Assembly (NCBI GenBank): GCA_038109055.1
Contig: JAYNIM010000003.1
Span: 12,671-76,670 of the forward strand
Direction of reading: 5' to 3'
DNA: 64,000 bases
Origin: a bacterium
Lineage (GTDB): Bacteria > Margulisbacteria > Marinamargulisbacteria > GCA-2716485 > JAYNIM01
The notes under the pieces are model-generated. The model searched no databases, had not been told where the DNA came from, and saw only the letters and a list, made by a program, of their open reading frames with translations. The position numbers and the translations under genes were made by a program. This document shows, piece after piece, positions 1-64,000 of the stretch; the stretch's first letter is position 1; every line of letters begins with the position of its first letter.

Positions 1-8966: not shown

Positions 8967-9113
8967 ACAAAAGCCCATATCGCAGGGGAAAATTCTTTAG
9001 ATGACACTCAACCTCTTCAATATAGGGCTATCACATCTAGGTTTACTCATTATGTTAAAAATACTATGGTTCTTTTTATAGCTACTTACACTGAGAGGCC
9101 CCTCCCTATCAGC
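8967..9113 (+). repeat. Degenerate duplicate of the last 48 codons of the 7833 gene, in the same frame, 3 codons after its TGA stop
   Basis: 8811..8954 (TKAHIAGVNSLNDAERTQYSAITSSFTHYLKNAVALFVGAYAEMDLPS) aligns with 8967..9110 (TKAHIAGENSLDDTQPLQYRAITSRFTHYVKNTMVLFIATYTERPLPI). 29 of 48 codons encode the same residue by hand alignment. Confidence 0.85.
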
Positions 9114-9159
9114 TATAAGACCTTCTTAAACTATGTCACTATTTTTTATCGTAAGACGT

Positions 9160-10602
9160 TTATCCTCTGTTTGCTTTTTTTAAAATCAACTCTCTAACTG
9201 CGTCAGGTTTAGCGCGCCCTTGGCTTTTTTTCATGACCTGACCCATTAAAAAATTGGCTGAATTATGTTTGCCGTTTTTGATTTTTTCAACCACATCGGG
9301 GTTTTCAGACATCACTTCTTGCACAATACTCTCTAATTCAGAGCTATCATTAATTTGCCCCCCACCCTTTAATAACTCTGCCAATGCTTTGCCCTCGATT
9401 AACTGCGGTAAAAATTCTTTTGCCATTTTGCCAGATATATCACCCTTTTCTTGGGCCTGCAATAAGGCCATCAATTCAGCTGGCTTCAACTGTAACTGTT
9501 CAAAGCCTTGCACATCATTGGCTGCTTTACTGACATCGCCTAACACCCATTTGCTAATGGTATCACCTTTGACTCCATTGGCATGCCTTAAACATTGTTC
9601 AAAAAATTGGTTTAATGCCACATCAGCAACCAAGGTATAGGCATCTTGTTTTGATAGTTTAAGTATCTTTACATAGCGCTTCTTCTTTTCAAAAGGGTTT
9701 TCTTGCACTTGACCCGCCCACCTGTTGATTTGTTCATCACTTAATACAAGGGGTAATAAGTCAGGTTCTGGAAAATAACGATAGTCATGCGCTTCTTCTT
9801 TGCTGCGTAATACCGTTGTGCTCTGCGTTATATCGTCGTAGTTACGTGTTTCTTGATCAACGCTGCCACCAGAGTCCAAGATCTCTGTTTGACGTTCGAT
9901 TTCACTGTATACCGCCCGCACAATGGCTCGAAATGAGTTCACGTTTTTGATTTCTGTCCGCGTTCCAAATGCCTCTGTCCCTTTAGGCCTCAACGACACA
10001 TTAATATCCGCACGCAAATTTCCCTGCTGCATGTTGCCATTACACACACCTGCATGCACCAATATCAGACGTAAGGTTTCAACATAGGCTTTGGCTTCTT
10101 CTGCTGAGCGTATGTCTGGTTCGGACACGATTTCAATTAAAGGGGTTCCTGCTCGATTTAGATCTACCAATGAGCCACTCGATCCTTCAATCGCCTCTGC
10201 TCCTTGATGTACCAGCTTACCCGCATCTTCTTCCATATGGATCCGTGTGATACCAATACGTTTTGTGCTGTCTCCTACTTCAATATCGACATACCCCCCT
10301 AAACAAATAGGCAGATCAAACTGTGAGATCTGGTAGCCTTTCGGCAGATCAGGGTAAAAATAGTTTTTACGTGAAAAGACTGATTTTTTTTGAATCTTAC
10401 AATGTAGTGCTGTACCGGCCATGACGGCATATTCAACGGCCTTTTTATTTAACACTGGTAAGGTGCCCGGCAAGCCTAAGGTTAGGGGACAGGTATGTTC
10501 GTTCGCATTTTCACTCACACCACTTGGACAGGCTGTAAATAATTTAGTTTTAGTATTTAATTGAGCATGAACCTCTATGCCAATAACAACGTCATACTCC
10601 AT
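9160..10602 (-). CDS. gatB: Asp/Glu-tRNA(Asn/Gln) amidotransferase subunit B
   Basis: MEYDVVIGIEVHAQLNT start is preceded by AAGGAG. GatB motifs are present throughout, with a YqeY-like C-terminal domain. The tracked ORF's 28 aa N-terminal extension overlaps gatA and was discarded. Confidence 0.95.
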   Translation of the reverse strand: MEYDVVIGIEVHAQLNTKTKLFTACPSGVSENANEHTCPLTLGLPGTLPVLNKKAVEYAVMAGTALHCKIQKKSVFSRKNYFYPDLPKGYQISQFDLPICLGGYVDIEVGDSTKRIGITRIHMEEDAGKLVHQGAEAIEGSSGSLVDLNRAGTPLIEIVSEPDIRSAEEAKAYVETLRLILVHAGVCNGNMQQGNLRADINVSLRPKGTEAFGTRTEIKNVNSFRAIVRAVYSEIERQTEILDSGGSVDQETRNYDDITQSTTVLRSKEEAHDYRYFPEPDLLPLVLSDEQINRWAGQVQENPFEKKKRYVKILKLSKQDAYTLVADVALNQFFEQCLRHANGVKGDTISKWVLGDVSKAANDVQGFEQLQLKPAELMALLQAQEKGDISGKMAKEFLPQLIEGKALAELLKGGGQINDSSELESIVQEVMSENPDVVEKIKNGKHNSANFLMGQVMKKSQGRAKPDAVRELILKKANRG

Positions 10603-12040
10603 TTGGAATCTCCTTATGAAAATGGGTAAGTTGTTGATATAAATGCCCCGCTTGTAGCACACTTGTCTCATCAAATGCCTTAGCAATCAGCTGTAATCCC
10701 ACGGGTAAGCCTTTGCTAAACCCACAGGGAATAGATAATGCCGGTAAGCCCGCCATATTAGCCGGAATCGTTGCTAGGTCACAGCGATACATGTCTAAGG
10801 GATTACTTTTTTCGCCTTTTTTGAAAGCGACCGAAGGGGTTGTCGGGCTCATGATAAGGTCGTAATCTGCAAATATGCGTGAAAAATCGTTTTTGATATA
10901 CGTACGCGCTTTTTGTGCTTTTAGGTAATAGGCATCATAATAACCGGCACTTAATACGAAGGTACCTAATAAAATGCGCCGTTGAACTTCTGGCCCAAAA
11001 CCTTCTGAACGGCTTTTGATCATCATGTCTTTCAAGGTATCTGCGTGTTCACGACGTCCATACCTCACTCCGTCAAATCGAGCTAGGTTTGCTGATGCTT
11101 CCGCTGGGGCAATGATATAATACGTGGCAATTGACGCCTCCAATGACGGCATATCTACCTCTTCGATCACGGCACCTTGATTTTTGAAGGTATCGACTGC
11201 TTGCAAGACACAGTGTTTTACATCTTCATCAATCGTCTCTCCAATCAATTGTTTGGGTAAGGCAATTTTGAATTTTTTGGGAGGGGTTGCAAGACTGTTT
11301 ACCCACTCTTGAATGGGCGCTTGGCTACTGGTAGCATCATTTACATCATGCCCACAAATGGCCTCCAAGACATAGGCAAGATCTTTAACAGATCGAGCAA
11401 AAGGACCTATTTGGTCTAGCGAAGAGGCAAATGCCACTAAGCCATAACGAGACACCCTCCCATAGGTGGGTTTTAAGCCCGAGACTCCACAAAAAGCCGC
11501 TGGTTGACGAATAGACCCCCCTGTATCAGATCCTAAAGAGATCGGGACTTGACCTGCCGCAACCGCTGCTGCAGACCCCCCTGATGAGCCGCCAGACACA
11601 CACTCTGTATTCCAGGGATTTGGCGTGGTAAAAAAGGCCGAATTTTCAGTGGATGACCCCATGGCAAATTCGTCTAGATTTAGCTTTGATACACACACTC
11701 CCTTGTTTTTCTGAAGCTTTGTAATTACCGTGGCGTTGTAAGGGGATGTATAAGGTTCTAAAAACCTTGACCCACATGTTGTTTGGGTGTTTTTAATACA
11801 AATATTATCTTTGATTCCTATTGGAATCCCTGCCAAAGCAGGAAGATCATCCCCTTTATCAAGGGCGGTATCAATCACCTGGGCTTGTTCTAATGCCTGA
11901 TCTTTCAACACGGTGATACTGGTTTTGAAGTGTGCCTCTTGTTTGGTAATAGTTGCAAGGCTTTCTCGTACTAAGTCTGTGCTTTTTAGCTCACGGTTAC
12001 GCAGTTTTTTTTGTAGTTCATCTACGCTTGAAAATTGCAT
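10592..12040 (-). CDS. gatA: Asp/Glu-tRNA(Asn/Gln) amidotransferase subunit A (amidase signature family)
   Basis: Amidase signature GGSSGGSAAAVAAG...GSDTGGSIRQPAAFCG. Start at MQFSSVDEL (12040), immediately after the gatC stop. Confidence 0.95.
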   Translation of the reverse strand: MQFSSVDELQKKLRNRELKSTDLVRESLATITKQEAHFKTSITVLKDQALEQAQVIDTALDKGDDLPALAGIPIGIKDNICIKNTQTTCGSRFLEPYTSPYNATVITKLQKNKGVCVSKLNLDEFAMGSSTENSAFFTTPNPWNTECVSGGSSGGSAAAVAAGQVPISLGSDTGGSIRQPAAFCGVSGLKPTYGRVSRYGLVAFASSLDQIGPFARSVKDLAYVLEAICGHDVNDATSSQAPIQEWVNSLATPPKKFKIALPKQLIGETIDEDVKHCVLQAVDTFKNQGAVIEEVDMPSLEASIATYYIIAPAEASANLARFDGVRYGRREHADTLKDMMIKSRSEGFGPEVQRRILLGTFVLSAGYYDAYYLKAQKARTYIKNDFSRIFADYDLIMSPTTPSVAFKKGEKSNPLDMYRCDLATIPANMAGLPALSIPCGFSKGLPVGLQLIAKAFDETSVLQAGHLYQQLTHFHKEIPNGV

Positions 12041-12045
12041 GTTCC

Positions 12046-12342
12046 TTACGCCTTTAATTGAGGAACCCAAAAGGCCCCTTCTTGCCAATCTGGCGCATTC
12101 TCATCCATTAACAGGCCATGATGTTTAACTGGTTTATCTTCGCGCAAATAGAGTTCATTTTCAGCTGCATGACTGCTGGGTGCCAGGTGATTAATAGGCA
12201 ATTTATTCAAAGTTTCCACATAGCCTAAGACATCATCAATACTCTTTTTCATTGCTTCTTTTTGATCTTCAGGAACCTCCAAATGCGCTAAGGTACATGT
12301 TTTGTCAAAATCAAATGATTCGGTTGCCTTTTTCATGAACAA
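12046..12342 (-). CDS. gatC: Asp/Glu-tRNA(Asn/Gln) amidotransferase subunit C
   Basis: 98 aa, in the gatC-gatA-gatB order. LAHLEVPEDQKEAMKKSIDDVLGYVETL is typical of GatC. Confidence 0.85.
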   Translation of the reverse strand: MFMKKATESFDFDKTCTLAHLEVPEDQKEAMKKSIDDVLGYVETLNKLPINHLAPSSHAAENELYLREDKPVKHHGLLMDENAPDWQEGAFWVPQLKA

Positions 12343-12499
12343 AAGTGTAGCAAGTTTAACTAGGAGCGTCTAATAGGTTTTTTGATTTTTAATGGGAAAG
12401 GCGCAAAAGTGGAAAAGACCCGCAGGTAATGGAGATCTTCTACCCATCTCTAGGGTATATATTGAGAAAAAGGCCTTCCTAAAAAAATATGCTGCTTTC

Positions 12500-13042
12500 T
12501 TAGGTTTCTATCAACCCTAACTCCCTATTATTCACGGGATAAATAACTGAAATTTTCTCTGTTCTCATATCCCGAAACACTAAAAAACTCAGAGCTTTTT
12601 CTTTTAGCAAGGCTGCTGCTTCTTCTACATCCATTGGTTTTTTGATGAAATGATCTGTCTCTGATTCTGTCATTAACTCATTTGAAGTAGCTGAATTTGT
12701 ACCTACCCCTTTAAGTGCTCTACGTTTATCTATCTTTGTACGGCGATTCTGCATTTTTTCTTTATGTTTCTTCAACTGGATCTGTAATTTATCGTAAATC
12801 ATATCGACAACCGCGTAACTATCTCCAGCTCGTTCTTTGGCATGCAGCATAGCGCCAGATGCATAAACCGTGGCATTGGCTTCAAAGCGTTCGGTATTAC
12901 TCGATGAGTATGTTTCACTTAAATCAATGATTATCTCTTGGGTATTGTGAAAAAAATGATCTAATTTTTCAATTTTGGTATAAATATAATCCTTTAACTT
13001 TGTTCCTAAGTCTATATCTTTTGATTTAACGATAATGTTCAT
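12500..13042 (-). CDS. hpf: Ribosome hibernation-promoting factor, long form
   Basis: Start MNIIVKSKDIDLG is preceded by AAGGAG plus a 6 nt spacer. It has the sigma54-modulation/YfiA N-domain plus a C-terminal dimerisation-type domain (KKPMDVEEAAALL...FLVFRD). Confidence 0.85.
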   Translation of the reverse strand: MNIIVKSKDIDLGTKLKDYIYTKIEKLDHFFHNTQEIIIDLSETYSSSNTERFEANATVYASGAMLHAKERAGDSYAVVDMIYDKLQIQLKKHKEKMQNRRTKIDKRRALKGVGTNSATSNELMTESETDHFIKKPMDVEEAAALLKEKALSFLVFRDMRTEKISVIYPVNNRELGLIET

Positions 13043-13153
13043 GGTCATCTCCTTTTTTATTTTATAACTACTTATTTTAATACTACCCATTGTCGTGTTA
13101 TTTTCAAACATGTTAGACTCTGTAAAAAAATAATAATACATAGGAATATTGAG

Positions 13154-13891
13154 ATGTCATTGAATGCTGTTGTCTTAGCTGCTGGAAAAGGGACTAGAAT
13201 GAATAGTCAGTCTTCAAAAATGCTATTATCCCTTGGTGGTCGACCATTATTGCATTATTTAATGGATACCTTATCAGACTTAAATAACTGCGATATCACC
13301 TTAGTTTTGGGCTATCAGTCTGAAAAAATCGAGCAGTCATTGCAACATTATACCTTTGATAAAGTCTATCAAGATACACCCCTTGGTACTGGTCACGCTG
13401 TCCAACAGGCCTTTCCTGTACTGCGTAAACATCAACCTAACTATGTTTTGGTCTTACCAGGAGATAGTCCCTTTATCCAAAAAGAAACTCTTGAAAAAAT
13501 GTTAACGTTACATCAACGGATGCATGCTAAGGCGACTGTCCTTAGTGCTGTTTTAGATGATCCTGGTGCCTATGGTCGTATATTAAGAGACTCAAACAAT
13601 CAACTGATGGCTATTCGTGAATTTAAAGATTGCAGCAAAAAAGAAGCCGCAATCAATGAAATTAATTCGGGGATTTACCTATTTAATCTAGATGTTCTTT
13701 TATCTAACTTACCCCAATTGAAAAATGATAACGCCCAAAATGAATTCTACTTGCCAGATATTGTTGAATGCTTACATCAATCTGCTCAGGTTGTCGCCTC
13801 TTATTGTTTAAATGACCCTCAGGAAATTCTTGGGGTAAATACACCTGAAGACTTGGCCTTATTGCGGCGCTTGGTTCCTCATTTTTCGTAA
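13154..13891 (+). CDS. GlmU-like sugar-1-phosphate nucleotidyltransferase (uridyltransferase domain only)
   Basis: AVVLAAGKGTRMNS..SKMLLSLGGRPLL, LPGDSPFIQKETLEKM and EINSGIYLF...NAQNEFYLPDIV are colinear with the GlmU N-terminal domain. The ORF ends at 245 aa, before any left-handed beta-helix hexapeptide repeats. Confidence 0.75.
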   Translation: MSLNAVVLAAGKGTRMNSQSSKMLLSLGGRPLLHYLMDTLSDLNNCDITLVLGYQSEKIEQSLQHYTFDKVYQDTPLGTGHAVQQAFPVLRKHQPNYVLVLPGDSPFIQKETLEKMLTLHQRMHAKATVLSAVLDDPGAYGRILRDSNNQLMAIREFKDCSKKEAAINEINSGIYLFNLDVLLSNLPQLKNDNAQNEFYLPDIVECLHQSAQVVASYCLNDPQEILGVNTPEDLALLRRLVPHFS

Positions 13892-13996
13892 GTTATGTAT
13901 AATCTTCATTATATGTTTAGGCTCTTGTTTTGTATTTTTTTCCGTGTTATTATTTATGCCCTATATTGAAAAGTAACGTAGGCGTTTGGAGAGATT

Positions 13997-14332
13997 ATGA
14001 AGAATACATATGAACTTTATTTTATTATTAAATCGCACCTTGATAAGTCAGTGTATCAGGAAATTGAGAAAAATGTTCAGAAATGGATTGTAGATGGTAA
14101 AGGATCTATTTTACATTTTGAAGTTGAGGGTCTACGTCCGCTTGCAACCATGATAAAAAAACAAAAAGAAGGGTATTATATGCTTTGTCAGTTTGATATC
14201 CCTGTAGATTCTTTGCCAGAACTTGAGCATAAGTTGCGTATTGATGAGTCTATTCTTCGATATATGATTGTGACTATAGATACTGTGCGTCCTCGTTTTA
14301 AGAAATCAGACTCTGTGGAGAGCGCAGCTTAA
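13997..14332 (+). CDS. rpsF: 30S ribosomal protein bS6
   Basis: YELYFIIKSHL...GLRPLATMIKKQKEGYYMLCQF pattern, and position ahead of ssb and rpsR. Confidence 0.85.
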   Translation: MKNTYELYFIIKSHLDKSVYQEIEKNVQKWIVDGKGSILHFEVEGLRPLATMIKKQKEGYYMLCQFDIPVDSLPELEHKLRIDESILRYMIVTIDTVRPRFKKSDSVESAA

Positions 14333-14339
14333 ATTTTTT

Positions 14340-14840
14340 ATGTCAAGCTTAAATAAAATTTTATTACTTGGAACTATTGTCTCTGAGATTGAGCATAAAG
14401 AGTCTACGGATGGTCAGTCCTTGTCTAGGTTTACACTTTGTGTCTCTCGTCCAGAACGTCAGGATGGAGTGCCGTCAGGGGAGGATAATGTGCCTATTAT
14501 TGCTAAGGCAAATGCCTCCACCGTCTGTCAATCCCTTGCCAAAGGGGCCCTTTTGCAATTAGAAGGGCGTGTTTGTACGGGTCGCTCACAGTCAGAGGAT
14601 GGCTCTTTTACCTATTTTACTGAAGTTGAAGCGCTACAACTTACGCCATTGTCGTCTGTGTCTTTTAAACACGTTCCGGCGCAAGATCATCTTGATGCTC
14701 ATACTGCTCCTGGACAAGCTTCTTTTAATGATTTAGGTGCTATTTTGGAGACTAAGGCCCCCGCTACTGACACCTTCTCTTTTGACACTAAAACAACCCC
14801 ATCGGAGGAAGCGGAACTGGAAGAAACTGTTCCTTTTTAA
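14340..14840 (+). CDS. ssb: Single-stranded DNA-binding protein with an acidic C-terminal tip
   Basis: N-terminal OB fold (LNKILLLGTIVSEIEHKES), a disordered linker, and the C-terminal tip EEAELEETVPF (cf. the canonical D-D-D-I-P-F). Confidence 0.85.
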   Translation: MSSLNKILLLGTIVSEIEHKESTDGQSLSRFTLCVSRPERQDGVPSGEDNVPIIAKANASTVCQSLAKGALLQLEGRVCTGRSQSEDGSFTYFTEVEALQLTPLSSVSFKHVPAQDHLDAHTAPGQASFNDLGAILETKAPATDTFSFDTKTTPSEEAELEETVPF

Positions 14841-14843
14841 GCT

Positions 14844-15206
14844 ATGAATAAATGTTTTTTAATTGGTAGATTGGTTAAAGACCCGGATCAACGTGTGACT
14901 GGTTCTGGTATATCGGTGACTTCGTTTTCTATTGCTGTTGATCGTATTAGAAAACGTGATGGACAGGAAGGTGTCACTGATTTTATTCGCGTGGTTACTT
15001 GGCGACGATTGGCTGAAATTTGTGGTCAATATTTAAAAAAAGGAAAGCTTATTTGTATCGAAGGGCGCTTGCAGTTTGATCACTATATGAAAGAAGACAA
15101 ACGTATTGAGCGCGCAGAAGTTGTAGCAGATACTATGCAAATGCTGGATCGTGGCTTGGCTGAAGCCGTAGATACAGCTCAGGCAGCAACGGCGGGATCA
15201 TTTTAA
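14844..15206 (+). CDS. Second SSB-like OB-fold protein lacking the acidic tail (sits in the PriB position)
   Basis: MNKCFLIGRLVKDPDQRVTGSGISVTSFSIAVDR...FIRVVTWRRLAEICGQYLKKGKLICIEGRLQ is a canonical SSB OB fold. It is 120 aa and ends AATAGSF with no acidic tip. Confidence 0.7.
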   Translation: MNKCFLIGRLVKDPDQRVTGSGISVTSFSIAVDRIRKRDGQEGVTDFIRVVTWRRLAEICGQYLKKGKLICIEGRLQFDHYMKEDKRIERAEVVADTMQMLDRGLAEAVDTAQAATAGSF

Positions 15207-15219
15207 CGGAGGTATTTAC

Positions 15220-15459
15220 ATGGAACAGCAACAAACTAATAAAAAACGATTTAAACAAAAACGACCTTGTCCCCTAAAATCTAAGTTAATTTCATATTTA
15301 GATTATAAGGATGTTGACAGTTATAAACGCTATATTACAGATAGAGGTAAAATTGCCCCACGTCGCAATACTGTGGTAAGTGCAAAATTTCAACGCTATA
15401 TTTCAAGGGCAATTAAGCGCGCTCGTATTATGTGCTTAATCCCCTATGAAATTTCGTAA
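15220..15459 (+). CDS. rpsR: 30S ribosomal protein bS18
   Basis: CPLKSK...IDYKDVDSYKRYITDRGKIAPRRNT...KFQRYISRAIKRARIMCLIPY. Confidence 0.9.
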   Translation: MEQQQTNKKRFKQKRPCPLKSKLISYLDYKDVDSYKRYITDRGKIAPRRNTVVSAKFQRYISRAIKRARIMCLIPYEIS

Positions 15460-15470
15460 CGGAGCCTCCT

Positions 15471-16091
15471 ATGACTACAACAGTTGAAATTGTATTTTTG
15501 GAAAGCAAACCTGGATATTATGACAAAGGTCAGCTTAAGGCCGTCAAAGCAGGTTATTTTAATAACTACTTAAAACCAAAGGGTATTGCTCAGTTACGCT
15601 CACTCGTTGATCTTTCATTATTTTCTTCATTGCAGAAACATTACGATACAAAACAAGCTGAGCTTAAAGCTAAAGCTGATGATTACGCAAAAACATTGTC
15701 TAACGCTACTTTTGTGCTTACGGCTAAATGTCAGGACAGAGGTACTTTATATGGCTCTGTTTCAACAAAAGATGTTATCTCCTTGATTAAAAAGAAGGGG
15801 CAGTATGATCTTACTCCTGAACACATCTTTTTAAGTAAAAAAAACATTAAAGAAATTGGTCAGTATAGCTTTTCTATACGTTTGCATGCAGACACACCTA
15901 TTTTTTGCACACTCAGTGTCTTGCCTGAAGAAAGTAAAAAAAGTAAAAAGGTTGCAACTCCTTTGAAAAAGATTTCACGGCCTGTGGGTCAATCGCCAAA
16001 TAAAGATGTATCTGCGTCCATTACTGCTACCAAAGATGCTGAAAAATCTGACTCAACTGATGATGATCTTGTATCTAAAGACTCTGAGTAA
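15471..16091 (+). CDS. rplI: 50S ribosomal protein bL9 with a ~55 aa K/S/D-rich C-terminal extension
   Basis: VEIVFLESKPGYYDKGQLKAVKAGYFNNYLKPKGIA N-domain, and the rpsF-ssb-rpsR-rplI context. 206 aa versus ~150 aa typical. Confidence 0.85.
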   Translation: MTTTVEIVFLESKPGYYDKGQLKAVKAGYFNNYLKPKGIAQLRSLVDLSLFSSLQKHYDTKQAELKAKADDYAKTLSNATFVLTAKCQDRGTLYGSVSTKDVISLIKKKGQYDLTPEHIFLSKKNIKEIGQYSFSIRLHADTPIFCTLSVLPEESKKSKKVATPLKKISRPVGQSPNKDVSASITATKDAEKSDSTDDDLVSKDSE

Positions 16092-16146
16092 GCCTCCCTT
16101 TTTTTACCTTTCTTTCAGTAGTTAAAAACGAGCATGCTGGGGATGC

Positions 16147-17769
16147 ATGATCATGAATGATTTTATCTCAGTCTCTGATGTGTCTTTATTGCCTTGTTTA
16201 CCCGGTGTCTACCACTTTTATGATACAGATAAACAGCTGCTATATGTGGGAAAAGCTCTGCATTTAAAAAAGCGGGTTAGCAGTTACTTTCAACAAAAAC
16301 AACACACCCTTAAAACGACGGTCATGCTACGAAAAGTTGTGTGGATTCGCGTGTTACTGTGTCCTAGTGAAGCGGATGCCCTTGTCCTTGAAAAACAGTT
16401 GGTTCAACACTTTCAGCCTCGATATAATATTCTGCTAAAAGATGACAAACACTTCCCCTATCTGAAGCTAACAAAAGAGGTGTTTCCTAAATTGGAGATT
16501 GTCCGGGAGAAAAAAAAGGATGGAGCTCGCTATTTTGGTCCTTACCCCTCGATTGGGTCAACAAAAGCCCTGAAGAGACATCTCTATGATTTGTTCCCTA
16601 TTCGGGATTGTAAGCAAGCGATTTCTATTGATACACCCGAACAAAAATGTATTCTTTTGGACCTGGAGCGCTGTTTGGGACCATGTGTTTATAAAACTAT
16701 TCGTTCAGAGTATGACGCCTATGTTCAGTCTCTGACTCTTTTTTTACAGGGAAAGAAAAAAAGCCTGTTAAAACAACTTGAAACGCGCATGCATGAGGCA
16801 GCTACTAATCATCACTTTGAACTTGCAGCTAAATTTAGAGACTCGTTACAACAACTTCGTCGTTTATTTAGCCAAGAACCTCTATTAACTTCAACGACTG
16901 AAACCTGTCTTTGCTTTGCCTTAATCTCTCGCTCTGATCTCCATTATGTCTCTGTTCAACATTATGTTGATGGCCACTTACGCTTTCAATACGGTCACTA
17001 TAGCCAAACATATTGTGATGCCCTCGATTTTATGGAACAAGTAGCGATTGATGTGTTAGCTGAACTCTCTCACATACCGCCGTTACTCCTTTGTCAATCT
17101 GACTATACAGAGATTCTTCAGGAGCTTGCATTCTCGTTACCTGCTACATGCCGTGTTCTATCCCCAAAAAAAGGCGCAAAAGCCAAACTATTAGCTATGG
17201 CAGAACGCAATGCTGAACAGGCCCTTGAACGTATCCAGCTGAAACCTAGAAAAACGTCTGTCTTACCACAGGTTCAAACTCAATTTCGACTCAAACAGTT
17301 GCCTCGTCGAATCTTTGGCTTTGATGTATCCCATTTACATGGGACGGGGATTGTAGGATCCTGTGTCTGTTTTGTGGACGCAAGACCCTCAAAAGCTGAT
17401 TATCGACATTTTAAAATCAAAGCAACGATTCCTCATAGCAATGATCCATTATGTATGAAAGAATTACTTTTACGGCGTTTTAAGGGCTGTCTGAGTAAAA
17501 ATGAGCCCTTACCTCACCTCGTTTTAGTAGATGGGGGGAAAGGCCAATTATCCTTTGCCTGTGACGCGTTGGCTGAGTTGGGGCTATTGGAGAAGGTTGA
17601 GATTCTAGCCTTGGCAAAACGTCTTGAGGAAATTTTTGTGCCGGGTGCTTCCTCTGCAATTCGCCTTAATCACGATGACCCTGCGCTGCATCTGCTGCAA
17701 CATGTCCGGGATGAGTCTCATCGCTTTGCACTTCGATTGCAACGAAAACAACGTGATCTTGGCAGGTAA
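16147..17769 (+). CDS. uvrC: Excinuclease ABC subunit C (short form)
   Basis: GIY-YIG N-terminus (PGVYHFYDTDKQLLYVGKALHLKKRVSSYF...YNILLKDDKHFPYL), a UVR-type helix (HHFELAAKFRDSLQQL) and an RNase H-like endonuclease region. It ends at 540 aa without an obvious (HhH)2 tail. Confidence 0.85.
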   Translation: MIMNDFISVSDVSLLPCLPGVYHFYDTDKQLLYVGKALHLKKRVSSYFQQKQHTLKTTVMLRKVVWIRVLLCPSEADALVLEKQLVQHFQPRYNILLKDDKHFPYLKLTKEVFPKLEIVREKKKDGARYFGPYPSIGSTKALKRHLYDLFPIRDCKQAISIDTPEQKCILLDLERCLGPCVYKTIRSEYDAYVQSLTLFLQGKKKSLLKQLETRMHEAATNHHFELAAKFRDSLQQLRRLFSQEPLLTSTTETCLCFALISRSDLHYVSVQHYVDGHLRFQYGHYSQTYCDALDFMEQVAIDVLAELSHIPPLLLCQSDYTEILQELAFSLPATCRVLSPKKGAKAKLLAMAERNAEQALERIQLKPRKTSVLPQVQTQFRLKQLPRRIFGFDVSHLHGTGIVGSCVCFVDARPSKADYRHFKIKATIPHSNDPLCMKELLLRRFKGCLSKNEPLPHLVLVDGGKGQLSFACDALAELGLLEKVEILALAKRLEEIFVPGASSAIRLNHDDPALHLLQHVRDESHRFALRLQRKQRDLGR

Positions 17770-17909
17770 TTTGGCGATGTCCTTGTGGATCTATTAGCAA
17801 TTGTATCTTTGCGTTGAATTGAAATAGGGCCATGTATGCTTGAGTAGGCGCTATCTTTAGAGTGAATATACCATCAAGGCGTCACTGATGATTTATTTCA
17901 GGATAGTCC

Positions 17910-18512
17910 TTAGGGACGATAAACTTGATTTAATAAGGCCTCTATTTTTTGCGTTACCTTTTTTGAATCTGGTTTTGTCATAGACCCAAAACGTGCGACT
18001 ATTCGCCCTTCGCGATCTATTAAGAATTTGGTAAAGTTCCATCTAATCGGCTCATGAAAACTAGGGTTATCTTTTTTATTCGTTAGTTTTTGATAAAGGG
18101 GATGTTTGTTTGTTCCTTTGACATGTATCTTTTCAAGTAAGGGAAAGGTCACCTGATAATTTAATTGACAAAATGTTTTGATTTCCTGGGCCGTGCCTGG
18201 TTCTTGATTAGCAAAATCATTGGAAGGGATCCCAATTACTAAAAAACCTTTGTCTTTATAGCGCTCATAAATTGCTTGTAAATCTTTATATTGACTTGTA
18301 AACCCACACTTACTTGCTACGTTAACCATTAATATAAGTTTCCCTTTACATTGATCAAAGTCAAAGGGTTTTCCATTAATATCGTTGATGGAAATATCCT
18401 GAAAAAACTGAGGTGGTGATGGTAATTTTATTTTTTTGGTGGCCTGAACCGTCGCTACCGAAGCTGCGATCCCAATGATAAAGCAACTAGTGATGATTAG
18501 TTTGATTCCCAT
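17910..18512 (-). CDS. gpx: Glutathione peroxidase family protein with an N-terminal signal or anchor
   Basis: LMVNVASKCGFT (catalytic Cys), FLVIGIPSNDFANQEPG and WNFTKFLIDREGRIV. Confidence 0.85.
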   Translation of the reverse strand: MGIKLIITSCFIIGIAASVATVQATKKIKLPSPPQFFQDISINDINGKPFDFDQCKGKLILMVNVASKCGFTSQYKDLQAIYERYKDKGFLVIGIPSNDFANQEPGTAQEIKTFCQLNYQVTFPLLEKIHVKGTNKHPLYQKLTNKKDNPSFHEPIRWNFTKFLIDREGRIVARFGSMTKPDSKKVTQKIEALLNQVYRP

Positions 18513-18610
18513 GTGTCTTTTTCCTTTTTAGTCTATACTAACTTTCACCCTGCTTATGATCAAGCGTTTTTATTCGTAATAGTTTTGGCTTTTTCTATCT
18601 GTGATGATAA

Positions 18611-19510
18611 TTGACAGCTCTTCGTGAGGGCGTGATACTAACAGTAATGGATACTGATGAACTATGTATAGATAGAACTCTCCCTGGTTCCTGTGGGGTA
18701 TTGGGCCTTGGTGTTTTTGATGGTTGTCATTTGGCGCATCAAGAACTGGCCAAACACTGTGATACGCTTTTGAGCCTCTTTCCTCACCCTCGCATGGTTT
18801 TAGGTAATGAAAGCTGCCAATATTTGAGTATGCCTGAGGAACGTAAGGTGTTTTATGAGCGGTCTCTGGTACTCCGCTTTACGCCGGAAGTTGCAACACT
18901 CTCCGCGCTTTCATTTTTAGAAAAACTCTGTCATCAACTGTCGCCAACAGGCTTTGTGGTGGGTTATGATTTTCGCTTTGGTCACCAGCGTGAGGGGGAT
19001 GCGTCATTTTTGCGTGATTGGGCGAAAGACCGCGGACTCAGTTGTCGCATTGTCCCCTGCTTTCGTTATCATGATACTGTAGTTAAAAGTGGTGTAATTA
19101 GAACAGCTATACGTGAAGGCAAGTTTGATTGGGCCGTGACACTCCTTGGCCATCCCTATGTCGTGACAGGTGATGTTATTACAGGCGATGGTCGTGGTAA
19201 GTCTTTGGGATTTCCTACAGCTAATCTTTCTCTAGCGCCAGAGAAGCTACTGCCTGCCCCAGGTGTATATGCTGCACGCCTAATCTCCCCGTTTAAGGAT
19301 CACTCTGCAATCGTATATGTGGGCTCGAAACCGACATTTTCTGGCAAAGGGCAACATCTTGAAGTCCATGTACCTAACTTTGAGGGCTCTCTCTATCATC
19401 AACGCTTACAATTGGGTCTGTATAAACATATTCGTGATGAAAAAGTCTTTGCTTCTCGAGACGCATTGATCTCCCAAATCAAACAAGACCTTGAGGCTCT
19501 TTCAACATGA
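18611..19510 (+). CDS. ribF: Bifunctional riboflavin kinase / FMN adenylyltransferase
   Basis: GVFDGCHLAHQ (FAD synthetase) and GDGRGKSLGFPTANL (riboflavin kinase). The tracked start is TTG; ATG at 18647 is an alternative. Confidence 0.85.
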   Translation: MTALREGVILTVMDTDELCIDRTLPGSCGVLGLGVFDGCHLAHQELAKHCDTLLSLFPHPRMVLGNESCQYLSMPEERKVFYERSLVLRFTPEVATLSALSFLEKLCHQLSPTGFVVGYDFRFGHQREGDASFLRDWAKDRGLSCRIVPCFRYHDTVVKSGVIRTAIREGKFDWAVTLLGHPYVVTGDVITGDGRGKSLGFPTANLSLAPEKLLPAPGVYAARLISPFKDHSAIVYVGSKPTFSGKGQHLEVHVPNFEGSLYHQRLQLGLYKHIRDEKVFASRDALISQIKQDLEALST

Positions 19511-20397
19511 GTACATCACCAGGGCTATGGAAAGCGTGGTTATTGGCGGCTCGACCTCAGACCCTGTTTGTAAGTATCTGTCCAGTATTAATAGCCATCG
19601 TCTTAAGTTTTCGCTTGGCTTCGATTGACTGGTTTGGGAGTGTATGTTGTCTCATGATTGCGCTTTTATTGCAGCTTGCGGCTAATTTTTCTAATGATTA
19701 TTTTGATGCTAAACATGGGGTAGATACGCCGCAGCGAGTGGGCCCTAAACGTGCCACTGCTGAAGGTTGGATATCGGCTAGCTCTATGAAACGAGGCTTT
19801 ATCTTGTGTTTATTAGCGGCCTTTTTACTGGGTTTGATTATCATTTTAAAAGCGGGATGGCTCTTTGCGATATTGGGGGTAGCCGCTATTTTATCTGCAA
19901 TTCTTTATACAGGAGGACCGTTTCCCTATGGCTATTTTGGTTTGGGTGATGTCTTTGCCTTTTTTTTCTTCGGGCCTGTCGCTGTCTGTGGAACGTATTA
20001 TGTGAATGCCTTGGTCTGGTCTGACTATGTGTTTATCTTAAGTGTCGCACCTGGACTACTTGCGACAGCTATTTTGGCTGTTAATAATCTGCGAGATTGT
20101 GATGAAGATACCCTACACAATAAACGAACTCTGGCTGTTTTATTGGGCAAGCGCTTTGTTAAATTTGAATATGCTGTGTGTGTGTGGGTGGCTGCCCTTA
20201 TTCCACTTTATCTTTATTTTCATCACGGCCTTTACCCTTTTACTGTTTTAACGATCATTGTTACTTTTTTGGCAAAAAAACCCTTACGTATGATGTGGGA
20301 TTCTGATGACGCTGATTTGAATGAGGCCCTTGTTAGAACGGCAAAATTGCTTGTAAGTTTTAGTATTTTGTTTACAGTTGGCGTTTTGGCAAATTAA
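19507..20397 (+). CDS. menA: 1,4-dihydroxy-2-naphthoate polyprenyltransferase (UbiA superfamily)
   Basis: Polytopic membrane protein with the NDYFD motif (LQLAANFSNDYFDAKHG) and a second Asp-rich motif (NNLRDCDEDTLHNKRTLAV). Confidence 0.8.
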   Translation: MSTSPGLWKAWLLAARPQTLFVSICPVLIAIVLSFRLASIDWFGSVCCLMIALLLQLAANFSNDYFDAKHGVDTPQRVGPKRATAEGWISASSMKRGFILCLLAAFLLGLIIILKAGWLFAILGVAAILSAILYTGGPFPYGYFGLGDVFAFFFFGPVAVCGTYYVNALVWSDYVFILSVAPGLLATAILAVNNLRDCDEDTLHNKRTLAVLLGKRFVKFEYAVCVWVAALIPLYLYFHHGLYPFTVLTIIVTFLAKKPLRMMWDSDDADLNEALVRTAKLLVSFSILFTVGVLAN

Positions 20398-20402
20398 CGT
20401 TT

Positions 20403-23306
20403 ATGTCTGAACGTGTTTATGTGTATACCCAGGGCTTTGATCAAGGATGGCGTGGTCCTTTTTGGGATATGTTTTTTCAAATTCTTGCCCATAATGGTGC
20501 GAAGGACTGTCTTTTTTTAGTTCCGAGTCATGCCTTTAAACAATCTTTAGTGAGCGAATGTCTGCGTCGATTAGATCATGATATATGCTTGCCTGATTTG
20601 CTGACCTTTGATGAGCTTATTGCCGCCTGTTTTTATGAGCAGGTTGATGCCCATGTCCTAACTGAACAAGGCTGTCTTTCCGCCTGCATGCAAGACAATC
20701 CTCTCCTGTGGCCATCTTCACTACAATCACCTGCGTCTCTTAAAGCATTGCAAGCATTGTGGCAGGATACTCGCCGTTATGGATGGTCGGCTACTACGTA
20801 TAAACGTTGCGAATCGCACCCTTTTCATGAGGCTATTCCTAGGCTTTTTTTAGAGGCCCAACAACGTCTCAAGAGCTACCCCACAAAGCCCCTCTTATCA
20901 CTGTATTATCGTGCTGAGAAAGAGGGGTATTGCTCTTTGTTAGAGTTTGTCGGATCACGCAGTGTTTTTTGTGCTGGGTTTTGGCAACTCCCCCCCTATC
21001 AACAAGCTGTGTTGGATGCTTTGTGGACCTTGCCTGGCGAGCATAGTTTATTGCTGTATTATATTGCGGGTCATTCAGCTTACCAAGCCGCAGTTCCTTG
21101 GATACGTAGGCTTGAAGCTGATTCACGTATTGAATGGCTCTCGGCTGAGTCTCCGTCTTATCGTAAAACTCCCTCGTTGTTTGTAGCAGACCATGTGCAG
21201 CAAGAAGTCGCTCATCTTATCTCTTGGATTTTGTCGGCGCTTCAAAGTCAAACAATTAAATGTCTCGAAGATGTTAGTATTGTGCTGGCGGATTATACTC
21301 GTTATTTGCCTGTTCTAGCCCAAGAAGCCCAAGCAAAGAGCCTGCCCCTTTATTTATCTACACGGTATTTAGAACAACGCCCTCTTGGACGGCTTATCCA
21401 AGCTATCCTAACCTTAAGCTATCCCCTGCAAGATCTCCAGGCTTTTTTGGGCCTCTTTTCTCAGTCTTTATTCCATTCTTTTCAAGGCATCATCCCCTTG
21501 CCATGGTTATGGGAACTCGCTGATTCCATCGGTCGAAAACCTCGTTATTGGCTTGACTGGGAGCGTGCTTTTCACACTGTTCGCAACAAATGTCCAGAAA
21601 TTGAACAGTCGGCGCTTGATTCCCAGCTGGCACTTCTAGACGCATTAAACAAACAGTGTCAGCGTTTTTTTTATGCGCGCTCTATGCATGAGATCATCAC
21701 TGCTTTTGTTACTTTATGGAAGGCGATTGATCTTGATACCTTTGTCTCCACGTTTTCTGAGAGAGATTGCGATTTATTTCGAGCGGATACTGAGGCCTTT
21801 GATGCCTTGCTGTTATCTCTTGAAATCCAAGAATCTCAGCGTATTTTGATGATTGATGGCCCAGAGTCCTGGCAATCTCGCTTGCGTCTGGGTTTATCAC
21901 AGCAGACGGTGAGCTCTCCACATAAAAACGGACTTCGCATCGTGGGTAAATTTGACGCTTTCTTAATCAATACCCCGGTCATTTGGATCTTGGGTTGTGA
22001 ACAAGGTACGTGGCCACAGGCTCCCAGACCCTCTGTTTTTATCTCCTCTCAAACTCGAAAACGGTTGGGCTGGCCCTCTGTTGCTGATCAAGCCTTGGCT
22101 GATCGATATATTTGGGAATCGTTATATCAACATCCTGACGCAGAGGTTATGCTGAGTGTATCTCGTTCACAAAATGACCATAGGCTGTCACTCTGTGACT
22201 GGATATTGCCTGACACCCAACGTCAGGTTCAGACCTGTGTTTCACGTGAAACATCGTTTGTTTTAGCTGAAAAACCAGTCCCTCTTTCAGAAAAACTGAT
22301 TTCTATGAAATCGACTCTTTCACTCTCTAGCTCTGATACTCTCTCTAAAACTGACACTACTCATTCTGTTTATAGTCCGTCTATGCTCGAGTCTTACCAA
22401 CGCTGTCCTCGTGCATTTTACCTTCGTCGTGTACTAAAGGTGCCTGACTCCTCGCCTAGCCAACTAGACATTGCTGATAAAGATTGGGGAGATTTGTTGC
22501 ATGCTGTGATGAAGGAATTTGTCTCTTCATGGCCCTACACATCGCTTTCTAAGGCGGAGAACACCCTCTCTACTCTCTTTAAGGATTATGCACAACGCCT
22601 CTTTCCAGATGATCACTGGCTACACTTTCGCTGTGAGCGTTGGAAAAAAGGTCATGCTTATCTTAAATCTTGGATCTCTCTACTGAGAGAACTCTTTGTT
22701 AATTATAAACCTATTGGCCTTGAAGTTCCTTTGGGGCCTTTCACACAAGAAAGTGAAACTGACTCCTTCTCGGTTTCAGGGCAAGCGGATCTACTTATTC
22801 AGCATCGCGAAAAACCCTTTGTCTTTGTCGTGGATTATAAAACAGGCTCGATGCTTAGCAGCCCGGCAGATCTTCGTCAGGGCAAGTCATTGCAGCTCCC
22901 CCTATACTTACTTGCCTTGCAACACCATCCTGGTTTAGTACTCAATGGAACAAACCTACTTCCTTCTGATGTCCATATTGGAGGGGCTATCTTATTGCAG
23001 TGCCACCGTGAGTTACTCACCCATAAAACCCTCGTCCTATCTCCAGACTGCAAAGAGGACACCCCTTTGTCGGCACCGGGCCCCCGCTCCTATCTCACTT
23101 GGGATGACCACAGTAAACTTGACACCATCTCTATTCTTGATGATATTCATCATGATCTTTCTGAGAATATGTATAGTGAAGATCCTGTTCATGGACGCTC
23201 AAATGCCACCTCTAACCCAACCTTTCGTCAACAAAGCTGTTCATTTTGCTCGTTTCAATGGAGCTGCCAGTATCCCGAACGCTGGAAAGGGGCGCTTGGT
23301 GGATAA
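20403..23306 (+). CDS. addB: AddB-type helicase-nuclease subunit (RecB-family nuclease with Fe-S cysteines)
   Basis: C-terminal PD-(D/E)XK motif (FVFVVDYKTGS). Cysteines YQRCPRAFY...CSFCSFQWSC match the AddB 4Fe-4S staple pattern. No N-terminal Walker A. Immediately upstream of addA. Confidence 0.8.
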   Translation: MSERVYVYTQGFDQGWRGPFWDMFFQILAHNGAKDCLFLVPSHAFKQSLVSECLRRLDHDICLPDLLTFDELIAACFYEQVDAHVLTEQGCLSACMQDNPLLWPSSLQSPASLKALQALWQDTRRYGWSATTYKRCESHPFHEAIPRLFLEAQQRLKSYPTKPLLSLYYRAEKEGYCSLLEFVGSRSVFCAGFWQLPPYQQAVLDALWTLPGEHSLLLYYIAGHSAYQAAVPWIRRLEADSRIEWLSAESPSYRKTPSLFVADHVQQEVAHLISWILSALQSQTIKCLEDVSIVLADYTRYLPVLAQEAQAKSLPLYLSTRYLEQRPLGRLIQAILTLSYPLQDLQAFLGLFSQSLFHSFQGIIPLPWLWELADSIGRKPRYWLDWERAFHTVRNKCPEIEQSALDSQLALLDALNKQCQRFFYARSMHEIITAFVTLWKAIDLDTFVSTFSERDCDLFRADTEAFDALLLSLEIQESQRILMIDGPESWQSRLRLGLSQQTVSSPHKNGLRIVGKFDAFLINTPVIWILGCEQGTWPQAPRPSVFISSQTRKRLGWPSVADQALADRYIWESLYQHPDAEVMLSVSRSQNDHRLSLCDWILPDTQRQVQTCVSRETSFVLAEKPVPLSEKLISMKSTLSLSSSDTLSKTDTTHSVYSPSMLESYQRCPRAFYLRRVLKVPDSSPSQLDIADKDWGDLLHAVMKEFVSSWPYTSLSKAENTLSTLFKDYAQRLFPDDHWLHFRCERWKKGHAYLKSWISLLRELFVNYKPIGLEVPLGPFTQESETDSFSVSGQADLLIQHREKPFVFVVDYKTGSMLSSPADLRQGKSLQLPLYLLALQHHPGLVLNGTNLLPSDVHIGGAILLQCHRELLTHKTLVLSPDCKEDTPLSAPGPRSYLTWDDHSKLDTISILDDIHHDLSENMYSEDPVHGRSNATSNPTFRQQSCSFCSFQWSCQYPERWKGALGG
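22238..22253. other. parS-type palindrome, 16/16 (inside addB)
   Basis: TGTTTCACGTGAAACA, read as codons tgT GTT TCA CGT GAA ACA (CVSRET). Confidence 0.75.
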
Positions 23307-26088
23307 GTGGACCCCTAGCCAAGAACAGGCCATTTTTAATCAGAAACAAAACTTGCTCATTGAGGCGGGTGCAGGGTCGGGAAAAACGGCCGTCCTAGTT
23401 GCCCGTTATTTGGAGTTTTTACGACAAGGGAAGGATATAAGCCCAGAAAACATCTTGGTCCTTACATTTACTAAAAAAGCAGCCTCTGAGCTAAAAACGC
23501 GCATATCGACTTCATTGCTTGATTCGCCTGATCTTTGCCTGGATCGCCATTTTCAGCGAGAGTCATGGATTACAACCATTCATGGATTCTGCAAAGAACT
23601 TTGTGACCGTTATGGGTTTCAAGCCGGTCAGGCGCCTTACCCCTCTATTCTGCAGGATGGGATTATCTCGTCTCATTATTTAGACACTTGTATTACCCAG
23701 GTTCTTTCCACTTCCACTTCAGCCTCTCTCGCTCCCCTCCAACGACTCATGCAGCATATGTCCCTTCATCAATTAACCCGCTCTTTAAAGTCCGCCTTAC
23801 AGTCCCCTTTGAGTATGGAGACCGCTATCTCAGCTATGACCTTACCCCTGACTGGACATGACCTTACTTATGACGAGGCAAGGACCTTTTTCGCTACAAA
23901 AGACCTCACATTAACCCCTTCTAGCTTCACTAGCCTGTCTCTCTCTGTAGATTTTATTTGTTTATATCGTCACATTTGGGAGAGATACTGTCATCTTACT
24001 AGCAGGCTCAATTGTATCAGCCAAGATGATCTTTTACATCGTGCTAAGGCAGTGCTTGAAGACCGAGATATTCGACAGGCCTGCCAGAAACAGTTTCGTC
24101 ACGTGATGATCGATGAATGCCAGGATACAGATCCTTTGCAATGGGAGATCCTTCATGCGCTCTGTGATGATTCAGACCCGCTTCTGCCTAAAAAATTATT
24201 TTTAGTGGGTGATTTAAAACAAGCCATCTATCGTTTTCGTGGTGCCCAATCCCATTTATTCGTCTCCTTCATGAACACATTTTCCAAGCACCCAGACTCT
24301 CAGGTGGTGTCCTTACAAGAGAATTTCCGTTCAACTCAACCTATCATCACACTTGTCAATCATCTATTTTCTCAGCAACTCGATCCTTTTAGCCCCCTTG
24401 TTGCGGTTCATGATTCCTCCCTTAAACATCCCGTATGCTTGGCTCGGCTTGAAACTGACGCGTTTCACGTGAAACATGTCCTCCATTGGGCAACCACACA
24501 ACGTGAACAACTTGACCTCAGCTGGAACGATGTTGCACTTCTATGCCGAAATCGTCGCCAGCTGACTTACTGGAAACAACAGTTCCTTGATGCCCACATC
24601 CCCTGCTGCGAAGACCTTGACCCGTTGACCTATAAACGTGAATGGACCATAGACCTCATTATGCTTGCGCAGGCCCTTATAGACCCCTTTCATCACCAAG
24701 CGTGGCTTCGACTCTGTCAGTCCCGACTGCTCTCTCTCTCGAATGACAGTCTAACTGTGGTCTGTCAGGAGCTGCCCTTGCAGACTAGCTTTTCGTGGCT
24801 GACACGACTTCAGCATCTCCCTTCATCGCCGCTTCTTACACAGTTCCTAAAAAACTATCACACTGCGGCTCAAAAACGTCGCAATGACTCTCTAGCCTCC
24901 GCTGTTTCGCATTTTCTATGCTCTTCCAGCTATATCCTTACCCAAGATGAAAAAGACGCTGAATCCTGCCTCTTACAGACACTTTATAGTCTTCAGTCCC
25001 AAGGGCTATCTGAACTTGAACTCCTCCAAAGTTTGAAAGCGATGACAGAAGGCCGCCTTCCTGCGACTACAGCGCCCATCGCCCCTAAAGGCATTCGACT
25101 TATGACCATGCATGCGTCAAAGGGCCTTGCTTTCCCTATCGTAATTATCCCAGATTGCCAACGCAGCACCTTTCGTGCTGATACTCGATCTTTTTCTATT
25201 AGCCCCTTTGGAATTGCGGCAAGTATTAAAGATGAAAATAAAAAGCAAAATACCTGGCGAGAGTTTATCAAAAGCGAAGAACAAAAGGCTCAGCTTCAAG
25301 AAGAACGTCGCCTCCTCTACGTTGCGATGACCCGCGCAGAGAAAGCCCTTCTTGTTTGCGGTACCCATTCTCGTTATAAAAGTGGCACTTGGTGGGATTT
25401 TATCTTGCCATTTTGTTGTGACAATCACAATACGGATGCCAAAAACATGCATAAAGGTCCCTTCTCGCTCAAGAAAGAACTTCTTAATCAAGGCATCTAC
25501 TACACAGAATCACCCCAACAACCCCTTATTGCCCCATCTACTGACGCCATAACACAGACAGCCCCCATGCTATGGCAGCGAGCTCCTTTCGTTACGCCCG
25601 ATTCATCACTTCCTAATACTCCCACCTCTACAAATCCTTCCTTCAGCCTTCATCAACAAGGTCTCGCAAAGTGGGGAAACTGCGTGCACCGGGCACTTGA
25701 ACTACGCAATCGCCACCCCAAGCGTGATAAAAAAACACTGATTCATCACAGCCTTCAACGTGTCTCCCCCCACTTACAGACATCCTGGACAAAGAAGCTC
25801 CATACTCTATTAGAGCACTATGAAGCACACCCCATCTTCACGGCAGTCTGCCAGGCAGAACGCCGCCTCATTGAACACTCCATCCGTTACATTCATAAGC
25901 AGACGCAGCAGCATTGCCGACTCGACCTTGCCTATCTTCACAATCAAAGGTGGACGATTGTTGATTTTAAAACGGGACGCAGTGATCCAGCGCAACTCGA
26001 GAACTACAAACATGCGCTTCGCTACTGGCTAGGGACGCCCAGCATTGTCATTGAGGCCATGTTTATAAATATCACTTCCTTTGGATGA
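23299..26088 (+). CDS. addA: AddA-type UvrD/Rep helicase-nuclease subunit
   Basis: Helicase motifs AGAGSGKTAVLVARY and TFTKKAASELKTRI, with LVGDLKQAIYRFRGA. C-terminal nuclease RLDLAYLHNQRWTIVDFKTGR. Start placed at GTG 23299 (GTGGATAA overlap with the addB stop). The tracked ORF start at 22945 lies inside addB. Confidence 0.85.
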   Translation: MDKWTPSQEQAIFNQKQNLLIEAGAGSGKTAVLVARYLEFLRQGKDISPENILVLTFTKKAASELKTRISTSLLDSPDLCLDRHFQRESWITTIHGFCKELCDRYGFQAGQAPYPSILQDGIISSHYLDTCITQVLSTSTSASLAPLQRLMQHMSLHQLTRSLKSALQSPLSMETAISAMTLPLTGHDLTYDEARTFFATKDLTLTPSSFTSLSLSVDFICLYRHIWERYCHLTSRLNCISQDDLLHRAKAVLEDRDIRQACQKQFRHVMIDECQDTDPLQWEILHALCDDSDPLLPKKLFLVGDLKQAIYRFRGAQSHLFVSFMNTFSKHPDSQVVSLQENFRSTQPIITLVNHLFSQQLDPFSPLVAVHDSSLKHPVCLARLETDAFHVKHVLHWATTQREQLDLSWNDVALLCRNRRQLTYWKQQFLDAHIPCCEDLDPLTYKREWTIDLIMLAQALIDPFHHQAWLRLCQSRLLSLSNDSLTVVCQELPLQTSFSWLTRLQHLPSSPLLTQFLKNYHTAAQKRRNDSLASAVSHFLCSSSYILTQDEKDAESCLLQTLYSLQSQGLSELELLQSLKAMTEGRLPATTAPIAPKGIRLMTMHASKGLAFPIVIIPDCQRSTFRADTRSFSISPFGIAASIKDENKKQNTWREFIKSEEQKAQLQEERRLLYVAMTRAEKALLVCGTHSRYKSGTWWDFILPFCCDNHNTDAKNMHKGPFSLKKELLNQGIYYTESPQQPLIAPSTDAITQTAPMLWQRAPFVTPDSSLPNTPTSTNPSFSLHQQGLAKWGNCVHRALELRNRHPKRDKKTLIHHSLQRVSPHLQTSWTKKLHTLLEHYEAHPIFTAVCQAERRLIEHSIRYIHKQTQQHCRLDLAYLHNQRWTIVDFKTGRSDPAQLENYKHALRYWLGTPSIVIEAMFINITSFG
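24461..24476. other. parS-type palindrome, 15/16 (inside addA)
   Basis: CGTTTCACGTGAAACA, read as gCG TTT CAC GTG AAA CAt (AFHVKH). This is a different reading frame from the addB copy. Confidence 0.65.
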
Positions 26089-26104
26089 TGTTTCACGTGA
26101 AACA
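26089..26104. other. parS centromere-like site, 16/16
   Basis: TGTTTCACGTGAAACA starts 1 nt after the addA stop codon. Confidence 0.85.
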
Positions 26105-26288
26105 AGCCCTCTACACCTACCCAATCCTTGATACCCTCCTATTTCACAGATAAAATAAATAGAAATGTATATCCCCCCCCGACCTATTAAAATTAGCGAA
26201 CTGTCCCATTTTTTGTTGTTGCCTCGGCAATGCTAACAATACCCCCACACAATCAGCCCCATCCACCCAAAACAAAGTATCCCAAGCT

Positions 26289-27014
26289 ATGCGCAGTCCC
26301 TCACAAGACCCCCCTCAAGAGGCATCAAAAACAGCCGATTCAAAAAAAGAACTGGAACTAGCAACAGCAGTATCCCCACCAGGACCATTAATTGAGCTGC
26401 AAAACATCAGGGGACAGGCAGGGCTCAATGAGGGGCTAAATACATTTTTAAGCGCTCTAGACATCTACGACAAAACGCAGTCTCTAGGTAAATACCACAA
26501 ATTTGCAACAGGCGCCATGAGCACCCTGAGCTTTTTTGGCACGAAAAACAAGGATGGCTTTTGCGCTGATACCATCGAAGATTTATGCAGCAATTATGGC
26601 GTTACGGACTTAACTGAACTAACACCAGTTCAATTACGAGAAATCCTTCAAAAGAACTCAGACCAAGCCATCAGTCCTCAGAAAGCCGGCTCTATTCTCA
26701 GACAAATCATGGCCTTAGGAAGAGATCACTCTCTTCTCGGCTTGACGATCTCAGGGCTCGTAATGGGGGCACAACGTTTTCACCCTGAAACAAAAGGAGG
26801 CGTCCCCATAGAACACAAACGCCACCTTCGCCTCGCCCTCCTCCTACGCATCACCATTTCAATCATTGTCGAGGGCGATCCCCGTAATGAAAACGATGCC
26901 TTCAGTAACATCTTAAACAACTGTATAAAACTACAAGAAAGCTCCCAATTCATTGACTTCTCGAAATGCAAGGCATCAGTTGATAATTATCTAGCAAAAA
27001 GAGACACCCACTAA
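26289..27014 (+). CDS. Hypothetical protein (241 aa), no recognisable domain
   Basis: It is the only long ORF between two perfect parS sites. It has a Pro/Ser/Gln-rich N-terminus. I recognise no motif. Coding status is inferred from length only. Confidence 0.5.
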   Translation: MRSPSQDPPQEASKTADSKKELELATAVSPPGPLIELQNIRGQAGLNEGLNTFLSALDIYDKTQSLGKYHKFATGAMSTLSFFGTKNKDGFCADTIEDLCSNYGVTDLTELTPVQLREILQKNSDQAISPQKAGSILRQIMALGRDHSLLGLTISGLVMGAQRFHPETKGGVPIEHKRHLRLALLLRITISIIVEGDPRNENDAFSNILNNCIKLQESSQFIDFSKCKASVDNYLAKRDTH

Positions 27015-27191
27015 CCGCCTCTCTCTTGAATAAACTGGGCATCTCACATAGAGCACACTCCTTCTTATACGCAAAATCACTTAAAATAAGCCCCATAAAC
27101 CGCACACTCCGGCCACAATCACTTCCCGCCACCTCTCATTAACCAAGACCGCAATTACAGTAAGCCTACATCCCCGCCATTAAGACAACAA

Positions 27192-27207
27192 TGTTTCACG
27201 TGAAACA
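27192..27207. other. parS centromere-like site, 16/16
   Basis: TGTTTCACGTGAAACA. The flank ATGTTTCACGTGAAACAA(G/T)CCCT... is shared with the 26089 copy. Confidence 0.85.
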
Positions 27208-27505
27208 ATCCCTACAATACACCCCCAAAGCTTCACTCCATTATCACCTTAAACACAGTAAAACAATTGGTTAACCACTATAAAAACTCCCGAACGGCCG
27301 ACCATCAACTAACCTTTTTCCAAAAATAAACTAACCATCTATGCTTAGATTACTATAAATACTTCTCTTTTATTACAAATTTATACAGCAAAAAAAAACC
27401 ATGTCTTCACCCATTTCAGCTCAATAAAAACCCGATAGACTATTAATATGGATACTACTTTAGTTATCTTACCTTTATATTTAGCTAACCCTTAACGACT
27501 TTTTC

Positions 27506-27521
27506 AATTTCACGTGAAAAC
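27506..27521. other. Degenerate parS-like site, 12/16
   Basis: AATTTCACGTGAAAAC has the core TTTCACGTGAAA intact. It lies ~80 bp upstream of parA. Confidence 0.4.
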
Positions 27522-27598
27522 AAAATTTTATTTTTAAACGCGTTTACGTTACTATTTAATTGTAAAATACATTGTAAGGACCTAATCATCACCTAACC

Positions 27599-28393
27599 AT
27601 GAGCGCTACTATATTTGCAATTGTGAATCAAAAAGGGGGAGTGGGCAAAACGACCACCGCAGTCAACCTAGCCGCATACCTAGGCCAACAACAAAAGAAA
27701 TGTTTACTTGTTGACTTCGATCCTCAGGGAAATGCTAGCTCCGGTATTGGGGTGCAAACTGAGTCACTGACCTGTGGCATCTATGAGCTTATGATGACCA
27801 GCAAAACACTCCCGGAAACTCTGTGCCCAACCCCATTCAAAACCCTTCACCTACTACCTGCCACCCGTCACCTTGCAGGTGCGGAAATCGAGCTTGTAGA
27901 ACTTCAAAACCGTGAACTATACCTAAAAAATACCCTAGCCCCCCTAGAAGATTACTATGATTACATCATAATAGACTGCTCCCCATCTCTTGGACTCCTT
28001 ACAATCAATGCGTTATGCGCTGCACATAAGGCCATCATTCCATTACAATGTGAATATTTTGCACTTGAAGGCATTGCAGGACTCATCAACACACTTACGC
28101 AGGTAAAAGATACCCTTAACCCGCTCCTAGAAATAGGCGGAATACTCTTAACAATGTTTGATGGACGAACAGCGCTAAATAGACAAGTAGTAGAAAATGC
28201 AAGACAGTTCTTTAAAGATCTTATATTCGACACTTTAATTCCACGAAATATCCGATTAAGCGAAGCACCCAGCCATGGACTTCCGATATCAATCTATAGC
28301 CCAAAATGCAATGGAGCTATCGCTTACCAAGCATTAACAGAGGAGGTATTAAAACGTGCAAAACAAGAACAATACAGCACCGAGACTCGGTAG
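27599..28393 (+). CDS. parA: Chromosome-partitioning ATPase ParA/Soj
   Basis: Deviant Walker A NQKGGVGKTTT, plus DFDPQGNAS and IIIDCSPSLG. Confidence 0.9.
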   Translation: MSATIFAIVNQKGGVGKTTTAVNLAAYLGQQQKKCLLVDFDPQGNASSGIGVQTESLTCGIYELMMTSKTLPETLCPTPFKTLHLLPATRHLAGAEIELVELQNRELYLKNTLAPLEDYYDYIIIDCSPSLGLLTINALCAAHKAIIPLQCEYFALEGIAGLINTLTQVKDTLNPLLEIGGILLTMFDGRTALNRQVVENARQFFKDLIFDTLIPRNIRLSEAPSHGLPISIYSPKCNGAIAYQALTEEVLKRAKQEQYSTETR

Positions 28394-29246
28394 AGGCCTC
28401 GAGGCATTACTATCACGCGATCCCATCACAAACAATAAGGGCGACAGCTTCCTAAGCGCTGGCAGGACAATTATGCAACTTCCCATATCACTTATTGATC
28501 CCAGCCCCTATCAACCGAGAAAACACTTTAACACAGAAGCCCTACTACAACTATCTAACTCTATTAAAGCGCATGGTCTTGCCCAACCTATCGTTGTACG
28601 ACGAAATGACAAACGCTATGAAATTATTGCCGGAGAACGTCGATTTAGAGCAACTCAAAGTGCTGGAATTGATAAAATACCTGCAATTATACGCAGCTAT
28701 AGCAATCAAGAATCGCTACAAATTGCCCTTATAGAAAATCTTGACCGCGAAAACCTAAGCGCCATTGAAACCGCCAGGGGTTATGCGCGCCTTATGTCAG
28801 AATTTAATGTCTCTCAACAAGAAATAAGCCAAATTTTCAACAAAAATAGAAGCACCATAAGCAATACACTTCGACTACTTCACCTACCTGAAGACGTACA
28901 GCAGCTGATCATAAAAGGAGAACTTAGCGAGGGCCATGCCAGAACGCTATTATCCGCAGAAGATAGTGCCACCGTGCGAAAATTAAGCCAACGTATTATA
29001 CAAGAAGGCCTAAGTGTTCGAGCCTGTGAAAGCCTTATCAAATCTCTCAGAAACGACTCTAAAAATAAATCAAGCAAAACACCCCATGATCAAATATCAC
29101 TGTTCCCCGAAATTACTTCTCAACTCAGCCAGAAAATGGGAGCCCCTATCAACATTCAAGGAAATAATAAAAAAGGGAAAATTACCATTCAATACAAGAG
29201 CCCGAAAGAATTGGATCAACTCTTAACAAAATTAGACGGCATTTAA
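28356..29246 (+). CDS. parB: Chromosome-partitioning protein ParB/Spo0J
   Basis: RLGRGLEALL N-terminus, the GERRFRA arginine patch (EIIAGERRFRAT) and an HTH region (QQEISQIFNKNRSTISNTLRLL). The GTG start has AGGAGG 9 nt upstream and overlaps parA by 38 nt. Confidence 0.9.
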   Translation: MQNKNNTAPRLGRGLEALLSRDPITNNKGDSFLSAGRTIMQLPISLIDPSPYQPRKHFNTEALLQLSNSIKAHGLAQPIVVRRNDKRYEIIAGERRFRATQSAGIDKIPAIIRSYSNQESLQIALIENLDRENLSAIETARGYARLMSEFNVSQQEISQIFNKNRSTISNTLRLLHLPEDVQQLIIKGELSEGHARTLLSAEDSATVRKLSQRIIQEGLSVRACESLIKSLRNDSKNKSSKTPHDQISLFPEITSQLSQKMGAPINIQGNNKKGKITIQYKSPKELDQLLTKLDGI

Positions 29247-29259
29247 ATATTTCGGATGC

Positions 29260-29275
29260 TGTTTCACGTGAAACA
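29260..29275. other. parS centromere-like site, 16/16 (the palindrome extends to 20 bp, 29258..29277)
   Basis: GCTGTTTCACGTGAAACAGC, 13 nt after the parB stop. Confidence 0.85.
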
Positions 29276-29280
29276 GCAGA

Positions 29281-30349
29281 AGAATTTTAATCATGGCCAA
29301 GAAAAGACTAAGGATAAATTCATCTTATTACTAAATAGATAAAATATATACTCAAATAATTAATTGAAATATTAAACCTATACACAAAATACCATATTTA
29401 AAACTTAAGAATCTTATCATTTAAGAGCCATATAAAGATATAAGAATCACTTAGACTGGTTAATTTGGAAAGACCTAAGACTTTTATTCTAAATAGATCA
29501 ATATAAAAAGCAATATCAACATAGATCTTAAATAATAACCTATCCGCACTCCTATTATGCGACATCAGTTACTTAAAGTTTTATATTTTTCTGTCATTCA
29601 GTTCCGCTTAGATAAGAGCTTTTAAAGAATTTATCACCCCTTATTAACCATAATACAAACATATATATCAAGATGATCACTATATGAATATAGGCTTTTT
29701 TTTTTATTCTAAGTTGCATATAAGCGACATAAAAAATAGAAAGAGTACTAAAAAATAAATATCATAATCGTTTAATTAGTATAAATATAAGAAAAAACAA
29801 ATAAATCAAAATAACCTCCTACATATAAATAATATCTGCGCAAACATCCGCTCTTATCACGACGGAAACCTTTTTTTTATTTGTTAGTATATTTTTACAT
29901 ATCGTACTTATGATACTTTAGATTTTTTTTATTTTATCTGACATTCTAATAAAATCTATAATAAAAGACTTCTTAATAAATGGTTAATAAAGACAATTGC
30001 GATCTAATACTCTGACAATTCATAAATAAAATTATCTCAGATTTTATGTAAAAATATATTTGAATTAATATTTTTTAGAATTATGCGTATGTGTAAGAAA
30101 ACACCTATGGTTTTTACTCTATATTTATTATATATCAGGAGTAATATGAGTTGAAACTTAAGAAAATTGATTCCATAACGCAGTGCAAGAAGTTATATAG
30201 TTTAATCACATGGATACGCTTTGTATATATCGCCCATAAGTTTTTGGTTATCTTGGTTAACCGACTTTATTTTGAACAAAACAACTATAGTGAAATGGAC
30301 AAAGATATCAATAGAATAGACGTAAAACTAAAAAAAGTCTGCGTCTTTT
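29281..30349. other. ~1.07 kb AT-rich spacer with no credible gene
   Basis: The only tracked ORF is 30151..30384 (77 aa, low complexity, runs into the dgt 3' end). Hand count for 29341..29460: A58 T37 C16 G9. Confidence 0.8.
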
Positions 30350-31480
30350 CTAACTATTTTTTAGCAGTAAATGGGCTTCATTGAGTGCAAAAGTGTCGGT
30401 CATACCCGAAATATAATCTGCGATGACTTGCTGCATTGTCTCGTCTTCAATACGCACTCTTACCTTTAGAGGGAGTAAATTAGTATCTTTTTCATAGGCT
30501 TTAAATAACAACTTAATTGCCTCCTGGCCTCTTTTATTCATACGATAAATATCTTCATGCATATAAAATTTATCAAATAGATACGTTCTTAGCTGAGTAT
30601 TTTTTTTATTCATAGGGGCTGAAAAACGGATCAAAGGATGTAAACATCTTTGTATATCTTCAGGTCCCTTGATATCTTGAGCTACTAATTGGGATGTAGA
30701 CTCCTTCACCACATCCTCTATAAAGGTCGCAATTAAATACCGATGTATCTGGTGTCGTCTTTGAATAGCTGTTAATGCCTCACCTTCTAATTCTAGAATT
30801 CTCTTTGCATCCGACCATATTTCCACCTCTTTTCCTAGATCTTCCTCGGATAATATACCAGCCGATAAACCATCATCAATATCGTGGCTATTATAGGCAA
30901 TTTCATCCGCTAAATTAACAACTTGCGCCTCTAAACTAACAAATGCATCATTGCCATCAGGACTATCCCATGGCGTTTCATGTTTTAATAAACCCTCTCT
31001 AATTTCAAAGGATAAATTTAATCCACGAAAATTTGGATACTTAGATTCTAAATAATCAATGATGCGACGGCTTTGTCTATTATGTTCAAACCCCCCATAA
31101 TTTCTCATTAGCATATTTAACATCCGCTCTCCTGAGTGCCCAAAAGGCGTATGGCCTAAGTCGTGAGCTAAGGCTATACATTCAGCCAAATCTTCATTTA
31201 AACGTAGCAAACGAGCCAAATGACGCGCAATTTGTGCTACTTCTATGGTATGCGTTAAGCGAGATCTATAATGGTCTGAAATATTTGCTAAAAAAACCTG
31301 TGTTTTGTCCTTAAGACGCCTAAATGCTTTTGAATGTATGATACGATCTCTATCTCGTTGAAAACAGGTTCGGGTATCATTTTGAAAATTCTCTTTAAAT
31401 TTTCTTCCTTTACTGTCTTTACTTTTTACAGCGTATGGAGCTAAATATTTACTTTCTAATTCTTCGAAAAATTTTCGCAC
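30350..31480 (-). CDS. dgt: dGTPase-like HD-domain triphosphohydrolase
   Basis: RSRLTHTIEVAQIARHLAR...ALAHDLGHTPFGHSGE HD motif; 376 aa. Confidence 0.85.
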   Translation of the reverse strand: MRKFFEELESKYLAPYAVKSKDSKGRKFKENFQNDTRTCFQRDRDRIIHSKAFRRLKDKTQVFLANISDHYRSRLTHTIEVAQIARHLARLLRLNEDLAECIALAHDLGHTPFGHSGERMLNMLMRNYGGFEHNRQSRRIIDYLESKYPNFRGLNLSFEIREGLLKHETPWDSPDGNDAFVSLEAQVVNLADEIAYNSHDIDDGLSAGILSEEDLGKEVEIWSDAKRILELEGEALTAIQRRHQIHRYLIATFIEDVVKESTSQLVAQDIKGPEDIQRCLHPLIRFSAPMNKKNTQLRTYLFDKFYMHEDIYRMNKRGQEAIKLLFKAYEKDTNLLPLKVRVRIEDETMQQVIADYISGMTDTFALNEAHLLLKNS

Positions 31481-32289
31481 TAAACTAATGCAAAACAGAT
31501 AAATTGATTAACTGAATTAGTGGGAACTAACTGCTTAATACTTTTTTTATCATCTTTGATAAACGGCTGTTCCATTAAACATATCTCTTTGAAGAACTTA
31601 TTAAGCTTTCCTTCCGCGATTTTTTCTATTAAGTCTGCGGGCTTTCCTGATTCTGATAATTGAGACACAATTATAGCCTTTTCTTTTGCTTTTTCCTCTT
31701 CTGGCACATTAGCAGGGGTTACATATCGTGGTCTTGCAGCCACTACTTGCATGGCAATATCTTTCGCAATATCACTCTCTACTGACTGATTAAATGATAC
31801 TAAAGCTGCGATTTTAAAATTACTATGCATATATGTAGCTATAGAATTCTCTGACTCTAACTTTTCAAACTTTCCTACTTGTATATTTTCTCCTACCTTC
31901 AAAATAAGGTCTGCTACAGCCTGATCAAAGGTTTTCTCAAAAACGTTTTTATTTTTTAAATCTTCTAAAGTTTGTATGTCATCACTATTTAAAATTAACG
32001 TTGAAAGTGTCTCCCCAAAACTAACAAAATCATGGCTACTGGCCACAAAGTCAGTCTCACAATTTAGCTCTAAGATTACGGCTTTATTGCCTTCATTCGC
32101 AATAAAAACACGACCTTCACTGGTATCTCGGGACGCCTTTTTGCTTGCTGAAGCTAAACCTTTTTCTCGCAGCCACTTGACTGCATCATCAATATTGCCA
32201 TCTGCCTTAGTTAAGGCATCTTTACATGCCATCAACCCCACACCAGTTCTTTCTCTTAATTGTTTAACTAAGGATGCTGAAATATTCAT
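31480..32289 (-). CDS. tsf: Translation elongation factor Ts
   Basis: SASLVKQLRERTGVGLMACKDALTKADGNIDDAVKWLREKG N-terminal UBA-like domain, located downstream of rpsB. Confidence 0.9.
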   Translation of the reverse strand: MNISASLVKQLRERTGVGLMACKDALTKADGNIDDAVKWLREKGLASASKKASRDTSEGRVFIANEGNKAVILELNCETDFVASSHDFVSFGETLSTLILNSDDIQTLEDLKNKNVFEKTFDQAVADLILKVGENIQVGKFEKLESENSIATYMHSNFKIAALVSFNQSVESDIAKDIAMQVVAARPRYVTPANVPEEEKAKEKAIIVSQLSESGKPADLIEKIAEGKLNKFFKEICLMEQPFIKDDKKSIKQLVPTNSVNQFICFALV

Positions 32290-33107
32290 TTTTTGGTCGT
32301 CTCTTCTATCTTTTCTTCTTTTTCTTTAGCTGCCTTGACTGCAGTTTCAGTTTCCTTTTTGTTTGCATAGGCTACCTGCTCTGATTGGCCAGCAATCACT
32401 GCATTTGCACATACTGAACATAATAACTTAATGGCTCTAATAGCATCATCATTGGCTGGTATGGGGTAATCTACATCTTCTGGATTAGCGTTGGTATCTA
32501 CAACCCCTACAATTTTAATCCCTTTTCTTTTGGCCTCTTTAATGGCGAGATGCTCCTTATTTGTGTCTATGACAAATAAAATCTCTGGTAACCGCACCAT
32601 GTCTTTCACGCCATCCAAATAATTTTTTAAACGTTGATAGCGTTTTGTTTTTCTTGCTAATTCTTTTTTCGATAAGGATTCTAACATCCCCTCGGCTTCT
32701 TCTTTTGTGTACTTTTTTAACTTGTTTATACTCAGATGGATCGTTCCGTTATTTGTAAGAAAACCGCCTAACCAGCGTGAACTGATATAAAATTGTTTGC
32801 AGCGTAATGCTTCTGACATTACGGCATCTTGCGCTTGCTTTTTTGTCCCTACAAATAATACCGTTCCACCTTTCTTAACTGTCTCTTTAATAAATGCATA
32901 GGCTTCGTGAATTAACGGAATTGTTTGTTGTAAATCTATAACATGAATACCATTTCTTGCTGTAAAAATATATTTTTTCATTCTGGGATTCCAACGCCTT
33001 GTTTGGTGGCCAAAATGAACACCTGCTTCTAACAGGTCTCTCATTGCGATTATCTCGCTATCTTTATCTGTAGATTCTTCTTTTTGATCTGTTACTTGTT
33101 TATTCAT
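32286..33107 (-). CDS. rpsB: 30S ribosomal protein uS2 (possible N- and C-terminal extensions)
   Basis: MRDLLEAGVHFGHQTRRWNPRMKKYIF core. The tracked start adds 21 aa upstream; ATG at 33044 is the alternative. The tail is K/E-rich. Confidence 0.9.
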   Translation of the reverse strand: MNKQVTDQKEESTDKDSEIIAMRDLLEAGVHFGHQTRRWNPRMKKYIFTARNGIHVIDLQQTIPLIHEAYAFIKETVKKGGTVLFVGTKKQAQDAVMSEALRCKQFYISSRWLGGFLTNNGTIHLSINKLKKYTKEEAEGMLESLSKKELARKTKRYQRLKNYLDGVKDMVRLPEILFVIDTNKEHLAIKEAKRKGIKIVGVVDTNANPEDVDYPIPANDDAIRAIKLLCSVCANAVIAGQSEQVAYANKKETETAVKAAKEKEEKIEETTKK

Positions 33108-33277
33108 AAGTTTGAGTGACTAATTTAGCGGTTCTTTTCTTTATCGTCAATAGCTTTATTTGCATGACTGTGTGCCGCTGCACTTATCCCCCCCCCTTTC
33201 TACTGTGCTTCTTTTGTGAGGCAGTGACAGATTTTCAGTAAAGCTTCCCCATATTTACTCGTTATGCGCACCTTATT

Positions 33278-35455
33278 TTATCGATTAAAATAGCGCGTGA
33301 TGCCTTTGGAAAGTGTGTCTGCAAGGTTTTGTCGAAAAGTGGCCATTTTAATTTTTTCTAAATTTTTTCTTTCTGTCATATATGCTGGTTCTAATAACAC
33401 GGCAGGCATTCTTGTATGCCTAAGTACATACAACCGTTTCCTTCTTAGTCCATTATCTTTTAAATTTAATGCTCTGACCATGGCCTGATGTAATATTTTT
33501 GCTGCGTAGCGATCTTTATGTTTGTAATAATATGTTTCAGTTCCTTTCACTTTATTATGTTTAAATGAATTAAAATGTACACTTATAAACAAATCTGCTC
33601 GTTTATGATTTGCAAGCCTAATACGTTTTGGTAAACTTATACTATGGTCGCTGGATCTTGTGAGAATGACATAGGCTCCTTGTGCTTCTAAATTACGTTT
33701 TAATCTCTGGACAACATCTAACGTATAACGTTTTTCGTACTCTTTATTTAGTCCAATTGCGCCTGGATCACGGCCACCATGTCCCGGATCTAGTACAATA
33801 ACTTTATTGGCTAGTCCTTTTTGCCGTCCTTTCTTTTCCGTCTTTTTTTTATAGGTTTTTTTGACTATTTTTTTCTCCACGGAGGTTAATGGAAAATTGA
33901 CGACTAATGCCTGCCCTTCTTGCGTAAGTTTCCAGGTGTGTTTCTGGTTTTTTTCAAAATTGAATTCTATTCTTGTCATAGGAGGATCTACCTGTAATTG
34001 AGACATCCGTACTTGTTTATATACGCCATAATTGGACCGTAGTAATAAGGGGAGTTCTGAAAAAGTGTTGGGAATATCTATAATCAATTTAGCACCACTC
34101 TTTGACACCTGAGATTTAGCTTTAAAAGGCCGTGTACCTGTTATTTTGAATTGCAGCCGATTGTGTTTTAACTGCTCCTTGGCAGTGAGTAAAATACTGT
34201 GAAAACGGAGCTCGGTGCCTTTCTTTGTTCGTAATATTGTGGGAGGATTGCTTTCTAATCCAGCTCTTAAAAACAGTCGTGTATCTGCTCCTTTTTTATA
34301 GGCCCAGTTCCATTTCAAAAAAGGATGCGGACTTTTACTTCGTATTTTCTCTGTTGCTAATACTGTGTTTGCTAAGGTAATAAAATACCCCTCTTTTAAA
34401 GACCCTTCTTGTGCAGCACTACAGTATAACTTGTGTGCAGATAAAAGTTTTAGGACCGGGAATGGCCCCTGATTGACCCAAAAGATTCCTTGTAGCTTTG
34501 CTTGTAATACTAAGGTATTGCTCTTTTTTTGATATATGACGCCATAATCCAATGCACTTATTATATTTTCAAAGGGAATATATACTTTGTTTCTACGCTT
34601 TTTTACTGCTGCAATTCCTGATAATTGTAATTGTTTGTTACCGATGTAAATGGTAATTTTGTTATGCTTTTTGGAAAAAATATAGTGCGTGTTTTCTTTT
34701 TGTAAACTATAGCTATCTTTGGTTTCTTTGCAGGTATACCCTTCTTTCTTAAACGTATTTTCTAGATAGACATATAACACTTTATCCTGGCTGTAAAAAA
34801 AATGTTTTAATGGATAACTCATTCCTTGAAAAGAGATAAATAGCGTTTTGTCTTTTCTGAATTCTGGTAATGTTGCCGTCATATCTAAAATGGGTTTGGC
34901 ATAGTCTTTTGACGTCACAATCTGAGGATGAGTTAACTGTAGTCGGCTTTGTGCAATTTCTTGGGTTTTAATTTTATTTTCTTGAATGATTAAACCCTCT
35001 TCTTCTTCGTGAACACTGTAACCTAAACTTTTTAAACACTCTTTGACTGGAATATATAACTGACCTTTGTAAATATGTGTGGGATTGTTAAAAAAATGAC
35101 GTTGATCCAAGATCCACCACTCTCGACTTTTCTCTAAAAATAAACATCGTAATTCTGGATATTGTAGGATGACTTCATGTGCTAAACTACGACGTAACTT
35201 CTTGTGTTTTGCAGCCAATAATTCACTTAAATCTGGTATAGATATATAGCTTTGATTATGTCTCGTTATTACTGTTATTTTTTGGTGTTGTTTTTTGAAA
35301 TTTATACTGATTGTTTTAGATTCTTGATCTGCTACCTCCTTTTCCGCAACTATATGTGTAGTACTCCACAGTACGCTTAGTAGTATCAAGATGCATAATT
35401 TTGAAATGTTACGACTAAAGACCTTTCTGCTTTCTGTCACTAAATTGAAACACAT
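33278..35455 (-). CDS. N-acetylmuramoyl-L-alanine amidase (Amidase_3/AmiC type) with a ~540 aa N-terminal region of unknown function
   Basis: C-terminal VIVLDPGHGGRDPGAIG...DLFISVHFNS...GTETYYY...VLLEPAYM. Signal or anchor at the N-terminus. Confidence 0.8.
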   Translation of the reverse strand: MCFNLVTESRKVFSRNISKLCILILLSVLWSTTHIVAEKEVADQESKTISINFKKQHQKITVITRHNQSYISIPDLSELLAAKHKKLRRSLAHEVILQYPELRCLFLEKSREWWILDQRHFFNNPTHIYKGQLYIPVKECLKSLGYSVHEEEEGLIIQENKIKTQEIAQSRLQLTHPQIVTSKDYAKPILDMTATLPEFRKDKTLFISFQGMSYPLKHFFYSQDKVLYVYLENTFKKEGYTCKETKDSYSLQKENTHYIFSKKHNKITIYIGNKQLQLSGIAAVKKRRNKVYIPFENIISALDYGVIYQKKSNTLVLQAKLQGIFWVNQGPFPVLKLLSAHKLYCSAAQEGSLKEGYFITLANTVLATEKIRSKSPHPFLKWNWAYKKGADTRLFLRAGLESNPPTILRTKKGTELRFHSILLTAKEQLKHNRLQFKITGTRPFKAKSQVSKSGAKLIIDIPNTFSELPLLLRSNYGVYKQVRMSQLQVDPPMTRIEFNFEKNQKHTWKLTQEGQALVVNFPLTSVEKKIVKKTYKKKTEKKGRQKGLANKVIVLDPGHGGRDPGAIGLNKEYEKRYTLDVVQRLKRNLEAQGAYVILTRSSDHSISLPKRIRLANHKRADLFISVHFNSFKHNKVKGTETYYYKHKDRYAAKILHQAMVRALNLKDNGLRRKRLYVLRHTRMPAVLLEPAYMTERKNLEKIKMATFRQNLADTLSKGITRYFNR

Positions 35456-35554
35456 ATCTTTATTCTAACAAAAAGTTATCTTCCACAAAAAATTTTAGCT
35501 ATGTGTATTTTCACTCTATTGATTCCGTGTTTAAAAACGGGTACCCTTTCATTT

Positions 35555-36418
35555 ATGTTGGATTCTTTATCTTTGAAACAAAAATTGCTCTATGCTTTGG
35601 AAGAAGATATGCCTCACACAGATGTTACCTGCGAGACGTTAGCGCTGTCTGACACCCCTGGATTTGGCACCTTAATTGCTAAAGAATCCGGTATTTTTTA
35701 TGGTAGTTCCGTCCTGCAGGCTATCGCGCTGTGTTGTACCCCTCCTATAAGTATTACTGGCTTAATTGAAGATGGTACAGCATTTTCTGCCAAGGATCCT
35801 ATTGCACATCTTTCTGGGAATATACAAGATTTGTTGCGTATTGAACGTGTTTTACTCAATTTGTTACAGCATCTTTGTGGGATTTCGACTCAAAGCCATG
35901 CCTTTGTTCAGGCATTAGATAACCCCTCTATTCAGATACTCGATACTCGAAAAACCACACCTTTGTGGAGGGATTTAGAAAAAGCAGCAGTTGTAGCGGG
36001 TGGTGCTTTTAATCATCGTCAGTCTTTGTCTGATATGGTGCTCATTAAGGAAAATCACTTGGCACTATTGCCTATGCAACAAATGTCCTCGTATTTAACT
36101 CAAAAAATTTTGGAATCCAAAACAAAACATCCGAACTTAAAAATCGAAGTCGAAGTAGAAAATTTGGAGCAGTTATCAAAACTTGATCTCTCTTTAGCTG
36201 ATTATATCCTTTTTGATAATTTTTCACTTGAGATGTTAGATGAGGCTATTTTGTACTGTCAACATAATTACCCTCATAAACAATTAGAAGTTTCTGGCAA
36301 TATTTGTCTGGATAACATTCATCTCTATCGTGATCGTGCGATTCACCGTATTTCCTGTGGCGCACTCACCCATTCTGTTGTCGCTTGTGACCTAAGTTTG
36401 TTGATTAAGTTACGCTAG
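35555..36418 (+). CDS. nadC: Nicotinate-nucleotide pyrophosphorylase (quinolinate phosphoribosyltransferase)
   Basis: LEEDMPHTDVTCETL, ILDTRKTTPLWRDLEKAAVVAGGAFNHR and VLIKENH. Start set at MLDSLSL; the tracked ORF begins 18 codons earlier at 35501. Confidence 0.8.
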   Translation: MLDSLSLKQKLLYALEEDMPHTDVTCETLALSDTPGFGTLIAKESGIFYGSSVLQAIALCCTPPISITGLIEDGTAFSAKDPIAHLSGNIQDLLRIERVLLNLLQHLCGISTQSHAFVQALDNPSIQILDTRKTTPLWRDLEKAAVVAGGAFNHRQSLSDMVLIKENHLALLPMQQMSSYLTQKILESKTKHPNLKIEVEVENLEQLSKLDLSLADYILFDNFSLEMLDEAILYCQHNYPHKQLEVSGNICLDNIHLYRDRAIHRISCGALTHSVVACDLSLLIKLR

Positions 36419-36549
36419 TGTTTACATTGCTATCCCTATTGTTCGTTCCTTAACTGTTTCTGCGTTTTATCTTGATTATTTATGTTTAACTTTTGCTTTA
36501 ATTGTCTATATTATTAATAGATGGTATTCCCTATTTTTATATTTCATTT

Positions 36550-37575
36550 ATGATGCAGGATCGTTTAATTGATTTTACGTTACCATCCAACTTAATTGCG
36601 GATGCTCCTTCTCAGGCACGCGATCAGAGCCGTTTAATGCTCCTTTCATTGCCTCAAAAACGTCTCTCACATTATATTTTTAAGGAGATAGAGGATCTTC
36701 TTTATCCTGGCGATATGTTGATCCTTAATGATACAAAAGTACTTAAGGCCCGCTTGTTTTGTACTCGTGAAAGCGGTGGTCGAGTTGAAGTTTTATTGCT
36801 ACAAACTGTTACGCCCTTTGTCTGGCAAGCCTTGATTAAACCTAGTAAAAAACTGTCGATCGGAGAACCTTTATACCTAAGTAATGATTGTTTTTTTACG
36901 CTTGTTAAGAAAGAGGCCCCTTTTTGCCACTTACGCCTACCCGAAGGCCAATCTGCTCATGAGATCATGGCGCAATTTGGTGTGCCCGCGTTACCTCCTT
37001 ATATTCGTCATAGCCCTCTTAGTTTAGAGGATCAAATCTCGCGATATCAAACTATTTATGCAGATAAAGAAGGGGCTGTTGCCGCCCCAACTGCTGGCTT
37101 GCATTTTACTGAAGATTTATTGACGTCCTTACGTGCTAAAGGTGTTTGTATTGAAACAGTAACCCTTCATGTAGGATATGGAACATTTCAGCCTTTGGAA
37201 GATCGCCATTTTCAAGAAAATAAATTACACAACGAACGTTTTTATATCTCTGATGCGACAGCCACACGCTTGATGGCACATCGTCAGCGTCGTATTGCTG
37301 TAGGAACCACGACTATTCGTGCTTTAGAGTCTGCCTGGACTGGAACAAGGTTTCGTTCGGGTTGGCAAGAAACAACGCTTTTTATTCAGCCAGGTTATCG
37401 TTTTTCTACCTGTCAGGGACTGATCACAAATTTTCACTTACCTAAAAGCTCGTTACTATTACTAGTGGCTGCCTTTTCGGACGTCGCATTTTTGCAAGAG
37501 GCCTACCAAACCGCTATTGCCGAGTCGTATCGATTTTATAGTTTTGGAGATGTGATGTTTCTCTCTTATGATTAA
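36550..37575 (+). CDS. queA: S-adenosylmethionine:tRNA ribosyltransferase-isomerase
   Basis: DFTLPSNLIADAPSQARDQSRLM, AAPTAGLHFT, VGTTTIRALES and TNFHLPKSSLLLLV. Confidence 0.9.
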   Translation: MMQDRLIDFTLPSNLIADAPSQARDQSRLMLLSLPQKRLSHYIFKEIEDLLYPGDMLILNDTKVLKARLFCTRESGGRVEVLLLQTVTPFVWQALIKPSKKLSIGEPLYLSNDCFFTLVKKEAPFCHLRLPEGQSAHEIMAQFGVPALPPYIRHSPLSLEDQISRYQTIYADKEGAVAAPTAGLHFTEDLLTSLRAKGVCIETVTLHVGYGTFQPLEDRHFQENKLHNERFYISDATATRLMAHRQRRIAVGTTTIRALESAWTGTRFRSGWQETTLFIQPGYRFSTCQGLITNFHLPKSSLLLLVAAFSDVAFLQEAYQTAIAESYRFYSFGDVMFLSYD

Positions 37576-40500
37576 TCGCCCTTATTATTTTTCATCTTTA
37601 TATGAGGGTGCATTGTTGTGCTTGCGTTATTTTTTTTATTCTTATTTTTTGCTTTGTATTTCTGTTTTTTTCCTTCTATTTGCTAAAACTACTCTTGCTG
37701 TTACGCCATCTCCTTTATATGTTCAGGTTATTACGCCCACTGCTGCTATTCAGTTGAATGCCTTTGAACTTTCTAAGGTTATTTATGAAACAGAGAAGGG
37801 GGCCTCTTTTGTTATGTCTGGAGAATCGTTCTTTTTTTATGAAATTACTCTTGCAAATAATCAAAAGGCCTGGATCGATAAAACATTTGTTGCTCTTACC
37901 AAAACCCCTAGTGAGATTCTTACTCCTTCGTTAATTCGGCTGCCTCAACACTCTCACTATTCTTATGTGCCTAGCCATGTTTATGTAGACCCCCCTGACT
38001 ATCAAAATAAACAGATTCAAAACCTGAATATTGATGGTTTTTATACTATTAACTTTAGTGGTCGTGATTATAACCCTAAAAATACCCTTGATCCTCGTTG
38101 GCAGATTATCAAATCTGATCCGTTATACACAAAATTTCCTGCTGATGTTCTTTTAGGTCCACTGAAACGTGAAGATAGCTTTAAATTTTCCTTGGATAGT
38201 CATATTTCTAAGGATCTCTACCTTTATTTTGATATTGAATCTATTCCAGACTTTCGCTCTAGATGGGATGTTCGTCTACATTTAAAAGAAAATAAATTAG
38301 CTTTTGGTGCTATTGATGCTCAATTTAATAATGGTAGTTACTCTAATCTTAAAAAATCTATTGATGGCGTTAAATATCAACGAGAAACAGATCTCTATGC
38401 TTTTACTCTAGCAAATGGAAAACAACGTTCTAACCCTCAAAAAGTATCGTTTATGGGTGATGGTGGAAAAAACTACTCACTGCAGCACAGCTCTATTTTA
38501 CGAGGTACTGTTAAAGTGTGGGTAGACAACAACCTTCAAACTGAAGGATTGGATGGTGATTATACACTCAATTATTATACGGGGAGGATTTCATTTACAT
38601 CGATCAAAACAATTACGAATGTTATTGAAATTGTTTACGAGTTCACAAATCCAATTGAAGATTTTCTACCTATCTTAAATCGAAAAGAATTTACGGGATT
38701 TCAAGCAAGTTTTAATACCCTGCGTCCTGAAAAAAAGGAGGCTGTTGTTGTTGACTATCGTGAAGTCATTCCGAGTCGTTCGATTCAAGCAGGGTTTTTC
38801 CTGACAAAACATAGGCCCCTTATCTTTGATAGTGACTCTCTAACCTTTCCGAACAAAGATCTTCAGCGCAATCACCATTATGTGATGAACTATGATTCAG
38901 GAAAAATAACCTTTTTAACTCCTATCACATCTACTCATAATTTATCTTTACGTTATCAATTCCATAAAAATGATGCTACGACAGACTATTATGTCGGTAA
39001 AGATTCTCCCGGCCCTTTTCAATTGACTCACCCTGATATTATTCGTTCATCTTTATCTGTTTATGTTGCTGGTAAACGTGTTAAAGAAATTAAAGACTAC
39101 CTTATTCTTGATAATGACAATGGGTTTTATGAGATTATTTTTAATTACCCTATCTCTTTTCCACAGTTGATCTCTGTGGCGTATAACTATCGTATTAATA
39201 CCCTCATTCCGGCGCAAAAATCGAAGGAACAATTTACTTTGGGTGTGAATGTTTTTGAAGAAAAAATTCATAATAATGAAACTTCTCTTATTGGTACTGT
39301 AGAGGAACCTGCTATTGTTAGTCAGAATACTATTTATGCCTCTCGTGTGCCGTTGACGGAACTTGCATATTTTCAGGTGTCCTACTTGAACAATGTGGTT
39401 TCTCATAATATTACGGATGCTTATCGTGGTATTATTACCGTTAATGATGCATCGCTAAATGGCAAAAGTGTTTCACTGCGTTACAAGTATAAACGTAGTG
39501 AAACCGCTTTCCTAAGTTTTACAGCCAATAAAGCATCTCATACCTATGAGATTGATAAGTATCATTACAGTAATTTTTTAAACCCAATTCAATATCTAGG
39601 TATTCGAAAAGTAACTGTGCGTGATATCGAACTTGACCCTGGGGATTATTCCGTTGAATGGAGCCAAGATGGACAAAGCTTTACTATTACGTTCTTGCAA
39701 TACAATGTTGATACAAATACTGCGCCTCAAACTCAGGTTTTACTTGGAGATAAAATTGACATTCACTATAACTATACGCCTGATGTTGCAGTGACTGGTT
39801 TATTGCAACATCGTCAGTTTGGTTTTACTATTGGTACTCAACTTACAGATCGCTGGCGTGTTGATGGTGAAATTGCTGCTGCTCAAAATAATTTCTCCAG
39901 AAAGATTTCCTTTGTTTCTGAAACACTTCTTGCCTCATCCGCCTCTTCCTTCTCTCTCTCTAAAGGTCCTGTTAAAGAAAATAGTGACTCTGTGTTTTTA
40001 AATACAGGTACCAGTGATTTTCCTATTTGGATACCTGTTAATCAGAATGAATATTATTTAAATTATAATACAGGTCAACTTATCTTTCATTCGACAGTTG
40101 CTCCTAATACTATGATTAAGGTCGAATATGATTATTTTCTTAGTCAAGATTCAGTTGTTCCTGGCACAAACCCAATGTCTTATGCTAAAAAAATTGCCCT
40201 TAGCTATGATAATTCTATATTGAATAGCCATCTGTCCTATCAACATATCGATATAGATTACAAACCTCTTAGCCAAATCAGTGAACGTAACGGTAGCCGT
40301 TTATTGCGTTCTCAATCCACCTGGGAAATCAGTAGTCAAAACCGTATAGAAGCCACGTATAGCCATTCTTCCCAAGAACAAAAATATTATGAACCTGTTA
40401 TTCAACATGACTTTTTTACAAAATCAACTCTTAAACTATTTCAATATATTGATGTCGATGCATCCCTGACTTATCATAGTGAAAAAGAAAAATATATTAT

Positions 40501-42775
40501 TCCTGTTTCAGAAGAACGCTACCGTCAAGATTCTCTTTCGTATTCGATCAATGACACATTTTCTGTAGGTCCTAAATTTTTTCGCACTACCTATGCAAAC
40601 TCATATGCTTATTCAAAAAACAACTATATCGATAACATTAATGTTGATACAACCTTAAGTTACGCACATGATATATCCTCGACTCTTTCATTAGATGATT
40701 TAGCATTTTTAGGCCCTTTTACCTTTACTCCCAGTTTTTATATGTCTATTTTAAAAACAAAAAAACCTTCTTATACTTATGCTTCTTTACAAAAAAAATT
40801 AAATCAAAGCTATAGTGCCTCTTTTTCTCCATTACGATCTTGGCGAAATAATGTGTCTTATACTGCTGAAAATACGTCCCAAAAAAATGAATCTAAAGAA
40901 TTATTACATGACAATTATGCAACAAACTACCATTTTTCTTCTTCATTTTCTCCCGTCTCTTGGTTTTCTAGCGATCTATCTACCTACCATAAAGAGGCAT
41001 TTAGTAAACTTAGTCATACACAATCGTTGATTCAAGATACCTACTCGGTCGGTATTAGTTCATTTAAACCCATTGGTGTTTTACGTCTATTACGTTTACG
41101 TGATACACATTTTCTTCGTCGTGCTTTGGCTTATACCTATGGTTCAGCAACCTTTTCAAATGACGTTTCTAAACAAAAAGATTCTCTTATTTTGAACACT
41201 AATAGTATCCAACGTTATACCTTAAGTTCTATTGAGCTTCTTAAAAATGCTGTGCTTAAATCTGTTTCATATGGGCTCACTGATCAACATTATAAAACCT
41301 TAGAGGCATCTAGCTCTTATCAAACAAGTTCCACTGATTCTCATCTAAAAAATTATGCTTTTTCCTTTTCGTACTTTCCAACCTATCGTTGGCTAAACCG
41401 TTTTAACTATTCTATCTTTTATAAACATAATACCCAAACTAGTTTGGGGAAGGATGTCTATGAAAATGCTAATTATAAGCTTGTAGAAACGGATACCCCT
41501 TTGTTTGAAAACAAGCAAACATTTCGTCTTAATTCTATCCCTCTGCATTTTTGGGGCTTGGGCTATGTTAGTACTTTTGAGGCTTCGTATGCACTAGATA
41601 GTCGCTATACGCGTAATGAAACGTCTGTCAACTATCGGCATCCATCAAATTCTTTAGACCCTTATCAACAATTTGATAATTTGCTTTCGACTAGTCATTC
41701 TGTTACGTCACAATTTTCTAGATATTTTCGTCGCTATAAGTTTGGAAATGTGACGTATTCAACTATTTTTGAGCGTTCGATTTCTGAACAATTAAATTCA
41801 TTATCCTACTCGTTTTCTCCTAATAAAAATACCGAATCTTCTGATTTTCGATATAAACATTCTGGCAGCCATACTATTAGCATGAAGCCTTTCTCTCAAT
41901 TTGATCTAACTAGTAAATATCAGTATAGTTCTGAAGATAATACTGTTCATACAACATCAACATTTAAAACATTTCTGGATCAAAATACCTTTTCCATTTC
42001 TAGCGTATTTCCTGTGTTTTGGTCATTGTCTTTAAACACAGGGTTTCAAGAAAATTATTTACTTCAGTATCGAGGTAGTGCAAAACATTTATCAAAGAAT
42101 GATTTATATCAGGCCTATCTTGATACCTATAACGGAACGTTTAGAAATTATTTTATTGAACGACTGTTAAAAGATACCCAGACTTATTCCGTAGGATTAA
42201 CATATACTTTCTCTTCTATCTTGAATTTAACAGGCACTCACTCTCAAACTTATACATTAAATAGACATAGAACCTTAAACTCGAATTCTGACCTTAATTT
42301 TTTGATAATTAAAGAGTCTCTTTTAACAAAATTTTCTCCTCTCAAGGCACTTGATATTGTGTCCGAATTTAGCCTTAATTACAGTAAAAATAAAACTTTA
42401 AATCAACAAATCTTTCAAAAGGGGTACCAACATGTTCTTTCAGTTAGCTACTCTCCAATAAAAACTAGATACTTTAATGTCAATCTTAGCTACTCTAAAA
42501 GTAATAATTGGGGCCAGCTCATTAATAACAATGAACAAGAAGGGGATGAAGTTCTTGAAGGACATACGACTGCAACGTCTATTACGAAACAAAATAATAG
42601 TCAGGAAATTGGGCAGCTTTCTGTTAATATTACATACCCTTTTCATAAAACACCGCATATTGATAAATTAACAATTACTGGTGAAGGTTACATTAAACGA
42701 AAGTCAGATCGCTATGAAACGCTTTATAATTATGATCTTTCTGGATTAACTCTTGAGCTCAAACTTCATCTATAA
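37568..42775 (+). CDS. Giant (1,735 aa) predicted envelope / outer-membrane-associated protein; function unknown
   Basis: N-terminal hydrophobic anchor or signal, then an SH3b-like segment. The motif [DEH]Y-x-[LM]-N-Y-x-[ST]-G-x-[IL]-x-F occurs three times (DYTLNYYTGRISF, HYVMNYDSGKITF, EYYLNYNTGQLIF). The ~900 aa C-terminal half is S/T/Y/N-rich with alternating polar/hydrophobic patterns. ATG overlaps the queA stop. Confidence 0.7.
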   Translation: MINRPYYFSSLYEGALLCLRYFFYSYFLLCISVFFLLFAKTTLAVTPSPLYVQVITPTAAIQLNAFELSKVIYETEKGASFVMSGESFFFYEITLANNQKAWIDKTFVALTKTPSEILTPSLIRLPQHSHYSYVPSHVYVDPPDYQNKQIQNLNIDGFYTINFSGRDYNPKNTLDPRWQIIKSDPLYTKFPADVLLGPLKREDSFKFSLDSHISKDLYLYFDIESIPDFRSRWDVRLHLKENKLAFGAIDAQFNNGSYSNLKKSIDGVKYQRETDLYAFTLANGKQRSNPQKVSFMGDGGKNYSLQHSSILRGTVKVWVDNNLQTEGLDGDYTLNYYTGRISFTSIKTITNVIEIVYEFTNPIEDFLPILNRKEFTGFQASFNTLRPEKKEAVVVDYREVIPSRSIQAGFFLTKHRPLIFDSDSLTFPNKDLQRNHHYVMNYDSGKITFLTPITSTHNLSLRYQFHKNDATTDYYVGKDSPGPFQLTHPDIIRSSLSVYVAGKRVKEIKDYLILDNDNGFYEIIFNYPISFPQLISVAYNYRINTLIPAQKSKEQFTLGVNVFEEKIHNNETSLIGTVEEPAIVSQNTIYASRVPLTELAYFQVSYLNNVVSHNITDAYRGIITVNDASLNGKSVSLRYKYKRSETAFLSFTANKASHTYEIDKYHYSNFLNPIQYLGIRKVTVRDIELDPGDYSVEWSQDGQSFTITFLQYNVDTNTAPQTQVLLGDKIDIHYNYTPDVAVTGLLQHRQFGFTIGTQLTDRWRVDGEIAAAQNNFSRKISFVSETLLASSASSFSLSKGPVKENSDSVFLNTGTSDFPIWIPVNQNEYYLNYNTGQLIFHSTVAPNTMIKVEYDYFLSQDSVVPGTNPMSYAKKIALSYDNSILNSHLSYQHIDIDYKPLSQISERNGSRLLRSQSTWEISSQNRIEATYSHSSQEQKYYEPVIQHDFFTKSTLKLFQYIDVDASLTYHSEKEKYIIPVSEERYRQDSLSYSINDTFSVGPKFFRTTYANSYAYSKNNYIDNINVDTTLSYAHDISSTLSLDDLAFLGPFTFTPSFYMSILKTKKPSYTYASLQKKLNQSYSASFSPLRSWRNNVSYTAENTSQKNESKELLHDNYATNYHFSSSFSPVSWFSSDLSTYHKEAFSKLSHTQSLIQDTYSVGISSFKPIGVLRLLRLRDTHFLRRALAYTYGSATFSNDVSKQKDSLILNTNSIQRYTLSSIELLKNAVLKSVSYGLTDQHYKTLEASSSYQTSSTDSHLKNYAFSFSYFPTYRWLNRFNYSIFYKHNTQTSLGKDVYENANYKLVETDTPLFENKQTFRLNSIPLHFWGLGYVSTFEASYALDSRYTRNETSVNYRHPSNSLDPYQQFDNLLSTSHSVTSQFSRYFRRYKFGNVTYSTIFERSISEQLNSLSYSFSPNKNTESSDFRYKHSGSHTISMKPFSQFDLTSKYQYSSEDNTVHTTSTFKTFLDQNTFSISSVFPVFWSLSLNTGFQENYLLQYRGSAKHLSKNDLYQAYLDTYNGTFRNYFIERLLKDTQTYSVGLTYTFSSILNLTGTHSQTYTLNRHRTLNSNSDLNFLIIKESLLTKFSPLKALDIVSEFSLNYSKNKTLNQQIFQKGYQHVLSVSYSPIKTRYFNVNLSYSKSNNWGQLINNNEQEGDEVLEGHTTATSITKQNNSQEIGQLSVNITYPFHKTPHIDKLTITGEGYIKRKSDRYETLYNYDLSGLTLELKLHL

Positions 42776-42803
42776 TGGCAATGTGTCACACTGCTCATTT
42801 AGC

Positions 42804-43316
42804 CTATTTCCTGTATGTTTTGTTTGTCTTAGCTAAGGCCTTATTTCTCTTGATCTCATATATTCCGCCGATCGCAACGGCTAGTGCATCACAAACATCG
42901 TCTGGCTTTGGTGCTGATTTTAAATTTAGAAGTCGCATTACCATGTATTCTACTTGTTTTTTTGTTGCTCTTCCGTAACCACAAACCGCCATTTTTACCT
43001 GTAGAGGTGTCAGGGATATCGGTGAACAACCATATTGTTCACATTTTAAAACAAGTGCTCCTCTGGCTTGTGCAACATTTATCGCTGTTTTTGTATTGGT
43101 GTTGAAAAATAACGATTCAATTGCAATACCATCTGGTTTATAGTGATCCAAAATTTGACTTAACTGTTGTGAAATTGATAGCAATCTCTCTGAAAATGCT
43201 TGCTTTGCGTCAGTTATAATTGCCTTGTAATACAAGGCCTTGGTCTTGTTTCCTGTAGATTCAATAACAGCAATACCAACAATTGCGTATCCAGGATCAA
43301 TTCCTAATATAATCAC
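42804..43316 (-). CDS. ruvC: Holliday junction resolvase RuvC
   Basis: MIILGIDPGYAIVGIAVIE...GIAIESLFFNTN...DDVCDALAVAIG. Confidence 0.9.
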   Translation of the reverse strand: MIILGIDPGYAIVGIAVIESTGNKTKALYYKAIITDAKQAFSERLLSISQQLSQILDHYKPDGIAIESLFFNTNTKTAINVAQARGALVLKCEQYGCSPISLTPLQVKMAVCGYGRATKKQVEYMVMRLLNLKSAPKPDDVCDALAVAIGGIYEIKRNKALAKTNKTYRK

Positions 43317-43319
43317 ATT

Positions 43320-44267
43320 CTAAACGATTTGAACCTCTAAAAAGGTAATATGTATATAAATTTCTTCTTTGGGCCTTAGCGGCTGTTTAAATATTACTTT
43401 TTGTACTGACTTCACTTCACATTGATCTACAATACCTTCTACATCATGCCAAGCTTTTAATTCTGTATTTTTGAGTTCCGCTATCATACCGTAATGACTT
43501 TTATATAGTTTTGCGTTTACTTTCATTGTGATATGACCGCGAATATCTCTCTCTTTTAACCATAATAATACTGTATCTTCGATTGACGTTACTTGTAATA
43601 CGCCCATTAATAATGGATTGCCTGGAAAATGACCTTTATTGCAAATATGGGTTTCGGGGAAAAAATAGCTTGCCCATGCCTCTGTTTCTGATGAAAAAAA
43701 TAGTTCATCTGTTATGACTAAGTCTGGATGCTTTAGATCGCTGTTTTTGTTTGCCACTTTCTTGCAATTAGAGGATGGAATGGTCAGTGCTTGTTTTTGT
43801 ACTTCTTGTGAAATATCATCATTATCTTTTATGTAGTAAGCAACCATTTCTCCCTGTGCAAGCCTTTGTTGATTACTATCGTATAATTGTCCTGAATATT
43901 TATGAAATCCTCTTTTATTACCCAGGCTATGTACCGTACCTTGTAAGCTTGTATTAATATAAAAGTCCTTCTCTTTTGTGTATTTGGCTGCACTTGCGAA
44001 AATAATCAAATCGTCTTTCGTCACACCTTTTGTAGATGCGATAGCTCCCAAGGCTAATACCTCAAGATATAATGCTGAGAGTAAACAATAACGGCCATGT
44101 TCTTTTTGACGAAAGAAAATATGTCTGTTTAATAGATCATTTTTTTCTATTTTTAACTGTAATTCTCCTGGATGATTTGGTTCTGCTATTTTTACCTTAT
44201 CTAATAATAAATTTTCATATCGATGTCTTATCTTTTCTTTAATCCCGTCTTGATGTAATTGTGTCAT
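43320..44267 (-). CDS. Fused tandem FabZ/FabA-like hotdog-fold protein (double hotdog)
   Basis: The N-half has IRHRYENLLLDKV (cf. FabZ LPHRFPFLLVDRV). The C-half has NKGHFPGNPLLMGVLQVTSIED (cf. [20 protein letters not shown]). 315 aa is roughly two FabZ lengths. Confidence 0.65.
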   Translation of the reverse strand: MTQLHQDGIKEKIRHRYENLLLDKVKIAEPNHPGELQLKIEKNDLLNRHIFFRQKEHGRYCLLSALYLEVLALGAIASTKGVTKDDLIIFASAAKYTKEKDFYINTSLQGTVHSLGNKRGFHKYSGQLYDSNQQRLAQGEMVAYYIKDNDDISQEVQKQALTIPSSNCKKVANKNSDLKHPDLVITDELFFSSETEAWASYFFPETHICNKGHFPGNPLLMGVLQVTSIEDTVLLWLKERDIRGHITMKVNAKLYKSHYGMIAELKNTELKAWHDVEGIVDQCEVKSVQKVIFKQPLRPKEEIYIHITFLEVQIV

Positions 44268-44287
44268 GTCTTTATCTTTAATATATC

Positions 44288-45040
44288 TTAGTTTGATTCA
44301 ATAATTAGTGTCTTTAGCTTTAAAATTGATTTTCCCAAAAGTCGTGAAATATGCATCTGTGATAATCCTAACCTATCTGCAATTTGTGTTTGTGATAAGC
44401 CTCCATAATACCTTAAATACACTATACGGCGTTCTCGTTTTGTTAGCTTATAAATAGCTTCTTTAAGTGTTTCTTTATTAAGTAAACTATCCTCTTTACC
44501 TATCACCCCTAAACGGTTCATGATATTTTCATTTTGATTGCCTTGATTAGACAACTGATTATGGGTGTATGTGGGTGTGTCTAAAGATATTGTTCGTGTA
44601 TTTTGACCTGCTTCCATTGCTTCTAAAACGAGTTCTTCACTTACATCTAATTTTTGGGCTAAAACTTTCAATGTGGGTTGTTTTTGATCGTTTTGCATAT
44701 CTCTGACTATTGTTTTTATTTTTGCATAAACCTCTTGTAGGCGTCGTGGTACTTTGATTAATTTATTTTTATCTCTAAAATAATGTTTAATTTCTCCAAT
44801 GATATTCGGTGTTACAAATGTTGCAAAATCTATATTTTTATTTATATCATAGCGGTCTAAACAGCGTATTAGCGCAATATTCCCGATTTGAATTAAATCG
44901 TCCAAATCATCTATATTGTAGGCTAATTTTCTTGCAATGTATTCTACTAATGGCTTAAAGGTTATTGAGATTTTTTCAAGTAATTCTATGCTTTTATTTT
45001 TGTAATAAAGCTTAACTAACTCTTGCTGCTTATTTTTCAC
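44288..45040 (-). CDS. Group-3 alternative sigma factor (SigB/SigF/FliA-like)
   Basis: Region 2 DLIQIGNIALIRCLDRYD..FATFVTPNIIGEIKHYFRD, then IKVPRRLQE. Region 4 RERRIVYLRYYGGLSQTQIADRLGLSQMHISRLL. 250 aa. Confidence 0.85.
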   Translation of the reverse strand: MKNKQQELVKLYYKNKSIELLEKISITFKPLVEYIARKLAYNIDDLDDLIQIGNIALIRCLDRYDINKNIDFATFVTPNIIGEIKHYFRDKNKLIKVPRRLQEVYAKIKTIVRDMQNDQKQPTLKVLAQKLDVSEELVLEAMEAGQNTRTISLDTPTYTHNQLSNQGNQNENIMNRLGVIGKEDSLLNKETLKEAIYKLTKRERRIVYLRYYGGLSQTQIADRLGLSQMHISRLLGKSILKLKTLIIESN

Positions 45041-45106
45041 TCGTTATTAATCCTAGAATATAGAAATTAGTATATTATTATATCCATTGCTATACTCTCA
45101 AACAAG

Positions 45107-46279
45107 ATGTATTCATTCGACTCTCGAAAAATCACTCCGGGTGATACGTTCTTATGTTTACCAGGTGCAGAACGTTACATAGAACACGCCATGCGAAATG
45201 GTGCTGTTGATCATGTTCATCTAGATCGACAAACGTTGGCAGTGTTTGCTAAATATTATTTTTCCTGTCCTGATGAGCAGCTTTTTATCATTGGTATTAC
45301 TGGTACAAATGGTAAAACAACCATTTCGCACATGGTCCATCAGACACTTGTCTCTCTTGGTCATAATAGCTTACTATTGGGAACCTTACACTCTCCCTTA
45401 ACTACCATGGAAAGTTGGGATCTTTTCTCTTGTTTTTATGATCATTTGTGGAAAGGTGGGACACATGTAGTCATGGAAGTATCCTCTCATGGTATCGCAC
45501 AGCATCGCATTTTTGGTATTGATTTTAATATTAAATGCTTAAGTAATATTAGTCAGGATCATTTAGACTTTCATCATACCTTTGCTGCCTATAAAGCATG
45601 TAAACTATCCTTTATGAATGCCTCTTCTTGTGTCAAAGTTTTTCCACTTGAGGTTTCTCGACTTTCTTTGCCTTTTAAAAATCCGTTACTAGGTCATTTT
45701 AACTTAAATAATGTCAAAGCTGCTTATCGTATTTTGCAACACTGTGATTTACCTAACGATTTGATTTGTCAATCTTTAAAGAAAACAACGGGTGTCTGTG
45801 GTCGTTTTGAAGCTATTAAAAATTCATTATCTTTGCAAATTTTCATTGATTTTGCCCATACTCCGGCTGCGTTGAAAGCTTTGTTAACCTCCGGCCGTTT
45901 GCTTGCTAAAAAAACCTGTGGCCGTTTGTGGATTGTTTTTGGCTGTGGAGGTAATCGTGATCAAAATAAGCGTGCAAAAATGGGGGCTATTGCTTCATCT
46001 ATTTCAGATGTTATTGTGCTTTGTAATGATAATCCACGAAATGAGGATCCTGCCCGTATTATTCAGGATATTTGTCAGGGTATTCAACATTCTTGTTTTA
46101 AGGTTATACCAGATCGAAAAAAAGCTATCTTTCATGCTGTGCAGCATATAACGCCTAATGATATACTTTTAGTGGCTGGAAAAGGTCACGAATCTCAACA
46201 GATTACTCGAGGTCGATCCATTCCGTTTTCTGATAAAGAGGTTATATTGTCTGCTTTGACGCTATTGAAAAAAAAATAA
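45107..46279 (+). CDS. murE: UDP-N-acetylmuramoyl-tripeptide synthetase MurE (short, 390 aa)
   Basis: DSRKITPGDTFLCLPG, GITGTNGKTT and GCGGNRDQNKRAKMG...CNDNPRNEDP (the DNPR motif is MurE-specific). Confidence 0.85.
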   Translation: MYSFDSRKITPGDTFLCLPGAERYIEHAMRNGAVDHVHLDRQTLAVFAKYYFSCPDEQLFIIGITGTNGKTTISHMVHQTLVSLGHNSLLLGTLHSPLTTMESWDLFSCFYDHLWKGGTHVVMEVSSHGIAQHRIFGIDFNIKCLSNISQDHLDFHHTFAAYKACKLSFMNASSCVKVFPLEVSRLSLPFKNPLLGHFNLNNVKAAYRILQHCDLPNDLICQSLKKTTGVCGRFEAIKNSLSLQIFIDFAHTPAALKALLTSGRLLAKKTCGRLWIVFGCGGNRDQNKRAKMGAIASSISDVIVLCNDNPRNEDPARIIQDICQGIQHSCFKVIPDRKKAIFHAVQHITPNDILLVAGKGHESQQITRGRSIPFSDKEVILSALTLLKKK

Positions 46280-47403
46280 TGGATATTTCTATTGATTCGC
46301 GAACTATTCAAAAAGGGCAATATTTTATTCCTGTTAAAGGAAAGAATTATGATGGACGAGACTTTATCAAAGAGGCTGTATCTAAGGGTGGTATTTTATT
46401 GGATGTGGATCTACAGAAGTATACTAAATCCTATCGAAAAAAGTTATCTGCTACTGTTATTGCTGTAACTGGATCTGTGGGTAAAACAACGTGCTGTCAG
46501 ATGCTTTATTCTCTGTTACGACCTTATTTTAATACGGTTTGTACTACGGGAAACCAAAATAATGATATTGGGGTTCCGTTAACTATATTACGTGCAGATT
46601 TTCAAACAGAAATCTTAATTTTAGAGCTGGGTATTCGTCAAAAATCTGATATGTTACCTTTAGTTCAAGTTTGCCGTCCCTCACTATCTATTGTGACAGG
46701 AATTTCCTACTGCCATATGGCTTTTTACCGTTCTTTAAAGCAGCTAGCACTTGCTAAATCTACTATTTTTCAAAAACCTTTATCTTGGGAACAATTAAAC
46801 CGTACTGCTCTTATTCCTTCCGATAATGTCTTTTTTGATGTGTTATCAGAAAAAGCTCAGCGAGCTGAGTATAAGGTTAGGGCCTTTCATGGTGATTCGC
46901 CTAGAGCCGCAATGCTTGATCTTTGCTATCAAGTGGGCCGATACTTTTCTTTAGATGAATCACAGATAACCCAGGGGCTTAGTAATTTTATTTCACTTGA
47001 ACAACGTTTAAAAAAAATTACCCTCTCTAAATGTACTCTTTATGATGATACCTACAATGCAAACCCTGCTAGTGTCCTCTATGCCTTAGATGTCCTCAAA
47101 CCACTTAGTAGCCGTAAACTTTTTGTTTTGGGGGATATGCTTGAATTGGGATCTTTTACTGATCTTGCTTATAGCCAAATGTATCTCCCTATGATCGATG
47201 CTGATATATCACTTTTCATTTCTTGTGGGAATATTGTTCCTAAAGTTCCAGATACTATTTCCTCGCTTCATTTTCATCATAAAGACTTGTTACATGCTTA
47301 TCTAAAGGATGAAATCATACCTGGTGATACTATCCTGATAAAAGGGTCCCGATTAAGTCGTATGGAGGATACGGTTTCATACCTTAAGACCCATGTTTCT
47401 TAA
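46279..47403 (+). CDS. murF: UDP-MurNAc-pentapeptide synthetase MurF (short, 374 aa)
   Basis: DSRTIQKGQYFIPVKGKNYDGRDF, VTGSVGKTT and DDTYNANP. Confidence 0.85.
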   Translation: MDISIDSRTIQKGQYFIPVKGKNYDGRDFIKEAVSKGGILLDVDLQKYTKSYRKKLSATVIAVTGSVGKTTCCQMLYSLLRPYFNTVCTTGNQNNDIGVPLTILRADFQTEILILELGIRQKSDMLPLVQVCRPSLSIVTGISYCHMAFYRSLKQLALAKSTIFQKPLSWEQLNRTALIPSDNVFFDVLSEKAQRAEYKVRAFHGDSPRAAMLDLCYQVGRYFSLDESQITQGLSNFISLEQRLKKITLSKCTLYDDTYNANPASVLYALDVLKPLSSRKLFVLGDMLELGSFTDLAYSQMYLPMIDADISLFISCGNIVPKVPDTISSLHFHHKDLLHAYLKDEIIPGDTILIKGSRLSRMEDTVSYLKTHVS

Positions 47404-48304
47404 ATTATTCTTTATCTTTATAACGTCTTTATTTTGTTTTTGGGCCTTGATATATATTTTAAACAAACGACATATTTTTCAGTACATCTACAAGCTTACA
47501 CCACCTACACATCAACACAAAACACATATTCCTTCGTTTGGTGGTTGTGTATTTTTATTGATGATAATCCTGTCTTATTTTCTTTTTGAGTTTACGACGC
47601 CTAAAATAGGGTGGATTTTGTGTTGTTTTTTCACCTTTAGCCTTATTGGATTTGGAGATGATCTTATATCAGCGTTACGCCACAAAAATGATGGCTTATC
47701 TGCAAAAGCTAAATTTTTGCTTCAATGTCTCTCCGCCTGTTTACTCATGCTTTATTTTCATTTTTACATTGAACCACTTTCCTTGTTTTATTTTTTATTT
47801 TTTATTTTTTTATTTGTTGCAACGTCTAATGCTTGTAATCTTAGTGATGGTCTGGATGGTTTATTAACTGGTTCTAGCCTCATTTCTTTAGGAAGTTTTT
47901 CCTTATTATTTTTCCATATGCAACTCCCCATCTTCAGCCTCTTTTGTTTTTGTCTCATGAGTATTTTAAGTGCTTTTTTGTTTTTTAATCGTCATCCTGC
48001 TGTCTTGTTTATGGGTGATACAGGCTCATTGGCTTTAGGTGCTTTCTTTGTTGCTCTTGCTTGTTGTGCCAATAATCCATGGGTTTTACTTGCGTTTGCA
48101 GCGCTCTTTCTGATAGAGGCACTTTCTGTCATTCTTCAGGTTAGCTATTTTAAAACAACTAAAAAACGTTTCTTTCTTATGGCACCTTTACATCATCACT
48201 TTGAATGTCTTGGTTTAAACGAACGACATATTGTTCTTATTTTTTGGATTATACATCTGCTTTTTTGCAGTATATACTTAGTAAAGTTATTTAATTTTAT
48301 GTAA
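47393..48304 (+). CDS. mraY: Phospho-N-acetylmuramoyl-pentapeptide transferase MraY (303 aa)
   Basis: Polytopic membrane protein with PSFGG, NLSDGLDGL, MGDTGSLALG and APLHHHFE. Confidence 0.9.
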   Translation: MFLKLFFIFITSLFCFWALIYILNKRHIFQYIYKLTPPTHQHKTHIPSFGGCVFLLMIILSYFLFEFTTPKIGWILCCFFTFSLIGFGDDLISALRHKNDGLSAKAKFLLQCLSACLLMLYFHFYIEPLSLFYFLFFIFLFVATSNACNLSDGLDGLLTGSSLISLGSFSLLFFHMQLPIFSLFCFCLMSILSAFLFFNRHPAVLFMGDTGSLALGAFFVALACCANNPWVLLAFAALFLIEALSVILQVSYFKTTKKRFFLMAPLHHHFECLGLNERHIVLIFWIIHLLFCSIYLVKLFNFM

Positions 48305-48315
48305 AGGATGGTTGT

Positions 48316-48894
48316 ATGATATTTCGACACTTATTTATAATTCTATTATTTTTTACTCCCTACCTATTTTCTCAAGAACAGTCACCCTCTAATTATGTAC
48401 GATTATTAACAAACAAAGGTTCTATCTTAATTGAACTATTCCCTAAAAAAGCGCCCGAGACTGTTGCCAACTTTTTAAAGTATGTAGATTCTGGTTTCTA
48501 TACTAATGTCATCTTTCACAGAGTTGTCCCAGGGTTTGTTATGCAAGGGGGCGGTTTTGATATCAATATGGTTAAAAAAGAGACACTTCCTGCCATTAAA
48601 AATGAAGCTGATAATGGCCTTCTTAATAAAAAATACACCTTATCTATGGCTCGAACGCCTGATCCGCATTCTGCATCTTCTCAATTTTTTATTAATGTTT
48701 CAGATAATCCTTTTTTAGATTTTCGATCCAAAACATCTCAAGGTTGGGGATATGCTGTTTTTGCTCGTGTATTACCTGATAGTTATTCATTAATTGATAC
48801 CCTCTCATCTGTCTCAACAAAACGTTTTTCTTACCATACCCATTTACCAGTTCAACAAATTATTATCGAACGCGTAGAACGATATACCCCCTAA
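48316..48894 (+). CDS. Cyclophilin-type peptidyl-prolyl cis-trans isomerase with a signal peptide
   Basis: FHRVVPGFVMQGGGF and SASSQFFIN; hydrophobic N-terminus. Confidence 0.9.
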   Translation: MIFRHLFIILLFFTPYLFSQEQSPSNYVRLLTNKGSILIELFPKKAPETVANFLKYVDSGFYTNVIFHRVVPGFVMQGGGFDINMVKKETLPAIKNEADNGLLNKKYTLSMARTPDPHSASSQFFINVSDNPFLDFRSKTSQGWGYAVFARVLPDSYSLIDTLSSVSTKRFSYHTHLPVQQIIIERVERYTP

Positions 48895-48902
48895 TCCTCG
48901 CT

Positions 48903-50066
48903 ATGTCTCATGATGAATCTATTGCTGTTTTGGGCGAAGGTGTTACGGCAAGATCTATTCACGCATATTTGAATAGGCATGGTGTTTCTTGCGTTCCTAT
49001 AGATCAGGCTGAAACTCTTATAGTAAGTCCTGGTATCCCCCCTCGAAATTTTCCTAAAACAAACGCTGCTATAGTGCCTGAGATAGAATGGAGTTACCTC
49101 AAGTTACAACAGAAAAAACAGCCCCCTTTTGTTATTGCAGTAACCGGTACGAATGGAAAAAGTACGGTCTCTACCCTTCTTGGTCATTTTCTTGATGCGC
49201 CTGTTTTTGGAAATATTGGAATCCCCCTTACTGAGGCTATTGACTGTGATCCTTGTCCCACAACGATTATTGTTGAAGTAAGCAGTTTTCAACTTGAGTG
49301 CTGCCGTTATTTTCGTGCTGATATTGTCATTTTATTAAATATTAGTGAGGACCATATTGACCGCCATACAAGTTTTGAAAACTATATTCAGGCAAAATCA
49401 AAACTCGTTGATGCTCTCTTAGAAAAAGATCTACTTATTTATAACCAAAATGACCCTATTGTCTGTCAGTTATCAAATCGATGTGTTGCAAAAAAACGGG
49501 CTTTTTCTACAGATCTATTACGAGACTATCACTATGAGCTCCCTATTGTTAAGGATAGCCTTGCTGCTGCTATTTCAGGTGTAGAATACTTATCTATTTC
49601 ACCTACCATAATTCAAGAGAAACTAAATTCTTTTCGTCCATTGGCTCATCGAATAGAAAAGGTTGCTTGTATTAAAGATCGTTTATTTTTTAATGACTCT
49701 AAATCTACGACGCCTAGTTCTACCTTAGCAGCTCTAAAAACTTTCCCCAAAAAAGTACATTTAATTTTATGTGGTAATCATAAAAATATCGACTTTTCCT
49801 CTTATAAAGAAGCTCTATTAAAACACAGCTTATCCATTAGTGTTTTTGGAGACCTTTCACCATGTATTGCCGCCCTGTTTCACTCAAGTTCTATTCCTAT
49901 ATATATTCATGATACTATGCTAGATGCCGTATCATTGTTATTTCCAAAAACAAAGGCAAATGATATTATTTTATTTTCTCCTGCTGGTGCTAGTTTTGAT
50001 CAATTTCAAAACTTTAAAGAACGCGGTGAACACTTTAAATCCATTGTCCATCAACTTTGTTCATGA
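48903..50066 (+). CDS. murD: UDP-N-acetylmuramoylalanine--D-glutamate ligase MurD (387 aa)
   Basis: VTGTNGKSTV, NISEDHIDRH and NDSKSTTPSS. Confidence 0.85.
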   Translation: MSHDESIAVLGEGVTARSIHAYLNRHGVSCVPIDQAETLIVSPGIPPRNFPKTNAAIVPEIEWSYLKLQQKKQPPFVIAVTGTNGKSTVSTLLGHFLDAPVFGNIGIPLTEAIDCDPCPTTIIVEVSSFQLECCRYFRADIVILLNISEDHIDRHTSFENYIQAKSKLVDALLEKDLLIYNQNDPIVCQLSNRCVAKKRAFSTDLLRDYHYELPIVKDSLAAAISGVEYLSISPTIIQEKLNSFRPLAHRIEKVACIKDRLFFNDSKSTTPSSTLAALKTFPKKVHLILCGNHKNIDFSSYKEALLKHSLSISVFGDLSPCIAALFHSSSIPIYIHDTMLDAVSLLFPKTKANDIILFSPAGASFDQFQNFKERGEHFKSIVHQLCS

Positions 50067-51199
50067 TTCAAAAAAAAATTACGTCTCATATTTATTCCTT
50101 AAAAGACTGTCATTTTTCGTTGCTTTTTGTTTCTCTCTTTTTTTTACTTTTAAACCTTTTTATGATGTTTTCTACAAGTCCCATTACTGGCCTTAGTGTT
50201 TATGGTGATAGCTACTATTTTATAAAAAAAACGCTTTTTCTGGGAAGCGTGGGCTTATGTGCCCTGTTGTGTGGGTTACTTTTCCCCCTAGGGTATTTAA
50301 AAAAACTAAGCCCTCTGTTTCTTATAAGTTCATTTATATTACTTTGTCTTTGTTTTTCTGTATTAGGAGTTTCTATTGGTGGTGCTCAACGATGGCTGAA
50401 CCTCTATGTTATTAATCTTCAACCTGTTGAATTAGTTAAATTTTCTTTGGTTCTTTTTTTTGCTATTTTTATGAATAATAAGCATCATCAATTACAGTAT
50501 TTTCAAAAAGGGATCCTACCTCTTTTATGTATTTTCATTCCCTTTATTTTACTTTTGCTTCTACAGCCAGATCTTGGAAATACCCTTCTTATTTGTTTGG
50601 TTCTTATCACCTTGTTTTTTTTAAGCCCGCTTCCTCTTTGGCAGCTTTGTATTCTCTGCTTAAGTTCTTTACTTACGTTTATTATTAGTGTTTTCTTTAG
50701 ACCCTACCAACTTGACCGTATTTTAACTTTTTTATCTCCAGACTTAGATCCTTTTGGTAAAGCTTATCATATTAATCAATCATTACTCTCTGTGGGTTCT
50801 GGTGGATTATGGGGCCTTGGTTTAGGTCAAAGTAAGCTTAAGTTCTTTTATCTTCCCTTGCAATATTCAGACTTTATTTATTCAATTATCTGTGAAGAAG
50901 GGGGGTTTATTTTAGGAACTCTCGTTATTCTTTTTTTTCTCTTTTTTCTTTTAAAATGTTTTACGATTGCAATGCGGTCACAGGACTATTTTCAACGTTA
51001 TGTTGTTTTGGGTTTAGGACTCTTTATTTGTTATCAAGCCTTTATAAATATTGCAGGTGTTATTGCCTTACTACCTATTACGGGAATTCCCTTAACCTTT
51101 GTCAGTTTTGGTGGAAGTTCTTTGGTTAGTTCCCTGTTTTATCTGGGGATTATTCTTAATATTTCTAGACTTCCTCATAAAAGAGTCAGGTCTGTGTGA
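50057..51199 (+). CDS. ftsW: SEDS-family peptidoglycan polymerase FtsW/RodA
   Basis: 10-TM type membrane protein with QPVELVKF, LQPDLGN and DFIYSIICEEGGF. It sits between murD and murG. Confidence 0.85.
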   Translation: MFMIQKKITSHIYSLKDCHFSLLFVSLFFLLLNLFMMFSTSPITGLSVYGDSYYFIKKTLFLGSVGLCALLCGLLFPLGYLKKLSPLFLISSFILLCLCFSVLGVSIGGAQRWLNLYVINLQPVELVKFSLVLFFAIFMNNKHHQLQYFQKGILPLLCIFIPFILLLLLQPDLGNTLLICLVLITLFFLSPLPLWQLCILCLSSLLTFIISVFFRPYQLDRILTFLSPDLDPFGKAYHINQSLLSVGSGGLWGLGLGQSKLKFFYLPLQYSDFIYSIICEEGGFILGTLVILFFLFFLLKCFTIAMRSQDYFQRYVVLGLGLFICYQAFINIAGVIALLPITGIPLTFVSFGGSSLVSSLFYLGIILNISRLPHKRVRSV

Positions 51200-52227
51200 T
51201 GTCTTCATATTTTTTTGTTGTAGGAGCTAGCGGTGGGCATGTCTATCCAGCGTTAGCAATAGCGGAACTATTATCTAAAAAAGAGGTCTTCTTTATTGCC
51301 CGTAAAGATAGTCCTGCATCAACTATTTTAAATGGCTTTTCTTATCCCTGGATTACCTGTATTGCTACTAACACTTTTTTTTCTTTTATTAAAAACTTTA
51401 TTATGGCTTTTTTTATATTCAAAAAACAGAGGATTCGTTGTGTTATTGGAACAGGTGCCATTGATACTGTTCCTATTGTTCTGGCGGCTTTTATATGTCG
51501 AATACCTATTTTTTTACTTGAACAAAATACCATTCCGGGTCGAAGTAACCGTTTTCTGCAATTTTTTGCTCGTAATATCTACTTAACCTTTGCTGAATCT
51601 CAACGTTATTTTTTGACTAAGAATTTTCAACTTACAGGTAATCCTATTTGTATGACATATCCCCAAAATATCAAAAATATTGATTTAAAAGGGCTAGTGT
51701 TTGCTAAAGAAAAAACACTTTTAGTTATTGGTGGTAGTCAAGGTGCTCACGCCCTTAATGATTTTTTTATCGCACAACAACCCCGTCTTTTAGACGCTGG
51801 TTTTAATCTTCTTGTGCTTTGCGGAAATAGCTATTTTAACAAGAAATGGCCCAAAAACTCTGGTGAACCTAGGTATATCAAACAAAATAACTCTATCTCA
51901 GCAATCTACTTTCCCTATGTTGATCGCATCGACCTAGTCTATCAACAGGTTGACTATGTTGTTTCACGAGCAGGAGCAACAACCTTAAGTGAACTGCAAT
52001 TTTATAATAAATGTTCCGTACTTATACCTTATCCTTACTCTAGAGATAATCATCAAACTAAAAATGCGCTTGCAGTTATCCAGGCAGACAATTTTGATAT
52101 CCTGAGTCAAGATAAACTTGATCTGGAAGTCTTATTAGAAAAATTATCTTACTTAAAACCACTTACACCCACACCTAAAAATCAGGCGTCTCAGCTAATT
52201 TTAAAGACTATTAATGCTAATCTATAA
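51196..52227 (+). CDS. murG: Lipid II synthase MurG (undecaprenyl-PP-MurNAc-pentapeptide GlcNAc transferase)
   Basis: GGHVYPALAIAE, EQNTIPGRSNRF, GGSQGA and SRAGATTLSEL. Confidence 0.85.
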   Translation: MMSSYFFVVGASGGHVYPALAIAELLSKKEVFFIARKDSPASTILNGFSYPWITCIATNTFFSFIKNFIMAFFIFKKQRIRCVIGTGAIDTVPIVLAAFICRIPIFLLEQNTIPGRSNRFLQFFARNIYLTFAESQRYFLTKNFQLTGNPICMTYPQNIKNIDLKGLVFAKEKTLLVIGGSQGAHALNDFFIAQQPRLLDAGFNLLVLCGNSYFNKKWPKNSGEPRYIKQNNSISAIYFPYVDRIDLVYQQVDYVVSRAGATTLSELQFYNKCSVLIPYPYSRDNHQTKNALAVIQADNFDILSQDKLDLEVLLEKLSYLKPLTPTPKNQASQLILKTINANL

Positions 52228-52300
52228 TTTTGATTAGATCATCATTTATAGTTTGTTACTTATGTGAAGTAGAGATTTTGATCTTTCTTTTATCAAAAAA

Positions 52301-52390
52301 CTAACTTTTATTTTTTGTCATGCGTTTTCCGTATTTTTTATACTTGTGCTTACGCATTTTTTTACGCCTTTTTTTAATTAGGCTACCCAT
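52301..52390 (-). CDS. 29-aa basic micro-protein resembling ribosomal protein bS22 (AURKAIP1/COX24-like family); absent from the ORF track
   Basis: Hand translation gives MGSLIKKRRKKMRKHKYKKYGKRMTKNKS*. It is preceded by GGAGA with a 9 nt spacer. The N-terminus matches the mycobacterial bS22 start as I recall it (MGSVIKKRRKRM...). Confidence 0.55.
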   Translation of the reverse strand: MGSLIKKRRKKMRKHKYKKYGKRMTKNKS

Positions 52391-52463
52391 TTAATATTTC
52401 TCCATTTTTTTTTTGCATAGTCACATATCCTACGTGCTTCACTACAAAAAGTCAAACCCATCT

Positions 52464-52958
52464 TTAACGATATTCTTTCTTATTTCTACAGAAAACACAG
52501 AGCCTATCTTGCATTGTCCAACTTGACTGACATAGCATACACCAAACATAGCCCATGTCTTTCATTCTTCTATTTTTAAATTTTATCTTCTCCGCTAGCG
52601 TCTTTTTTTCAATGTTACGCGCTTTTACTTGACCATTTGATTGTTTTTTTTTCGTATACGTTACAATAAGTTTTATTCCTGAAATGTTTCTTGACCGCCG
52701 TACATATTGATGTAACTTTTGGATAATTTTTTTTTCAAAAAAAGAAATTTCAGTTTTCCAACTAGGATTTTCAGATTCAATAATTATCTTTTTATTTCTA
52801 CAATAAGAAAAATGTAAAACACTCTCTAAATTCCCCATAATTTTAGGCCAGGCTTTAGAAACCTCGTGATTCAATGTTAGCGTTTTAGCTGCTGATTTTA
52901 CAACAGTGGATACATACCCATACTTAATTTCTGATAAACAGTTATTAAGCTGCTTCAT
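52464..52958 (-). CDS. dciA: DUF721/DciA-family protein with a C-terminal zinc ribbon
   Basis: VSKAWPKIMGNLESVLHFSYCRNKKIIIESENPSWKTEISFFEKKIIQKL fits the DUF721 pattern (W..ivG...a.ht....l..g.L.i.v.s..W..EL). It also has CMLC...CVFC, and lies directly downstream of recF. Start set at MKQLNN (14 nt overlap with recF). Confidence 0.65.
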   Translation of the reverse strand: MKQLNNCLSEIKYGYVSTVVKSAAKTLTLNHEVSKAWPKIMGNLESVLHFSYCRNKKIIIESENPSWKTEISFFEKKIIQKLHQYVRRSRNISGIKLIVTYTKKKQSNGQVKARNIEKKTLAEKIKFKNRRMKDMGYVWCMLCQSSWTMQDRLCVFCRNKKEYR

Positions 52959-54057
52959 AGCAATGAATTTTTCCTTTTTCCACTTGGTATACGTCAATAT
53001 CATTAAATAGCCCTATATCCTCACTATTTACCCCTGTTAAAAATAGTTGATCATATTTTTTTAAATATGTTGCTAACTTTGTCTTTACCTCGCTATCTAA
53101 CTCTGCAAATATGTCATCCAATAATAAAATAAGGGGCTGTTGAAACTTTTCAGATACAAGATCCCAATGAGCTAGTTTCGTGAGTACGGCAAATACCCGA
53201 TTAATCCCCTTAGAAAAAAACCTAAATACACTTTGATCGTGTGATATTGCATCAAAATCATCTCTATGTGGACCTACTAGACTATAGCCCAGAAAACGTT
53301 CTTTCTGTTTATCTTCTTGTAATTTATTAAATAATACTTCTTGATATAATGGCCGTGAAAACTCCTCGATATCTAGGCGATGAAACATATACTTAAATTG
53401 GATATTTTCTAATATATCCACAAAAAATATTTCTTGTGTCTTTTTAAAAAATTCAGATAATCGTCTTAATCCCTCTATTCTATATTCTAATACAGAACCT
53501 GAAAGTATCGCTAACTGTTTATTTAAAATATCGCCATGTTTTTGATCCACAACATCTTGTTTGATCCATGCATTTTTTTGTTTACAGACACTTTGAAATC
53601 GGTTTAAACTTTGACGATACTCTGTGAAATATTGTGTACAAAATGTGTCCAAAAAATGTCGTCGTTGAGCTGCTGAGTCTTGAAACTGACGATTTATATC
53701 CGATGAAAGGTAGTCAGTAAAACAGTTTTTTGTAAATGTTTTTTTGTCTCTTGAGCATTGTTTGTTAATAACAACAGATACACCTTCTGATTTAGACAAT
53801 GATAAATAAACCTGTTTTTGTTCCTCTTCGTTAAGCTGCCACTCCCCCCCAATTACCGCTCTTTCTTTAGAGAATTGAATTAACGCGTTGCGGTCTTTTT
53901 CTTTTAACCATCCCCCAGTTAACAATATATAAATGGCTTCTAAAATCGTTGTTTTGCCTTGATTATTTTTGCCTATAAAAAAAATATATTTATTTTGTTT
54001 AACTACGTTTAATTGATTTATGTTTCTAAAATTCTGAATCCATACTTTGGCTAACAT
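52945..54057 (-). CDS. recF: DNA replication and repair protein RecF
   Basis: NFRNI...FIGKNNQGKTTILEAIY Walker A, GPHRDDF and LLLDDIFAELD. Confidence 0.9.
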   Translation of the reverse strand: MLAKVWIQNFRNINQLNVVKQNKYIFFIGKNNQGKTTILEAIYILLTGGWLKEKDRNALIQFSKERAVIGGEWQLNEEEQKQVYLSLSKSEGVSVVINKQCSRDKKTFTKNCFTDYLSSDINRQFQDSAAQRRHFLDTFCTQYFTEYRQSLNRFQSVCKQKNAWIKQDVVDQKHGDILNKQLAILSGSVLEYRIEGLRRLSEFFKKTQEIFFVDILENIQFKYMFHRLDIEEFSRPLYQEVLFNKLQEDKQKERFLGYSLVGPHRDDFDAISHDQSVFRFFSKGINRVFAVLTKLAHWDLVSEKFQQPLILLLDDIFAELDSEVKTKLATYLKKYDQLFLTGVNSEDIGLFNDIDVYQVEKGKIHCYEAA

Positions 54058-54060
54058 ATA

Positions 54061-55191
54061 TTAGCTTTGATTAAATTCTCTTGCTCGAATTGGCATCACA
54101 ATATAGGTGTAATTTTCATCACTTGGTCGATCAAATTTGCAGGGACTTACAGCATTATTAAAGTTAATAACTAAATCATCATCCTCCATGACTCTTAAAT
54201 AGTCCAAAATTAATTTCACATTGAATGTAATCGTTAATTCACCAGCCCCCTCTAAGCTATTCGCTTCCAATACTTCTTTAAAATCACCTAATGCACTAGC
54301 TTGAGCGACGATCGTTATACTATTTGTTGCATAGCTAAATTTGATAATATCGTTGGATGCTGAGGCAATAATTGATGCACGTTCGCAAGAACTTAGTAAC
54401 TGCCGTCTAGAAACTTTCACTTTATGCTCAAACTCACTAGGTATAACCTTATCTATATCAGGAAATTGTCCTTGAATTAATCTTGAAATCAATAAAAATT
54501 GTTCGCAAGTAAAGGATATTTGTGTCTCAGAAAATGAAATTTCAACAGTTTTATTTGGATCAAAACTTTGTAATAATCTAAAGACTTCGTTAATAGCTTT
54601 AAATGGTATGATCTTTGATATATGTGCTATATCTTGATTATAGTGAAGTGTTTTTACGGCTAATCTGTATCCGTCTGTCGATATAAAACTAACAGAGTTG
54701 TCTTTACACTCTATCAAGACTCCGTTAAAAAACTTTTTTGTATCATCGTACGATACTGAAAATATAGTAAATTTAATTAAATCTAATAGTTCTGAAACTT
54801 TTAACGTTAATTTCTGACCACTTTCTACGTTAGGAAAGGCAGGATATTCGGCAATATTTTCACCTAATAAATTAAACTCTATACCTTCGGTTTTGATGTT
54901 TAGTGAATTTTTCTCATTGACGCTTAATTCTAAATGATCACTTTGTACTTTACTTATAATTTCATTTAATGTTTTGGCTTTTACTAAAATAGCGCCATCT
55001 GTTTCACTTTGTTTAACGGTAATATGATTCTCTATCCCCATCTCTAGATCATTCCCCCTTACGATTAATGAGCCTTGATTTAGTGAAAGGTATAGATTTT
55101 GAAGTACAGGTAAACTGCTTTGCTTTGGTATGGCTTTTTCTACCATTGCGCAAACATCTTTAAATTTTTTTCTTTCACAACTAAATTTCAT
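54061..55191 (-). CDS. dnaN: DNA polymerase III beta sliding clamp
   Basis: 376 aa three-domain clamp pattern (LPVLQNLYLSL..., STDGYRLAV, YTYIVMPIR), between dnaA and recF. Confidence 0.9.
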   Translation of the reverse strand: MKFSCERKKFKDVCAMVEKAIPKQSSLPVLQNLYLSLNQGSLIVRGNDLEMGIENHITVKQSETDGAILVKAKTLNEIISKVQSDHLELSVNEKNSLNIKTEGIEFNLLGENIAEYPAFPNVESGQKLTLKVSELLDLIKFTIFSVSYDDTKKFFNGVLIECKDNSVSFISTDGYRLAVKTLHYNQDIAHISKIIPFKAINEVFRLLQSFDPNKTVEISFSETQISFTCEQFLLISRLIQGQFPDIDKVIPSEFEHKVKVSRRQLLSSCERASIIASASNDIIKFSYATNSITIVAQASALGDFKEVLEANSLEGAGELTITFNVKLILDYLRVMEDDDLVINFNNAVSPCKFDRPSDENYTYIVMPIRAREFNQS

Positions 55192-55210
55192 TAAAGCCTC
55201 CTATAGGGTG

Positions 55211-55254
55211 TTATTATATATATTATATATTTATATATTTATTAATATTAATAT
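55211..55254. other. 44-bp tract of pure A/T in the dnaA-dnaN intergenic region (possible unwinding element)
   Basis: TTATTATATATATTATATATTTATATATTTATTAATATTAATAT. Flanking near-boxes: TGTGGATTC at 55267..55275 (7/9) and TTCTCCACA at 55394..55402 (8/9). Confidence 0.45.
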
Positions 55255-55404
55255 GCCTTGTGTATATGTGGATTCCTTGCATAGATTCTACTTGAATTTT
55301 TTGTTGATAACCTTGTGCAAAAGATCTGTATTGATTCTTGATAAAGATATGGATATTGATGTTCTATATATTGTTAATAGGTTCTTCACAGGGTTCTCCA
55401 CATA

Positions 55405-56748
55405 TTATTCTTGTTTTAAAACATTGATTAGAAAGGTAATTGATTTTTGTGTTTCACTGTTATCTTTTAACTCTTTCTTTACTTTTTCGCAGGCATGAAT
55501 CACGGTAGTATGATCTCTATTTCCAAATTTCTTACCAATTTCGGGTAACGATGATTTGGTTAATTCGCGTGATAAATACATGGCTATTTGGCGTGCATGA
55601 GCAATTTCTTTTGTTCTGCATTTAGAATTTAAATCTTGAACACTAATATTAAATAGGTCAGAGGTCTTTATTTGTATTCTCGAGATAGTGATGGGTTTTT
55701 CATTTTTCAGTGTCACCATGTCGCTAATTACTCTACTAGCAATTGATAATGTCATGGGGGTGTCCATGAGGGATGTATATGCGAAAACTCTATTTAAAGC
55801 TCCTTCCATTTCTCTAACGTTTCCCGACATTTGACTCGCTATAAAATGAAGAATTTCATCGGCTAAAACTGTTTTATTTAATTCTGTTTTCTTCTTTAAA
55901 ATTGCAATTCTTGTTTCTAATTCAGGTGGCTGAATATCCGCAATTAATCCCCATTCAAAGCGAGTTCGAAGTCTTTCCTCTAGTGTAAGAATATTTTTTG
56001 GAGGACGATCGGAGGTCAAAATAATCTGTTTTTTTTGACTATGTAAATCATTAAATGTGTGAAAAAATTCTTCTTGGGTTTGTTCTTTTCCAGATAAAAA
56101 CTGAATATCATCTACAATTAATACATCCACAAATCTATATTTATCACGGAATGTTTCTAGTTTTTTATCTTTAATTGCATTAATCATGTCGTTTGTGAAC
56201 GTTTCACAGGACACGAGTAATATTTTTGCGTTTGAATTTTTTTCTAATACTTGATGTGCAACGGCGTGTAATAGATGTGTTTTACCTAAACCTGCAGATC
56301 CATAAATGAAAAGTGGGTTGTATATTTTTGCGGGTTCTTTCGCTACTGCATAGCAGGATGCATGTGCAAAGCGATTGTTTTGGCCAACCACAAATGAATC
56401 AAAACTGTATATTGGGTTAAATAATTGTTTGTTTTTTGTTGACTTTTCTTTATCAAAAATAGATAGTTGTTCTGTTTCTTTAGGTAGTGTAGGACTTATA
56501 TTGTAGCTGATAATTACAGGGTGATTGTGTTGTTCAAATAAGCTTAATACTATTTTTTCGCAAAAGTCCTTAAACCAGTTTTTTGAGAATTCATTTGGGA
56601 CTGATAATAATAGATTTGAGTTTTCAAGTGATATGGGGGTTGCAGAGGCTAAAAATGTTTGATAAGCAGAATTAGTTAATGTTTTATTTAAGTTTTCTTT
56701 TACTTTATCCCATATATAATCTAATGATATCTCTGTCGCTTTATTCAT
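55405..56748 (-). CDS. dnaA: Chromosomal replication initiator DnaA
   Basis: AAA+ core NPLFIYGSAGLGKTHLLHAV, VLIVDDIQFL and TSDRPP. Domain IV is KEIAHARQIAMYLSRELT...IGKKFGNRDHTTVIHA. Confidence 0.95.
   Translation of the reverse strand: MNKATEISLDYIWDKVKENLNKTLTNSAYQTFLASATPISLENSNLLLSVPNEFSKNWFKDFCEKIVLSLFEQHNHPVIISYNISPTLPKETEQLSIFDKEKSTKNKQLFNPIYSFDSFVVGQNNRFAHASCYAVAKEPAKIYNPLFIYGSAGLGKTHLLHAVAHQVLEKNSNAKILLVSCETFTNDMINAIKDKKLETFRDKYRFVDVLIVDDIQFLSGKEQTQEEFFHTFNDLHSQKKQIILTSDRPPKNILTLEERLRTRFEWGLIADIQPPELETRIAILKKKTELNKTVLADEILHFIASQMSGNVREMEGALNRVFAYTSLMDTPMTLSIASRVISDMVTLKNEKPITISRIQIKTSDLFNISVQDLNSKCRTKEIAHARQIAMYLSRELTKSSLPEIGKKFGNRDHTTVIHACEKVKKELKDNSETQKSITFLINVLKQE

Positions 56749-64000: not shown

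Follow-up and report, generated by a model that had tools for sequence, protein, structure and literature searches.

Six parS-Type Palindromes around parAB as the Probable Centromere of an Uncultured Bacterium

The six palindromes that surround parAB on the contig studied here very probably constitute the chromosomal centromere, a parS array, of an uncultured bacterium. We base this reading on a stretch of 64,000 nucleotides (hereafter the window), in which site sequences, site statistics, gene content and proximity to the origin were observed directly, as was the recurrence of the arrangement in relatives. Every sequence-level feature of a chromosomal ParABS centromere is present, namely the parS consensus tGTTNCACGTGAAACa, an adjacent ParA, a three-domain ParB with the motif GERRFRA, and an origin-proximal chromosomal location. 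The tGTTNCACGTGAAACa-type consensus is also that of Caulobacter and Burkholderia (PMC7022226).

Confinement of the Sites to the parAB Region

A six-site parS cluster around parAB had been reported by the initial annotation, and all of its coordinates and match scores were reproduced when the window was rescanned (table 1). The 16-mer TGTTTCACGTGAAACA, which is the published chromosomal parS of Hyphomonas (PMC7022226), occurs without mismatch four times (parS-1, parS-3, parS-4, and parS-6). The second site, CGTTTCACGTGAAACA, matches at 15 of the 16 positions, and the fifth, AATTTCACGTGAAAAC, at only 12, with its 12-nt core TTTCACGTGAAA intact. Within the 64 kb window this core has exactly six copies, all of which fall in the interval 22240-29262. 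When up to three mismatches were allowed, the sole additional match in the window was a chance-like one at 12911. Shuffling gave an expectation of 0.38 matches to the 16-mer, and none of 100 shuffles yielded six (at most three mismatches); under uniform placement, six sites would fall together inside 7,022 bp of the 64 kb with a probability of 8.5e-5. No full parS site was found beyond the cluster, either in the remaining window or in a left extension of about 7.9 kb, and the confinement of the sites to the ori/parAB region holds across both. The placement of the intergenic copies at gene boundaries was likewise correct, including those directly after the addA TGA and just past the parB stop.

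Table 1. Features of the parS cluster and of the candidate origin (positions in the window)
Feature	Position	Strand	Description
addB-like nuclease subunit	20403..23306	+	967 aa; C-terminal PD-(D/E)XK domain; very divergent
parS-1	22238..22253		Perfect 16-mer within addB, codons 612-617 (CVSRET); begins at codon position 3
addA-like UvrD-family helicase-nuclease	23299..26088	+	929 aa
parS-2	24461..24476		15/16 within addA, codons 388-393 (AFHVKH); begins at codon position 2
parS-3	26089..26104		Perfect; first base directly follows addA TGA (26086-26088)
Orphan hypothetical gene	26289..27014	+	241 aa; between parS-3 and parS-4
parS-4	27192..27207		Perfect, intergenic; 178 nt past the orphan gene, 392 nt ahead of the parA ATG
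parS-5	27506..27521		Degenerate, 12/16; site end 77 nt upstream of the parA ATG
parA	27599..28393	+	264 aa; short chromosomal Soj-type Walker ATPase; AAA_31/CbiA
parB	28356..29246	+	296 aa; ParB_N with GERRFRA, HTH_ParB, ParB_C (Pfam)
parS-6	29260..29275		Perfect; 13 nt beyond the parB stop
Spacer 3' of parB	29276..30349		1.07 kb, non-coding, 24.8% GC; right bound of the cluster
dnaA	55405..56748	-	Within dnaA-dnaN-recF
Candidate oriC	56749..57406		Intergenic, upstream of dnaA; TTATACACA x3 and TTATCCACA x1

The longer flank that had been noticed at parS-3 and parS-4 was found again and extends to about 38 nt, small indels included; parS-3 and parS-6 have 8 of 9 bases in common in the upstream flank TTYGGATGM. 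These likenesses suggest that short segments were copied, as might be seen if the repeats were remnants of a REP/MITE-like element or the target of another CACGTG regulator and resembled parS by coincidence. That explanation is scarcely credible, considering that nothing beyond the 12-16 nt palindrome is common to all six sites, that the palindrome is base for base the universal parS and lies beside parAB, that relatives have this motif at their parAB operon too, and that the window contains neither a transposase gene nor a longer repeat family. A REP/MITE origin was rejected because the flanks differ from site to site.

Gene Content and Proximity to the Origin

The first two genes of the cluster have the order and domain architecture of AddB followed by AddA. 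Their scores against the NCBIfam AddA, AddB, and RecB equivalogs are all far under the cutoffs (addB_alphas, 53 bits for the addB product), and the pair is best called AddAB-like and highly divergent. The addA start, previously put at ATG 22945, was corrected to the GTG at 23299 given by the gene call, which makes addA overlap addB by 8 nt. The orphan gene is missing in relatives, in which the spacer between addA and parA is about 340 nt long and carries one parS. ParA is without an N-terminal HTH, and its gene lies upstream of parB with the 3' end overlapping the parB start. ParB combines an N-terminal part carrying the CTP-binding GERRFRA, a central HTH for DNA binding and a C-terminal domain for dimerisation. 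The top PDB sequence match of ParB was Spo0J of Bacillus subtilis (6sdk, E 2.8e-53), with GERRFRA aligned, and its score for NCBIfam parB_part (184.9) was above the cutoff of 58.45.

A nucleoid occlusion system of the Noc/NBS kind was considered as well, for Noc is a ParB-family CTPase with a 16-bp palindrome related to parS. NBS, however, is ATTTCCCGGGAAAT-like and not CACGTG-centred. The motif found here is CACGTG-centred, the ParB scored 239.7 against the Noc equivalog (cutoff 315), and its gene shares an operon with parA; the Noc assignment was rejected.

The region is chromosomal and origin-proximal. Upstream of dnaA there are four DnaA boxes (56940-57371), the GC skew has its minimum and switch at about 56-57 kb of the window, and the parS cluster is 27.5-35 kb from dnaA-dnaN-recF, these boxes and the skew switch. 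For the boxes by themselves the distance is 27.7-35.1 kb, in agreement with the one given earlier. The AT-rich spacer after parB was ruled out as the origin because the skew switch and the dnaA boxes sit at about 56-57 kb; the spacer itself is without DnaA boxes and tandem repeats. Searches of the window for Rfam families and tRNAs gave no matches. Genes for SMC, ScpAB, or MukBEF were not found among the window ORFs scanned, the only SMC_N match being RecF (52945-54057).

Intragenic Sites and Their Turnover in Relatives

The translations reported for the two intragenic sites, CVSRET in addB and AFHVKH in addA, were correct. The parS palindrome fits only two reading frames; frame 1 reads TGT TTC ACG TGA, and parS-1 and parS-2 thus occupy the only two frames that are open. 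Both are located in variable, weakly constrained segments of the fast-evolving AddB/AddA-like proteins, and the segment holding parS-1 is not conserved in the AddB of relatives.

The linkage of addBA to parAB is kept in the nearest relatives, whose ParB proteins are 51-59% identical to the one studied (closest ParB match, 59%; closest S2, 74%). The loci L004-L007 and L008-L011 have three parS each, and two of the three lie within addA or addB at non-orthologous codons. These intragenic copies are perfect, and the codons they occupy are differing and poorly conserved ones, so that six distinct intragenic positions within addBA are known over the three lineages. Among more distant ParB relatives, parS lies within gidB or parA instead of addBA, and L015, L018, and L019 have three sites around parAB and gidB. 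Within 5-10 kb of parAB, L100 and L101 (ParB 49-50% identical) lacked a canonical parS, and a dense cluster beside parAB is therefore not a universal trait. The recurrence of parS at addA and addB codons that differ between lineages indicates DNA-level selection for an array next to parAB, with turnover of the individual sites. The initial annotation had argued for conservation of the intragenic sites at the DNA level. This stands for selection on the array, and it does not stand for the individual sites, which are not kept at orthologous codons even in the nearest relatives. We propose that intragenic parS exist because selection favours several copies near parAB, where the neighbouring DNA codes for protein; such sites would be gained and lost over evolutionary time.

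Only one pair of relatives, L009 and L011 (93% DNA identity), was near enough for a rate test. Site bases were kept at 47 of 48 positions and flank bases at 329 of 360, a difference that is not significant alone (binomial P about 0.07) because the pair is too similar. The AddA search of genome contigs gave two matches only, both unrelated and distant, and thus supplied no close orthologue for a synonymous-site test. In a metagenome search with an AddA alignment, the best match was L020; ahead of its addB lie two imperfect parS-like sites, on a contig that stops before any parAB.

Functional coupling between AddAB and the centromere, in which ParB loading would control AddAB expression or AddAB activity would be tied to the centromere, could also account for the linkage and for the parS sites inside addBA. 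The linkage has persisted in three lineages although their AddA and AddB proteins are only 20-32% identical, it has survived the inversion of addBA in L004, and each lineage has two parS within addBA. We know of no mechanism for such coupling, and we consider it very improbable. The positions of the sites are not conserved and fall within variable protein segments, the more distant relatives place parS in gidB or parA, and 5.7 kb of weakly constrained coding DNA beside parAB is an obvious neutral landing pad. Moreover, 80 AddA-like loci unlinked to parAB (1.02 Mb), collected by the metagenome search, all at most 31% identical and used as a negative control only, contained just three parS-like matches, which fell in two loci, and neither ParA nor ParB.

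The clade relatives have a similar long AT-rich spacer after parB (0.9-1.1 kb and 18-25% GC across the clade); it shows no DNA similarity across lineages, and its tblastx matches are marginal only. It is doubtful that addBA as a renewable parS carrier, parAB, and this spacer make up a composite module that has been evolutionarily maintained. If they did, the spacer could set a limit to the ParB/SMC domain or influence its shape, and selection on the array would keep addBA and parAB together during site turnover. The lineages would then offer a natural data set on what drives parS clustering, a question raised as open in the field (PMC7333895).

Expected Function and Comparison with Known Systems

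The cluster is best read as a Caulobacter-like zone of ParB nucleation and spreading, and by analogy we infer ParB binding, spreading, segregation, SMC loading, and autoregulation. ParB dimers would nucleate through the helix-turn-helix on parS-1 to parS-4 and parS-6, the five sites that match at 15 or more positions, take up CTP via GERRFRA, close into clamps, and slide or spread. Because neighbouring sites are only 0.3-2.2 kb apart, the individual zones would merge into a single ParB domain of about 7-10 kb over addB, addA, the orphan gene, and parAB. ParA would move the ParB-parS complex apart soon after the nearby origin fires, and the complex is probably also an SMC loader, as ParB is known to recruit SMC at origin-proximal parS (PMC7333895). 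Of the concentrated ParB/SMC loading zone that had been claimed at first, the ParABS centromere is borne out at the level of sequence features, and the loading of SMC remains a prediction.

The most degenerate of the six copies, parS-5, lacks the outer bases and may be a weak or decayed site; it is possibly not bound by ParB because G2 is absent from both half-sites. In the present genome and four relatives (L009, L011, L015, and L019), 48-110 nt separate parA from the end of a parS or parS-like site upstream of it, and in L004 the distance is 294 nt. Probably parS-5 is a weakened copy of the promoter-proximal site, which in the relatives is a strong and intact parS, and it may have a part in autoregulation of parAB. 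This placement would also suit palindromes that are mainly transcriptional operators, with ParB at the sites before parA, after addA and after parB repressing or insulating parAB, addBA, and the orphan gene, and with one site being enough for segregation. According to two reports on Pseudomonas aeruginosa (PMC7022226; PMC4368675), genes next to the intergenic parS3 and parS4 are repressed by these sites, and one parS is enough for segregation. As the main role of the palindromes here, operator function is unlikely: neither the intragenic copies nor parS-6, behind the parB stop, are placed at promoters, the one copy close to the parA promoter, parS-5, is the poorest match of all, and the scan of 26000-30400 for promoters and terminators gave counts no higher than the shuffled expectation, with none overlapping a parS and no convincing sigma-70 site at any of them. 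Such use would add to the centromere role and would not replace it.

A parS arrangement of this kind is already well described in model bacteria, and our results leave current understanding unchanged. They locate the centromere of this poorly known uncultured bacterium and, in combination with the dnaA region, its origin as well, which is useful for annotation and genome orientation. Their comparative value is modest, in that three related lineages with perfect parS at different addBA codons illustrate gain and loss of sites under selection for a local array.

The centromere proposed here resembles parS1-7 of Caulobacter crescentus (Tran, Laub and Le 2018, PMC5815017), with palindromes of the same consensus that lie within a few kb next to parAB, partly within genes and on one arm near ori, and a ParB domain of about 10 kb would be expected. 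In Caulobacter, a 5 kb stretch about 8 kb from ori contains at least five parS, which lie inside essential or high-fitness-cost genes, and ParB covers about 10 kb (PMC5815017). In contrast to the distance of about 8 kb there, the cluster here is 27.5-35 kb from oriC; four of its six sites are perfect 16-mers, its host genes are AddB/AddA-like, and it is known from sequence alone. Origin-proximal sets of parS in Firmicutes and Proteobacteria were described by Lin and Grossman (1998) and Livny et al. (2007), as cited in PMC7333895 and PMC5815017. P. aeruginosa likewise has a cluster near oriC, parS1-4, consisting of four strong sites (PMC4368675; PMC7022226). Its intergenic sites that repress neighbours provide an analogy for the site before parA. 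It differs in gene neighbourhood and in its many half-site targets, whereas half-sites in our window were scattered at chance frequency, with no enrichment of that type.

The first parS described lies inside spo0J. Like the Spo0J/parS system of B. subtilis, the present one has the identical 16-bp consensus and the same GERRxRA motif, and in both parS may fall within coding sequence. The four strongest sites of B. subtilis, however, are 5-39 kb apart (PMC5815017), and all the sites described here lie within 7 kb.

Composition and placement of the parS cluster

A mismatch-tolerant search of the window recovered the four perfect parS palindromes, TGTTTCACGTGAAACA, that the initial annotation had placed at 22238, 26089, 27192 and 29260, together with its near-match at 24461 (CGTTTCACGTGAAACA). 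Its sixth site, at 27506, was confirmed as AATTTCACGTGAAAAC, a 12/16 match with the 12-nt core TTTCACGTGAAA unbroken. This core has exactly six copies in 64 kb, all at 22240-29262, and the same search as for TGTTTCACGTGAAACA returned one unrelated match with three mismatches (12911). In dinucleotide shuffles, 0.38 matches to TGTTTCACGTGAAACA were expected and six were reached in 0/100 shuffles; for six uniformly placed sites, the probability of lying within a 7,022-bp span is 8.5e-5. Heptamer half-sites were dispersed in the window and about as frequent as expected by chance, so no further population of weaker sites is concealed here. Consecutive sites, numbered parS-1 to parS-6, are 2223, 1628, 1103, 314, and 1754 bp apart.

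Gene order was obtained from Pfam and NCBIfam scans and from gene calls on L003, a contig assembled independently from the same organism. The AddA and AddB assignments rest on architecture, every NCBIfam equivalog score being far under its cutoff.

Features of the parAB region and the dnaA locus, in window positions
Feature	Position	Remark
ribF	18611-19510	
ubiA-family gene	19507-20397	
AddB-like PD-(D/E)XK nuclease subunit	20403-23306	architecture only
AddA-like UvrD helicase-nuclease	23299-26088	architecture only
Orphan gene, 241 aa	26289-27014	
parA	27599-28393	
parB	28356-29246	
Non-coding spacer, 1,074 nt, 24.8% GC	29276-30349	after parB
dGTPase, tsf, rpsB	beyond spacer	minus strand
dnaA	55405-56748	minus strand

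The claimed positions at gene ends were borne out: parS-3 begins at the first base past the addA TGA, and parS-6 starts 13 nt after the parB stop. The intragenic copies are indeed translated in different frames, as CVSRET in addB (codons 612-617) and AFHVKH in addA (codons 388-393). These are the two usable frames, because frame 1 (TGT TTC ACG TGA) ends in TGA and only two frames can hold the palindrome within a gene. The motif TTYGGATGM lies upstream of both parS-3 and parS-6, while parS-3 and parS-4 have a flank of about 38 nt in common (ATGTTTCACGTGAAACAA[G/T]CCCT..TACACC..CCCAA). These last two sites bracket the orphan gene, for which neither Pfam nor NCBIfam gave a match and tblastn found nothing in any fetched relative; the relatives' addA-parA spacers are about 340 nt long with a single parS. 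The common flank is compatible with the site having been doubled by a local duplication or insertion, and the orphan ORF has the look of a sequence inserted or duplicated within this spacer in the window's lineage alone. The distance from parS end to parA ATG is 48-110 nt in the relatives' contigs L009, L011, L015, and L019 and 294 nt in L004. The degenerate parS-5 lies 77 nt before the parA ATG, in an equivalent place, and may be read as a weakened promoter-proximal site.

Linkage of addBA and parAB in relatives

The nearest ParB was 59% identical to that of the window. For the S2 protein (rpsB, 32286-33107), named matches (Margulisbacteria, Rickettsiales) reached about 61-64%. The nearest non-self match (74%) came from a EukProt eukaryote assembly (COSAG01_NODE_61...), a hint that protist samples may contain relatives of the bacterium, either as companions or as contaminants. 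We compared the contigs on which the three nearest ParBs are encoded (L004-L007 for P0002; L008-L011 for P0003 and P0004). In all of them addB-addA adjoins parA-parB, with the addBA pair inverted in L004, and each of the two lineages has three parS, two of them within addA or addB. In the protein alignment, the intragenic sites occupied six distinct positions: addB codon 612 and addA codon 388 in the window, addB codon 678 and addA codon 713 in L004, and addA codons 134 and 499 in L009 and L011. All six fall in segments unconserved in other lineages, and every frame reads xFHVK(H/Q) or xVSRET. Conservation of the sites at orthologous codons of addA and addB, akin to the check proposed initially, was not seen between these lineages. 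L009 and L011 (93% DNA identity) share site positions and keep 47/48 site bases versus 329/360 flanking bases, a difference that is suggestive only (binomial P ~0.07).

The gene neighbourhood differs in more distant loci (ParB 47-50% identical). L015, L018, and L019 have three parS, distributed around parAB and within parA and gidB; in L016 the one match has 2 mismatches and lies inside aconitase-family genes, about 9.4 kb upstream of parB. No parS was found within 5-10 kb of parAB in two other fetched loci, L100 and L101. As a control, 80 metagenomic AddA-like loci (1.02 Mb) gave three matches at ≤2 mismatches, and neither ParA nor ParB was found in them. On this evidence, the parS content of addBA tracks adjacency to parAB and is not a property of AddAB genes. 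The best metagenomic AddA relative (L020, 29% identity) has two imperfect parS-like sites, at 2313 and 2965, with 1 and 2 mismatches; both lie in 1.3 kb of non-coding DNA that precedes its addB. The L020 contig reaches only 140 nt past addA.

ParB and known parS systems

The window ParB contains ParB_N, HTH_ParB, and ParB_C domains. Its best match in a PDB sequence search was the B. subtilis Spo0J structure 6sdk (E 2.8e-53, residues 38-232, GERRFRA in register), and it scored above the NCBIfam ParB domain cutoff and below the Noc equivalog cutoff. The HTH segment (KNRSTISNTLRLLHLP...GELSEGHAR) has ParB-type, not Noc-type, residues at 3/4 of what we take to be the ParB/Noc specificity positions. 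The palindrome is base-for-base identical to the reported chromosomal parS of Hyphomonas and agrees with the consensus for Caulobacter and for chromosome 1 of Burkholderia (PMC7022226).

ParB nucleates at parS, clamps and spreads in a CTP-dependent manner through GERRxRA, activates ParA, and recruits SMC (PMC7333895). In Caulobacter, a 5-kb stretch about 8 kb from ori has at least five parS, and spreading from a single parS extends at most about 2 kb (PMC5815017). At spacings of 314-2223 bp, the standard model would predict that the ParB domains of the individual sites merge into one that covers addBA, the orphan gene, and parAB. That ParB binds these sites, spreads from them, and loads SMC there is an inference from model organisms. 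The proposed concentrated loading zone is supported as far as sequence analysis allows. Clustered, partly intragenic, origin-proximal parS are textbook, and the window is a further instance of this well-known arrangement. The only thing that may be mildly new, speculatively, is the comparative pattern: addBA stays linked to parAB, the intragenic sites differ from lineage to lineage, and parB is followed by a long AT-rich spacer; this combination might bear on how parS arrays are maintained.

Probable origin and base composition

The contig is chromosomal. dnaN and recF share the minus strand with dnaA, whose 658-nt upstream region holds three TTATACACA and one TTATCCACA (56940-57371), and the cumulative GC skew minimum lies at about 55-56 kb. 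Therefore, the cluster is 27.7-35.1 kb from the probable oriC, in agreement with the initial estimate (~27-35 kb). A KaiC-like ATPase, a response-regulator-KaiC fusion, and purA adjoin oriC in the window (60417-63512) and stand immediately upstream of parAB in L015 (4808-9075) and L019 (5966-9074), which suggests an ancestral ori-parAB neighbourhood, possibly rearranged in the window's lineage.

A long, very AT-rich non-coding stretch also follows parB in L009 (7640-8496) and L011 (8972-9827; 856-857 nt, 18-20% GC) and in L004 (10880-11342) and L005 (6945-7625; at least 463-681 nt, 22-26% GC). These stretches had no similarity between lineages, Rfam match, DnaA box, or tandem repeat, and L009 and L011 are 82% identical there versus 91-96% in genes. 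The stretch is conserved as architecture, not as sequence.

The parS cluster is located at a GC-content boundary, with about 41-47% left of parB (1-28000) versus about 28-37% right (29000-60000). The step is probably not a chimeric join, since L003, a Logan contig of run SRR26337569 (a possible source of the NCBI MAG), crosses the junction; gene age, HGT, or expression are possible causes. The plus strand at 26100-27600, especially 27015-27598, is extremely G-poor and C- and A-rich, with runs such as CCCCCCCC at 26174-26181; GC skew in the orphan gene-parA spacer (-0.52) goes beyond the replication-related skew seen in surrounding genes.

Two large ORFs, 37568-42775 (1,735 aa) and 2896-7455 (1,519 aa), could be assigned to no family with significance in Pfam or NCBIfam. 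A 1,514-aa ORF without Pfam match is present in L008, L009, and L011; it may be TamB-like because an Omp85 gene adjoins it.
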